DNA of 64,000 nt from Eukaryota sp. TZLM1-RC (Eukaryota; Protista; Metamonada: BaSk clade). A model generated the notes under the pieces. It saw only the letters and a list, made by a program, of their open reading frames with translations, was not told the origin of the DNA and searched no databases. The DNA lies in assembly GCA_040285825.1 (NCBI GenBank), contig JAUPSS010000010.1, positions 990,881 to 1,054,880 on the forward strand. The letters run 5' to 3'. A program made the translations under genes and the position numbers. The stretch's first letter is position 1. The number at the start of each line of letters is the position of its first letter. Below, in pieces: positions 1-64,000 of this stretch.

Positions 1-1170
1 ATGATGTGTTTTGATATAAAAAACTCATCAAATTTACCAGTATAAGACTGTGTTTTAGTTCCAATTTTAATCATATATTTCGATCTACAAATCCTCTCGT
101 CACTAGACCTTTGGCTCAGAAATTTAATGAGATGTAAAATGTTTCAAATTCCAGATCATGCTTATCTTAGTCCACATTATGGTGGTTTAGGGTGGACGAA
201 GGCTTCTATTCTTACCTCGTGTGCTTTTGTTGGTGGATGCAGAAATGTAATCTTTGAGTTTCCGAAAGATTTGCAGATTGGGAAGATTTATTGATGACAA
301 CGCAAAGTTCCGCTGTTTTTGCATTAAATGAAGAAATTTCAAAAATTGATGTAGAAAAATGGGGTCGATGTTTTCCCCAATCATTCAATGGCAATATTCC
401 AGAAAAAAATGTTTGAAATTTGAAGTACACTCTTCGAACATTACAGAAAAAGATTGACTGGAATGTATGAAAAAGATCTTTATAATAATATTTGCAGCTC
501 GGATCTTTTAAATCAAGATCTTCACTCATTGTTATTGGAAAAGGGTGTTTGTGAAAACAAGGCGTCAGATTCTTCACTTTTTTGTAACCATTGTACCACG
601 AAGATTTGGATTGTGTGCCACTAATGAAGCATTTGTAACAAAAATGAGATTATGTTTGAACAAACACCCTTGGAATATTATTCAATATAAAAAAAGCTGC
701 AATTTTAATTCTGAAGCTATTGTTGACTTTTTCTCATGTAATGTTGCAAACGATACTTTGGTTCACAGAAGAAAACTTAATCCTGTGGCTGCTCTGGATT
801 TTAAAGCAAAAGAAAAACATAGAAAATATGATAAAGAAATTGAAGATGCAAATATCGATAGAAATACACAGCTGGTTTTTATTGCTTTCCCATTTTCGAT
901 AAATGGAAGATTATCAGTTGAAGCAGAAACTTTTTTGGATGACTTCCAAAAAATGGTGAAAGAAAAAACAATGAAAAGATTTGATATTTTTTTATGGCGT
1001 TCACGGATTCAATTTGCCATTATTAATAGATTACCGCGGTTTTTCAATCGAATTAGAGAAGCTTTAGCTAGACAGCAAGCAGATCAAGATTTTGTAGAGG
1101 AAATTTTGGTTTAATGATAGTCGTCCCATTAGTTATGAGTTAATTTAATTAAGTGTGCAAATTCAATAAA
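1..1170 (+). mobile_element. Non-LTR retrotransposon family R1, 3' fragment with internal deletions (REL endonuclease end)
   Basis: Near-identical to the reverse complement of ~16395-17790. The ORF 545..1114 C-terminus (VHRRKLNPVAALDF...DFVEEILV) and the 3' UTR are shared. Confidence 0.9.
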
Positions 1171-2103
1171 TACATATTAATTTTGAGTGAATTTCATTTC
1201 AATTCCAATTTGATTCAAAACTGCAGTAGATAATGTTACGTTAAAATATATTGCAACAGCAATGGAAGACATTTGTGTACGTGGATTAACAAGGAAGGGA
1301 GAGGGTGTAGCGTTCGATGAAGATGACATTGTAGAATAATTGAATTGCGGAAGAGTGGGGTGCTTGTACTACAATTGCAATTGTTAGATCAGCTTGTTTT
1401 AAAAGCCGGTGGCATTGATAAGTGAAATCTCGTTCTACAAATCGTGTCAATGCAAGCTCTTTTTTTCCCAGAAACCTTGTTCAATGTTTGTTTTTCAGGT
1501 ATTAAAACACACTAGATGCAATAAAACTATTTTATCTAAATTTGGTTCTCACATGTTTGTACATTGTGGCTACGTTCATAAGGTCAGCAATACAGACCAT
1601 GGCTAGATGGAAGTATACCTCTGCTTGGCTATTTTTAGTTAAGAAGAGTCTCATTATGCAGATTATCAATTTTAACAATACAATAATTCTACACAAAATA
1701 TATATACCAGCCCTAGCAAAACAGTTTGAATCCATGATGTTAAATAAGAAATATTGTTTCTATTTCCTTAACTGTTCAATGAATGTGTTGTATAATGCTT
1801 CTGACAAATGATAAAAACACTAGATGAAAAACAGAATAATAATATTAATTGAATTTTTTATTGCTAATTTATTAATGACAATAGTTAATTAATAATAATA
1901 ATAACTGTGTTTTTATTTTTACATGAATCAAAGATGAATTTGATGTAATTGTATAGAAAATTTCGATCATTGATGCTCCTACATTATCACCATTGAACTG
2001 TTCCTTTGTCATTTTGCTTAAACGGGGTTTCTGTATGTGCTGTTTTTCACAGTGCAATCTTCACTTTCTCAAAAAAGTATTTATTCACACAATGATACAA
2101 AAC

Positions 2104-2796
2104 TTACTTTTGTTTAGAAAAGTATTCTTGGGGCTTGGAGGGATCAATATCGGGGGCTCCTTCGTCAAAGTTAGCGGGGCAAACAGTGCCGTGTTTCTTG
2201 GAATGTTGGAAAGCCTTGAGGAGACGAAGAGACTCATTAGGAGAACGGCCAACAGAAAGATCGTTGGTAGTTTCGTGTCTGACAATGCCTTCGTCATCAA
2301 TCATGACAAGAGTTCTCAACAGAACACCCTCATTGGGGACAAGGCAACGGTATTTGCGACCCCAGTCATGATTAACATCAGCAAGCATAGGAAGTTTGAA
2401 ATCTTCACCAAGACCACCTTGGCTACGTGGCTGCATACACCAGTTCATGTGACAGAAATGGGAATCAGTGGAGATACCCAATACAGCACAGTTGTTCTTT
2501 TCAAACTCAGCAAGCATGTCATTGTAGGCAAGCAGTTCAGTAGGGCAAACAAAAGTGAAATCAAGAGGATAAGCAACTATGATGACCCACTTTCCCTTAA
2601 AATCGGCAAGGGAAATCTCCTTGAAGTTGTGTTGATGGTAGGCCTGGAGCTTGAAATCGGGAGCTGTGGTCAGAATCGATGTGCTTCACTTACCCTTGTT
2701 TCCAACAAGAGGAACAACAGCGGAGTTACAGACTGCTTGAACAGGAGCTTCACAGCAGCATTGACAGCATTGAGATTGAGAGCTACAGCAGGACAT
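2104..2796 (-). CDS. Typical 2-Cys peroxiredoxin with Cys-rich N-terminal extension; 2 exons (2796-2694, 2663-2104)
   Basis: Splicing gives MSCCSSQSQCCQCCCEAP...APDF...YPLDFTFVCPTE...GTVCPANF, with both peroxidatic and resolving Cys motifs. The ORF track shows only the 3' part. Confidence 0.93.
2664..2693 (-). other. 30-nt GT-AG spliceosomal intron
   Basis: GTAAGT...CTGAC-CACAG. It contains an in-frame TGA, and removal restores VGNKAPDF. The paralog at 51243-51272 has an intron at the same position. Confidence 0.9.
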
Positions 2797-3644
2797 GAGA
2801 AATGGACAACAAATTACGACTAACAAATTAGCTTTATAAACGGAAACTTCCTTTTGAAAGGGTCATAAAAGTGATGAGTCAGCAACACGTGATCACACAG
2901 AAATCAATGGCTTAAATTGACATCAAATCAACATCGATCTGTAACTCTATTTAGCAACAATTAAATATGTAACACAAATTGATGGGATTATATTTCTTCC
3001 CGTCTTTGGCGCTCATTACATCAAGATTATTGATTTAGGGGGGAATAATCACCGACTTTACAATGCTGATGTCATCATAACATAATCCTTTATAAGAGAA
3101 GGTCAACATTTGGTATCACAAATATTGTGAATTCCAAAAACAGACACAATTATTATTGTTGTGTTAAATAGAAAAGCCAAAGTGCCCTTCATATTCAACA
3201 ATAATATTGTTTCCAAGGAATTGACTCAGTTTTACGGTGCGCTTCCTTTCTTCATTTTCCCAACACACCAACAGAATCGGTTATTTGCCTGATGAAAGAT
3301 TCCAGAAAAAGTCATGTACACACCAACACGTGCCATCTAAATACATACCAAGATTGTTACTATGTTTGACCTCCCAGGATATTGATTCGATGATTGGCTC
3401 AGTGGGATAATTCTCATAAACATATTCACTGACTTCAATTGCTAATCTCCAACAAATGGAGATTAAAGGATCCACTTTTCATTTGGATGTGTCAAAATTT
3501 GGTAATAAATTTGGTATAACACTATCATTTATGCTTGTTGTAATGTCTTCGCCTCATCGTATAAAGAAATTTATTTATGAATTAATTAAAGAGATTTTGA
3601 ATAGATATAATTATATTTAATTTATTGAGACTTATTTTACCAAT

Positions 3645-3790
3645 TTCCATTCAGATGATTTACAAATGCAAAACTGTTGTAATTTTTAACCAAACTCCTT
3701 CTCTTTGGCCATCAACAAACCTACATCTGACAAAAACGGCGTAAAAACTTTTGGCTTTTTCTATCAATGGACCATTAGTGAAGTTGATGC
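3645..3790 (-). pseudogene. 3' fragment of a paralog of the 48692..49390 gene
   Basis: FTNGPLIEKAKSFYAVFVRCRFVDGQREGVWLK matches FTNGPLVEKVKSYHAVLVRCRLVDGQREGVWLK; frameshifted afterwards. Confidence 0.8.
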
Positions 3791-4011
3791 CGTTTCCTTT
3801 GAAGTATTTCCCCCGATTTTTATTACTGTAGATTGATCTTTTAAATAAACATATGCTTCCTCCTGAAGTAGATAATTTGTGGAAAATTCTGCACAACTTT
3901 AGACTCTGCATTCAACAGTTTAAATGATAATTGAAATCTTGCGAAGAGTGCTACTATATAGGGAGAAGAAATCAACTACATACAAAAAATTTATCAAAAA
4001 TATACAAAAAC

Positions 4012-5136
4012 CTACTGATTAAACATCGCAATTCTATCTTGCAAAGACATTGAGCTCTTTCCATTGCTTTGGCGTGACCTTTGAGGCAGTGGTGGTGCAG
4101 GAAGCTCTTCATTTCGTTGATCAGTTTTCTTTGCAAAAATCTCCACGTCATTTGCAGGCAAAACTGCTACTCTTTCTTGTTGCACATGAGAAGGAGATTG
4201 TTGTGAATACGTTTGATGTTGAGATGTCACTCTTTCTGATTCGCGACTGACACTGGGAACTGGCGGTGGTGGGGGTGGTGTGTATGATGTCCTCTGTGCG
4301 GTCTGATTAGCGGGTGCGGTTGGCTGCGGTTGGGAAGGAGGTGAATGTTGTGTGGGTAGCTCTACCTGTTTCTCTTCTTCGTGGCGAGGTTCAGGTTTAG
4401 CAGCAGCATGGTGAGATGTGCTACTGACGGGAGCACGGTTACGACTACCCAGTATCGAGGCCCCTTGAGTATAAAACTTTCCCAGAAACTCTAACAGATT
4501 TTTCAAAGTGGCATCTATATTATCCTCATAAGTATCAAACAGTAGATTCAGTTGCTTAATTCCCTCTTCTCTTGTCTCTTTTTGCATTGCATCCTTCTGA
4601 TTCATATCTATCTCTGCCAAGTATCGCTTATCTGCCACTTCATGGCCTTGTGACTCAAGTTTAGAATGTTTTGCTCGAGCTTTATCAAATGCAAATACAG
4701 CATCTTTGTGTCTTTCAACTGCAGCACCTACAATAAGTACTTGTGCAGTTAAATCTTGGAGAGGTTTGATAACGTTTAAATTATTTAAATCGCAATTTTC
4801 ATCAACCATAGAAAACAAATCTGAAAATGATTGTTGAAGACGTTCGCTGAATGCTTCATAGCGGGGAACTTCTAGATCAGCAGAAATCCGTTGAAAACAG
4901 TCTGTGAATGAAGAGGTGGTGTTTGAGAGAGAAAGGTAGGTGGAAATCATTTTGGAAAGATCGTCCTCGAGGTCATCCACACTATCTTTGACAGTTTGGT
5001 AACGTCGGACAAGGTCGCAGAACTCAGGATCGTCAGATTTTTCAACGTCGAAGAGGCGTTTCTCGACATAACGCTTACCTGATTTGAGGCCTTTTTCAAC
5101 CTTATTGGTGACTGAGCGAAGTTTATTTTGCCACAT
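4012..5136 (-). CDS. BAR-domain (amphiphysin/Bin-like) protein with proline-rich C-terminus
   Basis: 374-aa ORF with an N-terminal helical BAR-like region (EKSDDPEF...AFDKARAK) and a PxxP-rich tail. Confidence 0.7.
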   Translation of the reverse strand: MWQNKLRSVTNKVEKGLKSGKRYVEKRLFDVEKSDDPEFCDLVRRYQTVKDSVDDLEDDLSKMISTYLSLSNTTSSFTDCFQRISADLEVPRYEAFSERLQQSFSDLFSMVDENCDLNNLNVIKPLQDLTAQVLIVGAAVERHKDAVFAFDKARAKHSKLESQGHEVADKRYLAEIDMNQKDAMQKETREEGIKQLNLLFDTYEDNIDATLKNLLEFLGKFYTQGASILGSRNRAPVSSTSHHAAAKPEPRHEEEKQVELPTQHSPPSQPQPTAPANQTAQRTSYTPPPPPPVPSVSRESERVTSQHQTYSQQSPSHVQQERVAVLPANDVEIFAKKTDQRNEELPAPPLPQRSRQSNGKSSMSLQDRIAMFNQ

Positions 5137-5262
5137 ATATGTTTATAGAGGTGGTGAAGTTTGATTCAAATCAACTGGTAATTTTACTGTGGTTGAATTT
5201 TAGGTTGAATACAAATCCCTTTTTCCCCTAATCCCTCCCTAATCCCTTTTTTGTGTTTCTGA

Positions 5263-6231
5263 AAATTTCCACTTATTGAAGGATCATCTTCCAAAACAAA
5301 GTTTATCAGAAATACATGTCTGAAACGAGTATTCAAACAATGTCCTTACCAAAAATTCAATATCAACAGAAAAAGTTTGAAAAATAGATTTAACAAAATT
5401 TTATTGAAAACTAATGGTAATGAACTGCTTTTGACCTTTGAAGGTAAAAATAATGACTCAGAAAACACAGATGAGCTGGATGAACCACCGAAAAAGAAAA
5501 GAAGATCAAAAAATGAAATGAAAAGTGACCCTAATGCCAACAAAACCAGAGAAACACAGTTGAAGGGTACTAAAAAAATGCCCCGTCGAAGACGTAGACA
5601 TCCAGTCGAAATTTTACCTGAAAGCCCCCTTATCGGCGTTGATCTTGGCCAATCAAGATTATGTGGTTACTTCTTAAATGATAATCAATGTGGAGTTATC
5701 CCTTGTCCAACTGGCAGAAGATACATGACAAAACCTTCACCCAGTAAACACTCTCCCAACCAATATTTGAACCATTGGAATTTGGTCAGGAGGAAAGTGT
5801 ATTTGGAAAGTAATCGCCAGAAATGGAAAATAATTAAATTTGATAACCGCAGACGAAAAGAGAGACGGTTCAGAGAGAGTCTCAACAAATTTCAAAGGCT
5901 GGCTGGACATCCTGAAAAACTCTACCTTGCTGTGGGTTCTGCTAATTTCCCTTCTCATTGCCGAAAACTCAATCGATATGGATCAGCAAGGGCTTTCAGA
6001 AAATGGTTGTGTTATCAAAAGGACGTGAAGCACTTGTCAACCAGTGAATTTAATACAAGCAAAATGTCAAGTTGTTGCATGGCCGAGAATATTCAAGCAG
6101 GCTCATGGCAGATGCGTATTTATACTGAGTGTCAAATAGTATATGACAGAGATATTTCCGCTGCAAAAAATATTCTAATTAAGAAGAAAGCGGAATTGTG
6201 GCCGGATACATTTGCCCAGATGCTCTGTTGA
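5263..6231 (+). mobile_element. Fanzor/TnpB-like nuclease family FzA, 5'-truncated reading frame
   Basis: RuvC-I IGVDLG, LAVGSA (Gly at the canonical Glu site), RuvC-II SEFNTSK, Zn-finger remnant SSCC..YTEC, RuvC-III DRDISAAKNI, NLS-like PPKKKRR. The frame opens after the stop at 5260-5262, so REC/WED regions appear to be missing. Confidence 0.85.
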
Positions 6232-6254
6232 GAAGATGAATGGGGAACCTGAGC

Positions 6255-6510
6255 ATACAGAAACAAAAACTTTTGAGACCGATCTACAAATGCCCTAGTA
6301 GCATTTGGTAGATCCACTTAGATAAATCAAGTCGCGAGGCTTTGTTCTGTGAAAGCAGTAGGTGTATTTAAGTGAGGTAGCCCATTGATGAAGATCATGA
6401 TTGTCTTTGTCAAATGATGCTACAGGTCGCTTACAGCCTGTGAGTAGACACTGAGGGAGTTGAAAACAGGAGTGAATTTCACAGGGGAATGCATGACAAG
6501 TGAAATTCAC
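6255..6510 (+). ncRNA. Putative omegaRNA scaffold of FzA
   Basis: Three consecutive stem-loop domains directly 3' of the Fanzor stop, several with G-U pairs (see finding). Confidence 0.6.
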
Positions 6511-6521
6511 AGTATACATGC

Positions 6522-6862
6522 GAAATTCCCATAAGTACACAATCTATTTTCAAATAATTTGGAATAATTACAAAAAATATCTACTGCACAGATACTGAGG
6601 TCTTTCATTACCACTACCACTCATTCTAGCTTCAGCAATTGCAAACATATTCAGACATGCCAGCTTATTTCGATTGAAAAGCTTTGTTGAGCCGTTGTTA
6701 CTGAGTTTGCAACTCTGACAATTACAAGCTAATAAACCATGACATGTAGTAACAGGAGTGTTTTCTCTTCTATAGAATCTGGGATTTGTTACTTTCAAAA
6801 ACGTAGCAACCTTTTCAAAACAAACAGGACATTTAGCTGAAGTGAAAGCTTCATTAATCATC
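6522..6862 (-). mobile_element. Fanzor family FzB, 3'-terminal fragment including right end
   Basis: MINEAFTSAKCPVC...CHGLLAC...NRNKLACLNM matches 10636-10917. Homology continues past the stop to GGAATTTC. Confidence 0.88.
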
Positions 6863-7119
6863 AAAATAAAAATAATCATCAAAAAGATGCTTACTTTGAT
6901 TTTCCTACAACTGTTGCTCCTACAATGATAAGGAGCAAAATATTTAATGAAACCAAAAGAACTCAAAATATATCAACAATAGTTTTGGAAAAAAATATAC
7001 AGGTCATAGAGACAGGTCACTAATGACGTAACAACACAGCAATCAGCTCATGTGCATTGAAATCAAGTGACACTGTTCACATGAAAAACAAGTTTTGTCA
7101 ATATTGGCCAAAAATGCAG

Positions 7120-7193
7120 CTCCCGCGGTGGGACTTGAACCCACAATCCTTCGATTAAGAGTCGAATGCGTTAACCGATTGCGCCACGCGGGA
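7120..7193 (-). tRNA. tRNA-Lys(CTT)
   Basis: Cloverleaf: TCCCGCG/CGCGGGA acceptor, TTCGA-CTCTTAA-TCGAA anticodon arm, GTGGG-TTCAAGT-CCCAC T arm; TTTTT terminator downstream. Confidence 0.95.
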
Positions 7194-7451
7194 CTTAGCT
7201 GATAGATGCTGGGAGTATCCAGCCATTTGATGAACAATTACATTCACACATATTCAGATGATTTGAATCCATTTTTATCAATTCTTGAAAACATAAATAT
7301 CAAACATCCACACACAATAGAAATAACCACCTGAATTGTTAATGCTACTCTTTCTGTGTATTTAATTGTTCAGTTTGATATTCAATTTAGGCAATAACTA
7401 CATTGATTTTCTTCCAAAAAAATTTGTACAATGTTTACTTACAAAAAGATA

Positions 7452-7904
7452 TTATTCCAAGCACCTTGCAACCTGATTGGCGACATCCTGACTATCGAAA
7501 TAACCGATCATCTTAAGAACTTTGTAGTTCACAGAGATTTCAAACACATCAATTCCATCAAATTCGACAACACAACCGTTGTCAAAAGCACCGAAAAATG
7601 TCCAGGGGATTGCAGCGCCATCGTGTGAGATGTGGAGTCGTGACATTTGAGGAGAAAGCTTGTTGGCAACAAAAGGACGTCCTTGCTTACAAAGGTTAAA
7701 CAGCTCGGTCTTGGTACGGACAACGTCAGCTCCCTTGGGATCTTCAACCCAGATTTGGTTTTCGAAAATGGACACTAAACGTTCACAATCATTATCATTG
7801 TTAGCATCAAAGAATGTTTGCACGAGAGATTCTACCTTTTGACGATCAGGAGCCGCAATGGAGAGGCTAACAAAAACAGCAAGTACAACAATCAGCTTAA
7901 TCAT
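7452..7904 (-). CDS. Secreted SnoaL/NTF2-like (ketosteroid isomerase-like fold) protein
   Basis: Signal peptide; FFDANNDND..LVSIF, VEDPKG and GIDVFEI...KVLKMIGYFD patterns are typical of SnoaL-like domains. Confidence 0.75.
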   Translation of the reverse strand: MIKLIVVLAVFVSLSIAAPDRQKVESLVQTFFDANNDNDCERLVSIFENQIWVEDPKGADVVRTKTELFNLCKQGRPFVANKLSPQMSRLHISHDGAAIPWTFFGAFDNGCVVEFDGIDVFEISVNYKVLKMIGYFDSQDVANQVARCLE

Positions 7905-8041
7905 AATGAATCAAAAATGGCTAATTTTTTTGATTTTCTTGATTTTACTTCCAAAAACAACGCACAAGCCAGCACCAGGAAGTTTTGTTGATATTTCGTT
8001 TTTGAAGTTTCGTTAAACTAGACTTTTTGACAGAAGGAGTA

Positions 8042-8446
8042 TCATGTTGGGTATTCTTCTTGAAACACTAAGAGGGATTCAATCTCCAATTCTGTGAAAG
8101 AGGTACCTTTAACACCAGTTAAAACAATGCAATCCATGATGACTTCATTAATTGCAACTGGGGAGTGTTCAGCCATTTGATGAACAATATCAGTCACACA
8201 TATTGAGTGCATTTCAATCCATATTATATTATCATTTAAACCTGAATTTTTGAGTTTCTGAAGTTTTTCTGTAAATAAACCGAGTAAAGAAGAATTTTTC
8301 TCAATATGATTGCAAGTAAGAAAGCATGTAAAGTTTGTGGCATCTTCTGGAAAAGAAAATTTCATTATTCTATCCCCAATGTCGTTCAAAGAAGATAACC
8401 TTATCTCCTCTTCCCTCCGCTCTATAATGCTCTCTCTTTCTTTCAA
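8042..8446 (-). CDS. Hypothetical protein, divergent from FzB; possibly non-functional
   Basis: 134-codon ORF with a non-ATG start and no recognisable motif. Confidence 0.25.
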   Translation of the reverse strand: MKERESIIERREEEIRLSSLNDIGDRIMKFSFPEDATNFTCFLTCNHIEKNSSLLGLFTEKLQKLKNSGLNDNIIWIEMHSICVTDIVHQMAEHSPVAINEVIMDCIVLTGVKGTSFTELEIESLLVFQEEYPT

Positions 8447-8496
8447 GTCTGAACAGTCTGAAACTATTGCTGAGCACTGTCATCTCAACTTTACCT

Positions 8497-10967
8497 ATGG
8501 CTGCGTTTTTGAATCAGGTGTTATCCGCAAAGAAGAAAATCAAACTTCATCAACAATTCATCAATATTTTACCTGTTGATTGTTTAGCTACTACTCCACT
8601 GAGACAAACTTTAATTCAATATGGGCTTCAAGATTGTTCACTATGTCTGAAACTTTTCGTGTTGTTTCAGAAAGATAAGTTTGTTTTACCATCTTATAAA
8701 ACCATTCGTGCCACCGTCAACTCAATGGTTAAACATTCAAATGTTATACTCAAAATGAAAGAAATTGCTTCAAAATTTCAACAGTTACGAATTCATACTA
8801 CTTGTTGCTTAAAGCTGTATTTACAATCCCGATTTGAACGTAATTTGCCACTACCACGAATTTCTGCCAAACTATATGAATCATTAATGGCCAGAATTCG
8901 TTACATTTCAGATAATTTTTATGAGCAACAAATGGTAAAGCCTAAAAGTGAAATTCCACAGGATTTGGAAGATTTTGTTTATGGTGAAGGAGATTATAAT
9001 TTATCAACTGCCTTTGAACAACAAAAGTTAAACAAAACTTTAAGTTATCTTGATCACTTGAGACACAGGCCTGAATACTTCCCACGATTTCCAACAGATG
9101 GATTCAGTCGACCACCTGAGTATATGGCCCCAGTTATGTTTGCAAATTTTGAGAATAATTTGAACTTAAATTATGAGAAACATATTAATCGCTTTATTAA
9201 TGTGTATTTTGATAAAACAGGTGTGGAAAATGAGTTATCGGAAATGCACAAGCTGGGTGGATACTCAACACCATTATCTACAATTATTTCATTATATAGA
9301 TTTAGGCTTCGACAATTTAAAAATATGTTTTTAGTTGACGATAGAGATTATTTGAGTGCTTTGTTTCGCCATCCTGAAATTATCTCAGATCATTTGGATG
9401 ATGAATTTTTCGATTTATGTGAACAACATGATGTAAGAAATAATGAACTAAGAGACATATTTGAAGGTCTTATTGCGCCTTTTACTTGCCAAATTGAGAA
9501 TTTGGTAACTGACGAGAATTTAGTTGATAATATATTTCCAGTGGATATTCATTTTCTTGCAGACGCTGTTGAAAAAGATCCTCAAATATTCCTAAAACCA
9601 GCAATTACAATTGTCCAATATATCTCCAGTAGAGAGGGAAAACCTTATCATATTTCTCTTGTTTCAACCACTGTAGGCCCTGGATATTTTCCCATTGATA
9701 CAAGAACACTATGGAGAATTGTTAAACAAACATTGATGGACGATTTATCATCTACACAGACGCTGAAAATGTCCAATACATTAGCCCAAATTACGAAACT
9801 CAAACCACCTGAACAATTTGACTTTTGGTCTAATATTCTCGATTTAAATCAACCAATGTTCAAACAGAAGAGCTATAAATTCAACAACATTATACACACA
9901 GATGGATTTAATATTGCAGTAGAATTTGTTCGTCGGGATTTACAAGGTCAGAAATGTAAGCCAGACAACAAGGCTAGTATTTCTGATTTATATATTCATG
10001 ATGTTGATGTTGATGCTTTTCAAGACAAACGAATTGTTGTTTGTGATCCTGGAAAACGTGATTTATTGTATTTTGGCAGCAAAAAGACTGATGAAGAACT
10101 AGCCATGGTGCCTGAACATGAAACTGAATAGCAAAGAAATAGTCGGGTGATGAATCAAGACAAGAAGTACAAATGGTTGAGAATGACTCAGATGTCCTGG
10201 TCTTTGAAAAGTAGGATGAATGAAAAACAGAAACGATGGGCGACAAAGTATACTGAGGTAGGTTACGACAGGAACCAAATGATAGAGTCTAACGAAGTGA
10301 CATTTGAAGATGCAAACACCGAATTATCCGCATTTGCTGCCAATTCAGCAACTTTTATAGATTTTTCAACTTTGTGGTTGCCAAACTTCGGCAAGTTTTT
10401 TTGACAATTGACTTTTATAGTCTTGACTTGTGGAGCATTCATAAAATGCAAGTTTTTATTCACAAGCAAAAGACTGAAAGTTGGTTGTTAAAAAGCCTTG
10501 TTCAGCAGTTTGGCAATCCGAAAGACACTTTAATACTAATGGGTGATTATGGTAAAAAAGGTTCCAAGAATTTGAAACATCAAAAACCGAGGTATTGGAT
10601 GGATTCAATTTCTGAAAAGAAATGGTTTTGAAGTATTGATGATTAATGAAGCTTTCACTTCAGCAAAATGTCCTGTTTGTTTTGAAAAGGTTGCTACGTT
10701 ATTGAGAGTAACAAATCCCAGAGTGTATAGAACAGAAAAGACTCCTGTTACTACATGTCATGGTTTATTAGCGTGCAACAGTGACAGTTGCAAACTCAGT
10801 AACCAAGGCTCAACAAAGCTTTTCAATAGAAATAAGCTGGCTTGTTTGAATATGTTTGCAATTGCAGAAGCCAGAATGAGTGGCAATGAAAGGCCTCAGT
10901 ATCTGTGTAGTAGATAGTTTTTGTAATTATTCCACACGAAAATTGATCGTGTATTTATGGGAATTTC
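8497..10967 (+). mobile_element. Fanzor family FzB, near full-length (~800 aa) disrupted ORF (8497-10917) plus right end
   Basis: IHTDG, RuvC-I VVCDPGKRDLL, LILMGDYG, RuvC-II INEAFTSAKCPVC, CHGLLAC...C, RuvC-III NRNKLACLNM. Broken by TAG at 10129-10131 (CAG in the 53-kb copy) and frameshifts near 10370 and 10590. Confidence 0.9.
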
Positions 10968-11133
10968 CAATGATTTTACATTTTATAATAATATAAATGA
11001 TTAAAAAGAATAATAAAATTGATCCATGGTTTGTTTTCGCTGAAAAGCGTCGAGATATTGTATTCCAGATGTTCGTTAGAGAAAGAAAAGCTACTGATAT
11101 TTACAGTAATAAATCAATAAAACATAAAGTAAA

Positions 11134-11867
11134 CTAATACTTGATAAATGGACATTGCATCCAGTGAGTCCAGCCTGCACTTCCACTGCCCTTAACGGGT
11201 GACTATGATTAAGAGAAGGCTGATTTTCATACTCTAATGACACCCTGCTTGGTTCCACGGGATTCGATAGCCCATCCAGATCCAACATAAACACCAATAT
11301 GGCCCTTCTTCCATAAGCAGAGACCAGGGGTTTCGGGAATAGAACTGATAGGACCCTTCTTGGTGGAGAGGTTGTACATCATATTGGCATTCTTGTCTTG
11401 TGCTGCATTGTATTTCTATGATTAGAGTTAAATCAAGAAACACACAGGTGATCCGCCATTCCACCACAAATATGATTTGATAAGACCAACACTGCGGTTA
11501 AGAAAGAATGTAATAAGCAAACCAATCGGCAGTGCGTTTCTTGTTAAGGTAATTTTGACGGATGAAAGACTCAAACTGGGGTGAGAAAAGGGTAGAGCAT
11601 ACAGGCTTGACATTGTTAGGGTACATGCGGATCTTCTCCTGAAGAATCGACTCAGTCAATTTATAACCAAAAGTGCCAAAGACATAGCTGATCATCAGAA
11701 GGAAATTGAAGAAACAAACCCCCATTTTTCAGCAAGAGCATAAAGTTAAAATATGTGGGATCACAAACCATTTTGGCATGATTGACAAGTCCTGTGCGGG
11801 TTTTAGTACCGGATACGGAAAAGATAAGTAAGCCAAGAAGACAGACAACAACTAAAGAACGACGCAT
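11134..11867 (-). CDS. Secreted NlpC/P60-like (papain-fold) peptidoglycan hydrolase, 184 aa, 7 exons
   Basis: Exons 11867-11769, 11739-11720, 11687-11603, 11575-11523, 11491-11446, 11415-11233, 11202-11134. They give a signal peptide + TKTRTGLVNHAKMALAEKWGYVFGTFG...RTADCVGLIKSYLW...KKGHIGVYVGSGWAIESRG...WTHWMQCPFIKY with a Cys/His/Glu triad. Confidence 0.88.
11740..11768 (-). other. 29-nt non-canonical GT-AT intron (NlpC/P60 gene intron 1)
   Basis: GTTTGTGATCCCACATATTTTAACTTTAT. Only this junction joins the signal-peptide exon in frame to ALAEKWG. Confidence 0.7.
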
Positions 11868-12174
11868 TGTAAGAGTTATGATTTCTTGAAAAACTTTTTT
11901 TGATGACAAAGAAGAATGAACACAAAAATGTGTCAACAATAAAGAAGCTAAGGTTCAAATAAGTAACTTATACTCAGTGCTTTACCACTATCTTCAAACG
12001 GAAGACTCTCTTGAGAACTAAAAAATTGTTTGAATTTCTTCCAAAAAACAATGAAATTTGATGTCTTTCTATGGTGTTCTCGTATAAAATTTTCCAATAA
12101 TAATTGATGAACATTGATGTTCAATCGAAGCTGAGAAATAGATTCGTTTTTATGAGATTTGAAAAACCTTTTAT

Positions 12175-14700
12175 TAACTGGAATATTTATTGAGATAAAA
12201 AAACCCATCAAGAATTCAATATCCTCCAAACAAGCGTCACTATTACTAAACCTACTCATATCATTACGTTCATATTCTACACCAATAGCTAAAAGGCCTT
12301 TGAAATCATTGTTGGAATAGACTTGAAAATGCAAAAAACAATTCTATTTAACCAGACAAAGGAATTCATTGTTTTACTAGACCTATTTAGTAACACTTTT
12401 TGGAATTTTTCAAAAAAGTGCAACCCTAAAGGTCCAATATTGCCAACAAGAGAAATTGCAAACGGCACAAACTGATATTTCACATGTACCACTCTACCTA
12501 ACTGTGCCAAAGGTTCTTCATATTTTTATCTTATTTTTTTCGGCGTTAGATAATGGTAAATCAGCGGAATACACTAAACGAGCAGCAGAATTATTGCAAA
12601 CATCAACTGAGACAAATTCTACAACATTGAGAACACCATTGATCCCTGGAGCTACTAAATCTGCCCTTTTTTTCACCAAAGGAATCATCAGTTTGATCTG
12701 GAGATAGCTTACGAACAAAAGTTTCAATAAATGCCTCTATATTGAAACTTTTGCACATGGCATACAATTGATCATAAACTGAGTCATGAACAATTGAGCG
12801 ATAAGTTGTAAAATATTTGCAGTTTAATATATGGGAAAGCGTAACCACACTCTTGCAGCGACAAATTAAATCATTCAGTCACGAACAAGGCCATAAGAAA
12901 CATCTCATTCTCATTGCAGTGGTCCATTAGTGATCATTAAGTAGAAGGCCATAAATGTTGGGAATTTAGGAGATTGGGCAACTTGAGCAACTGTCTTCAA
13001 GATCAATCAAAAAGTTTGCAAAAACGGGATTTTTTTCTTTAGCCAAGCTTAAACGTACAATATAATCCAAGTTTTCTAAAACTTTCAAGATTTTTTTCTG
13101 CAATTTTGCAAAAATCAGTGGTAAGGAGAGCAAGCTTCTTGAAGGAAGTTCCACAATATCAGAGGGGAAACATTTAGCCCAAATATTGGGTGAAAGAGTT
13201 TTAATTTTCTGTTTCAATGAAATAAGATAAGAGCTGTCACAATTTTCAATGAGATGAATTTTTTCAGGAAAACGATTCACAAATTCATAAATAAAATTCT
13301 TTCCACCTCCAATAAAGGCAGTTTTACAAAGGTAGCTTGATTTATGAAAATCAAAACCACCAAAATTTGTACCACAAAAAATGTGGCTTCGTAACTGAGA
13401 TGCATCAAATTCCAATAATTTTGCTAAAAAATTGATTCTTTGTTCATCAAAAATTCGACAAAACTCCAAAGAAATTGATGGTGATGTTGATCTCAAAATA
13501 TGAGTAAATTTTCCAGAATAACAAATTTTTAGAAAAAAGAATTTCAAATGTTTCTCAATATTTAAATTTTCTATTGATTCTAATTCATTTCCAAATTGAG
13601 TCAACAGAGTCGAAAGTTGGCCTTTGACTTCTTTAATATTTCCGAGATAATAACCCAAAAAACGAAAACCAGAGTGATCATAATTGATAAAGGGGACATT
13701 TACATCATTAATGACAAAATCAATTGGTTCATGACCAATAATTAAACATTTGGAGATATTTAATGAGAGACCAATATCTTCATAACGCTGCTGAATAAAA
13801 GTTGCTATTTGTTTGAGAATTGTAATAAGAGCAATTACAGAAATGTCATCAACATATGCAACAATATCTATTTCTGGGAATTTTTCTTTTAATTCGCACA
13901 TTAATGGATGAATTGCCAGACAAAAGAAAAAAGGACCAAGTGGATCGCCTTGTTTAACAGCTGAAGAAGAAAGCAGGTCAAAGTTTTCATAAACCAATGT
14001 TGATGATTTTCCATAAAATGAATAGAAAAAAGGCTCAACTTCAGGAAAATGCTTTCGCAGCAAAGGCAAAATGGAAGAACGAGATACAGAATTAAAAGCA
14101 TTCTTAAAATCTAAATTGAAGATGTAATTAGAATCACTAGAATTAAAAACCCATCAGACGAAAGAGCAGCAGATGAAGCACCATCAATTGTCTTGATTCC
14201 AAATTGAAATGGACTGAAAAATTCTTTGGCTTTTTTCCCAATTCTATTAAAAACAAGAGACGCAAGAATTCTTGAAAACGATTCTCCAATTGCAATTGTA
14301 CGGATTTTGGATTGACTTTTTTTGAGGGCAATTAAGCGAGCACTGGTCATCTCAAAAGGGACTTTAATTTTTAACGTAAGAAGATTGTTAAAAGAAGAAC
14401 AAGATCATCAGCAATTTCAGGACACTGTCCAACAGCTGATTAGATCATGTCAAAATTCAACAAAGATGGCCCAGGAGCTTTTCCAGTAGGCATTTGCTGA
14501 ATCAGTTTCTATACCTCTGAAGCATTGACTGGATTTTGCAGCCAATAATCAACTGAATCTGGTTTAGGACAATGAAAATTTTCTTCTGGATGAAGATGAT
14601 TCAATTGGAAAACTTTGAAACACCTGATATTACCCTTGTGTTGCTGGTACATTCACTTCATTATTTTATTCCTCCTTCTGTACAATGTATACTGACTTTT
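12175..14700 (-). mobile_element. Non-LTR retrotransposon family R2, decayed (RT + REL endonuclease)
   Basis: RLIALKK..KIRTIAIGE, QFGI, VKQGDPLGPFFF, YVDD; C-terminal HILNC...RADLV...VSVDV; several stops and frameshifts. Confidence 0.88.
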
Positions 14701-14989
14701 TTGTGGTGCTTACATGCACCATTGTTCCATAAAAAAAAGAATAACAATAATCGAAAATTCAATTTTTGACCCTTATTTGTAAAATAGATATCTCTTGCAA
14801 TTGAGTCTTTTTCTGTTTTAGTTCATCGTGAGTCATCATATTTTCAGATGGATTCCACGTTTTTCCAATTTCTTCGTTTTTAGCACAATTATAATATTAT
14901 GGAAGTGAATCTCTCAATAAGTAAACACAGTTACCAATTCAGTTAAATTCAGTTAAAATTTATTCTTACTTTAAGGTCAACTCGTCCTT

Positions 14990-16310
14990 GAGCGTCTTTT
15001 ACATTTTGCAGGTCGATTAACAAACTTTGGGTCAAATTGTATTCCTTCTTATTAGAAGTTAATGAATCTTTGATTGGAAGTCATTTGATTTGTTCTTCTT
15101 ATTTGGGTGGAATTGGCTTCATTAAGTCCCTAATTTGTGTTAAGCAGCATATTTGGTAAGTGGAAAAAATTTAGTTTTTGAATTTTTCCAACAGTTCCCT
15201 TATGATGTTCAATCTGATCAAAAGTGAATCTTATTTTTACCTAAATCAAATTCAATGTGAATTCGATAATTTGCCCAGTGATAACTGAATTCTCTGTTTT
15301 CCTCAAAATGTTCTAGAAATTCCGAACCCAATCACTCCCAAATTGACTTTTTTGGATGAAAAAGGTTCACCACTATCTTGTTGAATTATATAAAAGCTTG
15401 AAATACAAGGTAAGACTGAAGACCCCACCTTCGAAGAATTTTCGAAGGACATTCATGATAGTTCTGCTGCTGCTTTAGTAACGCAAATTCTCTCTTTTTA
15501 TGGACTTTTGTTCAAAAACAATGAATGGCTTTAAAACATGCGTTTACGTTGTTTTCTATGGCCAAACAATTTGCCTTATCATTTAACAACTAAATGTTAT
15601 AAACGTCTTTTGTTTACTCATGTATTGAACAGTAAGCATTTTATCACATTTAAAAGTAATGTACATAATAATGTCAGGGACCAAATTTAACTACGGTGAA
15701 AATTCCTGAAATCGAGTAGATTCCTTTTGAGAGCTATCAAAATTAATTCTGGATGACCCCAATATTGATAGTACGCATTACTACAACAGAGCTTCTATGG
15801 GTCTGACAAGAGGTGGTTTGACTGTTTCGGGCCTAAATGGCAGATTTACTATTTTAGATGCCGTGTTCATAGACCCTTTGAATTCTTCTAACCAACATTT
15901 CATTAGTTCCGATGTCGATAAACATCTTCCTGCTAACGAAAAATACAAAATTGCTGATTACGCGAAACCCATTTCCTCTTTAAATGAAAATTCTCATGCC
16001 CAATATAATTTATGTCCCTCTTTTTTTCATTGCTCCAATCTTTAGGTAAGGCTGCTTTGGCTTTCCTTAAGGACTTTAATGTAGTTGTAAAGGAAAACAC
16101 TGAAAGACTTTTTAATCGTTTTTACTGGCAAACAATAGTGTATTGTTTTATAAGGGATTGGTGAAATTAATTTTTGATTCACTTTTTTCTTTTGGTATTT
16201 TTTTGAATCTTGAGTAATAAGCTGTTTTAATGTAGGAGAACCAGGTTTTAAGATTGTGAAGATTTAGATGTGTGTATGCTGTTGTTTTATTCGATTTTTG
16301 ATAAATAAAC
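14990..16310 (+). mobile_element. Non-LTR retrotransposon family R3, decayed 3' half
   Basis: Colinear, diverged match to 58202-59547 (MGLTRG.L.V.GLNG.FTILDA...AKPISS.NENSHAQYNLCP). Confidence 0.85.
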
Positions 16311-16391
16311 ATGGTATCTTTAAAAAACTGAAGTTAGTGAAACAGGTATTTTCTTTTTTTTTCACCAAAATTTCAATTTTATTCAAAACCT

Positions 16392-19300
16392 TTAATTTAT
16401 TGAATTTGCACACTTGATTAAATTAAATCATAACTAATGGGACGACTATCATTAAACCAAGATTTCCTCTACAAAATCTTGATTTGCTTGCTGTCTAGCT
16501 AAAGCTTCTCTAATTCGATTGAAAAACCGCGGTAATCTATTAATAATGGCAAATTGAATCCGTGAACGCCATAAAAAAATATCAAATCTTTTCATTGTTT
16601 TTTCTTTCACCATTTTTTGGAAGTCATCCAAAAAAGTTTCTGCTTCAACTGATAATCTTCCATTTATCGAAAATGGAAAAGCAATAAAAACCAGCTGTGT
16701 ATTTCTATCGATATTTGCATCTTCAATTTCTTTATCATATTTTCTATGTTTTTCTTTTGCTTTAAAATCCAGAGCAGCCACAGGATTAAGTTTTCTTCTG
16801 TGAACCAAAGTATCGTTTGCAACATTACATGAGACAAAGTCAACAATAGCTTCAGAATTATCAATCCAATCACAGTATACATCACCTCTATCATCAGAAC
16901 CAAAAATTATTCAGAGAAAGTGTTTCTTTCAGCAGGGGCTCTTTGATACACGATATCCTTGCAGTTTGTGCCATATTGAAAACAGTGTCTCTAACAGCAT
17001 CATGTAATGAAGAACGATAAGTTATCAATTTAGAGCAATTTAGAGCATGGCGCAAAGTGAGTTGAGGTGAATTCGAACAAATACATTTTTCTTTTGATAA
17101 TAATTGGTTAATGGGGATGTTCAAATATAATCTCATTTTTGTTACAAATGCTTCATTAGTAGCACACAATCCAAATCTTCGTGGTACAATGGTTACAAAA
17201 AGTGAAGAATCTGACACCTTGTTTTCACAAACACCCTTTTCCAATAACAATGAGTGAAGATCTTGATTTAAAACAGCCGAGCTGCAAATATTATTATAAA
17301 GATCTTTTTCATACATTCCAGTCAATCTTTTCTGTAATGTTCGAAGAGTGTACTTCAAATTTAAAACATTTTTTTCTGGAATATTGCCATCGAATGATTG
17401 GGGAAAACATCGACCCCATTTTTCTACATCAATTCTTGAAATTTCTTCATTTAATGCAAAAACAGTGGAACTTTGCGTTGTCATCAATAAATCTTCCCAA
17501 TCTGCAAATCTTTCGGAGAACTCAAAGATTGCATTTCTGCATCCACCAACAAAAGCACACGAGGTAAGAATAGAAGCCTTCGTCCACCCTAAACCACCAT
17601 AATGTGGACTAAGGTAAGCATGATCTGGAATTTGAAACATTTTACATCCCAGTAATTGAGACAGAACTTTTGCACGTAACTCATTAAACTTTTGAGCCAA
17701 AGGTCTAGTGACGAGAGGATTTGTAGATCGAAATATATGATTAAAATTGGAACTAAAACACAGTCTTATAATGGTAAATTTGATGTGTTTTTTTATATCT
17801 AAATTCATCATTCGGTCAATTTTGTCAGAAATTGAGTTCAACTTTTCAAACAATTTTTTTGGTAATTTCATCATTATTTCCTAAAAACGAACCCAAATGA
17901 CGAATAGCATCAATTGAATATAATTTGGCTTGAATTTCAATATCATCAATTATTGTGGAAACTGGAGAATTCGATAACAAAAACACATTTAAGTAAATTA
18001 AGTCGGAGACCAATTTTGGTAAATAATTCTTTAAAACATACAGTTGCTTTTTTTCACAATATTTAATTCACCAATAAGCACAACATCATCCATATATGCA
18101 ATCATTTTTAGTGAAGGAAACATCTCTTGAATTTGCAGTAGAATAGGATGAATGGCCAAACAAAACAAAAGAGGTCCTAACGGATCTCCTTGCTTTACGC
18201 CACTTGATGAAATCAAAATGTTGTTACCAAAATGTAAATTAGAATATGTGCAATATGTTGATTGAAAATATGGTATTAATTCTGGCATATATTGCAATAG
18301 AGCACCATGGATACTGCGACGACTTAGCGAATTGAAAGCATTACTAAAATCCAATGACATGCAAACATTGGATTCATTTTGACGAAATAAGACATCAGTA
18401 GCAAAAATCGCTGAAGAGACTCCATCTGTAGTATTTATACCATATTGAAAGGGTAATAAAATCTTTTTAGCTTTTTCATTGAACCTGCTTAAGCAACACG
18501 CAGAAAAAATATTATGTAAGCTCTCAGAGACTGCAATAGGACGAACATCCATTTTTGAATTTTTGACAAGTGCAGTCAAACGAGAACTTCTAAATTCTTC
18601 TGGGTACTTGCGTTGACCAGATAATATTTGGTTGAAAAATTTGGTCAATAAACCAAGGCAATCTTCTGAAGAAATAATCGCGGCTTTTACATGATCAATA
18701 GTAATACCAGAAAGTCCGGCAGACTTACCACGAGGTCTCTTTTTGATAACCGAAAAAACTTCTGATGGCATCAATGGATAATTTTCCCAGTATGTGCCGT
18801 AAAAATTTTGATCCATAACAGGGTCTTCATAAGGATGAAGTATTTTCAATTTATCTACTGTATCTTCATTGTTCGGTGCTTTGACTCCGGGACTTAAAGC
18901 TGACAAAGCCTTGGACCATTTGTTGTCAAAGCATTTGTCTTCAAAAATTTTACTTAATTTCTCGGATGACTGATTTCTCGGTGCTATATTGGTTAAATCT
19001 TCGGAAATATTAACGAAATTTTGTTCAAAAGGAGGACAAAAAGAACCAAAAATTCCCAAATAATATTGATAGCATACTTTCCTTTACATAATTGATCCAA
19101 AAATCTTTGAAAAACGAAAGCAAATTCATTGCATTTGGTCGGATGAATTTCTTGAGGTATTCTTATAGGAGGATGGTAGTTATCAACCATGCGGCATTTC
19201 AAGCAGCGATCAGAAGTTTTTCCTTTTGCATTTTTTCTAAAAGAAATACCACAAGTGTTGCAAGTTTTGTGCTTCAATCGATTGCTAACTGGTTTTGCAA

Positions 19301-19578
19301 CAACTTGTGGAGCATTATTTATGGGTTCTACCTTAGACTCTTTCCTTCTAATAAATTTTCTTTTACATTTTGTTTCAGAATTTGCCGCATCATTTTTTCC
19401 AACATTGGGGCATATTCGAGCATTATGTCCCTGTTGTCGACACTTTGAGCATCTTTAGGAGCGTGGCTTTGTTTTTGAACAAACTTTTGTTTCATCGTGA
19501 TTGTCTAAAAATTCTTGATCAGAATTTTTTTTGTCCAAAAATGAAGAGAGAAGAGGTTGAGGAGGAGAGGTGGAAAGG
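16392..19578 (-). mobile_element. Non-LTR retrotransposon family R1, ~3.2-kb near full-length copy (CRE/R2-like, single ORF, frameshifted)
   Basis: CCHC knuckle CSKCRQQGHNARIC, second Cys cluster, RT (LDFSNAFNS, GVKQGDPLGP, YMDD), CIC..HALNC and RGDV..VDFVS REL motifs. Flanked by the direct repeat TTCAAAACCT at 16382-16391 and 19579-19588. Confidence 0.92.
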
Positions 19579-20060
19579 TTCAAAACCTATAAATCAACAT
19601 CTAAAAAATTCATCTCTCCCAGAACAAAACACTAGATGCAACTCTCTCATATTGAGATCCAAGAGAAAGCAAAGCATCAGAAACCATCTTCAACATCCCC
19701 TTAAAAATAGAAAACACAATTCTATTTTGCCAAAACAATCTGTTGAAATTTCTGCCAGTTCTTCTCTTTACAATCATTTCAAAATCATCCAAAAAACGTA
19801 AAGCAGTTGGTGCAAGTGAACCAAAAAGGGAAAATACAAATGGATACAAATTCTATTTTGCATGCTGTAGACTGGCCAATTTGGACAAAGGTTCATTGTA
19901 TTTTTTGAATTTAAAATTTTCAGCATTTGAAAGGGAATTATGAATTTCAGAATTAACTAGCCTTTCATTTGAGGCATTACAAGGATCAACAGACATTACA
20001 TTCAATAAAATGAAACTCCATCTAATCCAGGTAATATAACATCACCTCTATTATTCTTAC
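19579..20060 (-). mobile_element. Non-LTR retrotransposon family R4, 3' fragment interrupted by R1
   Basis: YPFVFSLFGSLAPTALRFLDDF...LFWQNRIVFSIFKG; the 3' end GGGAGAGATG...AGATGTTGA is shared with ~43925 and ~48100. Confidence 0.8.
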
Positions 20061-20339
20061 AAAAAGGTATTTTCAAGTTAAATTTGAATCCATTATCAAT
20101 AACATTTATTAATGTTATTGCTCAACTTCAACAACATTGATATTGTCAAATGTTGATGATACTTGGACCCATTCTCCTCAACACAATAGCGAAGTTGCTG
20201 TTTCTCTGCCATCAAATGGAGATGATTAACTTTTTTTGAATCAATATGTGAAAACAGGAGATCAAGAAATAATTTTTGGCTTAAGGATTATTATTATTCC
20301 TTTTCTGGGTCACCACACTATCTGGTATATTTTAATGTA

Positions 20340-20515
20340 TTTACTGAATTTGCTCACTTAATTAAATTAACTCATAACTAATGGGACCACTATCATTGAA
20401 CCAAGATTTCCTCTACAAAATCTCTCTCTGCTTGCTGTCTAGCTGAAGCTTCTCTCATTCGATTGAAAAACCGAGGTAATTTACTAATAATGGCAACTTG
20501 CATCCGAGAACCATG
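20340..20515 (-). mobile_element. Family R1 short 3'-end fragment
   Basis: Matches 16400-16570. Confidence 0.8.
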
Positions 20516-21078
20516 TGGTTAAATCCAACATTTCAAAAACAGTGGAAATTTCAAAGTTGAATCTCAAAGGTAATTCGATGAAACATTCCAATTTTACCTC
20601 TATTAGAATCTGCAAATACGAATTACTGTGTTAAGATTGAAAATGATGTTAGTACTTATCATCTTAAAGATGACGATCCTTTTTGGAAGCCTCCACTAGT
20701 GGAATGAGTTAATATGAGTATATCTGATAATATGCAATTACCAGAATTTCTGTAAACACTACAATAATATGTTCTCGTTTATCAATTGGTCATCAAATGA
20801 AAAGGTAAGTGTTCGAGTGTTAAAGAATGTTCAGAAATTATTCTCTCTTTTTCTAAAAAACAGTAAAAGTGTTTTAGGAAAATCAAAGTTCATAGCAATG
20901 AAAATTAATTAAAACAAGATATAAAATAAGACAGAAATAATAATTTACAAAACTTTATAAACAAAAATAAATAAAAATACCCAGTATTTTTAAATAAAAA
21001 AAAACAAAAAACAATTACAATAAAACAAATTAAATAAAAGAATCAAAAACAACTAAATCCCCGCTAATTGTGCCATAA

Positions 21079-24000
21079 TCAGTGACTTCTTTTCGTTCTT
21101 ATACTGCTTCCGCTCCTTGATCTGTTCAGTGGCGGCAAGTTCTTTTTTCCGCCACTACCAGGTTTTGAACTGAAAGCTAAAGGATTTACCACACCAACTT
21201 GAGGGTTTCTATTAAAAACTTTGTTATAACCCTCCTCTCGATTTACAAGTTCCATTTTGAAAAACTGCATTTCTTGCAAAGTCTTGGCAAGTTCACGTTC
21301 TTTTTGAACCAGTTTTGATTGAAGATCATTAATCATTTCAATATCCTCTGGTCTAGGTTCTCTAGACTCGAATCTTTGCATTAGTTCCAAATTTTCAGCT
21401 TCCAATGCTGAAATTTTGGAGTCAAGATCACTCTGTATGCTGGCCATTTCATCATGTAAATTCCGGACCCGCTCAGAATTCTCATTGACTAGAGCAGAGA
21501 GTTCAAGCTGATGACGTTCTCTAATAGATTGCAACTCTTTGAGATGCTCAGATCCTTGCTGTTCAAGTTCAGTTTTAAAACCATTTTCAACAGAAATCAA
21601 CTGATTTTTGGTCTTTGCCACGTCACCATTAAGCTCTACCACCATTTTTTCCAAATCTTCGACCTTTTTCTTGTACTTACTGACCTTGCCGTCAAGCGAA
21701 GAATTTTTTTGCTTATATTGCTCAATTAATTGTTTATACTCAGCCCTTTTCTTTTTGAATTCCTCATCGTGAACAGCTTGTAGAACAGATTTTTGCTTGT
21801 TGAGCTCTTCTTGTAACGAAATTTTGGCATGTTGTTCTAACTTGGAATATTCGCCTTCAAATTGTTGCTTCAAATTTGAAACATTCGAATCTGCCTTCTC
21901 TTCCAAATTTTGAATCCTATTTTCATACTGATCCTTAAGGAGCTCTATTTCTGATTCTTTTTGATCCTTGAGCTCTTCCAATTTCGCACACCATTGAGAA
22001 TTAATTTTTTGAATTTCTGATTCGTAATATTTGCGATATTCTTCTAGCTTTTTATTTAAATGTTCTTCTTGGTCATTAATGATTTGTTCCGCGGCAGAAG
22101 TCATTTCTCTTTTTGTATCGTTTAATTTGACAATTAATTGAGATTTCTCTTCTTTTAATAGATCTGAAACTTTACTTATATCACTGATTTTTTGATTCAA
22201 TTCCTCAATAGTTGATTCATATTGACTTTTTAAGTTTGAGCTTGATTCTTGAAGTTTCTTCTCCGCGGAAATATTCAAATTCATTATTTCGGTTTTTAAA
22301 GCATTGATCTCTTCTTCGTAATGACTCGTCAAATGTGAAATTTTTGATGTGTGATCTTCTGATATTTTGATGAGCTCTTCTTTGTGTTTTTGTACTAACA
22401 TTTTGATCTCTTCATCGAAATTTTCATTCTCCCTTGTCAACTTGTCAACTGACGCCACCAAATTTTCAACCTTCTTCTCCATTTCAGAGACTTCAAGAGA
22501 CTTTTGCTGATTTTGAGATGATAATTTTGATATTTGATCTTCTAATTTGGTTTGTTTAGAATCCATTTCTTTTAATTTTTTCCGTTCTCCGTCTAATGAT
22601 TTATTTAATTTCTCAATTTCTTTTGAAAATTGTTCATTTTCATTTTGTAATTCACTATTTTTTGTAGTAAATTCAGCAAGTTTGGACTCCAATTGTTTAA
22701 CCAAACCTAGACTGTCTTCTGTTTCGTTTTCCAAATCAGCAACCAAATTGAGTGCCTCATCATGCTTACGTGTCAGTTCGTCAAAAGATGAGCTCAAGTC
22801 TGAAAATTTTGATTCTAACTCACTTAACTCACGTTCAAGATTGTCCTTTTCTTTTTGCAACGTGTCTTTTTGGTTCTGTGACGTCGACTTCTCAGTTTTG
22901 ATTGCCTTGATCTCTGCTCGTAAATCCGAAATTTTGTTATTTTTTGACATTAATTCAGTTTGAATAGCATTTATGTCCATTACTAATTTCGTATTACTTT
23001 CATTCAATTCTTGAAAATCAGATGACATTTTTAAATATTTGGTATTTAAATCAGCTGCTGAAGTCTCGATTGATTGAATTTTTGATTGCAGCTCAGTAAT
23101 CTCTCCATCTTTTTGATCGATTGTGGTCAATAACTCAGAATTTTTCTGCAAAACTTCACTTTTTTCCTGCCGAGTCAAGGCGAGTTCAGAATTTAGTTGA
23201 CCATTTTGACCCTGTAATTCAATCAATTTTTGATTGCTATCAGTTTTGAGTGACTCCAGAGACTCTTGTTGACTTTGTTGAAAACTTTCAAAGTCGCTCT
23301 TAATTTTTGAAAGTTGAGAAGAAAGTCCAGAATTTTCAGATATCAAATTTTCAATACGTTCCCCATCTGAGCTCTTCTTCCTTCTTAAATCCTCCAGATT
23401 TTGGCCCAATTCTTTTTTTTCCTTTCTTAACTTGTCAATTTCTCTCTCATTTTTTATTAAATTACCATTAAATTTCTCCTTGTTGAAATTAAATTCTGAA
23501 TGCAATTCAGTATTTGCTCTATTGAGTTCCTCAATTTTTGCCTCAAGTTTTGAAATTTCTGCAGACATTGCTTGACTTGATTCATTTTTGACCTTATTGA
23601 GCTCTTCTTTACTTGACTTAAGTTGACCCTCTAAATTTTCCTTTTCGTCCAAATACTTCACCATCAGTTCATTATACTTTGAATTATGAGCCTTTATAAA
23701 CTTATCTAATTCTTTTTGGTATTTTTCATACTCGGCCTGTTCAACTTCTTTGGCAAATTTGGAATTTTCCTCTGAGTTTGACTTTAAATTATTTTCCAAT
23801 GATTTCACTTGATTTTCTAACAAAGTCTTGGCTTTTCTTGCAGAATCAAGCTGTTCTTGGAGATTCTGACGTTCTTTTTGAGCCTTTGTGAGTGATTCGG
23901 ACCATTCCTGTTTAAGCTTAACTAGTTCAGAATTAAGAGTTTCAAGTTCATTCTCATGACTTTGGTTGATTTCTTCCTGTTTTTTGACCTGATTGGCTTT

Positions 24001-24324
24001 AAATCGTTCAAAACTCGCCACAAACCCTTGCTTTTCTGCTTCATGTTTCTCGGTCAATAATCTGATGACTTCTTCTGACCGTGATGTGTCTTTTGAACTT
24101 TCCAACAGTTGTTTAAAAGAAGAGATTTTGTCAGCTGCTTCCGTCATTATACTAGCCATTTCTTGTTCATAACGCTTAGAGACTAGAGAGACTTCATCGT
24201 CTCTGTCAGCATGTTGAGTGTGGAGTTGATAGACGACTTTTGTAAGTTGTGCGATTTTCTTATTCATCTTAAACTTGAGTTCCTGGGCAAAGTCATTGGA
24301 CTTTGTGCTGGTATGGGGAGGCAT
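21079..24324 (-). CDS. FAM184A/B-like long coiled-coil protein
   Basis: N-terminal KMNKKIAQLTKVVYQLH and C-terminal RPEDIEMI...ELVNREEGYNKVFNRNPQVGVVNPL are FAM184-family signatures; first ATG at 24324. Confidence 0.85.
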   Translation of the reverse strand: MPPHTSTKSNDFAQELKFKMNKKIAQLTKVVYQLHTQHADRDDEVSLVSKRYEQEMASIMTEAADKISSFKQLLESSKDTSRSEEVIRLLTEKHEAEKQGFVASFERFKANQVKKQEEINQSHENELETLNSELVKLKQEWSESLTKAQKERQNLQEQLDSARKAKTLLENQVKSLENNLKSNSEENSKFAKEVEQAEYEKYQKELDKFIKAHNSKYNELMVKYLDEKENLEGQLKSSKEELNKVKNESSQAMSAEISKLEAKIEELNRANTELHSEFNFNKEKFNGNLIKNEREIDKLRKEKKELGQNLEDLRRKKSSDGERIENLISENSGLSSQLSKIKSDFESFQQSQQESLESLKTDSNQKLIELQGQNGQLNSELALTRQEKSEVLQKNSELLTTIDQKDGEITELQSKIQSIETSAADLNTKYLKMSSDFQELNESNTKLVMDINAIQTELMSKNNKISDLRAEIKAIKTEKSTSQNQKDTLQKEKDNLERELSELESKFSDLSSSFDELTRKHDEALNLVADLENETEDSLGLVKQLESKLAEFTTKNSELQNENEQFSKEIEKLNKSLDGERKKLKEMDSKQTKLEDQISKLSSQNQQKSLEVSEMEKKVENLVASVDKLTRENENFDEEIKMLVQKHKEELIKISEDHTSKISHLTSHYEEEINALKTEIMNLNISAEKKLQESSSNLKSQYESTIEELNQKISDISKVSDLLKEEKSQLIVKLNDTKREMTSAAEQIINDQEEHLNKKLEEYRKYYESEIQKINSQWCAKLEELKDQKESEIELLKDQYENRIQNLEEKADSNVSNLKQQFEGEYSKLEQHAKISLQEELNKQKSVLQAVHDEEFKKKRAEYKQLIEQYKQKNSSLDGKVSKYKKKVEDLEKMVVELNGDVAKTKNQLISVENGFKTELEQQGSEHLKELQSIRERHQLELSALVNENSERVRNLHDEMASIQSDLDSKISALEAENLELMQRFESREPRPEDIEMINDLQSKLVQKERELAKTLQEMQFFKMELVNREEGYNKVFNRNPQVGVVNPLAFSSKPGSGGKKNLPPLNRSRSGSSIRTKRSH

Positions 24325-24671
24325 GAACAAGTGTCAAGAATGAGAATGATTATGATGTAAGGAAGAGCAGAGATTCAGTAGGAAGGATGTTTTTAACAAT
24401 TAGGACGAATTTCACATCAATTATTTTTTTTTATTTATTTTGGTCTTTTTTTCGACATAACACAACAATTGATATACTGAATACTATCCAAGTGTTCTTC
24501 GTGTATTTGAATGAAACAAATTCAAGTGGGGACCATTCAGTGTTATTTACAAAACCTGTGGTCAAGGCGCACGTATTGTGTAGTAATCAAGTGGAACTCA
24601 CCGATGTACCATGTCTCAATCGAAAAATTTGTTCAAAATTTGTGAAGACTGAATAAATGATTGATACCATG

Positions 24672-24743
24672 TTCTCTCGCTGAGAATCGAACTCAGATTG
24701 CCTGATTCAGAGTCTGGCGTGCTAACCATTACACTACGAGAGA
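24672..24743 (-). tRNA. tRNA-Gln(CTG), variant copy
   Basis: 72-nt cloverleaf identical to 60278-60349 except at 24703, which creates an A-A mismatch in the anticodon stem. Confidence 0.85.
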
Positions 24744-25719
24744 CTGTTTACATCTAACTCATGAGATGATGTGTTTTAATAAATTTGGTGCCAGAACATC
24801 AGGAGCTTAAACTGGTGTTGTCATGAGACAAATGTAAAAGTCAAACCGCAAAATGGTTTTGTTTTTTCAGATAACATTACACAGCGTTTACCAAAGCTAA
24901 GAGTTAGTCAACTTGACCTGGTCTAATTCGAGATCATTCAATGATAGTGCTTATTTTTCTTTATTTCAAATAAGTTATCACCTTAATAGAAAAGCTAGCA
25001 TAGTCAGAAAATGATGTCAAAGTCCTTTTTGTCGCAAAGAAACACTCGCCAACGATTATCATTATAATCGCTACTGTCGATATCCATGGACCTAGTTCCA
25101 ACATTATCAGTTTTATGATCTTCTATTACAACAATTTGAAGCTTCCATAGTCAATTTATCCCACAGCAATTTCATATTTGTTTCACTGAGTGTCAATTTT
25201 GTTTCAGTAAATCAGAAAAGGTATTAGCAACAGGTTTCGCTGAGCGCAGTTGGAAAGCAAAAATTGAAATTGTTGGTCTCTATAAATCAGCTAATTTAAG
25301 ATATTTGTCAATTTCTTACTAGGTGGTTGTAGGTAGGGGTTGGAACATTCTTTTGCACACACAAAATCAGCAATCACACCCTCTCAATTTCTCACTAACA
25401 CCCATGCAGGTCGAAAATTGCACAACTTTGAATTTTTTCACAAATTCCAATGTGCTGAAAGGAACTTAGTTTCCGGGTAAATTACGTGAAATATGAGAAC
25501 CGCATATTTCTGATCATATTACAATGGATGGATAGCAAATTTCATCGTAGTGATATTGAGGTCTACTTTGGCGTACATTACAAGTATTCAATATGTAACG
25601 ACAATACTTAAGCACATGTCATAGAGTTCCACATAGTCAACATTCGGAAGTAGTTATTTCCCATCAGAAAGTATATTATTGATTATTTATTTTATTTATT
25701 TCTTTATTCTACAAAGAAA

Positions 25720-25872
25720 CAAAACAAAACAAAATAAAATAAATTAAAACACACAAGAAACAAAATTCTCCACGCCAACTCTTGATGAATCCTTATACAG
25801 CTTGAACATCATTAAATTTAAATATTTGGGAACACTTCTGCACAAAGCAAAAATGATACGATTGTTCCAAAT
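25720..25872 (-). mobile_element. Non-LTR retrotransposon family R5, 3' tip
   Basis: WNNRIIFALCRSVPKYL...SSRVGVENFVSCVF matches the C-terminus of ORF 38368-38793. Confidence 0.75.
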
Positions 25873-26338
25873 AAATAAAGATGCAAAATAAATAAAAAAT
25901 AAATAAAGATTCCTGAAATTCAATATGTGTCCCTTCAATCCAAATCCAGAATGAAATTCGATTGGAATTTGATTAATCTTGTACTTTCTATTGCACCCTA
26001 CGTTTAATAAACACGTGCTCCACAGTTTCCATTCATGCAGGTGTTAAGATGTCAGCGAACCCAACACATAAACCTTTGAGGGTCAACGATTCAATGTTAT
26101 TGAGTGTGATAAACGTAATGTTGCAGAAGAACTACTTTGAATGGTTTCTCTACGAGGTTAAGATTATAATTCAAATTTTCCAATTGTTAAAATATTTAAA
26201 TTTTAAAACTGAGACCGAAGCTCTGTTTTTGGTGTTTCTACCCTTTTTAGGAAAACTTGTCGTAGGAGAAACTTTGTATTAACTTACAGGATTTTAAATT
26301 CAATTCAACAAGCATTTTTGATTGATTTATAACAAATA

Positions 26339-29300
26339 TCAAACAAAAGCACTACGGTCTGGTTCAGCAGAAATGCCCACAAAGACATCACAAAGAGAAA
26401 TTGTATCAGTGGTCTCATGGTACTGCCCCTTGCCAAGAGATGCAATTTCTCGAAGCCAAGGCGATCCTGACCCATCTCCAAATCCAATAGTATGAATGAC
26501 GGTTTCACTGAAACAGTGAAGTTGATTACGAATCAGATCACGGGTAGTCTGATAATCTCTACTATCCCTACCATCTGACAAGAAAATAAAGATGGGCTTG
26601 TGTTCTTGATTCAAATTTTGCCGACAGCAGTCAAATGCGGCATTGAAGCCGCGGTGGAATGAAGTTCCTCCACTGGGGGCAACGCTACCAAGAATATTAG
26701 CCAATTGAACTTGTGGATTAGAAGGTAAAGTAATCGCAGAGCTTAGTACAGAAGCAGAACTATTAAATTCAATAAAGGAAAACATATCTGAGGGACTTTG
26801 ATGAACCCTTTTTACTGCGTAATGAAAAATAGCCTCATAAACTGCTCCTAGTCTGTTCCTTTGATTAATCCAAGAAAGTGTTGGAACAGCATCGCAAGTA
26901 GACATAGAAGCACTACGATCAAAAACAAAGAAAGTATGAAAATTTCCCCCTCCATAATGCGTGCAAGAAAAAACATGTCCGTCTCTAGAAACATAACCGT
27001 TTGGAACAGATGCAGGAAGTTCTCCTCGATGTGGATTATGAAACAATTCAAGTTCACAGTAAGCATCTTCATCGTGATCGGCACCACATTTAGCAGGACA
27101 TTTTCGAAAATTATCAAGTTCAGCAGTTTGAAATTTTGGATCAAATTCAAGAAAATTTTCCCAATATGCCTCACATGACACCTCAAAAAATTCAGTGTCA
27201 TTTTCATAATTGGTCGTTTGGAAGCGTTTTTGAATGTCTGGAACCCTGGACAAACGTTCATCACTACTTTCCACCAAATGAATATGACCTCTACCGAATT
27301 CGCGACAGGAATTTGTACACGTCAAACAAATTCCAGAATCGCCTCTACCAAAAGTACCAATACTTCCAACCTTCACTTGATTTGAAGATGAAACTAGGCG
27401 GAGGTTTCTCATATTCCCATGAGTGGTACAATGAGGTCCTTCATGATCAATGGGCTCCATACAAAAATAGCCACAAGATTCACATTTAACATCGCAATAG
27501 TGACTGTCAGCAGCACAATTGCATGGGTCTGCATGGTTGAGGACATCACTTGGAATGAAAACACCACAGTCCCGACGCTTGGCATTCTGCTCAGATAGCA
27601 AGTGGTAGGTGATCTGATCTCCTGCGCTCGTGACATAAACCTCTTCTTGTAGTCTCAAATGGGTTAAAACCTCACAATTGCCTCTCTTTGTACATTGTTG
27701 AGGACAATTGTGTTCATGTCCACATAAATGAAGTTCCCCGGTCTGGGAATGAAAATGATCGACTGAAGCACACATTGATTGGCAAAGAGGGCATTTTTCT
27801 GGACAGCCTTGCGTGCCACAGAAGTGACGGTCATGGGGGACATGGTGTGGTTCTTGGCATCGATCACTACATCCATCAAGAGAACATTCTTGCCCACAAA
27901 GATGACTCTCAAAAGGAATAGAGCAACGACAGTCACCTTTGTGGTTCTTCTGTTGAGTACATGAACCAGCACATCCAAGAAGGCTGGAAAAATGACAGGA
28001 CTGTCCACAGACATGACCAGCTGGGCAAAGACATTCAGATTCATGACCAGCACCTAAACAACACTGCTCATCAGGACACAATGAACAATAATCTTCACAT
28101 GCATGATTGCCAAGACAGGAACAATCTCCTACGTGATCGGCAAGCAAGAAGCATCCAAGATTACAGGATGACGTTTGATTTTCACCAATGTGTGCACAAC
28201 GACCGCGGCAAAGTCTATATGTATTTCTCAATGAATTAAACTTGCTTCTGATTTCGTTCGCCATTCTGGAGAAGACCTTCTCCTTTGAATGATTAGAAGT
28301 TCGTAATTGGAACCAATCTTTGACACACTCTGCCCTTCTGGTGATAATGGCATTCAAAAAAGAGTCAAAAAGTTCCTTGTCCCTGACTTTTTTAGGGGAA
28401 AGTATATTATCCACGAAGAAAGACGCCAGCCTATCGAATATGAGTCTCCTACAATCAGGTGCATGGTCTGAAAGAGAAGATGGTACATCAATTACAAGAC
28501 CAACGTCGTTATAATCAGTAATCGCAAGGATTGAATTTTCCCCTATGTGACAGTGAATTGATTTAAGTCGTGTTGCTTGATTTGCTGAGACAACAGCGCT
28601 CAATTGCAAGGTGGTAATATTTGGATAATCATCTTCTGAGGATGCATGTGTCAACCAATTGTTGAGCAAATCAGCAACAGAGGTGTCAGATTTAGATTCA
28701 AGGCTACTGACCAAACCTGTTGCGATTAAATTGTTCAATGATGATTCAATCTGCTGAATCTTTTGACGTAAAACCGTCTCACTGAGCGATGAAAAATCTT
28801 TGACAAAAAGCTTTGCAAGCAACAAAGTGGAAGTTTGTTTAAAGGAGAAGGGACTATCAAATCTTGCCTTTTGGGAAACAAGCTCATGCAGAGATTCACC
28901 AACTTCTCTACTATAATCAGGAAAACATGCATAGCTAGGCCAAGGAACAACACTTGTGTCAGAGAAAATTGAAAGTGCGTGCACTTGCCCATTGGAAGTT
29001 TCTCTTAATGAATTATCCCAAATGGGATTAAGGTGGTCAGTGAAGTCTTGAATAACTTCCATTGAGGCGTTGAAAGAAACATCCCTTGGAGTCATAACGA
29101 GAACTCCCTTGAAAAGATCATCACCATCAGCAAGAACCGTACCAGCTTCAGACCAGCTGTTGAGGCAACTTTCAATGAACCTATCAAAGTGATGTGTGGT
29201 TCTAAGAACAAATGACTTGGCTAAAGCAGCACCAAATAGGGACTGGTAGCAATCTTCTTGAGAAGTTCGTTCAAAACTACCCAGCCCTTCCAAGTCGATT

Positions 29301-32300
29301 GCAACCCAGATACAACCTTCAAAAACACGAACACCAAACCAAACTCCCTGAGTGGTTCTGGAACCAGCAACGTCAAAGAAATGGTTGAACATATGATTTA
29401 AGAAACTGGACTTCCCAGAGGATTGAGAACCAGCAGCAACTACAACGTTGACCGCAAGGAAGGGGAATGCATTAAAAATCAGTTCCAAAGTACCAAAACG
29501 AATGCTCTTTGCGATTTCTTGAGCAGTGAGGCCATTACCCTGTTCTGTTTGAAGCCAATCAGAAGATGAAACACCGTCAAACAAGGGTAACAAAGTACCA
29601 GCATCAATTCTAGCTACTTGGATTGGTACAACCTCAATCCATCGGAGAATGAATTGAGAAAGATCAACAGATCTATCCACATGATGCTCATGATAGTTGG
29701 AAGTAGAGGAAAAACTGAAAGAATCAGGAAGAAACCCATCTGACTTGAGCTTTGAAATGGCAGCATTTACTACTGTATTTACAAGGGAAATGTTCTGTGG
29801 CGAAATGATTTGAAACTTCCGTCGTTTGGTGACAACAGGTAAACAATCATGGCACTGGGAAATAGCGAATTTACGGACACAATTTGGTAATATTTCCAAA
29901 ATGTCAGTTGATCCATTGGCATCTGCTTGATTTGTTCCATAGTTGTCCTCAAAATCAAGGTATAGAGATGATGATCTTTGAGATATCATGAGGTCAAGTT
30001 TGTGTAAATGGTTTCCGTCCAAGCAAAGCAAGGTGCAATTCCTAAACTCTGCTAACTGAAAAGAGGGATGATTTAGAGGAAAAGGAAGTTGTTGTCGTCC
30101 TAATCCATCCAACAAGGACTTTCCAAGCCGACCGCTGACTGAAAGAAAATTACAAGACAATTGCCAGATTCCTTGCTGTTTAAAGATCATGAGGACCAAA
30201 TTCTTCTTGACGGTCCGCATCCACAAGCTGTTCCTTTCTATATCAGGTAATAAAGGAATGGCATTGTGGTTCATTTTGTCAAACTTGAGGTCAATGAAAA
30301 CGAAATGATTTGTTTTATCCAATGCCAAAGCTTTATCACCATCACTGTAAAGACAAAGTTTCAGCAGAATAGGGTCATGAGAGGCAAAATCTTGTTGTTG
30401 ATATCGACCAGTAGAAGCTAATTGAAAGGTTCTTAAGGGCCTTATAACTGGTTTTCCAGTCGGATCGACAATAAATGTGGAAAGAGAATGGTTTGTGCCT
30501 TCCACCCAGTAAAGAACCAAAACATTTGAATTGGCCACAAAATCAGCAAGTATAGTTCTCTTGTTATAATTCTTTGACAAATGAGATTGGTTACTAAACT
30601 TTTTCAGTATATGAGCTTCTGTTTTTGAGCTTGAAGATAAAATAAGTAATCCAAAATCCTCTTTGCTGAAGAACCCAACCACTTTGTAATCAGATTTGAC
30701 TCTAGAGAGCTTCCTGTAGGAAAATAGAGAGGTTGTGGAGAGGTTTTGTGCACCTTGATCCAAAAGCGAGGGTGGAATTTGATAATAACAAATGCAATTG
30801 CCAGGATCCAAAACCTCTGTATCAAACACCATTTGTTTCAACGAACATCGTGGATTAACGCCGATGATTCTTTTACACATGGCAAAAGGTTTGTCAGCAT
30901 TAGTTTCAGCAAAATGTCTGTTTAAATCCTGTCGTAACTGGTTCTTGGCATGCCGTTTCTGATCTTCGATAACTTTGAGTTGTTCTGATGTAAGACCTCG
31001 TGGCACAGGTTTACAGTGCTCCTTGGCCAATTTGGAAATCGTGGAATCAAGGATAGAAACGTGAATAATAGGGAGTTTTGATTCTGATTGGAGAACACGA
31101 TAGAGCATTTCACGATAGTTGTTGGCTTTGCTTGTTGAATGTTTACCAATAATGCTCCTCGACACCGATAAAAATGTAGCATGATTAAAGGAGCTGATGC
31201 TGAATTTTTTCTTTTTTTTCTTTTCCTGCAAATTATCTTCCTTAATACAGTCTGTTCGGTTCTTTCGTTTTGATTGAGCAAGACATTCTCTAATGATTTG
31301 ACTCTTTAAAGCAGAATTTTCACAATTGGATTTTGGATTAAGTAATTGGTTAAGCATATCAATACGCTTATTTGATTCATCATTTAAATTGGAAATTTCC
31401 TGCTCAACCTGACGACTTGGTCCGTCTTCCAACCCTGTATTGTAATTGAACTCCGCCCTACAAAAGACACAATTGGTTGCGTTTTCCATCACTTCAGAAC
31501 ATGATCCACAAATACCATTCTTACAACATTTGAAACGTTTCGTACAATCCTCTCCACTCAAGCATATTGGACACTCATTATCAACTGGTGTTCTGTAGTC
31601 ATTTCCTATGGTATAGGTATTGATTTGTTCAACAATAGGAAGTAATTCGGCTTGAAGATCATCAATTAGAGTCGACACCTTGTTGTTATGGTTGTCAACA
31701 TTGGATTGTTCAGTTTCTCATTTCTGTCGATTGATTACCTTTAAACTGTCATCAAACTTATTGATGAGTGACTTGATTGATGCCAAGTCGAACTTGCGTG
31801 CCTCATCTATAAATTGCTCAAAATGGAAGTCCGACAAGTCATTAAAGCAAAAACGATGAGTTACAAAGTGATGCTCCAATGCACGAAATTTTACCGTTAA
31901 TGGTTTCAATTTATCAACTTCCTTTTTAACTTCAAGCAAGCCAAACTTAGATCCTTCTGGTGAAAGAATCCAACTTGACTCTTGGTGAGATAGGTTGGTG
32001 GATAGTTGTTGATGCTGAACAATCTCAAAACCATCTTGAGTAACATCGCGGGTTTTTGGTTGGAACTTTCTTCTTATGGCTCCTTCACGGCGCTGTGGCT
32101 TACAGAATTGGGAAGAAATTGAATGAGAAATGACTAGAGTAACTTCCTGGCATAATTCAAGAAGAATTCGGGTGAAAGTCAGAATAGGTGAAGTTGATGA
32201 GGAAAACTGGATAGACCCTGGCCAGAAGAAAAGAGTAAAGGTTTGTTGGCGTGTCAGACAATAGATGCCAGCAGTTCTGCTAGCAGAGGTAAAGAAGTGG

Positions 32301-32827
32301 AAGACATCAGGAAAGCTGGTCTTCAGAAATTCGACCAAACAGTCCTTGGATCCATAAAAGCCTTGAGAAGAGAACAATTTTCCTTTAAGCTGGTCAAAGT
32401 CAAGACCACCATTGCGAATTACGGCAGTGGGGAAGTTCTGTGAAACAAAAGCCAAAACATTGTCCCTATCATTGTAAACTTTGTACACCAGGTCGTCCTC
32501 AGCTTCGTCTTGGATAAGTGTAGCTACAGGAAATATGTCACAAGAAGTGGAGGTGGTCGGGTGTATAGGGTGGAGAGACAACTCACTAGAGGAAACATCT
32601 CGTGCTAAACCTTCTGAAGCAGGGAACAAATCCCCACATTGTCTGTCTGAAGCACGCCAAACATCGTACGGCATTTCTGTAGAGGTCATATTAGACTCTA
32701 ACAAATGTGAGGAATCAGGTTGGGCATCAAAAGCAGCAGGCAATGTAGACTGACGGCCCAATTTCCACGGAGGAGATGATGTGGCACCTGGAAAAGATTG
32801 TCCATCAGGTGCACGACGCTGAGACAT
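26339..32827 (-). CDS. Giant RING + GBP/VLIG-type GTPase + Cys/His-rich repeat + vWA protein; single in-frame TGA at 31718-31720
   Basis: ORFs 31718..32827 and 26339..31678 are in the same frame, 13 sense codons apart. RING CPIC...CVFCR; G1 GSQSSGKS, RTTQGVW, G3 DLEG; C-terminal MIDAS DRSASM, GGTSF, LSDG. Confidence 0.8.
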
Positions 32828-33849
32828 TGAACTCCTATCCAGAAATTTAAGCAGAAAAATTCATGGACCACAACATTATGGCTAAAGACTTTACAGTTGC
32901 TACCCATACAAATTCACATCTTTGATGCGTATGATGTTCAACTTTTTCTAGGTTTACAACTCTTGGCTTCTCAGTAAGAGCTTGTTCACTTTCTCTTGTA
33001 TTTTGTTAACTCCACGGGGTTTATCTTCTCACTTTTCGATGAAAACATGTTCTTTTTCTTTGAATACTGTTATAGTTGATGTGTTGGCTCTCAATTGCCA
33101 CGTTGAGAAACTTGTATAGTGCCTATAATTCATCCGTTTCACTGATATGCTCAGCAGAACTCTCCGTAGCCCTTTGGTGTTCTTTTCCTTGAATTTTTTA
33201 ATGGAAACTGATATTCGTCTGCTGCTTTGCTCCAGTATCATCCCTCTTCCACTGCCCCGCAGTGGTCGCCTCTTCATGGAACCACTTGGTCTTGTTGTAC
33301 AGGTATAGAAAATGTCGAATCTTAAACATATACAACATGTTGGGTAGAATTAAAATGACTGCTGGTACACAATAATGACCTACTTCCAGGGGTTTCCATT
33401 ACTGTGCTTGCAGTAGTTTTGATACCAGGCACTGGCCGGTATTAGTTACATCAACATTAGTAGATATTGACAAACGTCCCCAGTATTTAACTTTTTATAG
33501 TATTATTAAATGCTGAGTCTAAGACAATTTGACATTAAGGATAATAATTGAATCAATGATAATTGTAAAGTCTCTTAACCAAGTCAAATAAAGTCTCTTT
33601 CAAATACCCATGAACAGAGTAAACAGTTGGATAAGTAGTTGTTTTTGTTGTACTTGAAAGATTCAGTAAAAAATACTGGTATTATGATGAACCAACACAT
33701 TCAATCACACATTACCCTCTTTTGAAATTCAACGAATCGCCTCTACACTTTTCAATACCACTGATGAAAATGTTACAATTTATGGGTTTCTATCAGTTCA
33801 TATACAAATTTCAAAATGATTTCTAAAATTGATATACCTACCTTTTCTC

Positions 33850-35052
33850 ATGACTGAAGAAGAACTACCAGAACTACCTGAATCCATAACCGCTCTTCCT
33901 TCATCTGATCTTCCACCAACCCGATCTCTTGTCGAATTTTACAGAAATCGTGTCTTACAACTTGAGCAGGAACTCTCTGATGCACGTTCCCTTATCCAAC
34001 TCGCAAATCAATCTACTGATCTCTCATCTGAACCCCCACCCCTTGATGAAACCCTATCCGAGAATCTCCGCCTTCGTAAAGAGCTCTTCAACAAAAACGA
34101 AGACATTGCGTTCGTCAAGAAGCAGTACAGAGACTCTCTTCTTGCAGCACTTGATGAAAGAGAATTATTGATTAAAACTGTAAGTGAAAATGATAGGCTT
34201 AGGGCGAAGGAAATGGAAGATCGGGTCAAAATACAGCAGTTGTTGGACCTTGCTGCCCCACTATCACGTGTGCCTTCACGTCAGACGGTCAAAAACACTA
34301 TGAAATTAACATGTGACACATCACCACTTGTAGAAAGTGCAAGACAATACGAAGAAGACCACTTATTAAAAATTTATAAAGAGAGGATTGAGCTCTTGGA
34401 TACTGAACGATCAGAATTGATTGATGATTATGAAGGTCAAATATCAGAACTAAAATCTCAAATGACTGAATTATTTGAATTTTCACAGTCTAAAGAATCA
34501 CAAGAAAAAACTAACCTCAACCATTATTTGACTTTAAAAAATGAAGCCAGCGTCAAGATTAGAAATTTAATTGAGGATTATGAAGTTTTGAGAGATAAGC
34601 TAAGGAAGGAAGCTATTCATAGAAGATCTATTGAAGCTGAAGTGGATTTTAAAATTTCACAAACTCAAATAGAGCTGGAGAAGAGCTCAGAAGAGATCAA
34701 TGACAAGTTGAGACACGAGCTGTTGAAAAAAGATACACATTTGACTAGGAGCATTGTCGTATTGGAAAATGAGATTGAACAGCTGCGAAATGATAACGAA
34801 AAGCTTTCAAAAATGGTGAATTACTATAAAACAGAAGCTGAAAGAGCTGATCAACGAAGGATTTGGGCATTTGAGGGATTTGAGGCTGATATTTGTAATT
34901 TAAGAAAAATGATGACGCGAAGTGACGTGGCTGAGAAGAATTTGATTGAAGAAAAGATTGAAGGATTGGAGAGTCGATTGGAAGACAGTAGAAGGGTTTA
35001 TGGTAAGAAAAGAAGGAAACTTAAACGTAAAGTTCGAAAAAGGGCAAGTTGA
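33850..35052 (+). CDS. CCDC77-like coiled-coil protein
   Basis: LPPTRSLVEFYR and ALDERELL...ENDRLRAKEMEDRVKIQQLL and EGFEADI resemble CCDC77 motifs; first ATG at 33850. Confidence 0.75.
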   Translation: MTEEELPELPESITALPSSDLPPTRSLVEFYRNRVLQLEQELSDARSLIQLANQSTDLSSEPPPLDETLSENLRLRKELFNKNEDIAFVKKQYRDSLLAALDERELLIKTVSENDRLRAKEMEDRVKIQQLLDLAAPLSRVPSRQTVKNTMKLTCDTSPLVESARQYEEDHLLKIYKERIELLDTERSELIDDYEGQISELKSQMTELFEFSQSKESQEKTNLNHYLTLKNEASVKIRNLIEDYEVLRDKLRKEAIHRRSIEAEVDFKISQTQIELEKSSEEINDKLRHELLKKDTHLTRSIVVLENEIEQLRNDNEKLSKMVNYYKTEAERADQRRIWAFEGFEADICNLRKMMTRSDVAEKNLIEEKIEGLESRLEDSRRVYGKKRRKLKRKVRKRAS

Positions 35053-35572
35053 TATTATTTATTTAGTTGACTCTTTATTTTATGTATTAATCTCATTCTT
35101 TTTGATTTTCTATTATTTCACACATTGAGTTTTCCACTAATCACTGTACTTTGGGTTCTTTTAAGTTTATTTAAAATATAATAAGGTTAATTTAATATCA
35201 AGTAACATAAATGTTTTGTTAAGTTTAAAAAAATTCAAATAAATTCAAAACAATTGAATAAATTATTTTTCCTTATATATCCAAACAACAAATGAGAACA
35301 AACATTTTTCTTAATGTAAAATCACATTTGATTCTATTCTATCTGAAGCTGTGTTTGAATAGACGGGTTTGTGAAATCTTGGTGTTTTTTGTAAAAACTA
35401 TTTTGAACTCTGCTTCTATCGCTCAGTAGCTTTGAAATTAGTAAGAAGTAATTCAAGCAATGAAACATCAAAGAAATTCAACAAATTTTTACCTAAAAAT
35501 AACTATTCAAATACATTATACAATTAATTGTTAACCTAGAAAATTGAAATTAATTCAAACTTTTAAAAATAA

Positions 35573-36256
35573 TTACATCAGATTACACCCAGAACTAATT
35601 AACCCTTCTCTCATTCTTTTTCTTGGTGGTGAATCAATCTTTTCTGAATCAATCAAATCTGATTGACTACCCTTGTTTTCCTTTTCTAGCTCATCAAGTT
35701 TAATATCCGCATCAACCACATCTGCTTGGTTATCTGAGTGATTGCCTTCCGATTCTTCCTTCACTTCTTCATCATGCACCACCTGCTCAAGTTCTCCTTC
35801 ACATAGGTCACAAGCCTCATCGGGGTCACCTCCTTTAAAGACGAGCTCAATACCCCTTAAATAACGATCAAAAGTCTTGACATTTCTTGACAGCAACGTG
35901 ATGAGGATTCCAGAAAGATTGGTGACGTTCTCCACGTCAGCCGCGGTTCTAAACCGAACTTCACCATTCTCAGTGTCTAGTTCAAAACAGCCAACAGGAA
36001 GACCATAATTAGCACGATTTATGAACCGTATCATGGGCTTGATCTTGTGAGGAGGGCAACGCTTAGAGTGTTGGGAGTAAATTATTATGAGATCCTCTTC
36101 ATCACGTGTTTTGAAGCGAAGAAGGAAGGATCCATGGTCTGAAGACACGCTTGACAGAATTTCATTGGTTTCAATGTTTGCTGAATGTTTGAGGTTGCGA
36201 GAGGTAACAAGGTCAGAGACAGCCTGAAAGCATCGTTTAGAAGACGGGTGGGTCAT
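35573..36256 (-). CDS. YbjN-domain protein with acidic tail
   Basis: FINRANYGLPVGCFELDTENGEVRFRT is characteristic of YbjN-like domains. Confidence 0.75.
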   Translation of the reverse strand: MTHPSSKRCFQAVSDLVTSRNLKHSANIETNEILSSVSSDHGSFLLRFKTRDEEDLIIIYSQHSKRCPPHKIKPMIRFINRANYGLPVGCFELDTENGEVRFRTAADVENVTNLSGILITLLSRNVKTFDRYLRGIELVFKGGDPDEACDLCEGELEQVVHDEEVKEESEGNHSDNQADVVDADIKLDELEKENKGSQSDLIDSEKIDSPPRKRMREGLISSGCNLM

Positions 36257-37794
36257 GAGAAAGTGCAGATGGTGGCTGTTTGATGAAGATAATGTTGGAT
36301 TAATAAATCTTAACTAATTTGTCATTTAGTAGCAAAACAAACTCAGTGCTGTTTGGACAAATTGCTTTAAACCATGCTTCCTTCAACAAAATCCTGTGTT
36401 TTGTAAAAACATATTGGAATTTTCAACTGATCTGTGGCCACCTCACCAAAAATCCCTCTTTTTACCCCCATTGTATGTTTTATCGACTTTTGGGCTGCAC
36501 GATATGTGATAGATTTCCAGCAAAAATTACAACAAATACACCAGCAAGGGTTGTTTAACAGCGATTGTTTCAAACAACAATGTATCATGAAAAGATTGAT
36601 TTAATAATGAATCAAGAAAGAAACTTCAATGTCGTGACATCTTTCATGCTGCTGGTCATTATTTGACAGCATTACATGTGGTTTCAAAAATGAATTCATT
36701 TTGTTATCCAGCAGTAGCCACGGAATCATCCCTTCCAACATTTGTTTTAGTTTACAATCAACTCTAATATCTTGTTTAAACATGAGGGTATCAATGTTAA
36801 GAACATCAGTATCAAACCCAGAAGACAACCAACAGAAATAAAGAGAAGTGCTAGCCCACGTAGACATCTACAACATGATCGTGTTCAACTTGAGAATCTG
36901 TGTGATGGTCTGAGTTATATTATCATTGTTTAAGGTAATATTGTATTATTATTGTCATATTTATTCTTCAAGTAATTATTATCAGCATTTCAAATATCTT
37001 ATTTCAAATAAAATTTCACTGTTACAATTTATTGAAATTTCAGTTGACGCAGCAACAAAAACAATAAAATTAGATGTCAGTATATCATGAAACATTATGC
37101 TTTCCAGTTTCTTGTTTTTCATCGAAGAACCATCATTTCACAGTGTGCTCAGTGTACAGGATTGTTTTCGTTTAATCCACAGTTACCACGTTACAGAAGT
37201 AGAACAAATTGTTTTGTAGTAAAAAGCACCCCTACTGCTGTGTGATGATTGAAAAAATGACTGACCCAAAAGAATGTCGAGCATTTTTTGGAAAGAATTC
37301 AATTACTTATTTATTAATACACACCATATTATTTAACCATTATCCAGCTTAGTTAAATTGGCTAGACAAAACTATTAAATTGAAATCACTATTATATTAT
37401 AAAACAGGCTGTAAAACAGAATTTTATTAGTCTCCAACCACCATCATTTCATCTTTAATCCAAGAAAAAACCAAACCTTCCAGTCCTTTTTGTTCTTCAT
37501 GGAGTCTGAAGTAATTTGAAAATGCAAATTAGCAAACAATTCTCTAATATTGCTAGTCTCTTTGTTCATGGTTATTGCTTTAAGGTAAATGAAAATTGGT
37601 TTGATTAGATAGGAAGTCAGTCAACAAAGACATAGAGAGGTTCAAGCAAAGTCTCCTTTTCCATTAAATATGAATTTCCTGCTCTGCTTGAATATCTCTG
37701 CAGAAGCTGAAAATGTCACAAAGTTCATTATCTACTTTTTTTGGGCAACAATAGCCCAACCACAGATGAAACGAATGAATATTCATATAACCTT

Positions 37795-38278
37795 TTTTTA
37801 AAAAAAACTGGATATTTATTGAGATAAAAAACCCATCTAGAATTCAATATCCTCCAAACATGCGTCACTATTACTGAACCTATTCACAGCATTACGTTCA
37901 TATTCTACACCAATAGCTAAAAGTGCCTTTGAAATCATTGTTGGAATAGACTTGAAAATGCAAAAAAAACAATTCTATTTAACCAGAAAGTGGAGTTCAT
38001 TGTTTTACCAGACCTATTCAGTAACACTTTTTTAAAATTTTCAAAAAAGTGCAACCCTGAAAGTCCAATATTGCCAAAAAGAGAAATTGCAAACAGCAAA
38101 AACTGATATTTCACATGTTCCACTCTACCTAATTGTGCCAAAGGTTCTTCATATTTTTTTAGCTTCTTTTTTTTGGCGTTAGATAACGGCGAATCAGCGG
38201 AATACACAAAACGAGCAGCAGAATTTTTGCAAACATCAACTGAGACAACATCTACAACATTGAGAACACCATCGATCA
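37795..38278 (-). mobile_element. Family R2 3' fragment
   Basis: Matches 12180-12645 (VSVDVC..SAAR..YSAD.PLSNA). Confidence 0.85.
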
Positions 38279-38339
38279 TATAACCTTAAAAAACACTTCA
38301 GCAGCTATTTTTGACCTATAATAAGTAAATATTCAATTT

Positions 38340-39060
38340 ACGAAGAATCAAACAAAAACAAAACAAACTAAAACACATAAGAAACTAAATTCTCCACGCC
38401 AACTCTTGATGAATCCTTATAAAGTTTGGACATCATTAAACTCAAGTACTTGGGAACACTTCTGTACAAAGCGAAAATGATACAATTCTTCCATAAATTC
38501 CCTGCAAAATTCTTACCACTTGAACGACATAAATTACCAAAATCATTGATGAAATTCAAGGCAGATTGTCCAATATTGCCAAAAATCGAAAAGGCAAAAG
38601 GAACAAACGAAAACTTCGAGTAAAGATTCTTATTTAAATCATTTAATATCTCAGTATATTTATCTCTCTTACGATCTTCAGCCTTGTTTAAATGACCATT
38701 AGTACTAAGTAAAAGATCATCGCGATAAACAAAAGCAAAGGGATCAACTGTAGTGAAATCAACAACAAATAGAGGAATCCACAAAAGGAGCAATTAAATC
38801 ACCTCGACGTGAATTAAACGGATTATCATCACTATAATGCTTCAACAAAAGTTCTACTTTGCAACTAAAATTGTAACACTTGAACATCTCATATGTCACA
38901 TCACGAACGGCATTATGAAGAACTGACCTATATTGGAGAAATTTCTTACAGCTCACAATATGACAGAAATTGGCAGCAATTTTTTTTGTTACAGATACAA
39001 TAAGAATTGTCCAAAAGACCACTTGGATACATCCCTAATCTCAACCGCATGTTTTGTTTC
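38340..39060 (-). mobile_element. Family R5 3' fragment (REL endonuclease)
   Basis: HIVSC...LHNAVRD...RRGDLI...VVDFTTVDP...AEDRKRDKY PD-(D/E)xK-type motifs. Confidence 0.8.
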
Positions 39061-39352
39061 CAAGCTTCATTTGTTAAGTGAAGACCAAATGGCCTTGGTT
39101 GCTGAGATATTAAACTAGTACAGTTCTGAATGTCTGATAAAAAGGCATTTTATAAATTTCCAAATCATAACATAACTGAAACTACTAAACTATAACTACT
39201 AGAACATTATTGAAAAACTTTATTATAAATAAACGAATTTATTCGATGTTGTACAGATTTTTTAAACAAAATTATCCATATACATTATTATGGTAGTAAG
39301 GGTGATATTGCATAAACTAATTATATACCTCAAAAACCAATTTATTTACAAA

Positions 39353-41392
39353 CTAAATCCCTTTACTAGTCCATACAATAGAATTGGCAAACAACCTGTG
39401 ACCATCAGTTGAGCTTTGCCAGCCAGTACAACCAATATCACTACTCCAAGAACCACAACCAAACTCCACAATTCTACCTTGTCCTATTTCATTCTTTGCA
39501 ATCAAAGGACTTCCATTAGACACACTTGCCAACAAGGTTCCATTGACAAGTTGGGCATCTTTACGAGCATGAGGAACAACAAAAGAGTTGACTTTTGTGA
39601 ATACTGGGTCATTTGAGTTTGTTTTAACAATGTTTTGTTGTGAATAAAGGTTAGTATAATTACCCCCACTAAAGCAAGAGTAATTAAACCCTTGGGGGCT
39701 TTTTTGTGGATTAAAGTTGAACAATACCAAACCCTTACCAGCTTCCAACAGCTGGTTAAGGTATTGGCCGGGACAAGAGACAAGGTGAGCATCCAACACC
39801 ACCACATCAAAAGGTTCAAGTTCGTTGTAATTGTTGATGGCGTTACCACTTGAATTAATATCAACTTCTAAATCTCCCCAATTTTCAGTTAAACCTTTAT
39901 TAAGAATGGTGGTTAGGTCGTTAATGTGACCTGAAGAAACCCAAACCCCAACACTAATTTTCGTCATCAATTCCCTTCCTAATAAATTTCTGGAAATTTC
40001 GCCAATATTGTCCCTTGAACAATTGTTTTTAATTACCTTCTCCAACCATTCTTCTTTTCTTTTATTTAAAGAATTTGTTAAAGTAATGTTTGATAATAAA
40101 TTACTTGGAATAGTTGGTAAATCTGGAACTAATTCAAATGAATAATTATCAATAACCTTGCTTAATAACAAAGAGTTGGATTGTTGAATTGCAAAATTAA
40201 CAACATTAATAAATTCTTGATTGGAAAACCTACCAAATTCCAATTTAGAAATAACTAAATCAAAATCAATATTAGAAATTAAATTAGATTCAAGGTTAAA
40301 GAGCCAAATAAAATCTGAAACATTAATTGATTTTGAATTATTGATAAAATTGATAATTAATTTTTGTTTTAATTCCAAGTCAATTTCAAGAGGAATTAAT
40401 TCATCAATTTCATCTCTTGAAGGGAAACAATCTTGACCAATTTGGGCAGCAAGGACAAGTTCCTGAGCTCTTTTTGAAATATTCAGCTTGTCAACATCAA
40501 TCAAATCCTTGCCAAGTAATTTACCTAATAAAGATAGCTTAAAACCAATAGTTTCAGATTCTAAATTATCAAAACAAGAAAATAAACTAGTTTTAAATTC
40601 ATCAACTACATTATAAATCTTTTGAATCTCTTCTTGAGCTCTTTCCTTGGCAGCACCATTAAAAGCAAGTGATTCTTCAACAGTATTTGAGGATTCTAAC
40701 TGTTGAATCTTGATACCTGACTGCCTAATCAAATCACCAATCAAATCATGAAGAAGTGATTGGGATTGATTGAGGGTTTCCCTTACGACAGATTCCACTT
40801 TATCCCCTGATTGAACTACCAAGGGGGTAATAGTGGAAGCCTTGGCCTGAAACTCTTCAATTTGCTTTGTGAAAGCTTCCTTGGCTTGTGAAAAAGAAAC
40901 AAGAGCTTCGTGATGGAGCGAGTGGCCTTGGAGCAAGCCACATGAATCGCATAGAGCAACCTTGCACTTGGTGCAATAATGCTCGATTTGCTTACCCTTA
41001 TGGTGAGGGCATTTTGGCAGGGAGACATTGGAGCGTTCGGAGAGGGGTACGATGTTGTGGGATTGGAATGCTTTCAATGTGTGTGCTTGTTCGGAGCACT
41101 TCCCACAGAAAGATAGATCACACTCAGAGCAGAAGAGGGTGGCAGGAGCATCTTCACATCCTTTGCAGAGCTGGGGTTCGGGAGAGTGTTTAGAGGAGGA
41201 TTCAATGATGTCGCGTAGAGTAATGTTGATACGGTGGCACATGGAAGGAATCACCTCGCGACACTGAGGACAGGTTGAGTTATGCTTCTTTGAGGGCAAC
41301 AGACATCGATCACGACAGAAACTATGACCACACGGGAGCGTAGTTGGCTGTTCCATGACCTGAAGACATATTCCGCATTCTAGGTGAGACAT
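39353..41392 (-). CDS. TRIM-like E3 ligase: RING, two B-boxes, coiled coil, uncharacterised C-terminal alpha/beta domain
   Basis: CGIC..PCGHSFC..C..CPQC RING; CKGC...CSEC..FC..C...H and CPHH...YC..C...CDSC...H B-boxes. The start MSHLEC is supported by the paralog at 63241. Confidence 0.88.
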   Translation of the reverse strand: MSHLECGICLQVMEQPTTLPCGHSFCRDRCLLPSKKHNSTCPQCREVIPSMCHRINITLRDIIESSSKHSPEPQLCKGCEDAPATLFCSECDLSFCGKCSEQAHTLKAFQSHNIVPLSERSNVSLPKCPHHKGKQIEHYCTKCKVALCDSCGLLQGHSLHHEALVSFSQAKEAFTKQIEEFQAKASTITPLVVQSGDKVESVVRETLNQSQSLLHDLIGDLIRQSGIKIQQLESSNTVEESLAFNGAAKERAQEEIQKIYNVVDEFKTSLFSCFDNLESETIGFKLSLLGKLLGKDLIDVDKLNISKRAQELVLAAQIGQDCFPSRDEIDELIPLEIDLELKQKLIINFINNSKSINVSDFIWLFNLESNLISNIDFDLVISKLEFGRFSNQEFINVVNFAIQQSNSLLLSKVIDNYSFELVPDLPTIPSNLLSNITLTNSLNKRKEEWLEKVIKNNCSRDNIGEISRNLLGRELMTKISVGVWVSSGHINDLTTILNKGLTENWGDLEVDINSSGNAINNYNELEPFDVVVLDAHLVSCPGQYLNQLLEAGKGLVLFNFNPQKSPQGFNYSCFSGGNYTNLYSQQNIVKTNSNDPVFTKVNSFVVPHARKDAQLVNGTLLASVSNGSPLIAKNEIGQGRIVEFGCGSWSSDIGCTGWQSSTDGHRLFANSIVWTSKGI

Positions 41393-42345
41393 TAGGAGAT
41401 GTAGATGAGATAATAAATGGTAAAACAAAATATTGAAAGGCTTTTTCGTCATGCTTACGTGGCATTTTGATAATTCTATTGGTTAATATCGTGGGAGACT
41501 ATAAACTGTTGATTGCAACAACTTCAAGATGACTGAGCATTCTTTGGAAAACCTGTTGGTATGGATGAATGTTGAAATATTAGAATAAACCATCAGAAAT
41601 TTAAGATTTAGAGTTGTCCTTTGAATCAATCAATTGATCTGATTATTACTGAAGAATGGATATTTTTAACAATATTTCCAAAAGTCACAGAGTAGGGAAC
41701 AGGTCAAATTGTTTGGAAAGTTTTTGGGACTTTTTATATTACCGTGCTTTGAATTTTGTTCGGAATTCTACATAAAGTATTTGACGCCAGATCAAATATT
41801 ATCATTCTACAACTGCAATGCAGAGACCTGTTTCCATGCAACAGCCCCGTAAGCACAGAGTTACTGTGCTTCATCATTTTCAACCGGTAACCTGCGGGGA
41901 CTATAGAAGCTTTTAACTATTGGAAATGGGGAATGAAATATTACATTAGGATCAGAAGATCTGCAAACATTTGCTAAACGTTTGCTTTTAAAGTATAAAT
42001 TTAGAACTACCTGTTATAGTAATTTGAGAAAGCATTTTCTAATTCAATATTTTGAAAGCACAAACAGAAAGAAAAGAAAAAAATGTCTTTGAAAGACATT
42101 GGAAAATTTTAGCCAAAATTTTCAATATCGTTGTTACTAACTTTACCTTTTAATGCACAGAATGCTTTTACATCAACATTAAAATACTACATTCATCAGA
42201 AAAAACCGGTTTTAAAAAATGCAGGATATAAACTTCACAAAAGAATAAAAACACAAAGATTAGTTCCGTATAGCAAAACTTAATTAAGCACCTTAAAACG
42301 CCTCAATTAATAAAACTATTTATTAAAAAAAACAAGGCACAAAAA

Positions 42346-43549
42346 CTACTTCTTATTCTTACTCTTCGAAGCGTTAAACTTAAACAAACAAATATCTCCG
42401 TCATCAAGATAAGACTCTTTTCCCATCATCATTAACTTCCCGGCCGACTTGACCGCAGCCTCAGTCTCATACTCTTTAAGATCCTCAAACTTCATGACCG
42501 AAGCACAAATGAAGTAGTTTTCCATATCGCTATGAATTCTTCCTGCACATTGCCTAGTAGTCATTCCCTTTCTAAAAGTCCATGCCTTAACTTCCTTTTC
42601 TCCGGCAGTAAAGAAATGGCAAAGGTTCAATGTCTTGTATCCTGAATGGATAATCTTGTTCAACACAGATGGAGCCTTATTTTCCCTAATATAAGCTTCT
42701 CTACTTTCAGGGTCCATTGAATGCAATGTCTTCTCGTATTGGGCAGAAAAAGGGATGGCGGGCTCGTTGCCGTGAGCTTGGATCCATTGAGCTACTTTAG
42801 GCAAGTATTTGCTCTTTTTACGAACGTAATCATCTTCACTCAAATTGATTAAATAAATAACTGGCTTGGCAGTCAACAACTGAAACTCATTAAGCCAATC
42901 AATTTCCTTTGGCTCATAATCAGCAAATCTGATTTGATCACCTTCCTCTAGCATTGCCTTAATCCTGGCAAAAAAGTCATATTCCTCCCGTAAATCTTTG
43001 CTTGCCCTAACCAATCTTGACAACTTCTCCAAATGTTTAGTAACCATTTCTAAATCTTTTTTAATGAGTTCATCAGTAATCATGTCCAAGTCTCTCACAG
43101 GGTCTACTTCTCCTCCCTCATGAGTAGGTACAGTGAGGTCATCAAAGGCACGGACCAAGTGAAAGATACCGTCGACAGCACGGATATGGGAGAGGAAAGC
43201 GTTACCAAGACCAGCACCTTCAGCTGCACCTCGTACTAAACCGGCAATGTCGTAAACATTGAGGTGAGCCTTGACAGCAGAAGTGGGCTTAAACTTCTCT
43301 ACTAACCAGTCAAAGCGAGAGTCAGGGACGTCGCATTGGGCAAGATGAGGGTCAATGGTGGCGAAGCAGAAGTTTGCTTCTTTGCTGTTAGAGTCGGTGA
43401 GAATGTTGAAGATGGTGCTTTTACCAACGTTGGGAGTACCGAATAAAGTAAGTAGGGGTGAATAGAGACATACCTAGACCAAAAGCTACATTTGAAGACA
43501 TTCTACCGAGAAGCTTCTTCTGAGGAGCGGTTTCGACTTTCTTGACCAT
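42346..43549 (-). CDS. OLA1: Obg-like ATPase 1 (YchF/OLA1), 390 aa, 2 exons (43549-43474, 43442-42346)
   Basis: Spliced GLVGTPNVGKST P-loop, FATIDP, DIAGLVRGA..GAGLGNAFLSHIR, LLTAKP, FFTAGEKEVKAWT, TGS-like end DGDICLFKFN. Confidence 0.93.
43443..43473 (-). other. 31-nt non-canonical GT-AT intron in OLA1
   Basis: GTATGTCTCTATTCACCCCTACTTACTTTAT. Removal recreates the conserved Val of G-x-V-G (codon G|TC). The next AG lies inside the P-loop. Confidence 0.8.
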
Positions 43550-43919
43550 GGTATGTGTATGTAAGACTAAGTAGAGAGTATAAGGACAAGCGTTTGGAAA
43601 AATGAAGTATTATTGTTCAATTTTGATTTTTATCAATCCTTTTTCTTAATGAAAAACTTAAAGAATTCCATTTGCACTCACTGGAATTACGAATTCCACT
43701 GCAAAAATTTCAGTAATAATGATCAGGAATAATGGAATTCAAAGGTATGATTTTGAAGGCCCATTATTAGAATCTTTTTTCAAAATGCAAATATCCTACA
43801 GAAATTATGTTAATCTGGATAACTTGTACGAGTCTCATTGGGTTTAGATGTTCTGAAATGCTATTTCAACTCCAAATAGTTTTTCATTTTTTAATAAAAT
43901 TTGCTTATTAAATACCACA

Positions 43920-44720
43920 TCATTCAACATCTAAACCATCTCTCCCAAAACAAAACCAATAGATATAACTCTCTCACAGTGAAATCCAAGAGAAAGCAAA
44001 ATATCAAAAACCATCTTCATCATTCTTTAAAAAATAAAAAACACAATTCTATGGTGGTAATCTATCGAGTTCACAAAATAACTCATTCAAATAGGTACTG
44101 CGTTTTGGAACTAACAAATGAGAATCTTCAGAAAACATACAAGAAAATTAATAAATTAAATTCTTGCATCCACCCAAAAATGCTGATTGACACAAAATAG
44201 AAAATTTTGCAAATATAACACCTCCAAAATTTGCTGCAGAAAATAAGTGATTTTTTAACTTTCTTGGTTCATATAATAACTCAGCAAATAATTCTGTTCT
44301 CAATGAATTTAAGGAACGACAAAAATCTATTGCTATGGAAGAATCACAAGATCTCAAAATGTGGGTTATTCTAACAGTATTTTAAATTTAAAGCATGAAA
44401 ATCATTGTTTTTTTTTCGAAATTTAAGTAAAGAATTGAATCAAGTCCAGTTATTATTATTCCTAAATGCCTTGTCATTCTTTGAAAAACTGAGGAACATT
44501 TCATATCCAGACACCAACCAAGAAATCTAAAAACATCACTACTGTAGTGAGTAAAAGGAACAACAAAATCATTAATCACAGGGTGCGGAGCAGAAGAGCC
44601 AATCAGAAGGCATTTGCTCGCATTGTGATGAAGCCCAATACTTTCATATGAATTGCCAATTTCATCAGCAACCTTTGCAGCAAATCAAATGAACCAATCA
44701 AGGATATATCATCCATGTCA
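43920..44720 (-). mobile_element. Family R4 heavily decayed fragment
   Basis: HLFSAANFGGVIFAKFSILCQSAFLGG and the 3' end match the other R4 copies; RT remnant near 44700. Confidence 0.7.
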
Positions 44721-44818
44721 GCAAAAACAATAGTTGTTGATTATCATCAAGTTTATCAAACTCCCACCAACATCTTCAACGTTTCAATCCAACCTCACTC
44801 TTTTTTCTATCTTTCTCC

Positions 44819-46148
44819 ATGATCTCTGGTTTCTTTATCATGTCAGCCACTAACGGGTGTGTTTTTAACTCCCATTTATTTCAGCGAAGTCATTGTGATG
44901 AAGCAATGTCTTCATGAAACCCCTCGCTCTGTCTGCAACCATTTCTGGCAACACGTTAAGGAACTGCCTCACGGAGAAGCTGAACCAATTTTTGTCGCTG
45001 GTTCCTTCCGACTCGTTCACATTCTCTATGAATCCGTTTATTGGGTTGCCATCACAAAATCCGATACTTTTGCCCTCTCTCTTTGTGACTACATCCACCA
45101 TATACAAAAGACAACCTGCAACTACATCAAGGGAGCTTCCTCTGATCACCTCACCTCTCACTTTGACACTGTTTTTCTAATTCTAGACCAACTAATTGAC
45201 GCCGGGAACCCCTCGCTCATTGAACCCCACACCCTTGACACATTCTTTGGATCTGCAACCTCTTCCCTCAAGGAGCAATCTTCTGGTGGATTCTCTTCCT
45301 CTCAAGGTCTCTGTGATACCCCAATGAAGGTGTTGTGGCGTCCTGAAGGAGTCAAATACTCTACAAATGAAATCTTTCTTGATTTTATCGAACAAGTCAA
45401 TTGCGTAATGGACTTTAACGGTGTGGTTCTATCGTCTGCCGTCAATGGTAAAGTTATTGCTAAGAGTAAGCTGTCTGGCCATCCTGAACTCACTCTCCAC
45501 TTCAAAAACCCTGGTATTATCGATCACTGCATGCTTCATCGTTGCGCACGGTTAAAGAAATGGTCACGTGATCGATTGGTTTCCTTTGTCCCCCAAGAGG
45601 GTTCGTTTCAATTGATGAATTATGTTGTTTCCAATGCTTCTCCTCTACCTGTGAGTGCAAAGGTAACAATGAATGTTACTGAAAGTAATGATGAAAATGA
45701 GGAGGTTGAGGTTAATATTCAAGTGACACCTAAATCGTTACCAGAAGGGATCAACTTTGAAAATTTGGTCGTGTCGTTTCCGTTGACAAGCACTGTGAGC
45801 TCCCATTCACTTACAGCCAATGTCGGTTCTTATTCCCGCAAAAGTTTCAAGGAAGGGTCTGATTTTTGTGTCTGGAAAATTGGTAAAATTCCACCCAACA
45901 AAATGCCCGTCTTGTCTGGAACTATTTCATTAAGTAAATCCGTTGAGGAAGGTGAGTCGTTGTATGGTGCAGCAAGTGAAAGTTCATTACCCATTGCTAT
46001 TGATTTCACCATTCCTTCTTACTCCTATTCTGGGCTCAAGGTGGACCATTTGCATGTGGGCAGTGAGATTTATAAGGTTTTCAAGGGGGTAAAGTATGAG
46101 ACCCAAGCTGGAGAATATTGGGTGAGGAGTAAAAAGAGAAGCGCTTGA
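44819..46148 (+). CDS. AP3M: Adaptor complex medium subunit, most like AP-3 mu; 28-nt GT-AG intron 44857-44884
   Basis: Spliced start MISGFFIMSATNGEVIV; WRPEGVKYSTNEIFLD, KLSGHPEL, SGLKVDHL...FKGVKY mu-homology motifs. Confidence 0.85.
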
Positions 46149-46599
46149 GGTTGTATATTTTGTTGATTTATTTATTTGAATAAACATTAGTTTAGTTTCG
46201 GGTTTTGTCAAACCTATGAAAATTCTGACGGAGTTATGAAGTCATTCAAAAACAGCGCGTCACTTATTAGACTCTAGAACACAAATTATTCCAAAGTTGA
46301 ATAAATAAACAACTTTTGTAGGAAGATCAACAACAAAATAATTGGCAATGATCTGAATTGCTTAAGATTCAGTGTTGTTGCTAAGGTGAGGAATTTTCTA
46401 AACAAGAAAACTCCTAGTTTGAATTTAATTTATTTGTTCGATTCTTCGGGTAATTCTTTGATTTTTATTACGTATTTTTATTACGTAACTTTCAAATATC
46501 CAGTAGTCGGTATTGTCTAGAATTTTTTAGATCATTCAACCACCTGTCTTGACCTATGCATCACCAAATTGCTATTTTGCTAAGAATTTACTCAATTAT

Positions 46600-48140
46600 C
46601 GTTATTAAATAGCAATGCCATTGATGTGGATACCGACACAGGAAGAAATCAGCAATCCCGACTTCCGTCCGAGAACTATACTAAACCAACTGCGGATAAT
46701 TGGAGATCGCCGAGTCCTGCGCCGCAACCAGTTTGATTTTTTTATAAGAAGGCAAAAAAGAATAATGTGATTTATTGAAAAAATCAAACTAATGGCTAAT
46801 GGAAGAGAAACCATAATTTAATTTGGCAGTGGAGGTAATGAGCCATCAAAAATAAGTGTTTTTCCATGTATTGCGTACCTGTAAGCGTATGGTGATGTTG
46901 CTGCTTGAACTATCATTTGATCGTGATATCCAATAGTGATGGATCTAAAGTATGCTTAACGTCTATCAAGATTGCATAAATTGGTCAAAAGCCAGAAGTG
47001 CGTTTTGAAAATTGATTCTGCTTTGGAATTACCAGCTGCACGTAAAGCCTAATAATGGAATTAAACCTGATTGTATACACCCAAATTTCATTGGAGAATC
47101 TTAATCTCGTTTGTTAGCATCGATTGTCTTCGATCGTATCAAAGACAAAGCTTCTGAACATTTGAATCCCTATCAATTTGGAAAACAATTGATGGCGCTT
47201 CTGTTACTACTCTTGCTTTTGATACTTTTTTGAATGTATAGGAAAATAACTTTATTATATTGTTTATTAGATTTAGAAAAACATATTAAATTTTTCATGC
47301 TTAAAATTTGCTACACTGGGGGAATAACCCACATTTTGAGATCTTGTGCTCCTTCCATAGCATTAGACTTGTCGTGCCTTAATTTCATTGAGAACAGAAT
47401 TATTTGCTGAGTAATTGGATGTAGAACCTGGAATGTTGAAAAGTCACTTATTTTCTTCAGCAAATTTGGGCGGTATTGGATTTACTAAATCTTCTATTTT
47501 GTGTCAATCAGCATTTTTGGACAGAGGCAAGAATTTTATTTATGAATTTTTTCGTAGATTTCCTGAATATTCTCTGTTTGTTAGTTCCCATTTGTAGTCC
47601 ATATTTGAATGAGTTATCTTGTGAACTTGATAGATTGCCACCACACATTTGGGGTAAATGTTTCCCCCAATCAATTCAAGAAATTCCGAACCGATCTCTT
47701 TTTAATTTACAGTTTTGCTGTAAAAAGTTTCAACATAAATTGTCAAAGATTTTTGAAAGCTTGGATTTTGATGTTAGACTTGGCTTGGCCAAGAAAGAGA
47801 ATCCCGCTTTTGCAAATCTTTTACCAGATATGTGTGATAGTACTTCTTCTGCCTTAGTAATAACAACTCCTCAAGTTTATGGTACTCTCTCAACTGATTC
47901 TGCTTGGACATTTCGTTCCTTTATCTGGCCTGATTATTTGCCCCATAATTTAATTTGTAAATGTTCTTGCAAAATTACAATTACTCATTTGTCAAATTGT
48001 AAACATTTCATTACTTTTAAAAGCAAGGTTCACGAAGCTGTAAGAGACCAATTATATTGTATGTGTAAGTCTCATAGAAGTGTTTTTGTTTTGGGAGAGA
48101 TGGATTATTTAGATGTTGATTTATAGGTTCTTAATAAAAT
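46600..48140 (+). mobile_element. Family R4 decayed copy with internal deletions
   Basis: RT remnants (IGES..RLLASIVF, PYQFG), HLFSSANLGGIGFTKS, CKC...HLSNC; 3' end GATTTATAGGTTCTTAATAAAATTGA. Confidence 0.75.
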
Positions 48141-48191
48141 TGATAAAATCAAAAAGGAATTTGCACTATTTATCATTAATCCAAACAATAT

Positions 48192-48491
48192 ATGCCCATA
48201 CCACCTCACCAACTAGATCTTCTCACCAATGATGAACTTCTTGAAAGCATTGTAAAACTCAAAAATTACATTACCCAGTTGGAAAGCGTTCAGCAGGATG
48301 TTGACAATGTAGACACCAACCTCGCTGAATTCGAATCCCTTTACAACAGTTTTGGAGCTTCCCCAAAGCTCGCAGCCTTATTAGACACCTTCCCTGACCT
48401 TCCCAGGCTTCCACCTCCTCCTAGTCTGGGTACAAGCGAGAAACCTTTCTTATCTCTTCCATCTGTTTTGGTGAAGAATGATGAGAAATAG
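48192..48491 (+). CDS. Hypothetical 99-aa protein (short coiled coil + Pro-rich)
   Basis: ATG-initiated ORF with host-like codon composition between AT-rich flanks. Confidence 0.55.
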   Translation: MPIPPHQLDLLTNDELLESIVKLKNYITQLESVQQDVDNVDTNLAEFESLYNSFGASPKLAALLDTFPDLPRLPPPPSLGTSEKPFLSLPSVLVKNDEK

Positions 48492-48691
48492 TTTATAATG
48501 TGAATTGAAGTTGTTATCCATTAGTTTATTCTTACTTGTACTTTCTTCATCCAACGCCGTCTTTGGCACTTTTGTTTGATTGTTTACACCTTTTTGTTTT
48601 GTAAATTATTTCAACCTTTAGGGTTTCAATAAAAAGATATCCTCATGTATACCAACTATTCCAATCTATATGTTTATTAATACATCTCAAA

Positions 48692-49390
48692 ATGACACTA
48701 ACACGATTCATTGTAACAATCTCTGTAGTCACTCTCCTCGTTACAATCAACTATCTAGCTCCCACCTATGAGGTCAATGTTGAGAAGCAAGACGAAGGTT
48801 CTGTTCATGAACCAGCTGATTATTTAGAAATACTGGAGAAATTATCTCTTGTTTCAACAAAAACACTTGAACAGTTACATAGGCAACTCGATCAAGAAGA
48901 TTCCACGTCACAATACCCAGTGACGAACCTGCCAATGCTGGTGAAACCTACAGATCATAAGAAGCACGGATCACTAAAGGGTGTCCAAGATGTAGGAAAG
49001 GTCGCAGAGAACGTAGAAGTGGCGTTGCTGAAGCCACTGTTTTGGGTTGATAGTAAGGTAAATGGAGATGTTTATTCAGATGAAGTACCACTCAACGGAG
49101 TAGTTGTCAGTTTGGCACAAAATTTTGGGACAGAGCCTGTTACGATCTCTCTTGATCTCTATCTACTTCAAGGAGAAGCAGTGGTTTATTTAAAAGATCA
49201 TTCTACAGTAGTAGAAATTGGGGGAAATACTTCAAAGGAAACGGTACTAACATTCACTAATGGTCCATTGGTAGAAAAAGTCAAGAGTTATCACGCCGTT
49301 TTAGTCAGATGTAGGCTTGTTGATGGCCAAAGAGAAGGAGTTTGGTTGAAAAATTACAACAGTGTTGCATTTGTAAATCATCTGAATTAA
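48692..49390 (+). CDS. Hypothetical protein with N-terminal signal/TM anchor
   Basis: 232-aa ORF with a hydrophobic N-terminus; a paralogous fragment lies at ~3.7 kb. Confidence 0.7.
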   Translation: MTLTRFIVTISVVTLLVTINYLAPTYEVNVEKQDEGSVHEPADYLEILEKLSLVSTKTLEQLHRQLDQEDSTSQYPVTNLPMLVKPTDHKKHGSLKGVQDVGKVAENVEVALLKPLFWVDSKVNGDVYSDEVPLNGVVVSLAQNFGTEPVTISLDLYLLQGEAVVYLKDHSTVVEIGGNTSKETVLTFTNGPLVEKVKSYHAVLVRCRLVDGQREGVWLKNYNSVAFVNHLN

Positions 49391-49839
49391 AATTGGCAAA
49401 ATAAATCTCTATTTATTGGAAAAAACCATCCTGACCTATTGAAATGACATAGATAATGTAAACATGTACTCGGATTTGTTGACCAATCAGGAATGATTCA
49501 ATTCAACACCAATTAGTATCACTGTGCAACAATTTCGGACAGTCAATGTAGAAGTGATTAAGGCAATCAAATTCCATTCTATTTCATTCTACCAATCAAT
49601 TAATCTATGCAATGAACCACAGTTACAATGTTGATAATTATTGATATGTAATGTGTTGTTGTGGATGATTAGTAAATGCAGTACAGAAAACAGAAACTGA
49701 GTCTTTGCGTATGACCATAAACCGATCCAACTCGGGTGGGAGTATTGAGACAATTCCTTGAATATAGTGGAAATTTTCATTTCATTAATGCTATTTACAA
49801 AACTATTCATAGAACTTCTCCACTTAGCAAAATAAATTC

Positions 49840-50790
49840 AGAACTAATGGGACGAAATTCATTGACACAAGATTTCCTCTACAAAATCTTGATCTGCTTG
49901 ATGTCTAGCTAAAGCTTCTCTTATTCGCTTGAAAAACCGAGGCAATCTATCAATAATGGCAAATTGAATGCGAGAGCGTCATAAAAAGATATCAAATCTT
50001 TTCATTGTTTTTTTGAACCTTTTTTGGAAATCGTTCAAAAAGGTTATTACTTCTACTGATGTTCTTACGTTTATAGAATAAGAGAAAGCAATGAAAGCAA
50101 GTTGTGTATTTCTTTCAGCATCAACTTCTTCAGTATTTTTGTCATATTTTCTATTTTTTCCCTTGGCTTTGAATTCAAGAGCATCTACAGGATTAAGATT
50201 TCTTCTTTGAACCGAAGTGTCATTTGCAACATTACAGGAGACAAAGTCAACAACAGCTTCAGAGTTCTGAATTGAATTACAGTATTTATCACCTCTGTCA
50301 TCAGAACCAAAATTATTCAGAGACAGTCTTTTTTCCAGCAGAGGCTCTTTCATACACTATATGCTTGCAGTTCATGACATATTGAAAACAGTGTCTCTAA
50401 CAGCATCATGTAATGAAGAACGATAAGTTATCAATTTGGAACAATCCAGAGCATGTCGCAAAGTGAGCTGAGGTGAATTCGAACAAATTCATTTTTCTTT
50501 TGATAATAATTGATTAATGGGGATATTCAAATATAATTGCAGTTTTGTTACAAAAGCTTCATTCGTGGCACACAATTCAAATCTTCGTGAAACAATGGTT
50601 ACAAAAAACGAAGAATCTGATGACTGGTTTTCACAAACACTCTTTTCCGATAACAATGAGTGAAGATCTTGATTTAAAAGCAGCCGAGCTGCATACATTA
50701 GTATAAAGATCATTTTCATACATTCCAGTCAATTGTTTCTGTAATGTTCGAAGAGAGTAGATTAAATTTATGAGATTCTTTTCCGGTATA
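49840..50790 (-). mobile_element. Family R1 diverged 3' fragment
   Basis: Colinear with 16435-17390; multiple stops and frameshifts. Confidence 0.85.
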
Positions 50791-51139
50791 ATACCATTCA
50801 TGAAATTGAACACATTCCCTGTTTTGGTCTTGAATTTAGAATTTATCATACATAAGCATTGTGCAGTGAGTTGGTGACTTGCCCAACAAATCGTACTTTT
50901 TCTCCTGAAGTGGAGACACAGGGAAAATCATGGCAATTAATTAGTGTACAATAACCGATGACTGATTGAGGATACAGTTGTTGGGACAACCTTGTTCTTT
51001 TAAGAGCAATTTCTTCCATTTTCAAATAAGGAAATCAATGAGATGACGCATTGGTGACTCATCAGTTTTGTGACCCTTCAAAAAGAAAGTTTCCGTTTTC
51101 AGAGCTAATTTGTTTGTCGCATCGTCTTCTGTATTTCTC

Positions 51140-51832
51140 ATGTCCTGCTGTAGTTCCAAAACCCAATGCTGTCAATGCTGCTGTGAAGCTCCTGTTCAAG
51201 CAGTCTGTAACTCCGCTGTTGTTCCTCTTGTTGGAAACAAGGGTAGGTGAAGCACGTCGATTCTGACCACAGCTCCCGATTTCAAGCTCCAGGCCTACCA
51301 TCAACACAACTTCAAGGAGATTTCCCTTGCCGATTTTAAGGGAAAGTGGGTCATCATAGTTGCTTATCCTCTTGATTTCACTTTTGTTTGCCCTACTGAA
51401 CTGCTTGCCTACAATGACATGCTTGCTGAGTTTGAAAAGAACAACTGTGCTGTCTTGGGTATCTCCACTGATTCCCATTTCTGTCACATGAACTGGTGTA
51501 TGCAGCCACGTAGCCAAGGTGGTCTTGGTGAAGATTTCAAACTTCCTATGCTTGCTGATGTTAATCACGACTGGGGTCGCAAATACCGTTGCCTTGTCCC
51601 CAATGAGGGTGTTCTGTTGAGAACTCTTGTCATGATTGATGACGAAGGCATTGTCAGACACGAAACTACCAACGATCTTTCTGTTGGCCGTTCTCCTAAT
51701 GAGTCTCTTCGTCTGCTCAAGGCTTTCCAACATTCCAAGAAACACGGCACTGTTTGCCCTGCTAACTTTGACGAAGGTGCCCCCGATATTGATCCCTCCA
51801 AGCCTCAAGAATACTTTTCTAAACAAAAGTAA
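51140..51832 (+). CDS. 2-Cys peroxiredoxin paralog with Cys-rich N-terminus; 30-nt intron 51243-51272
   Basis: MSCCSSKTQCCQCCCEAP...; the C-terminal 137 aa are identical to the 2104-2796 copy; intron GTAGGT...CTGACCACAG. Confidence 0.93.
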
Positions 51833-52361
51833 GTTGTGTATCATTTTGTGAATAAATAATTTTCCTGAGTAACCAATTTCTCATCAACTTGAACAGTTAA
51901 TAAAATTTATAGTGCCCACAATGAACAACGAATTTTGTCTTCTTTTGAGGTCAAAAACCAAAGAAATGTTTATCAATATCAACTTGATCAAATATTATAT
52001 TGTGACATTTCTTCATTATTTGGGGTAAGAATATAACAATTCATTTTGTAGATCTAATGACCTATTTTTCAAGGTGTCAATCATGCAATATCACAATAAG
52101 CATTAATATTAGAAAAACAACACTGAACCATCCTGGTACATCTTGGAGATTTTTAAAGCAGTCTATTGTTTCAACAAAAAACCTGACTGACCACAATTAC
52201 TAAAATTTACGGTGCTACAATCTCTCGATTGATGTTATTATAACTACAATCGCTGCTACTTAATTCCAGTGACCCCTTTCAAATAATTGTTGTTCATACA
52301 AAAATAGTTTACTAACATGCAATAGAAGCCTTCAAACGAGACTAGCTTATAAGAATGGTGG

Positions 52362-53490
52362 GAAATTCCTATTTTCGTGTGGAATAATTACAAAAAACTA
52401 TCCACTACACAGACACTGAGGTCTTTCATTGCCACTCATTCTAGCTTCAGCAATTGAAAACATATTCAGACAAGCCAGCATATTTCTAGTGAAAATCTTT
52501 GTTGAGCCTTTGTTACTGAATTTACAACTCACACTGTTACAAGCTAATAATCCATGACATGTAGTAACAGGATTCTTTTCTCTCTTATAGCACCTGGGAT
52601 TTGTTACTCTCAAAAACGTAGTAACCTTTTCAAAACAAACAGGACATTTTGCTGAAGTGAAAGCTTCATTAATCATCAATACTTCAAATCCATTTCTTTT
52701 CAGAAATTGAATCCATCCAATGCCTCGAGTAGGTCTCTGATGTTTCCAATCCTTCGAACCTTTTTTACCATAATCACCCACTAGTGTTGGTGCCTTTTGG
52801 ATTGCCAAAATTCTCAACAATTTTTTAACAACCAACTTTCAGTCTTTTGCTTGCTAATCAAAGCTTGTATTTTATGAATGCTCCACAAGTCAAGACTATA
52901 AAAGTCAATTGTCAAAAAAAACTGGGCGAAATTTGGTTGTCATTTCGTTAGACTGTATCATTAGGTTCCTATCGTGATCTACCTCAGTGTACTTTGTCAC
53001 CCATCGTTTTTGCTTTTCATTCATTCTACTTTTCAAAGACCAGGACATCTGAGTCATTCTCAACCATTTGAATTTCTTGTCTTGATTCATCACCCGACTA
53101 TTTCTTTGCTGTTCAGGTTCATGCTCGGGCACCATGGCTAATTTTTGATCCATTTTTTACTACCAAAATACAATAAATCACGTTTTTCAAAATCACAAGC
53201 AACAATTCGTTTGTCTTAAAAAATATCAACATCAACGTCATCAATAAAAAAATAGGCAATACTAGCCTTGTTGTCTGGCTTACATTTCTGACCTTGTAAA
53301 TTCCGACGAACAAATTCCACTGCAATATTAAATCCATCTGTGTGAATAATGTTGTTGAATTTATAGCTCTTCTGTTTGAACATTGGTTGGTTTAAATCGA
53401 GAATATAAGACCAAAAGTCAAATTGCTAAGGTGTTTGGAATTTCATAATTTGGGCTAGTGTATTGGACATTTTCAACATCTGTGTAGGTG
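52362..53490 (-). mobile_element. Fanzor family FzB, decayed 3' ~1.1 kb including right end
   Basis: Colinear with ~9755-10967; LMINEAFTSAKCPVC...TRNMLACLNM; ends GGAATTTC. Confidence 0.88.
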
Positions 53491-53812
53491 AGTTGTTTTT
53501 GTAGGTGGGTGTTCACCGTATTTTTACTGTTCAACGAAATTCCTTCTTCCCTCTTTTATATTATTGTGTTTTAATCTAAGAATTTGGCATACTCTGAATT
53601 CAGAAGAAAATCATTTTTCCAGTTTTGGTAACATCAGAAGTAATTAAATCTACATTGATTGACTGTTTTCTATCCGATTGAAATAAATACTGGGTCTTGC
53701 ATCAAGTCCCACTCAGCATTTGAAACGTCACTTTATCACCATTCAGGTCAAACAACAATATGACAAAATTTACAAACAAATACGGTATTTGAAATACCCA
53801 TTCAAATGAACA

Positions 53813-54634
53813 CTAATATCTAGCTTCAGGACCAACAACAAAGATCACACGTAGGGTAACTGTATCATCCTTGACCGAATCACGTTTAGTTGATATTGAA
53901 TGATAAGAAAGATCATCTGACAACTTCGTGATGTGAGCGTAATAGCGACCGCCTTCCAATACTGCAGAGAAAAGAAACCCAATTCCGGTTTCTTCAGTTT
54001 CGTAATGAACAGTAAAACTGACTGGAAAAGGTTCTTCACGGTACCAGGCGACTTCTGAATCTTCGGGCTTGACGTATCCAGGAAAGAATGAACGAGATAA
54101 TTCCCGGGACTCGACTTTTCGAAGAATTAAAGCTTCTTTGTATTGGTTTCGAATGTTGAAGAAATAACTTGGAGGTTTAGATTCGTCAACACTGTTGATC
54201 GTATTGAGATATGGCAACTTAAACAGTTCATATCCCAAATATATCTTTACAGACTTATCTGCAGCATGAGGAAAGAGCATGCATCCAATGTGCTCAGCAC
54301 TGTATGTAAGTACTGCTTGTCTATCTACAACTGGCCTATTGCTGCTATGGGTACTATGGAATCGAAACGTGGCAGTATGATCGGGATACTTTTTGTTCTG
54401 AGTAACATTGTAGGTGACGTGGCCGAAGAAAGCATCCTTAGTCCAGCCTAATCCGTATGACGAGGAGAAGTCGAAGCGATCAACAGGTGTAGGATCAAAA
54501 TAACCCTGGAGTGGTTGGAGCTTTTCAAGCACCAATACTCCTTCCAAATTGGATGAGACGAGGTACGGTACAACATGCGCATGAGAACATACCAGAAGCA
54601 ACAAAACCGAAAGAAATGGTAAGACCTTCAGCAT
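53813..54634 (-). CDS. Secreted hypothetical protein (beta-rich)
   Basis: 273-aa ORF with a clear signal peptide; family not recognised. Confidence 0.7.
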   Translation of the reverse strand: MLKVLPFLSVLLLLVCSHAHVVPYLVSSNLEGVLVLEKLQPLQGYFDPTPVDRFDFSSSYGLGWTKDAFFGHVTYNVTQNKKYPDHTATFRFHSTHSSNRPVVDRQAVLTYSAEHIGCMLFPHAADKSVKIYLGYELFKLPYLNTINSVDESKPPSYFFNIRNQYKEALILRKVESRELSRSFFPGYVKPEDSEVAWYREEPFPVSFTVHYETEETGIGFLFSAVLEGGRYYAHITKLSDDLSYHSISTKRDSVKDDTVTLRVIFVVGPEARY

Positions 54635-55109
54635 TGTTGTTGTTGATGTTGAAAAAACGAGAAGTCGATGATCCGATCAATCTGCTATTTTGACTCTACA
54701 CCAATCTGAGCTTCAGAAGAACATTGAATTCATCAATTATTAGTTAAACACGATCGGGGGCTATCCATAAGTACTTAGATAAATTTAGGGAGAGTTGTTG
54801 AATAATAAAACCGCTTGGAATAGATACCTCGCAATACAAGCATTCAAACTTTATTAACTACATGTAACTCCTTGACGGAACCGAAAATGCCTGAATGCAG
54901 TGAGCGTAGTGCTTATAGTTTAAGACTGTCAGAATTACCACTAAGCTGTTAGTCTAAAGGAATCTATTGACCATTGTCTACTTTGACTTACAAGTTAAAA
55001 TAACCCTGTTATCTGTCACTTGTGTAACATCAACAAAATCGGAAGTTCAAAAAGGAATGAATTTTCAGAAAACATACACGATATTGATTGATTTTTGGTT
55101 TTTGCTGAA

Positions 55110-55690
55110 TTCAAAAACAAATAGAAATAGAAATATCATACAAACAAGTTAAACTTCACATCCTCAAAACCTGCATCTTCAAAATCGAAATGATGAGTTA
55201 CTAAAGATTCTGAAAATTTACCAAAAGAAGAAAGTGAATCAGAAATCAGTTTCACCATTGCCTTAAAAATAGAAAATACAATCCTTTTTTGCCAGAAAAC
55301 ACGACTGAAAGCTCTTTTGGTCGTTTCCTTTACAATTAGACTGTAGTCCTCAAGGAATGCCACAGCAGACGTACCTGAAAAATTGACCATATGAAAAAGA
55401 CATGGAGATAGATTGTATTGGGCATGAGAATTTTCCTCAATAGAAACAATAGGTTTTGCGTTTTGAGCAATTTTGTATTCACCTCCAGCAACAAAAGACC
55501 TAGCGACAACTGAATTAATGAAATGTTCATGAGAAGAATTGCAAGGGTCAATAGATAAAATAAGTATACTACTGGAGCGTTCATGTAAGCTTAGAACTAC
55601 CAAATCCCCTCTACTCCGACCCATAGAAGCTTTATTGTAGCGCGCACTATCAATATTGGGGTTTAAGAGAATTAATTTTGAAAACAGTGG
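55110..55690 (-). mobile_element. Family R3 3' fragment
   Basis: MGRSRGDLVV...SIDPCNSS...ENSHAQYNL matches 59020-59498. Confidence 0.85.
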
Positions 55691-55996
55691 ACTGCCGTAT
55701 TAAACAATGTTTCTTTTGGTGATTTATTGAACTCACCAAATTTGATTTTCCATCCCAATTTCCCAAATTAACACAAGCTGTTACAGCCAAGTGATAAATT
55801 TGATATTAAGATTGAAGATGCAGTTTTACCAACTCAAGTAAAAAACACTCAACCACGTTGTTTCATTGATAAAGTTTGTTGAAGGGTTTTCTTGATTTGA
55901 AATTGTTACAAAAGTTGCGGGGCAGGAGACAACTAGTAATTAGTGTACTACTGAAATATAGAGAAAAAATAACTTTATAAAAATAATAATAATACA

Positions 55997-57007
55997 TCAA
56001 TAAAAAACTGTTCGAGTCCTATGGGTAAGAGCTCTATTTTCGCTGGTCTCGGAAGTTTCCTTTGCCAAATCCCATAAATAAAAATCAATCAAAACTGATG
56101 GAAGACTTTCATTGACTTTTTCCTCTATTTTCTGACGTACCATCTCCACGGCATGAATAGCACAACCTCGAATCTCACACTCTTGGGTCGAGCCATGTAC
56201 CAAAAGCTTCCCACTCGACAAAACATTCTTTAGCTCAAAAGTATAGCTCAAAATGCCTATGCTGGCAAGAATTTGGGGGACTCTGTAATCAGCAAACATT
56301 GTCAGTTCAGATATATCATCGAATTGAGCAGGTGGTGAGCCACTAAAACAACCCCAGAGATCAGCCACCAAAATTTGGGCACGTTTCATGAAATAGACAA
56401 CTTCATCACCGAAATGGCAAGAGTCATTGAAAGAAGGAAACTCGGCAACTACAAGCTGAATCAATTTGATTGCTGATTGATTACACTGGTTCAAAACATT
56501 AGTAAAACAGCCCTTGTACTTTGAGCATAAAATTCCCCCATTTTCATGAAGAATCTCAAGTCGCTCCTCCAACATTGGTATAGGTTTAGAAGAATCAGAC
56601 GGCCTAAAGACATGGATTAACGTCTCCTTGTCTACTTGTGAGTAGTAAGATGGACTTATGATTGGAATGTTTTCATCTAGGGCTCGGTTTAAAGCAGCAC
56701 AAAGGCCCCAGTATCCCTTTTGCAGGGTTCCCTTGTAGAGGACGGTGTAGGGGGTGAGATCGTCGTTCCAGAATGAGAAGTTTAGCGAGTCTAGGACAAA
56801 TATGTAGTTGACAAGGTCGTTTGTAGTAAGGTGACATGGGTGAAGTTCATGTTCTCTCCACGAGGCAGGAGAGATGTTGCTGGAAATATGAGCCTCTGCA
56901 AGAACATTGGCGAGTTCTGTGACTGATTCTTCATCAATAGAGACGTCTTGTGACCGCTCAGCAATGAGAGCAGCTGATGCTTTGACTTTATCTGTTATAG
57001 ACACCAT
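55997..57007 (-). CDS. QNG1: Queuosine salvage protein (QNG1/C9orf64, DUF2419)
   Basis: FVLDSLNFSFW, GYWGLCAALNRA, FPSFND, FMKRAQILVAD, LTMFADYRVPQIL, EIRG, IDFYLW, HRTRTVFY. Confidence 0.92.
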   Translation of the reverse strand: MVSITDKVKASAALIAERSQDVSIDEESVTELANVLAEAHISSNISPASWREHELHPCHLTTNDLVNYIFVLDSLNFSFWNDDLTPYTVLYKGTLQKGYWGLCAALNRALDENIPIISPSYYSQVDKETLIHVFRPSDSSKPIPMLEERLEILHENGGILCSKYKGCFTNVLNQCNQSAIKLIQLVVAEFPSFNDSCHFGDEVVYFMKRAQILVADLWGCFSGSPPAQFDDISELTMFADYRVPQILASIGILSYTFELKNVLSSGKLLVHGSTQECEIRGCAIHAVEMVRQKIEEKVNESLPSVLIDFYLWDLAKETSETSENRALTHRTRTVFY

Positions 57008-58201
57008 TCTGAACTGTGTGTTGAGATAGTCCTTATAAGTTGGGGAAAGGATCCAATTCTTTTTTTCTTAATCCCTGGACATTATCCCCTCCCTTTCCAT
57101 TATTAAACGTTAAATCATCTTCTGATCTCAACTCTTGTTCTCTTGAGGAGAAATGATTAGCAATAATTGGTAAATTAAATTTAAAAACAATGAAGAACCG
57201 GCAATATGAAATGCAAACGCCATTTGCTCTTCTTCCTCACGAGTTTGTTCGCGCGATTGTTTGTGTCATCCTCCAACTGTAGTTGCTGTGTATTGTTGTT
57301 AAAACCAATAATTGTTGACCAAATCCCAGAAATCTACTCTTTTAAGCGGGTTCAATCTGGAATTTTCGGAATAATATAAACCTATTCATGTACCTATATG
57401 ATCAAAAATTAATCCACATTTACTAACATTGTCAGCGTTTCAAATACCATCAAGTTCAGCAATAACAAAAGACTGGTGCAGAATTGCTTTGAAGAATCTT
57501 GGATCAACCTCATTTTTAATTAACAAGTTTTAAACAAAAGAGTCATTATTGATATAATTTGTTTTATTGATTTAATTTCAAAAATTATGCCAATTATTGT
57601 TCTGATTTGTATAGACACCCCAATTTTGAAAAAACCAATGTTGTTTCATGAATTGATAACCTAAGAATAACAAACATGTTGAACCAATTATCACATGGTA
57701 TAAGAACAGGAAAATTTTCAACAAATAGTCAATATGTTCTAGTAAACATGTTTTCTGCTAAACTATCTCTATTTTTATTGGAAACTTCATCAGATGTGAG
57801 CAGCCAACCAAAATCACCACTGGCCGTTTGTTAGGAAGAGTCACTTGTCAATTTACCAACAATTGGTATAACAATTTCAATGGTAAGGATTAAAAATCAG
57901 AGAACTGACTGGTTTTGGGAGTATAGAATACTTTTGTGGTAAAATTGTTTGGTGTAGGAAGGGTAGCAACAATAAAATCAATAGTAGATATTTAAGTTTG
58001 CTAGAATGGGGGGGGGTGGAGATTATTGATTCAATTTGATTTCTGATTTTCGGTTGTTGATGGTATTGATCTTATCAAAACACAAAACAAACTTACCTAT
58101 TGTAAAACTTACCTAATTCCTTCTCATGATAGGCTATTAGTTTCAGGAAAACTATCGATAATCGACGCTAAACATTTTTTTCTAAACAAAAAACGCAATT
58201 C

Positions 58202-59547
58202 GGTATCTCTCAATTTTTGCAGATCTTTTAACAAACTTCGAGTCAAATTTTTTTCTTCTTTATTAGAAGTAAATGAATCTTTAATTCGAAGTCATGTATT
58301 TTGTTCAGCAGATTTGGGTGGAATTGGATTCACCAAATCTTCGATTCTGTGTAAAGCAGCATTTTTGGGAGGTGGTAAAAATTTTGTTTTTGAATTTTTC
58401 CAAAGGTTCCCTTTTGATGTTCATCTGATCAATGGTGAATCAAATTTTTACTTGAATCAACTGCAATTTGAATTAGAAAATTTGCCCAGTGATATCTGGA
58501 TTCAGTGTTTTCCTTAAAATGTTCAAGAAATTCCCACTCGATCACTTCCAAATTTACGTTTTTGCTTGAAAAAGCTTCAGCACCATCTGGTTAAATTATA
58601 TGAAGGCTTGGATTATGAAGTAAGACTTGGCTTGGCCAAAACTAAAAATCCCGCTTTCGGTAATTTTTTAAAGGATATTCGTGATAGTTCAGCTGCTGCT
58701 TTAGTAACTCAAGTTCCCTCTGTTTATGGACTTTTGTTAAAAGACAATGAATGGCTTCTAAACATGCGTTTTCGTTGTTTTCTGTGGCCAAACAATTTGC
58801 CCAATCATTTAACTTGTAAATGTGGTAAACCTCTTTTGTTTACTCATCTTTTGAACTGTAAACATTTCATTACGTTTAGAAGCAAAGTGCATAATAACGT
58901 GAGGGACCAAATTTATGTAATGTGCAAATCATATCGTGTAGATTCCTTTTTAGAACCGCTGTTATCAAAACTGATTCTTGATGATCCCAATATTGATAGT
59001 ACGCGTTACAACAGAGCTTCTATGGGTCTGACTAGAGGTGATTTAGTTGTTCCTGGTTTAAATGGTAGTTTTACTATTTTGGACGCCATGTCTATTGACC
59101 CTTGTAATTCCTCTAACGAACATTTCATTAACTCGGATGTAAATAATCCTCTTCTTGCAGGCGAAAAATATAAAATTGCTAAATATGCGAAACCCATTTC
59201 CTCGGTTAATGAAAATTCTCATGCCCAATATAATTTATGTCCATTTGTTTTTTCTTTGCTTGGATCTCTAGGTAAGGCTGCTATGGCTTTCCTTGAGGAT
59301 TTTGTTGTAGTTGTAAAGGAAAGAACTGGAAGAATTTTCAATCGTGTTTACTGGCAAAACAGGATTGTATTTTCTATTTTTAAGGGAATGGTAACACTAA
59401 TTTCTGATTCACTATCTTCTTTTGGGAAATTTTCTGAATCTTTAGCGATTAATTGTTTTGATGTAGGGGAGGCAGGTTTTGAGGATGTGGATTTTTAATT
59501 GTGTATTTCATATTTGTTGTTGAATAAAAATAAACTTATTTTCAAAA
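58202..59547 (+). mobile_element. Family R3, young 5'-truncated insertion with A-tail and TSD
   Basis: Frame open apart from one TAA at 58515-58517; REL motifs RGDLV...LDAMSID...EKYKIAKY; AAAAAACGCAATTC at 58188-58201 and 59548-59561. Confidence 0.9.
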
Positions 59548-60277
59548 AAAAAACGCAATTCTATTTTGTCATAAAGATAATGATGAATCGTTTATTCTTC
59601 TTGTGCTAGAAAAAACAACGGTTGAAAGTTGATTCAACAAAAAGGAGTTAGTTTTTCTAAAGTTTCGAAACACAACTTTTGGAATTTCAATAATTCATAA
59701 GATTTACACAATATGAAACGAATTTTGTTCAACCAAAATTTCTTGGACAAAATCAGTATAAATGACCATGTGCAATTGAAATTTTCCCAAATCTTCGAGG
59801 CTCATAAATTATACCAAAATGTGCATTTATTTACTTTTTCTTACAACAATGGAGGAAATTTTCCTCTACAACATATGATTTGTATATATTTTCAAGAACA
59901 TTATTTTCATGCACTCTAGTCAACAAATTTTTCTCTTCGCAGAGTGTATTTCAAATCCGTTTTTGGGGTTTTTTTGAGCGATTGAAGAAAACACTGCTTC
60001 CATATTTGTGTGTCAATTTTTGAAATTTCTGCATTTACTTAATTAATACTGTTCGGTAGCCATTAGTAAATCTATTGACTATAGAAAATCTTTCCGAGAA
60101 CCCAAATGAGGCACTTCTAAGTTCCACAATTAAAACACAATAAGTAAATCTTTAGTTATTCTATAACTCGAAGCACCTTAATTACCAGAATTTCAAACAA
60201 AATTCCTGATTGTTGCTTTCCCTCGGAGACATATTCGAACTTCTCTCTGTAGTGTAATTGTTCCGGAAAAAACATAG

Positions 60278-60349
60278 TTCTCTCGCTGAGAATCGAACTC
60301 AGATTGCCAGATTCAGAGTCTGGCGTGCTAACCATTACACTACGAGAGA
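60278..60349 (-). tRNA. tRNA-Gln(CTG)
   Basis: TCTCTCG/CGAGAGA acceptor, CCAGA-CTCTGAA-TCTGG anticodon arm, CTGAG-TTCGATT-CTCAG T arm; T6 terminator downstream. Confidence 0.93.
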
Positions 60350-60674
60350 CGGCCATATTTTGGGGAAAGGACCTATAATATAAGGCGACTAAGCATAAGA
60401 CGAATTTTTCAGTCGCCAATTTTTAACAATTTTCAACTTGTTTGATTTGTATTCTTAGAACTAATTAATAATATATGAAAAAAACCTTGTTTGATCAATA
60501 AATTCCAAATTTTGTGACTTCCAGTTCCCACATTCAGCAGCCACTGTATGGTGCTCATGCTAGGGTTGATTTTGAAATCATTAGTGGAATTGTTCTACCT
60601 CTTTCCTTCTCTTGAGCAATATTTAAAATTATGAATGATCTTGAAAATTGGCCATTTTATTGAGTGGCCAAATT

Positions 60675-60925
60675 ATTTAGTCACCAAATTTTTCGGAATA
60701 CGGTATTGTGTGTAGAAAATTGTTGGATGCCAGATATGTTGGGCAATTTGAGCGACCAAAAATAAATTAATAGGCGCCCAATTTTTTCGACACGGCTCTG
60801 ACATTGTCTCCAAAAATAAAATTGGGCGTTCGGAAAAACTCCCAATAAAAAGGCAACCAATTTTTTGGGAACCCAATAAATATGCAACTAATTTTTTGAA
60901 AACTCAGTAATTTAGGCGCCCAACA
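60675..60925. repeat. Degenerate short-unit repeat (GCRMCCAA + A/T tract)
   Basis: Recurrent GGCGCCCAA, GGCAACCAA, GAACCCAA, GCGACCAA, GTCACCAA followed by W-runs; ~31-nt periodicity in 60835-60925. Confidence 0.45.
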
Positions 60926-61201
60926 ATTGAGTAAACACGGTATCAGTGCAGAAATGTTCAATAAAAAAGACTGGAATACACAATCATTTCCTCAAAATTT
61001 GGCATCAGAATTGCGATTATCACTATATTCGGCAGTGATGCTAAACTCACTGAGATTTAGTGACCAAAAGAACAATAATTTAATCGTTGAATTTTATAAT
61101 CTGTAATATTTTATGAAAAACACTGGTATTAAAAACAATATACTTCATTTCAATTGCTTTTCAAACAAAAAATACCCTTAAATACCACTAAAAACATCAA
61201 T

Positions 61202-62536
61202 TTATTCAATCCGTCGTTCCAATTGACCTACCCTGTTACTCAAGCTTCGTACTTCATCTAATATAGCTCTCAATAATAATGCTTCTTCCACCCCTCTTCT
61301 CTCCACCCCAACACCTTGCTGGTGATTGGGGACTGGTTCTGGTTGATGAGGTTGTGGCTGGGCCTGAGGAGGAGGAGGCGAAGGAGGTGCAATAGCTTCA
61401 AGCCTCCTCGTCGTGGGATTAAACCTCACCGTCACCATTGTCCTAGACGGGGTAACTGCAGAAGAAATGAATTCCGAACGATATGGCGAAGGTGGATCCA
61501 ATGCGTATAATGCTATCGGTGCCTGGCAGATTGGGCATGCTTGTCGTTGAGCAAACCACCTCATGAGACACACCTTGTGGAAGGAGTGAGAGCACGTGAG
61601 TTTCTTGCCATAGTTACCGCTGGGCTGGGATTCCTCGGAGAAAGCAGGAACATTGAGGGGACATTGACAGATTGTGCAAGTCTCAGATGCATCCTCAGGT
61701 GCAGGCAACATTGCTAATCTACCGCTTTGGATGCGCCATTCTCTCCAGTTTTTCAGTACCAAAACTACTTTTTTAGAAGCAGAAATGGCTTCCAAGAGAG
61801 TAAATAATGGAGGGCCGCTGGTGATGAATGTCAGTATTAAAGTTGCCACTAGTGAAGCCATCACGTGAGAGATCGCAGAAGTCAATTGAATTCCAAAGAC
61901 TATATTCTGAAGAGAGGCATCACCAGCTGGAATTAATAGTGAGGCCACAATGGTAGCACCGGCTTCGTAAAGTCTAATGGCGATGAGGAGGAGCTCAGCG
62001 AGGGAGATGAAGGCCCATTTGTGGTTGTATGTTAGAGTTATTAAGAATAGAATGAATGATATATCTAAAATTGTGAAAATTATCGTAGATGTGAGAGCGT
62101 ATTTAAGCTGAGATCGATGATGTACATCTTCTTCCTGAGTATCACTAGACAAAGAGTTTCCCAACTTCTCAAGCCGATCGGTGACAACCCAATGTGCGAT
62201 TTTAAGGAAGAGTAGAGCAAAATTTACTGGAATACAGTACTCAAAATCTCCTGCTCCACTGAGAGCAACAATGTAGATAAAGTTGGGGATGATAAGACGT
62301 AACCGAAATTTGACTAACTCAGATTCGCTGGAATCGAGCTGGCCAAGAAGAGCACTTTTGAATAGATATATGATAGAGATTGACAATGCAAGTGCCATGT
62401 TAATAAGGATGACTTGATTAAATCGGTTATGTACGAGGAGATAAAGAGTGTTGTAGAGATCATGTTCTTTGTAGGCTGAGATCGAAGTGCTCAGAATTGT
62501 CGAAACAATGGATCCATAGACATAGAGTTTCAACAT
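61202..62536 (-). CDS. HRD1/synoviolin-like membrane RING-H2 E3 ligase
   Basis: Multi-TM N-terminus with LKIAHWVVTDRLE; RING-H2 CTIC...KKLTCSHSFHKVCLMRWF...CPIC; Pro-rich tail. Confidence 0.8.
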   Translation of the reverse strand: MLKLYVYGSIVSTILSTSISAYKEHDLYNTLYLLVHNRFNQVILINMALALSISIIYLFKSALLGQLDSSESELVKFRLRLIIPNFIYIVALSGAGDFEYCIPVNFALLFLKIAHWVVTDRLEKLGNSLSSDTQEEDVHHRSQLKYALTSTIIFTILDISFILFLITLTYNHKWAFISLAELLLIAIRLYEAGATIVASLLIPAGDASLQNIVFGIQLTSAISHVMASLVATLILTFITSGPPLFTLLEAISASKKVVLVLKNWREWRIQSGRLAMLPAPEDASETCTICQCPLNVPAFSEESQPSGNYGKKLTCSHSFHKVCLMRWFAQRQACPICQAPIALYALDPPSPYRSEFISSAVTPSRTMVTVRFNPTTRRLEAIAPPSPPPPQAQPQPHQPEPVPNHQQGVGVERRGVEEALLLRAILDEVRSLSNRVGQLERRIE

Positions 62537-63240
62537 TGCGGTTGTAAATCACAATTTGGAAAGGAATTTGGATAAACACTCAAAACAGCTTGACAGAATT
62601 TGCCCAATTGAAACACCCCAACATTTAACTCGGTCAGTACAAACCCACAGCACTAACCAATAAGTAATTGATAATATTCATCAGGCTTGATCAAGGAATA
62701 AAGTCCCAAAAGTAATACTATGTTTTAACATTTTTCTGATTAAAGTAAAATGCTTGTTTCTATATGCACCAAATTTGAACCAATGACAAAATGACTAATG
62801 TCAAAAATTCAAACACGTTGAGAACAATTTCAGAATACAATCTATCGGACACTGTCAATATCCATTTCAGTATCCACTCCCAGTCTATTTGGTTCACTTC
62901 ACCCGTGACGTGATCTACCTCTTCATTGAAGCTGAAGATCATGAAAGTCAAAATCATACGTGATGATAGTAAACGTATGTTTTGAGGAGAGAAAATGTGA
63001 AAAACCAATAGAGTTGGAGTCCCATTTTATTCTCTTCAAAAATACTTTATTGTTAACAACTAGTCAACTCAGCTATGCATTGGCATTGAGTTATTCACCA
63101 AAATAGGCGAAATAGTAAAGATTAGAGATGGGCCTTCTCTTCCTTATTTGACCAAGATCCATCAAAAATGACACGTAAGCATGACGAAAAACCCATTAAA
63201 TATTTTGTTTCATCATTCATTATATCATCTTCATCTTGCA

Positions 63241-64000
63241 ATGTCTCACCTAGAATGCGGAATATGCCTTCAGATCATGGAGCAACCGACTACGCTCCCT
63301 TGTGGTCATAGCTTCTGTCGTGATCGATGTCTGTTGCCCTCAAAGAAGCATAACTCCACCTGTCCTCAATGCCGCGAGGAGATTCCATCAATGTCTCACC
63401 GTATCAATATTACTCTGCGAGATATCATTGAATCCTCCTCTCAACACTCTCCCGAACCTCAACTCTGTAAAGGATGCGAAGATGCTCCTGCCACCCTCTT
63501 CTGCTCTGATTGCGATTCTTCTCTTTGCAAGAACTGTTCTGACCATGCACATATTCTCAAGATGTTCCAATCCCATAACATCGTACCCCTCTCCGAACGT
63601 TCCAATGTCTCCTTGCCAAAATGCCCTCACCATAAGGCTAAACAAATCGAGCATTATTGCACCAAGTGCAAGGTTGCTCTATGCGATTCATGTGGCTTGC
63701 TCCAAGGCCACTCACTCCACCATGAAGCTCTTGTTTCTTTTTCACAAGCCAAGGAAGCCTTCACAAAGCAAATTGAAGAGTTTCAGGCCAGAGCTTCTAC
63801 TATTACCCCCTTAGTAGTTCAATCCGGGGATAAAGTAGAATCTGTCGTAAGGGAAACCCTCAATCAATCCCAATCAATTCTTCATGATTTGATTGGTGAT
63901 TTGATTAGACAGTCAGGCACCAAACTTCAGCAGTTGGAATCATCAAATACTGTTGAAGAATCACTTGCTTTTGATGGTGCTGCCAAGGAAAGAGCTCAAG
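63241..64000 (+). CDS. Second TRIM-like RING-B-box-B-box-coiled-coil paralog (runs off window end)
   Basis: Open frame from ATG 63241 (MSHLECGICLQIMEQP...), highly similar to 41392-40635. Absent from the ORF track because there is no stop within the window. Confidence 0.9.
   Translation, partial: MSHLECGICLQIMEQPTTLPCGHSFCRDRCLLPSKKHNSTCPQCREEIPSMSHRINITLRDIIESSSQHSPEPQLCKGCEDAPATLFCSDCDSSLCKNCSDHAHILKMFQSHNIVPLSERSNVSLPKCPHHKAKQIEHYCTKCKVALCDSCGLLQGHSLHHEALVSFSQAKEAFTKQIEEFQARASTITPLVVQSGDKVESVVRETLNQSQSILHDLIGDLIRQSGTKLQQLESSNTVEESLAFDGAAKERAQ

Follow-up and report, generated by a model that had tools for sequence, protein, structure and literature searches.

We report that Skoliomonas litria, a soda-lake flagellate whose type isolate is TZLM1-RC, has a single OLA1 gene, and that this gene is interrupted by 31 nt (43473..43443) that start with GT and end with AT. 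With high probability this stretch is a genuine, recently gained mini-intron of the U2 type that is removed by a mechanism of the fused branch-point/3′ splice-site kind. All positions refer to a window of 64,000 nt of contig JAUPSS010000010.1 unless they carry the prefix of another sequence. The terminal AG of introns is among the most conserved signals of eukaryotic gene expression, and an essential single-copy gene that depends on AT in its place would, in a free-living relative of Giardia with further introns of this kind, amount to a natural experiment on how the site of the second splicing step is chosen.

The OLA1 reading frame and its splice junction

OLA1 lies on the minus strand (43549..42346), and reading-frame analysis indicated that exactly these 31 nt must be removed (Table 1). 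Exon 1 encodes MVKK...NVAFGL (MVKKVETAPQKKLLGRMSSNVAFGL), followed by a G, and equals residues 1-25 of GenBank protein P9112_001867. Exon 2 is an open stretch of 364 codons, 100% identical to the same protein, which opens with TC GGT ACT CCC AAC GTT GGT AAA AGC and so provides V-GTPNVGKST, the P-loop of the Obg-like ATPase. Left unspliced, the exon 1 frame reaches a TAA 19 codons further on. The P-loop frame is blocked upstream by an in-frame TAG that spans the junction of exon 1 with the intron, and its next Met lies more than 100 codons past the P-loop; exon 2 therefore lacks any start of its own. Between the donor and the P-loop there is no AG: one abuts the donor upstream, and the next falls within the GKS codons. 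No GT-AG, GC-AG or AT-AC pair was found that restores the OLA1 frame.

All 31-nt deletions that keep OLA1 open from ATG to stop were enumerated by a script. There were 86 of them, and only the removal of 43473..43443 combined a good donor with the product FGLVGTPNVGKST. Moving the cut by 1-5 bases in either direction changed the Val to Phe, Gly or Ser and produced termini such as GG-TA or TA-TT. Seven OLA1 proteins of plant, animal, amoebal and metamonad origin were aligned: all have a Val at the place of Val26 before the P-loop, and none shows a gap between the GR motif and the P-loop. At the level of the reading frame, the observation that OLA1 needs the removal of a 31-nt GT...AT intron is confirmed. 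The first-pass annotation of this DNA had proposed the same intron, running from GTATGT to ACTTTAT with no AG before the P-loop, and the deletion scan, the deposited protein and the intronless sister orthologs described below bear it out.

For protein searches the exons were used individually as queries, and P9112_001867 stood in for the joined OLA1 model. Exon 2 retrieved this 390-aa GenBank protein ('Eukaryota sp. TZLM1-RC') at 100% identity; its sequence, ...NVAFGLVGTPNVGKST, agrees exactly with the GT...AT splice. On JAUPSS010000010.1 the gene occupies 1204 nt for a product of 390 aa, and the deposited model must therefore leave out 31 nt. The depositors already model the AT-ending intron of OLA1. 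Gene prediction in S. litria was guided by RNA-seq and supplemented by manual curation, and the text of the genome paper makes no mention of intron termini (PMC11316075). An intact OLA1 paralog, which the earlier annotation had named as potential counter-evidence, did not turn up: the protein searches found no second OLA1 of S. litria. A metagenome scan with the GenBank OLA1 protein returned nothing closer than 49% identity, and no environmental skoliomonad copies or transcripts.

A second AT-ending intron in an unrelated gene

The first of six mini-introns in a gene for a small secreted protein also ends with AT (Table 1). The annotated gene takes up 734 nt for 184 aa, which leaves 179 nt of intron; the six introns (29+32+27+31+30+30 nt) add up to 179 nt, match the annotated span and leave an open frame of 184 codons. 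Intron 1 reads GTTTGT...AACTTTAT and is followed by an exon of 20 nt, whose own frame is closed by a TAA 9 nt upstream and contains no ATG after it, so that the frame of this exon needs the intron to be removed. Beyond intron 1 the first AG is the one that terminates intron 2, and its use destroys the frame. A 29-nt GT-AT intron at this place had been postulated in the first-pass annotation, and both the sum of the six introns and the lack of an available AG uphold it. Sliding the intron by one base (TT...TG) yields an identical mRNA, and GT...AT would hence be its natural but not its sole formal reading. Pfam searches with single exons of this gene gave no matches; its Cys/His motifs may be NlpC/P60-like.

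For both the OLA1 and the 29-nt site, we infer splicing from the integrity of the genes, conservation, the depositors' model and the architecture of the motifs.

Shared architecture of the introns in the window

In and around the window, the contig annotation lists 12 introns, which belong to only seven genes. Two of them, of 22 nt (547-568) and 23 nt (14159-14137), were left out of the tally; ten credible introns remain, nine of them independent, as the two peroxiredoxin copies are duplicates. The ten introns are 27-32 nt long, and their donors follow GT[ATG][ATG]G[TCA]. Eight end with AG and two with AT, the same count that had been given from the letters alone. An A at position -7, followed by a pyrimidine and contained in YTNAY, occurs in nine of the ten, both AT-ending introns included, and the A is at -8 in the remaining one; with about 32% A, the probability of finding nine out of ten by chance is roughly 2×10−4. 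Examples of the 3′ tails are CTGAC-CACAG, CTAAT-CATAG, TTAAC-CGCAG, CTTAC-TTTAT and TTAAC-TTTAT. Both AT-ending introns thus retain the A at -2, their spacer is TTT, and their branch-like motif is at the same fixed distance from the AT end as it is from the AG ends of the others, a relation that the first-pass annotation had not noted.

Two of ten fits the claim that AT-ending introns form a recurrent class; the further claim that the class is common rests on ten introns.

Table 1. Introns, exons and splicing motifs discussed in the text (positions within the window)
Feature	Position	Strand	Remarks
OLA1 exon 1	43474..43549	(-)	ATG 43549-43547; 25 codons + first base of Val codon
OLA1 intron, 31 nt, GT...AT, phase 1	43443..43473	(-)	starts GTATGT, last heptamer ACTTTAT
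OLA1 5′ splice site GTATGT	43468..43473	(-)	donor type common to other window introns
OLA1 putative branch point CTTAC	43448..43452	(-)	candidate branch A at 43449 (intron position -7)
OLA1 exon 2	42346..43442	(-)	P-loop to TAG stop 42346-42348; Pfam MMR_HSR1 and YchF-GTPase_C
Small secreted-protein gene, 184 aa, six mini-introns	11134..11867	(-)	signal-peptide-like N-terminus
Intron 1 of 184-aa gene, 29 nt, GT...AT, phase 0	11740..11768	(-)	TTAAC, A at 11746 (-7)
Intron 2 of 184-aa gene, 32 nt, GT-AG	11688..11719	(-)	exception: A at -8
Intron 3 of 184-aa gene, 27 nt, GT-AG	11576..11602	(-)	
Intron 4 of 184-aa gene, 31 nt, GT-AG	11492..11522	(-)	
Intron 5 of 184-aa gene, 30 nt, GT-AG	11416..11445	(-)	
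Intron 6 of 184-aa gene, 30 nt, GT-AG	11203..11232	(-)	
AP-complex mu subunit intron, 28 nt, GT-AG	44857..44884	(+)	for comparison; position conserved in GEM-RC
Peroxiredoxin copy A intron, 30 nt, GT-AG	51243..51272	(+)	ends CTGACCACAG
Peroxiredoxin copy B intron, 30 nt, GT-AG	2664..2693	(-)	duplicate of copy A

A loose version of the full intron motif matched 28 times in the window. Eighteen of these matches were AT-ended, and two of the 18 are required by a reading frame. Detection of AT-ending introns by motif only was rejected as unspecific, and with 18 matches for two real introns the signal is weak, so that something else must add specificity. The heptamer ACTTTAT was also rejected as a signal in itself: with 19 occurrences found and 15.7 expected, it is not enriched in the window. 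Given the rule that places the branch A at -7, its presence in both AT-ending introns would be only a modest coincidence.

No introns were found in a further 10 kb of the contig, nor any usable ones in 15137..21718, a region of retroelement debris. Inside the intronless DUF8286 gene (8497-10131), a 33-nt in-frame stretch (10039-10071, plus strand) has an AT end and an A at -7, and its first 11 nt (GTTTGTGATCC) recur at the start of the AT-ending intron at 11768. The stretch may be an intron that is spliced optionally, without effect on the frame, or the likeness may be a coincidence.

Orthologs in sister isolates

We compared OLA1 with its orthologs in the isolates GEM-RC, which is sister to TZLM1-RC, and TZLM3-RCL, which represents the deepest skoliomonad branch. 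The TZLM3-RCL ortholog (P0002; 68% identical) is an uninterrupted frame of 1182 nt (L001:3001-4182). The 5′ part of OLA1 in GEM-RC (L088:2032...) reads MVKKVESPPPKKLLGRMSTSVSFGLVGCPNVGKST and is unbroken at the intron site. Coding sequence is thus contiguous at this site in both sisters, as FGLVG in GEM-RC and MALVG in TZLM3-RCL. Together with the branching order, the lack of the intron in both makes one gain on the S. litria branch the simplest history, which would make the OLA1 intron a recent acquisition.

The GT-AG intron of the AP-complex mu subunit gene has a different history. Its counterpart in GEM-RC (L087) is 31 nt long, interrupts the same Gly codon and has an A at -7; as the position is common to both isolates, this intron is older than that of OLA1.

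In the GEM-RC annotation both genes are split into two models, OLA1 at L088:2320-2350 (137 aa and 231 aa) by a frameshift downstream of the intron site, and AP-mu at L087:4770-4785 (250 aa and 175 aa) by a single-base frameshift. Missed non-canonical introns were rejected as the cause of these splits, since single-base frameshifts were found instead; the latter are likely to be assembly indels.

Classification and comparison with known introns

Both AT-ending introns were scored as having U2-type donors (consensus GTRNGT; GTATGT at 43473-43468 and GTTTGT at 11768-11763) and, by motif, U2-type branch sites (YTNAY; CTTAC and TTAAC, with the putative branch A at -7), and their removal restores a conserved reading frame, as is the case for U2-type introns. 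They depart from this type in the terminal AG: both end with AT, and no AG is available to either. By its motif, CTTAC is the candidate branch site of the OLA1 intron. The donors GTATGTCT and GTTTGTGA do not agree with the U12-type RTATCCTT, and the branch-like motif lies 6 nt from the intron end, where a U12-type branch site (TCCTTAAC) would be located 10-15 nt from it; these mismatches rule out U12-type identity. No pairing of the intron ends was predicted (MFE 0 and -2.6 kcal/mol), and versions with flanking sequence folded no better than shuffles, which gives no sign of a structure-based removal of the euglenid or bulge-helix-bulge type.

The closest resemblance is to introns of other metamonads. 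Skoliomonads are sister to Fornicata (PMC11316075). The introns of Giardia, Spironucleus and Trichomonas are described as GTATGT...CTRAC-ACAC-AG, with a fused branch-point/3′ splice site, and in Trichomonas a shift of the branch motif by 2 or 7 nt is reported to have abolished splicing (Vanacova 2005 as cited in PMC1501061; PMC10711314; PMC6679479; PMC2483917). The introns of S. litria likewise have a GTATGT-type donor, a short and uniform length (27-32 nt) and a near-invariant distance of YTNAY from the 3′ end, and they share with metamonad fused introns the lack of a real polypyrimidine tract. They differ in that the A is at -7 instead of -8, one base closer to the end, and in a looser motif: the ACACAG tail is replaced by variable tails (CACAG, CATAG, CGCAG, TTTAT). 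Moreover, two of ten end with AT, whereas the described sets from Giardia, Spironucleus and Trichomonas end with AG, and introns are more numerous in S. litria than in Giardia. The AT-ending introns would fit an AT-tolerant form of the metamonad fused branch-point/3′ splice-site introns.

Single GT-AT introns have been described elsewhere. In Giardia, a candidate 30-nt GT-AT 'type A' intron in DinF is spliced in about 1% of reads (PMC10711314, Table 1). It agrees with the AT-ending introns of S. litria in size class, GT donor and AT end, but is a single case and may be noise, whereas the OLA1 intron breaks an essential motif of a single-copy gene and needs efficient removal. Animal GT-AT introns are rare and comprise a U2-type case in DGCR2 and U12-type cases, seven in human and mouse (PMC1557818). 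They have the same terminal dinucleotides, and they show AU to be an end after which a spliceosome is able to join exons; however, they are long, mostly of the U12 type and isolated among hundreds of thousands of other introns, in contrast to the introns of S. litria, which lack the U12 consensus, are 29-31 nt long and reach a local frequency of about one in five. Euglenids and diplonemids have non-conventional introns without conserved borders whose ends pair (PMC12621601). S. litria resembles them as a protist lineage with introns that lack GT-AG ends, of which euglenids and diplonemids have many, but here the donor is canonical, the last base alone deviates and no pairing is predicted. No account of AT-ending introns of skoliomonads or barthelonids emerged from full-text searches of the literature.

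Alternative explanations

The 31 nt might be a real intron whose borders are other than GT...AT, through a shifted 31-nt cut or a different length. As many as 86 deletions keep the OLA1 frame open, and the 29-nt intron can be slid by one base without effect on the mRNA; still, we regard such borders as very unlikely, since only the GT...AT cut creates the Val before GxPNVGKST that is invariant in the compared proteins and present in both intronless sisters, since every alternative cut in OLA1 has worse termini, and since none of the accepted terminal pairs restores the frame. An error of sequencing or assembly, with true AG ends and a miscalled T at 43443 and 11740, appears even less probable. 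The single-base frameshifts that split OLA1 and AP-mu in the sister assembly of GEM-RC speak for such an error, but these are indels and not substitutions, the S. litria assembly has 206x Illumina coverage (PMC11316075), and the same change of G to T would be needed at two unrelated intron ends. The depositors' protein model also uses the AT junction.

Our expectation is lower again for OLA1 of S. litria being a young pseudogene that was broken by a 31-nt insertion. The absence of the insert from both sister isolates would agree with this, yet the gene is the sole OLA1 found for S. litria, its long second exon has stayed intact and is conserved, the insert matches local introns exactly in length, donor and 3′ motif spacing, and an independent gene shows the same pattern. 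The least probable explanation is that splicing does not take place and that ribosomes perform a +1 frameshift, or hop from the CTA Leu codon at the end of exon 1 to a CTA in the insert. The insert shifts the frame by +1, and a CTA in the P-loop frame does lie 22 nt downstream of the last codon of exon 1; such recoding would nevertheless lengthen the invariant spacing of the beta-1 strand and the P-loop by 4-10 residues, and the insert has a branch-like motif at standard spacing as well as a full donor. Nor is a stimulatory structure predicted, and the 29-nt case needs a different shift.

Proposed mechanism and implications

The GTATGT donor of the OLA1 intron would pair with U1 and U6. The branch A in CTTAC would precede the last intron base by 6 nt, a spacing also seen in the nearby AG-ending introns. 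After branching, so short and fixed a tether may bring a single defined phosphodiester into the active site where the exons are ligated. An A would be kept at -2, and the last base, normally G, could be U; AT ends would then represent a relaxed last base in introns whose geometry has already determined which bond is attacked. In structures of the post-catalytic yeast spliceosome, A(-2) of the 3′ splice site forms a pair with the branch A, as does G(-1) with the 5′ G(+1), and yeast Slu7 and Prp18 are dispensable when the distance from branch point to 3′ splice site is very short. Both facts fit an A(-2) that is kept and a U(-1) that is tolerated. The AT ends can be read as a relaxation because the introns of Giardia, Trichomonas and Spironucleus work at a fixed distance and those of S. 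litria have the same design. On the evidence of these motifs, the machinery of S. litria probably picks intron ends by their distance from the branch point and not by the identity of the bases.

A broader proposal, to which we give somewhat less than an even chance, is that the 3′ splice site of S. litria is measured and not read. The bond attacked would be the one 6 nt past the branch A, with little needed beyond an A at -2; roughly one-tenth to one-fifth of U2-type introns would end with AT, new introns could become fixed without an AG, and S. litria would be the first eukaryote known to have GT-AT introns of the major spliceosome as a common class.

If the AT ends are real, they bear on whether a short, fixed tether between branch point and 3′ end makes proofreading of the last base dispensable, and the OLA1 intron bears on the birth of new introns. 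New in the present analysis are a base-exact junction in an essential single-copy gene, its match to a deposited protein and a gain dated by two intronless sister orthologs, as well as the older GT-AG intron of AP-mu as a contrast and the clearing of spurious annotated introns. With gene finders and RNA-seq aligners that accept only GT-AG, GC-AG and AT-AC, genes of this clade will come out broken or truncated. The statement in the first-pass annotation that gene finders would miss the class holds only in part, as the public annotation contains the exact OLA1 splice and the pipeline errs in other ways, namely by spurious 22-23-nt introns and the split models of GEM-RC. Overall, the interpretation given there is partly supported.

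Other features of the window

The annotated 22-nt GT-AG 'intron' at 547-568, in a 209-aa model (463-1114, plus strand), is collinear with coding sequence of the same retroelement in a better preserved copy at 16894..17874 (94.7% identity), and a 1-nt indel lies just downstream of it. It was rejected as a real intron; the predictor bridged a frameshift. The 23-nt 'intron' at 14159-14137, in a reverse-transcriptase (RVT_1) gene (12966-14350, minus strand) that aligns at 74% identity with the copy at 18031..19059, is probably the same kind of artefact. Since the pipeline bridges retroelement frameshifts with tiny introns, an annotated intron is no proof of splicing. Degenerate copies of non-LTR-like retroelements occur at about 12900-20000 and to the left of the window (L005:15163-21125), with RVT_1 and YMDD at 18031..19059. 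Many of them are annotated as separate short genes, and the ORF at 16894..17874 has no annotated product.

Two peroxiredoxin (AhpC-TSA) genes (2104-2796, minus strand; 51140-51832, plus strand) are separated by about 49 kb, inverted relative to each other and 95% identical over 833 nt including flanks. Both contain the same 30-nt intron, with two substitutions between the copies, and this together with the identity indicates a recent segmental duplication. An intronless 237-aa gene (5518-6231, plus strand) has a weak Pfam match to Cas12f1-like_TNB, a TnpB/Fanzor-type nuclease domain. Paralogous, intronless B-box and RING zinc-finger genes are located at 39353-41452 (minus strand; 699 aa) and 63277-64000 (plus strand; 668 aa, running past the window), respectively. 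The window also contains one tRNA-Lys(CTT) and two tRNA-Gln(CTG) genes (7119-7193, 24671-24743 and 60277-60349, all on the minus strand). No suppressor tRNA was found in the window and all three stop codons close long ORFs, which points to the standard genetic code.
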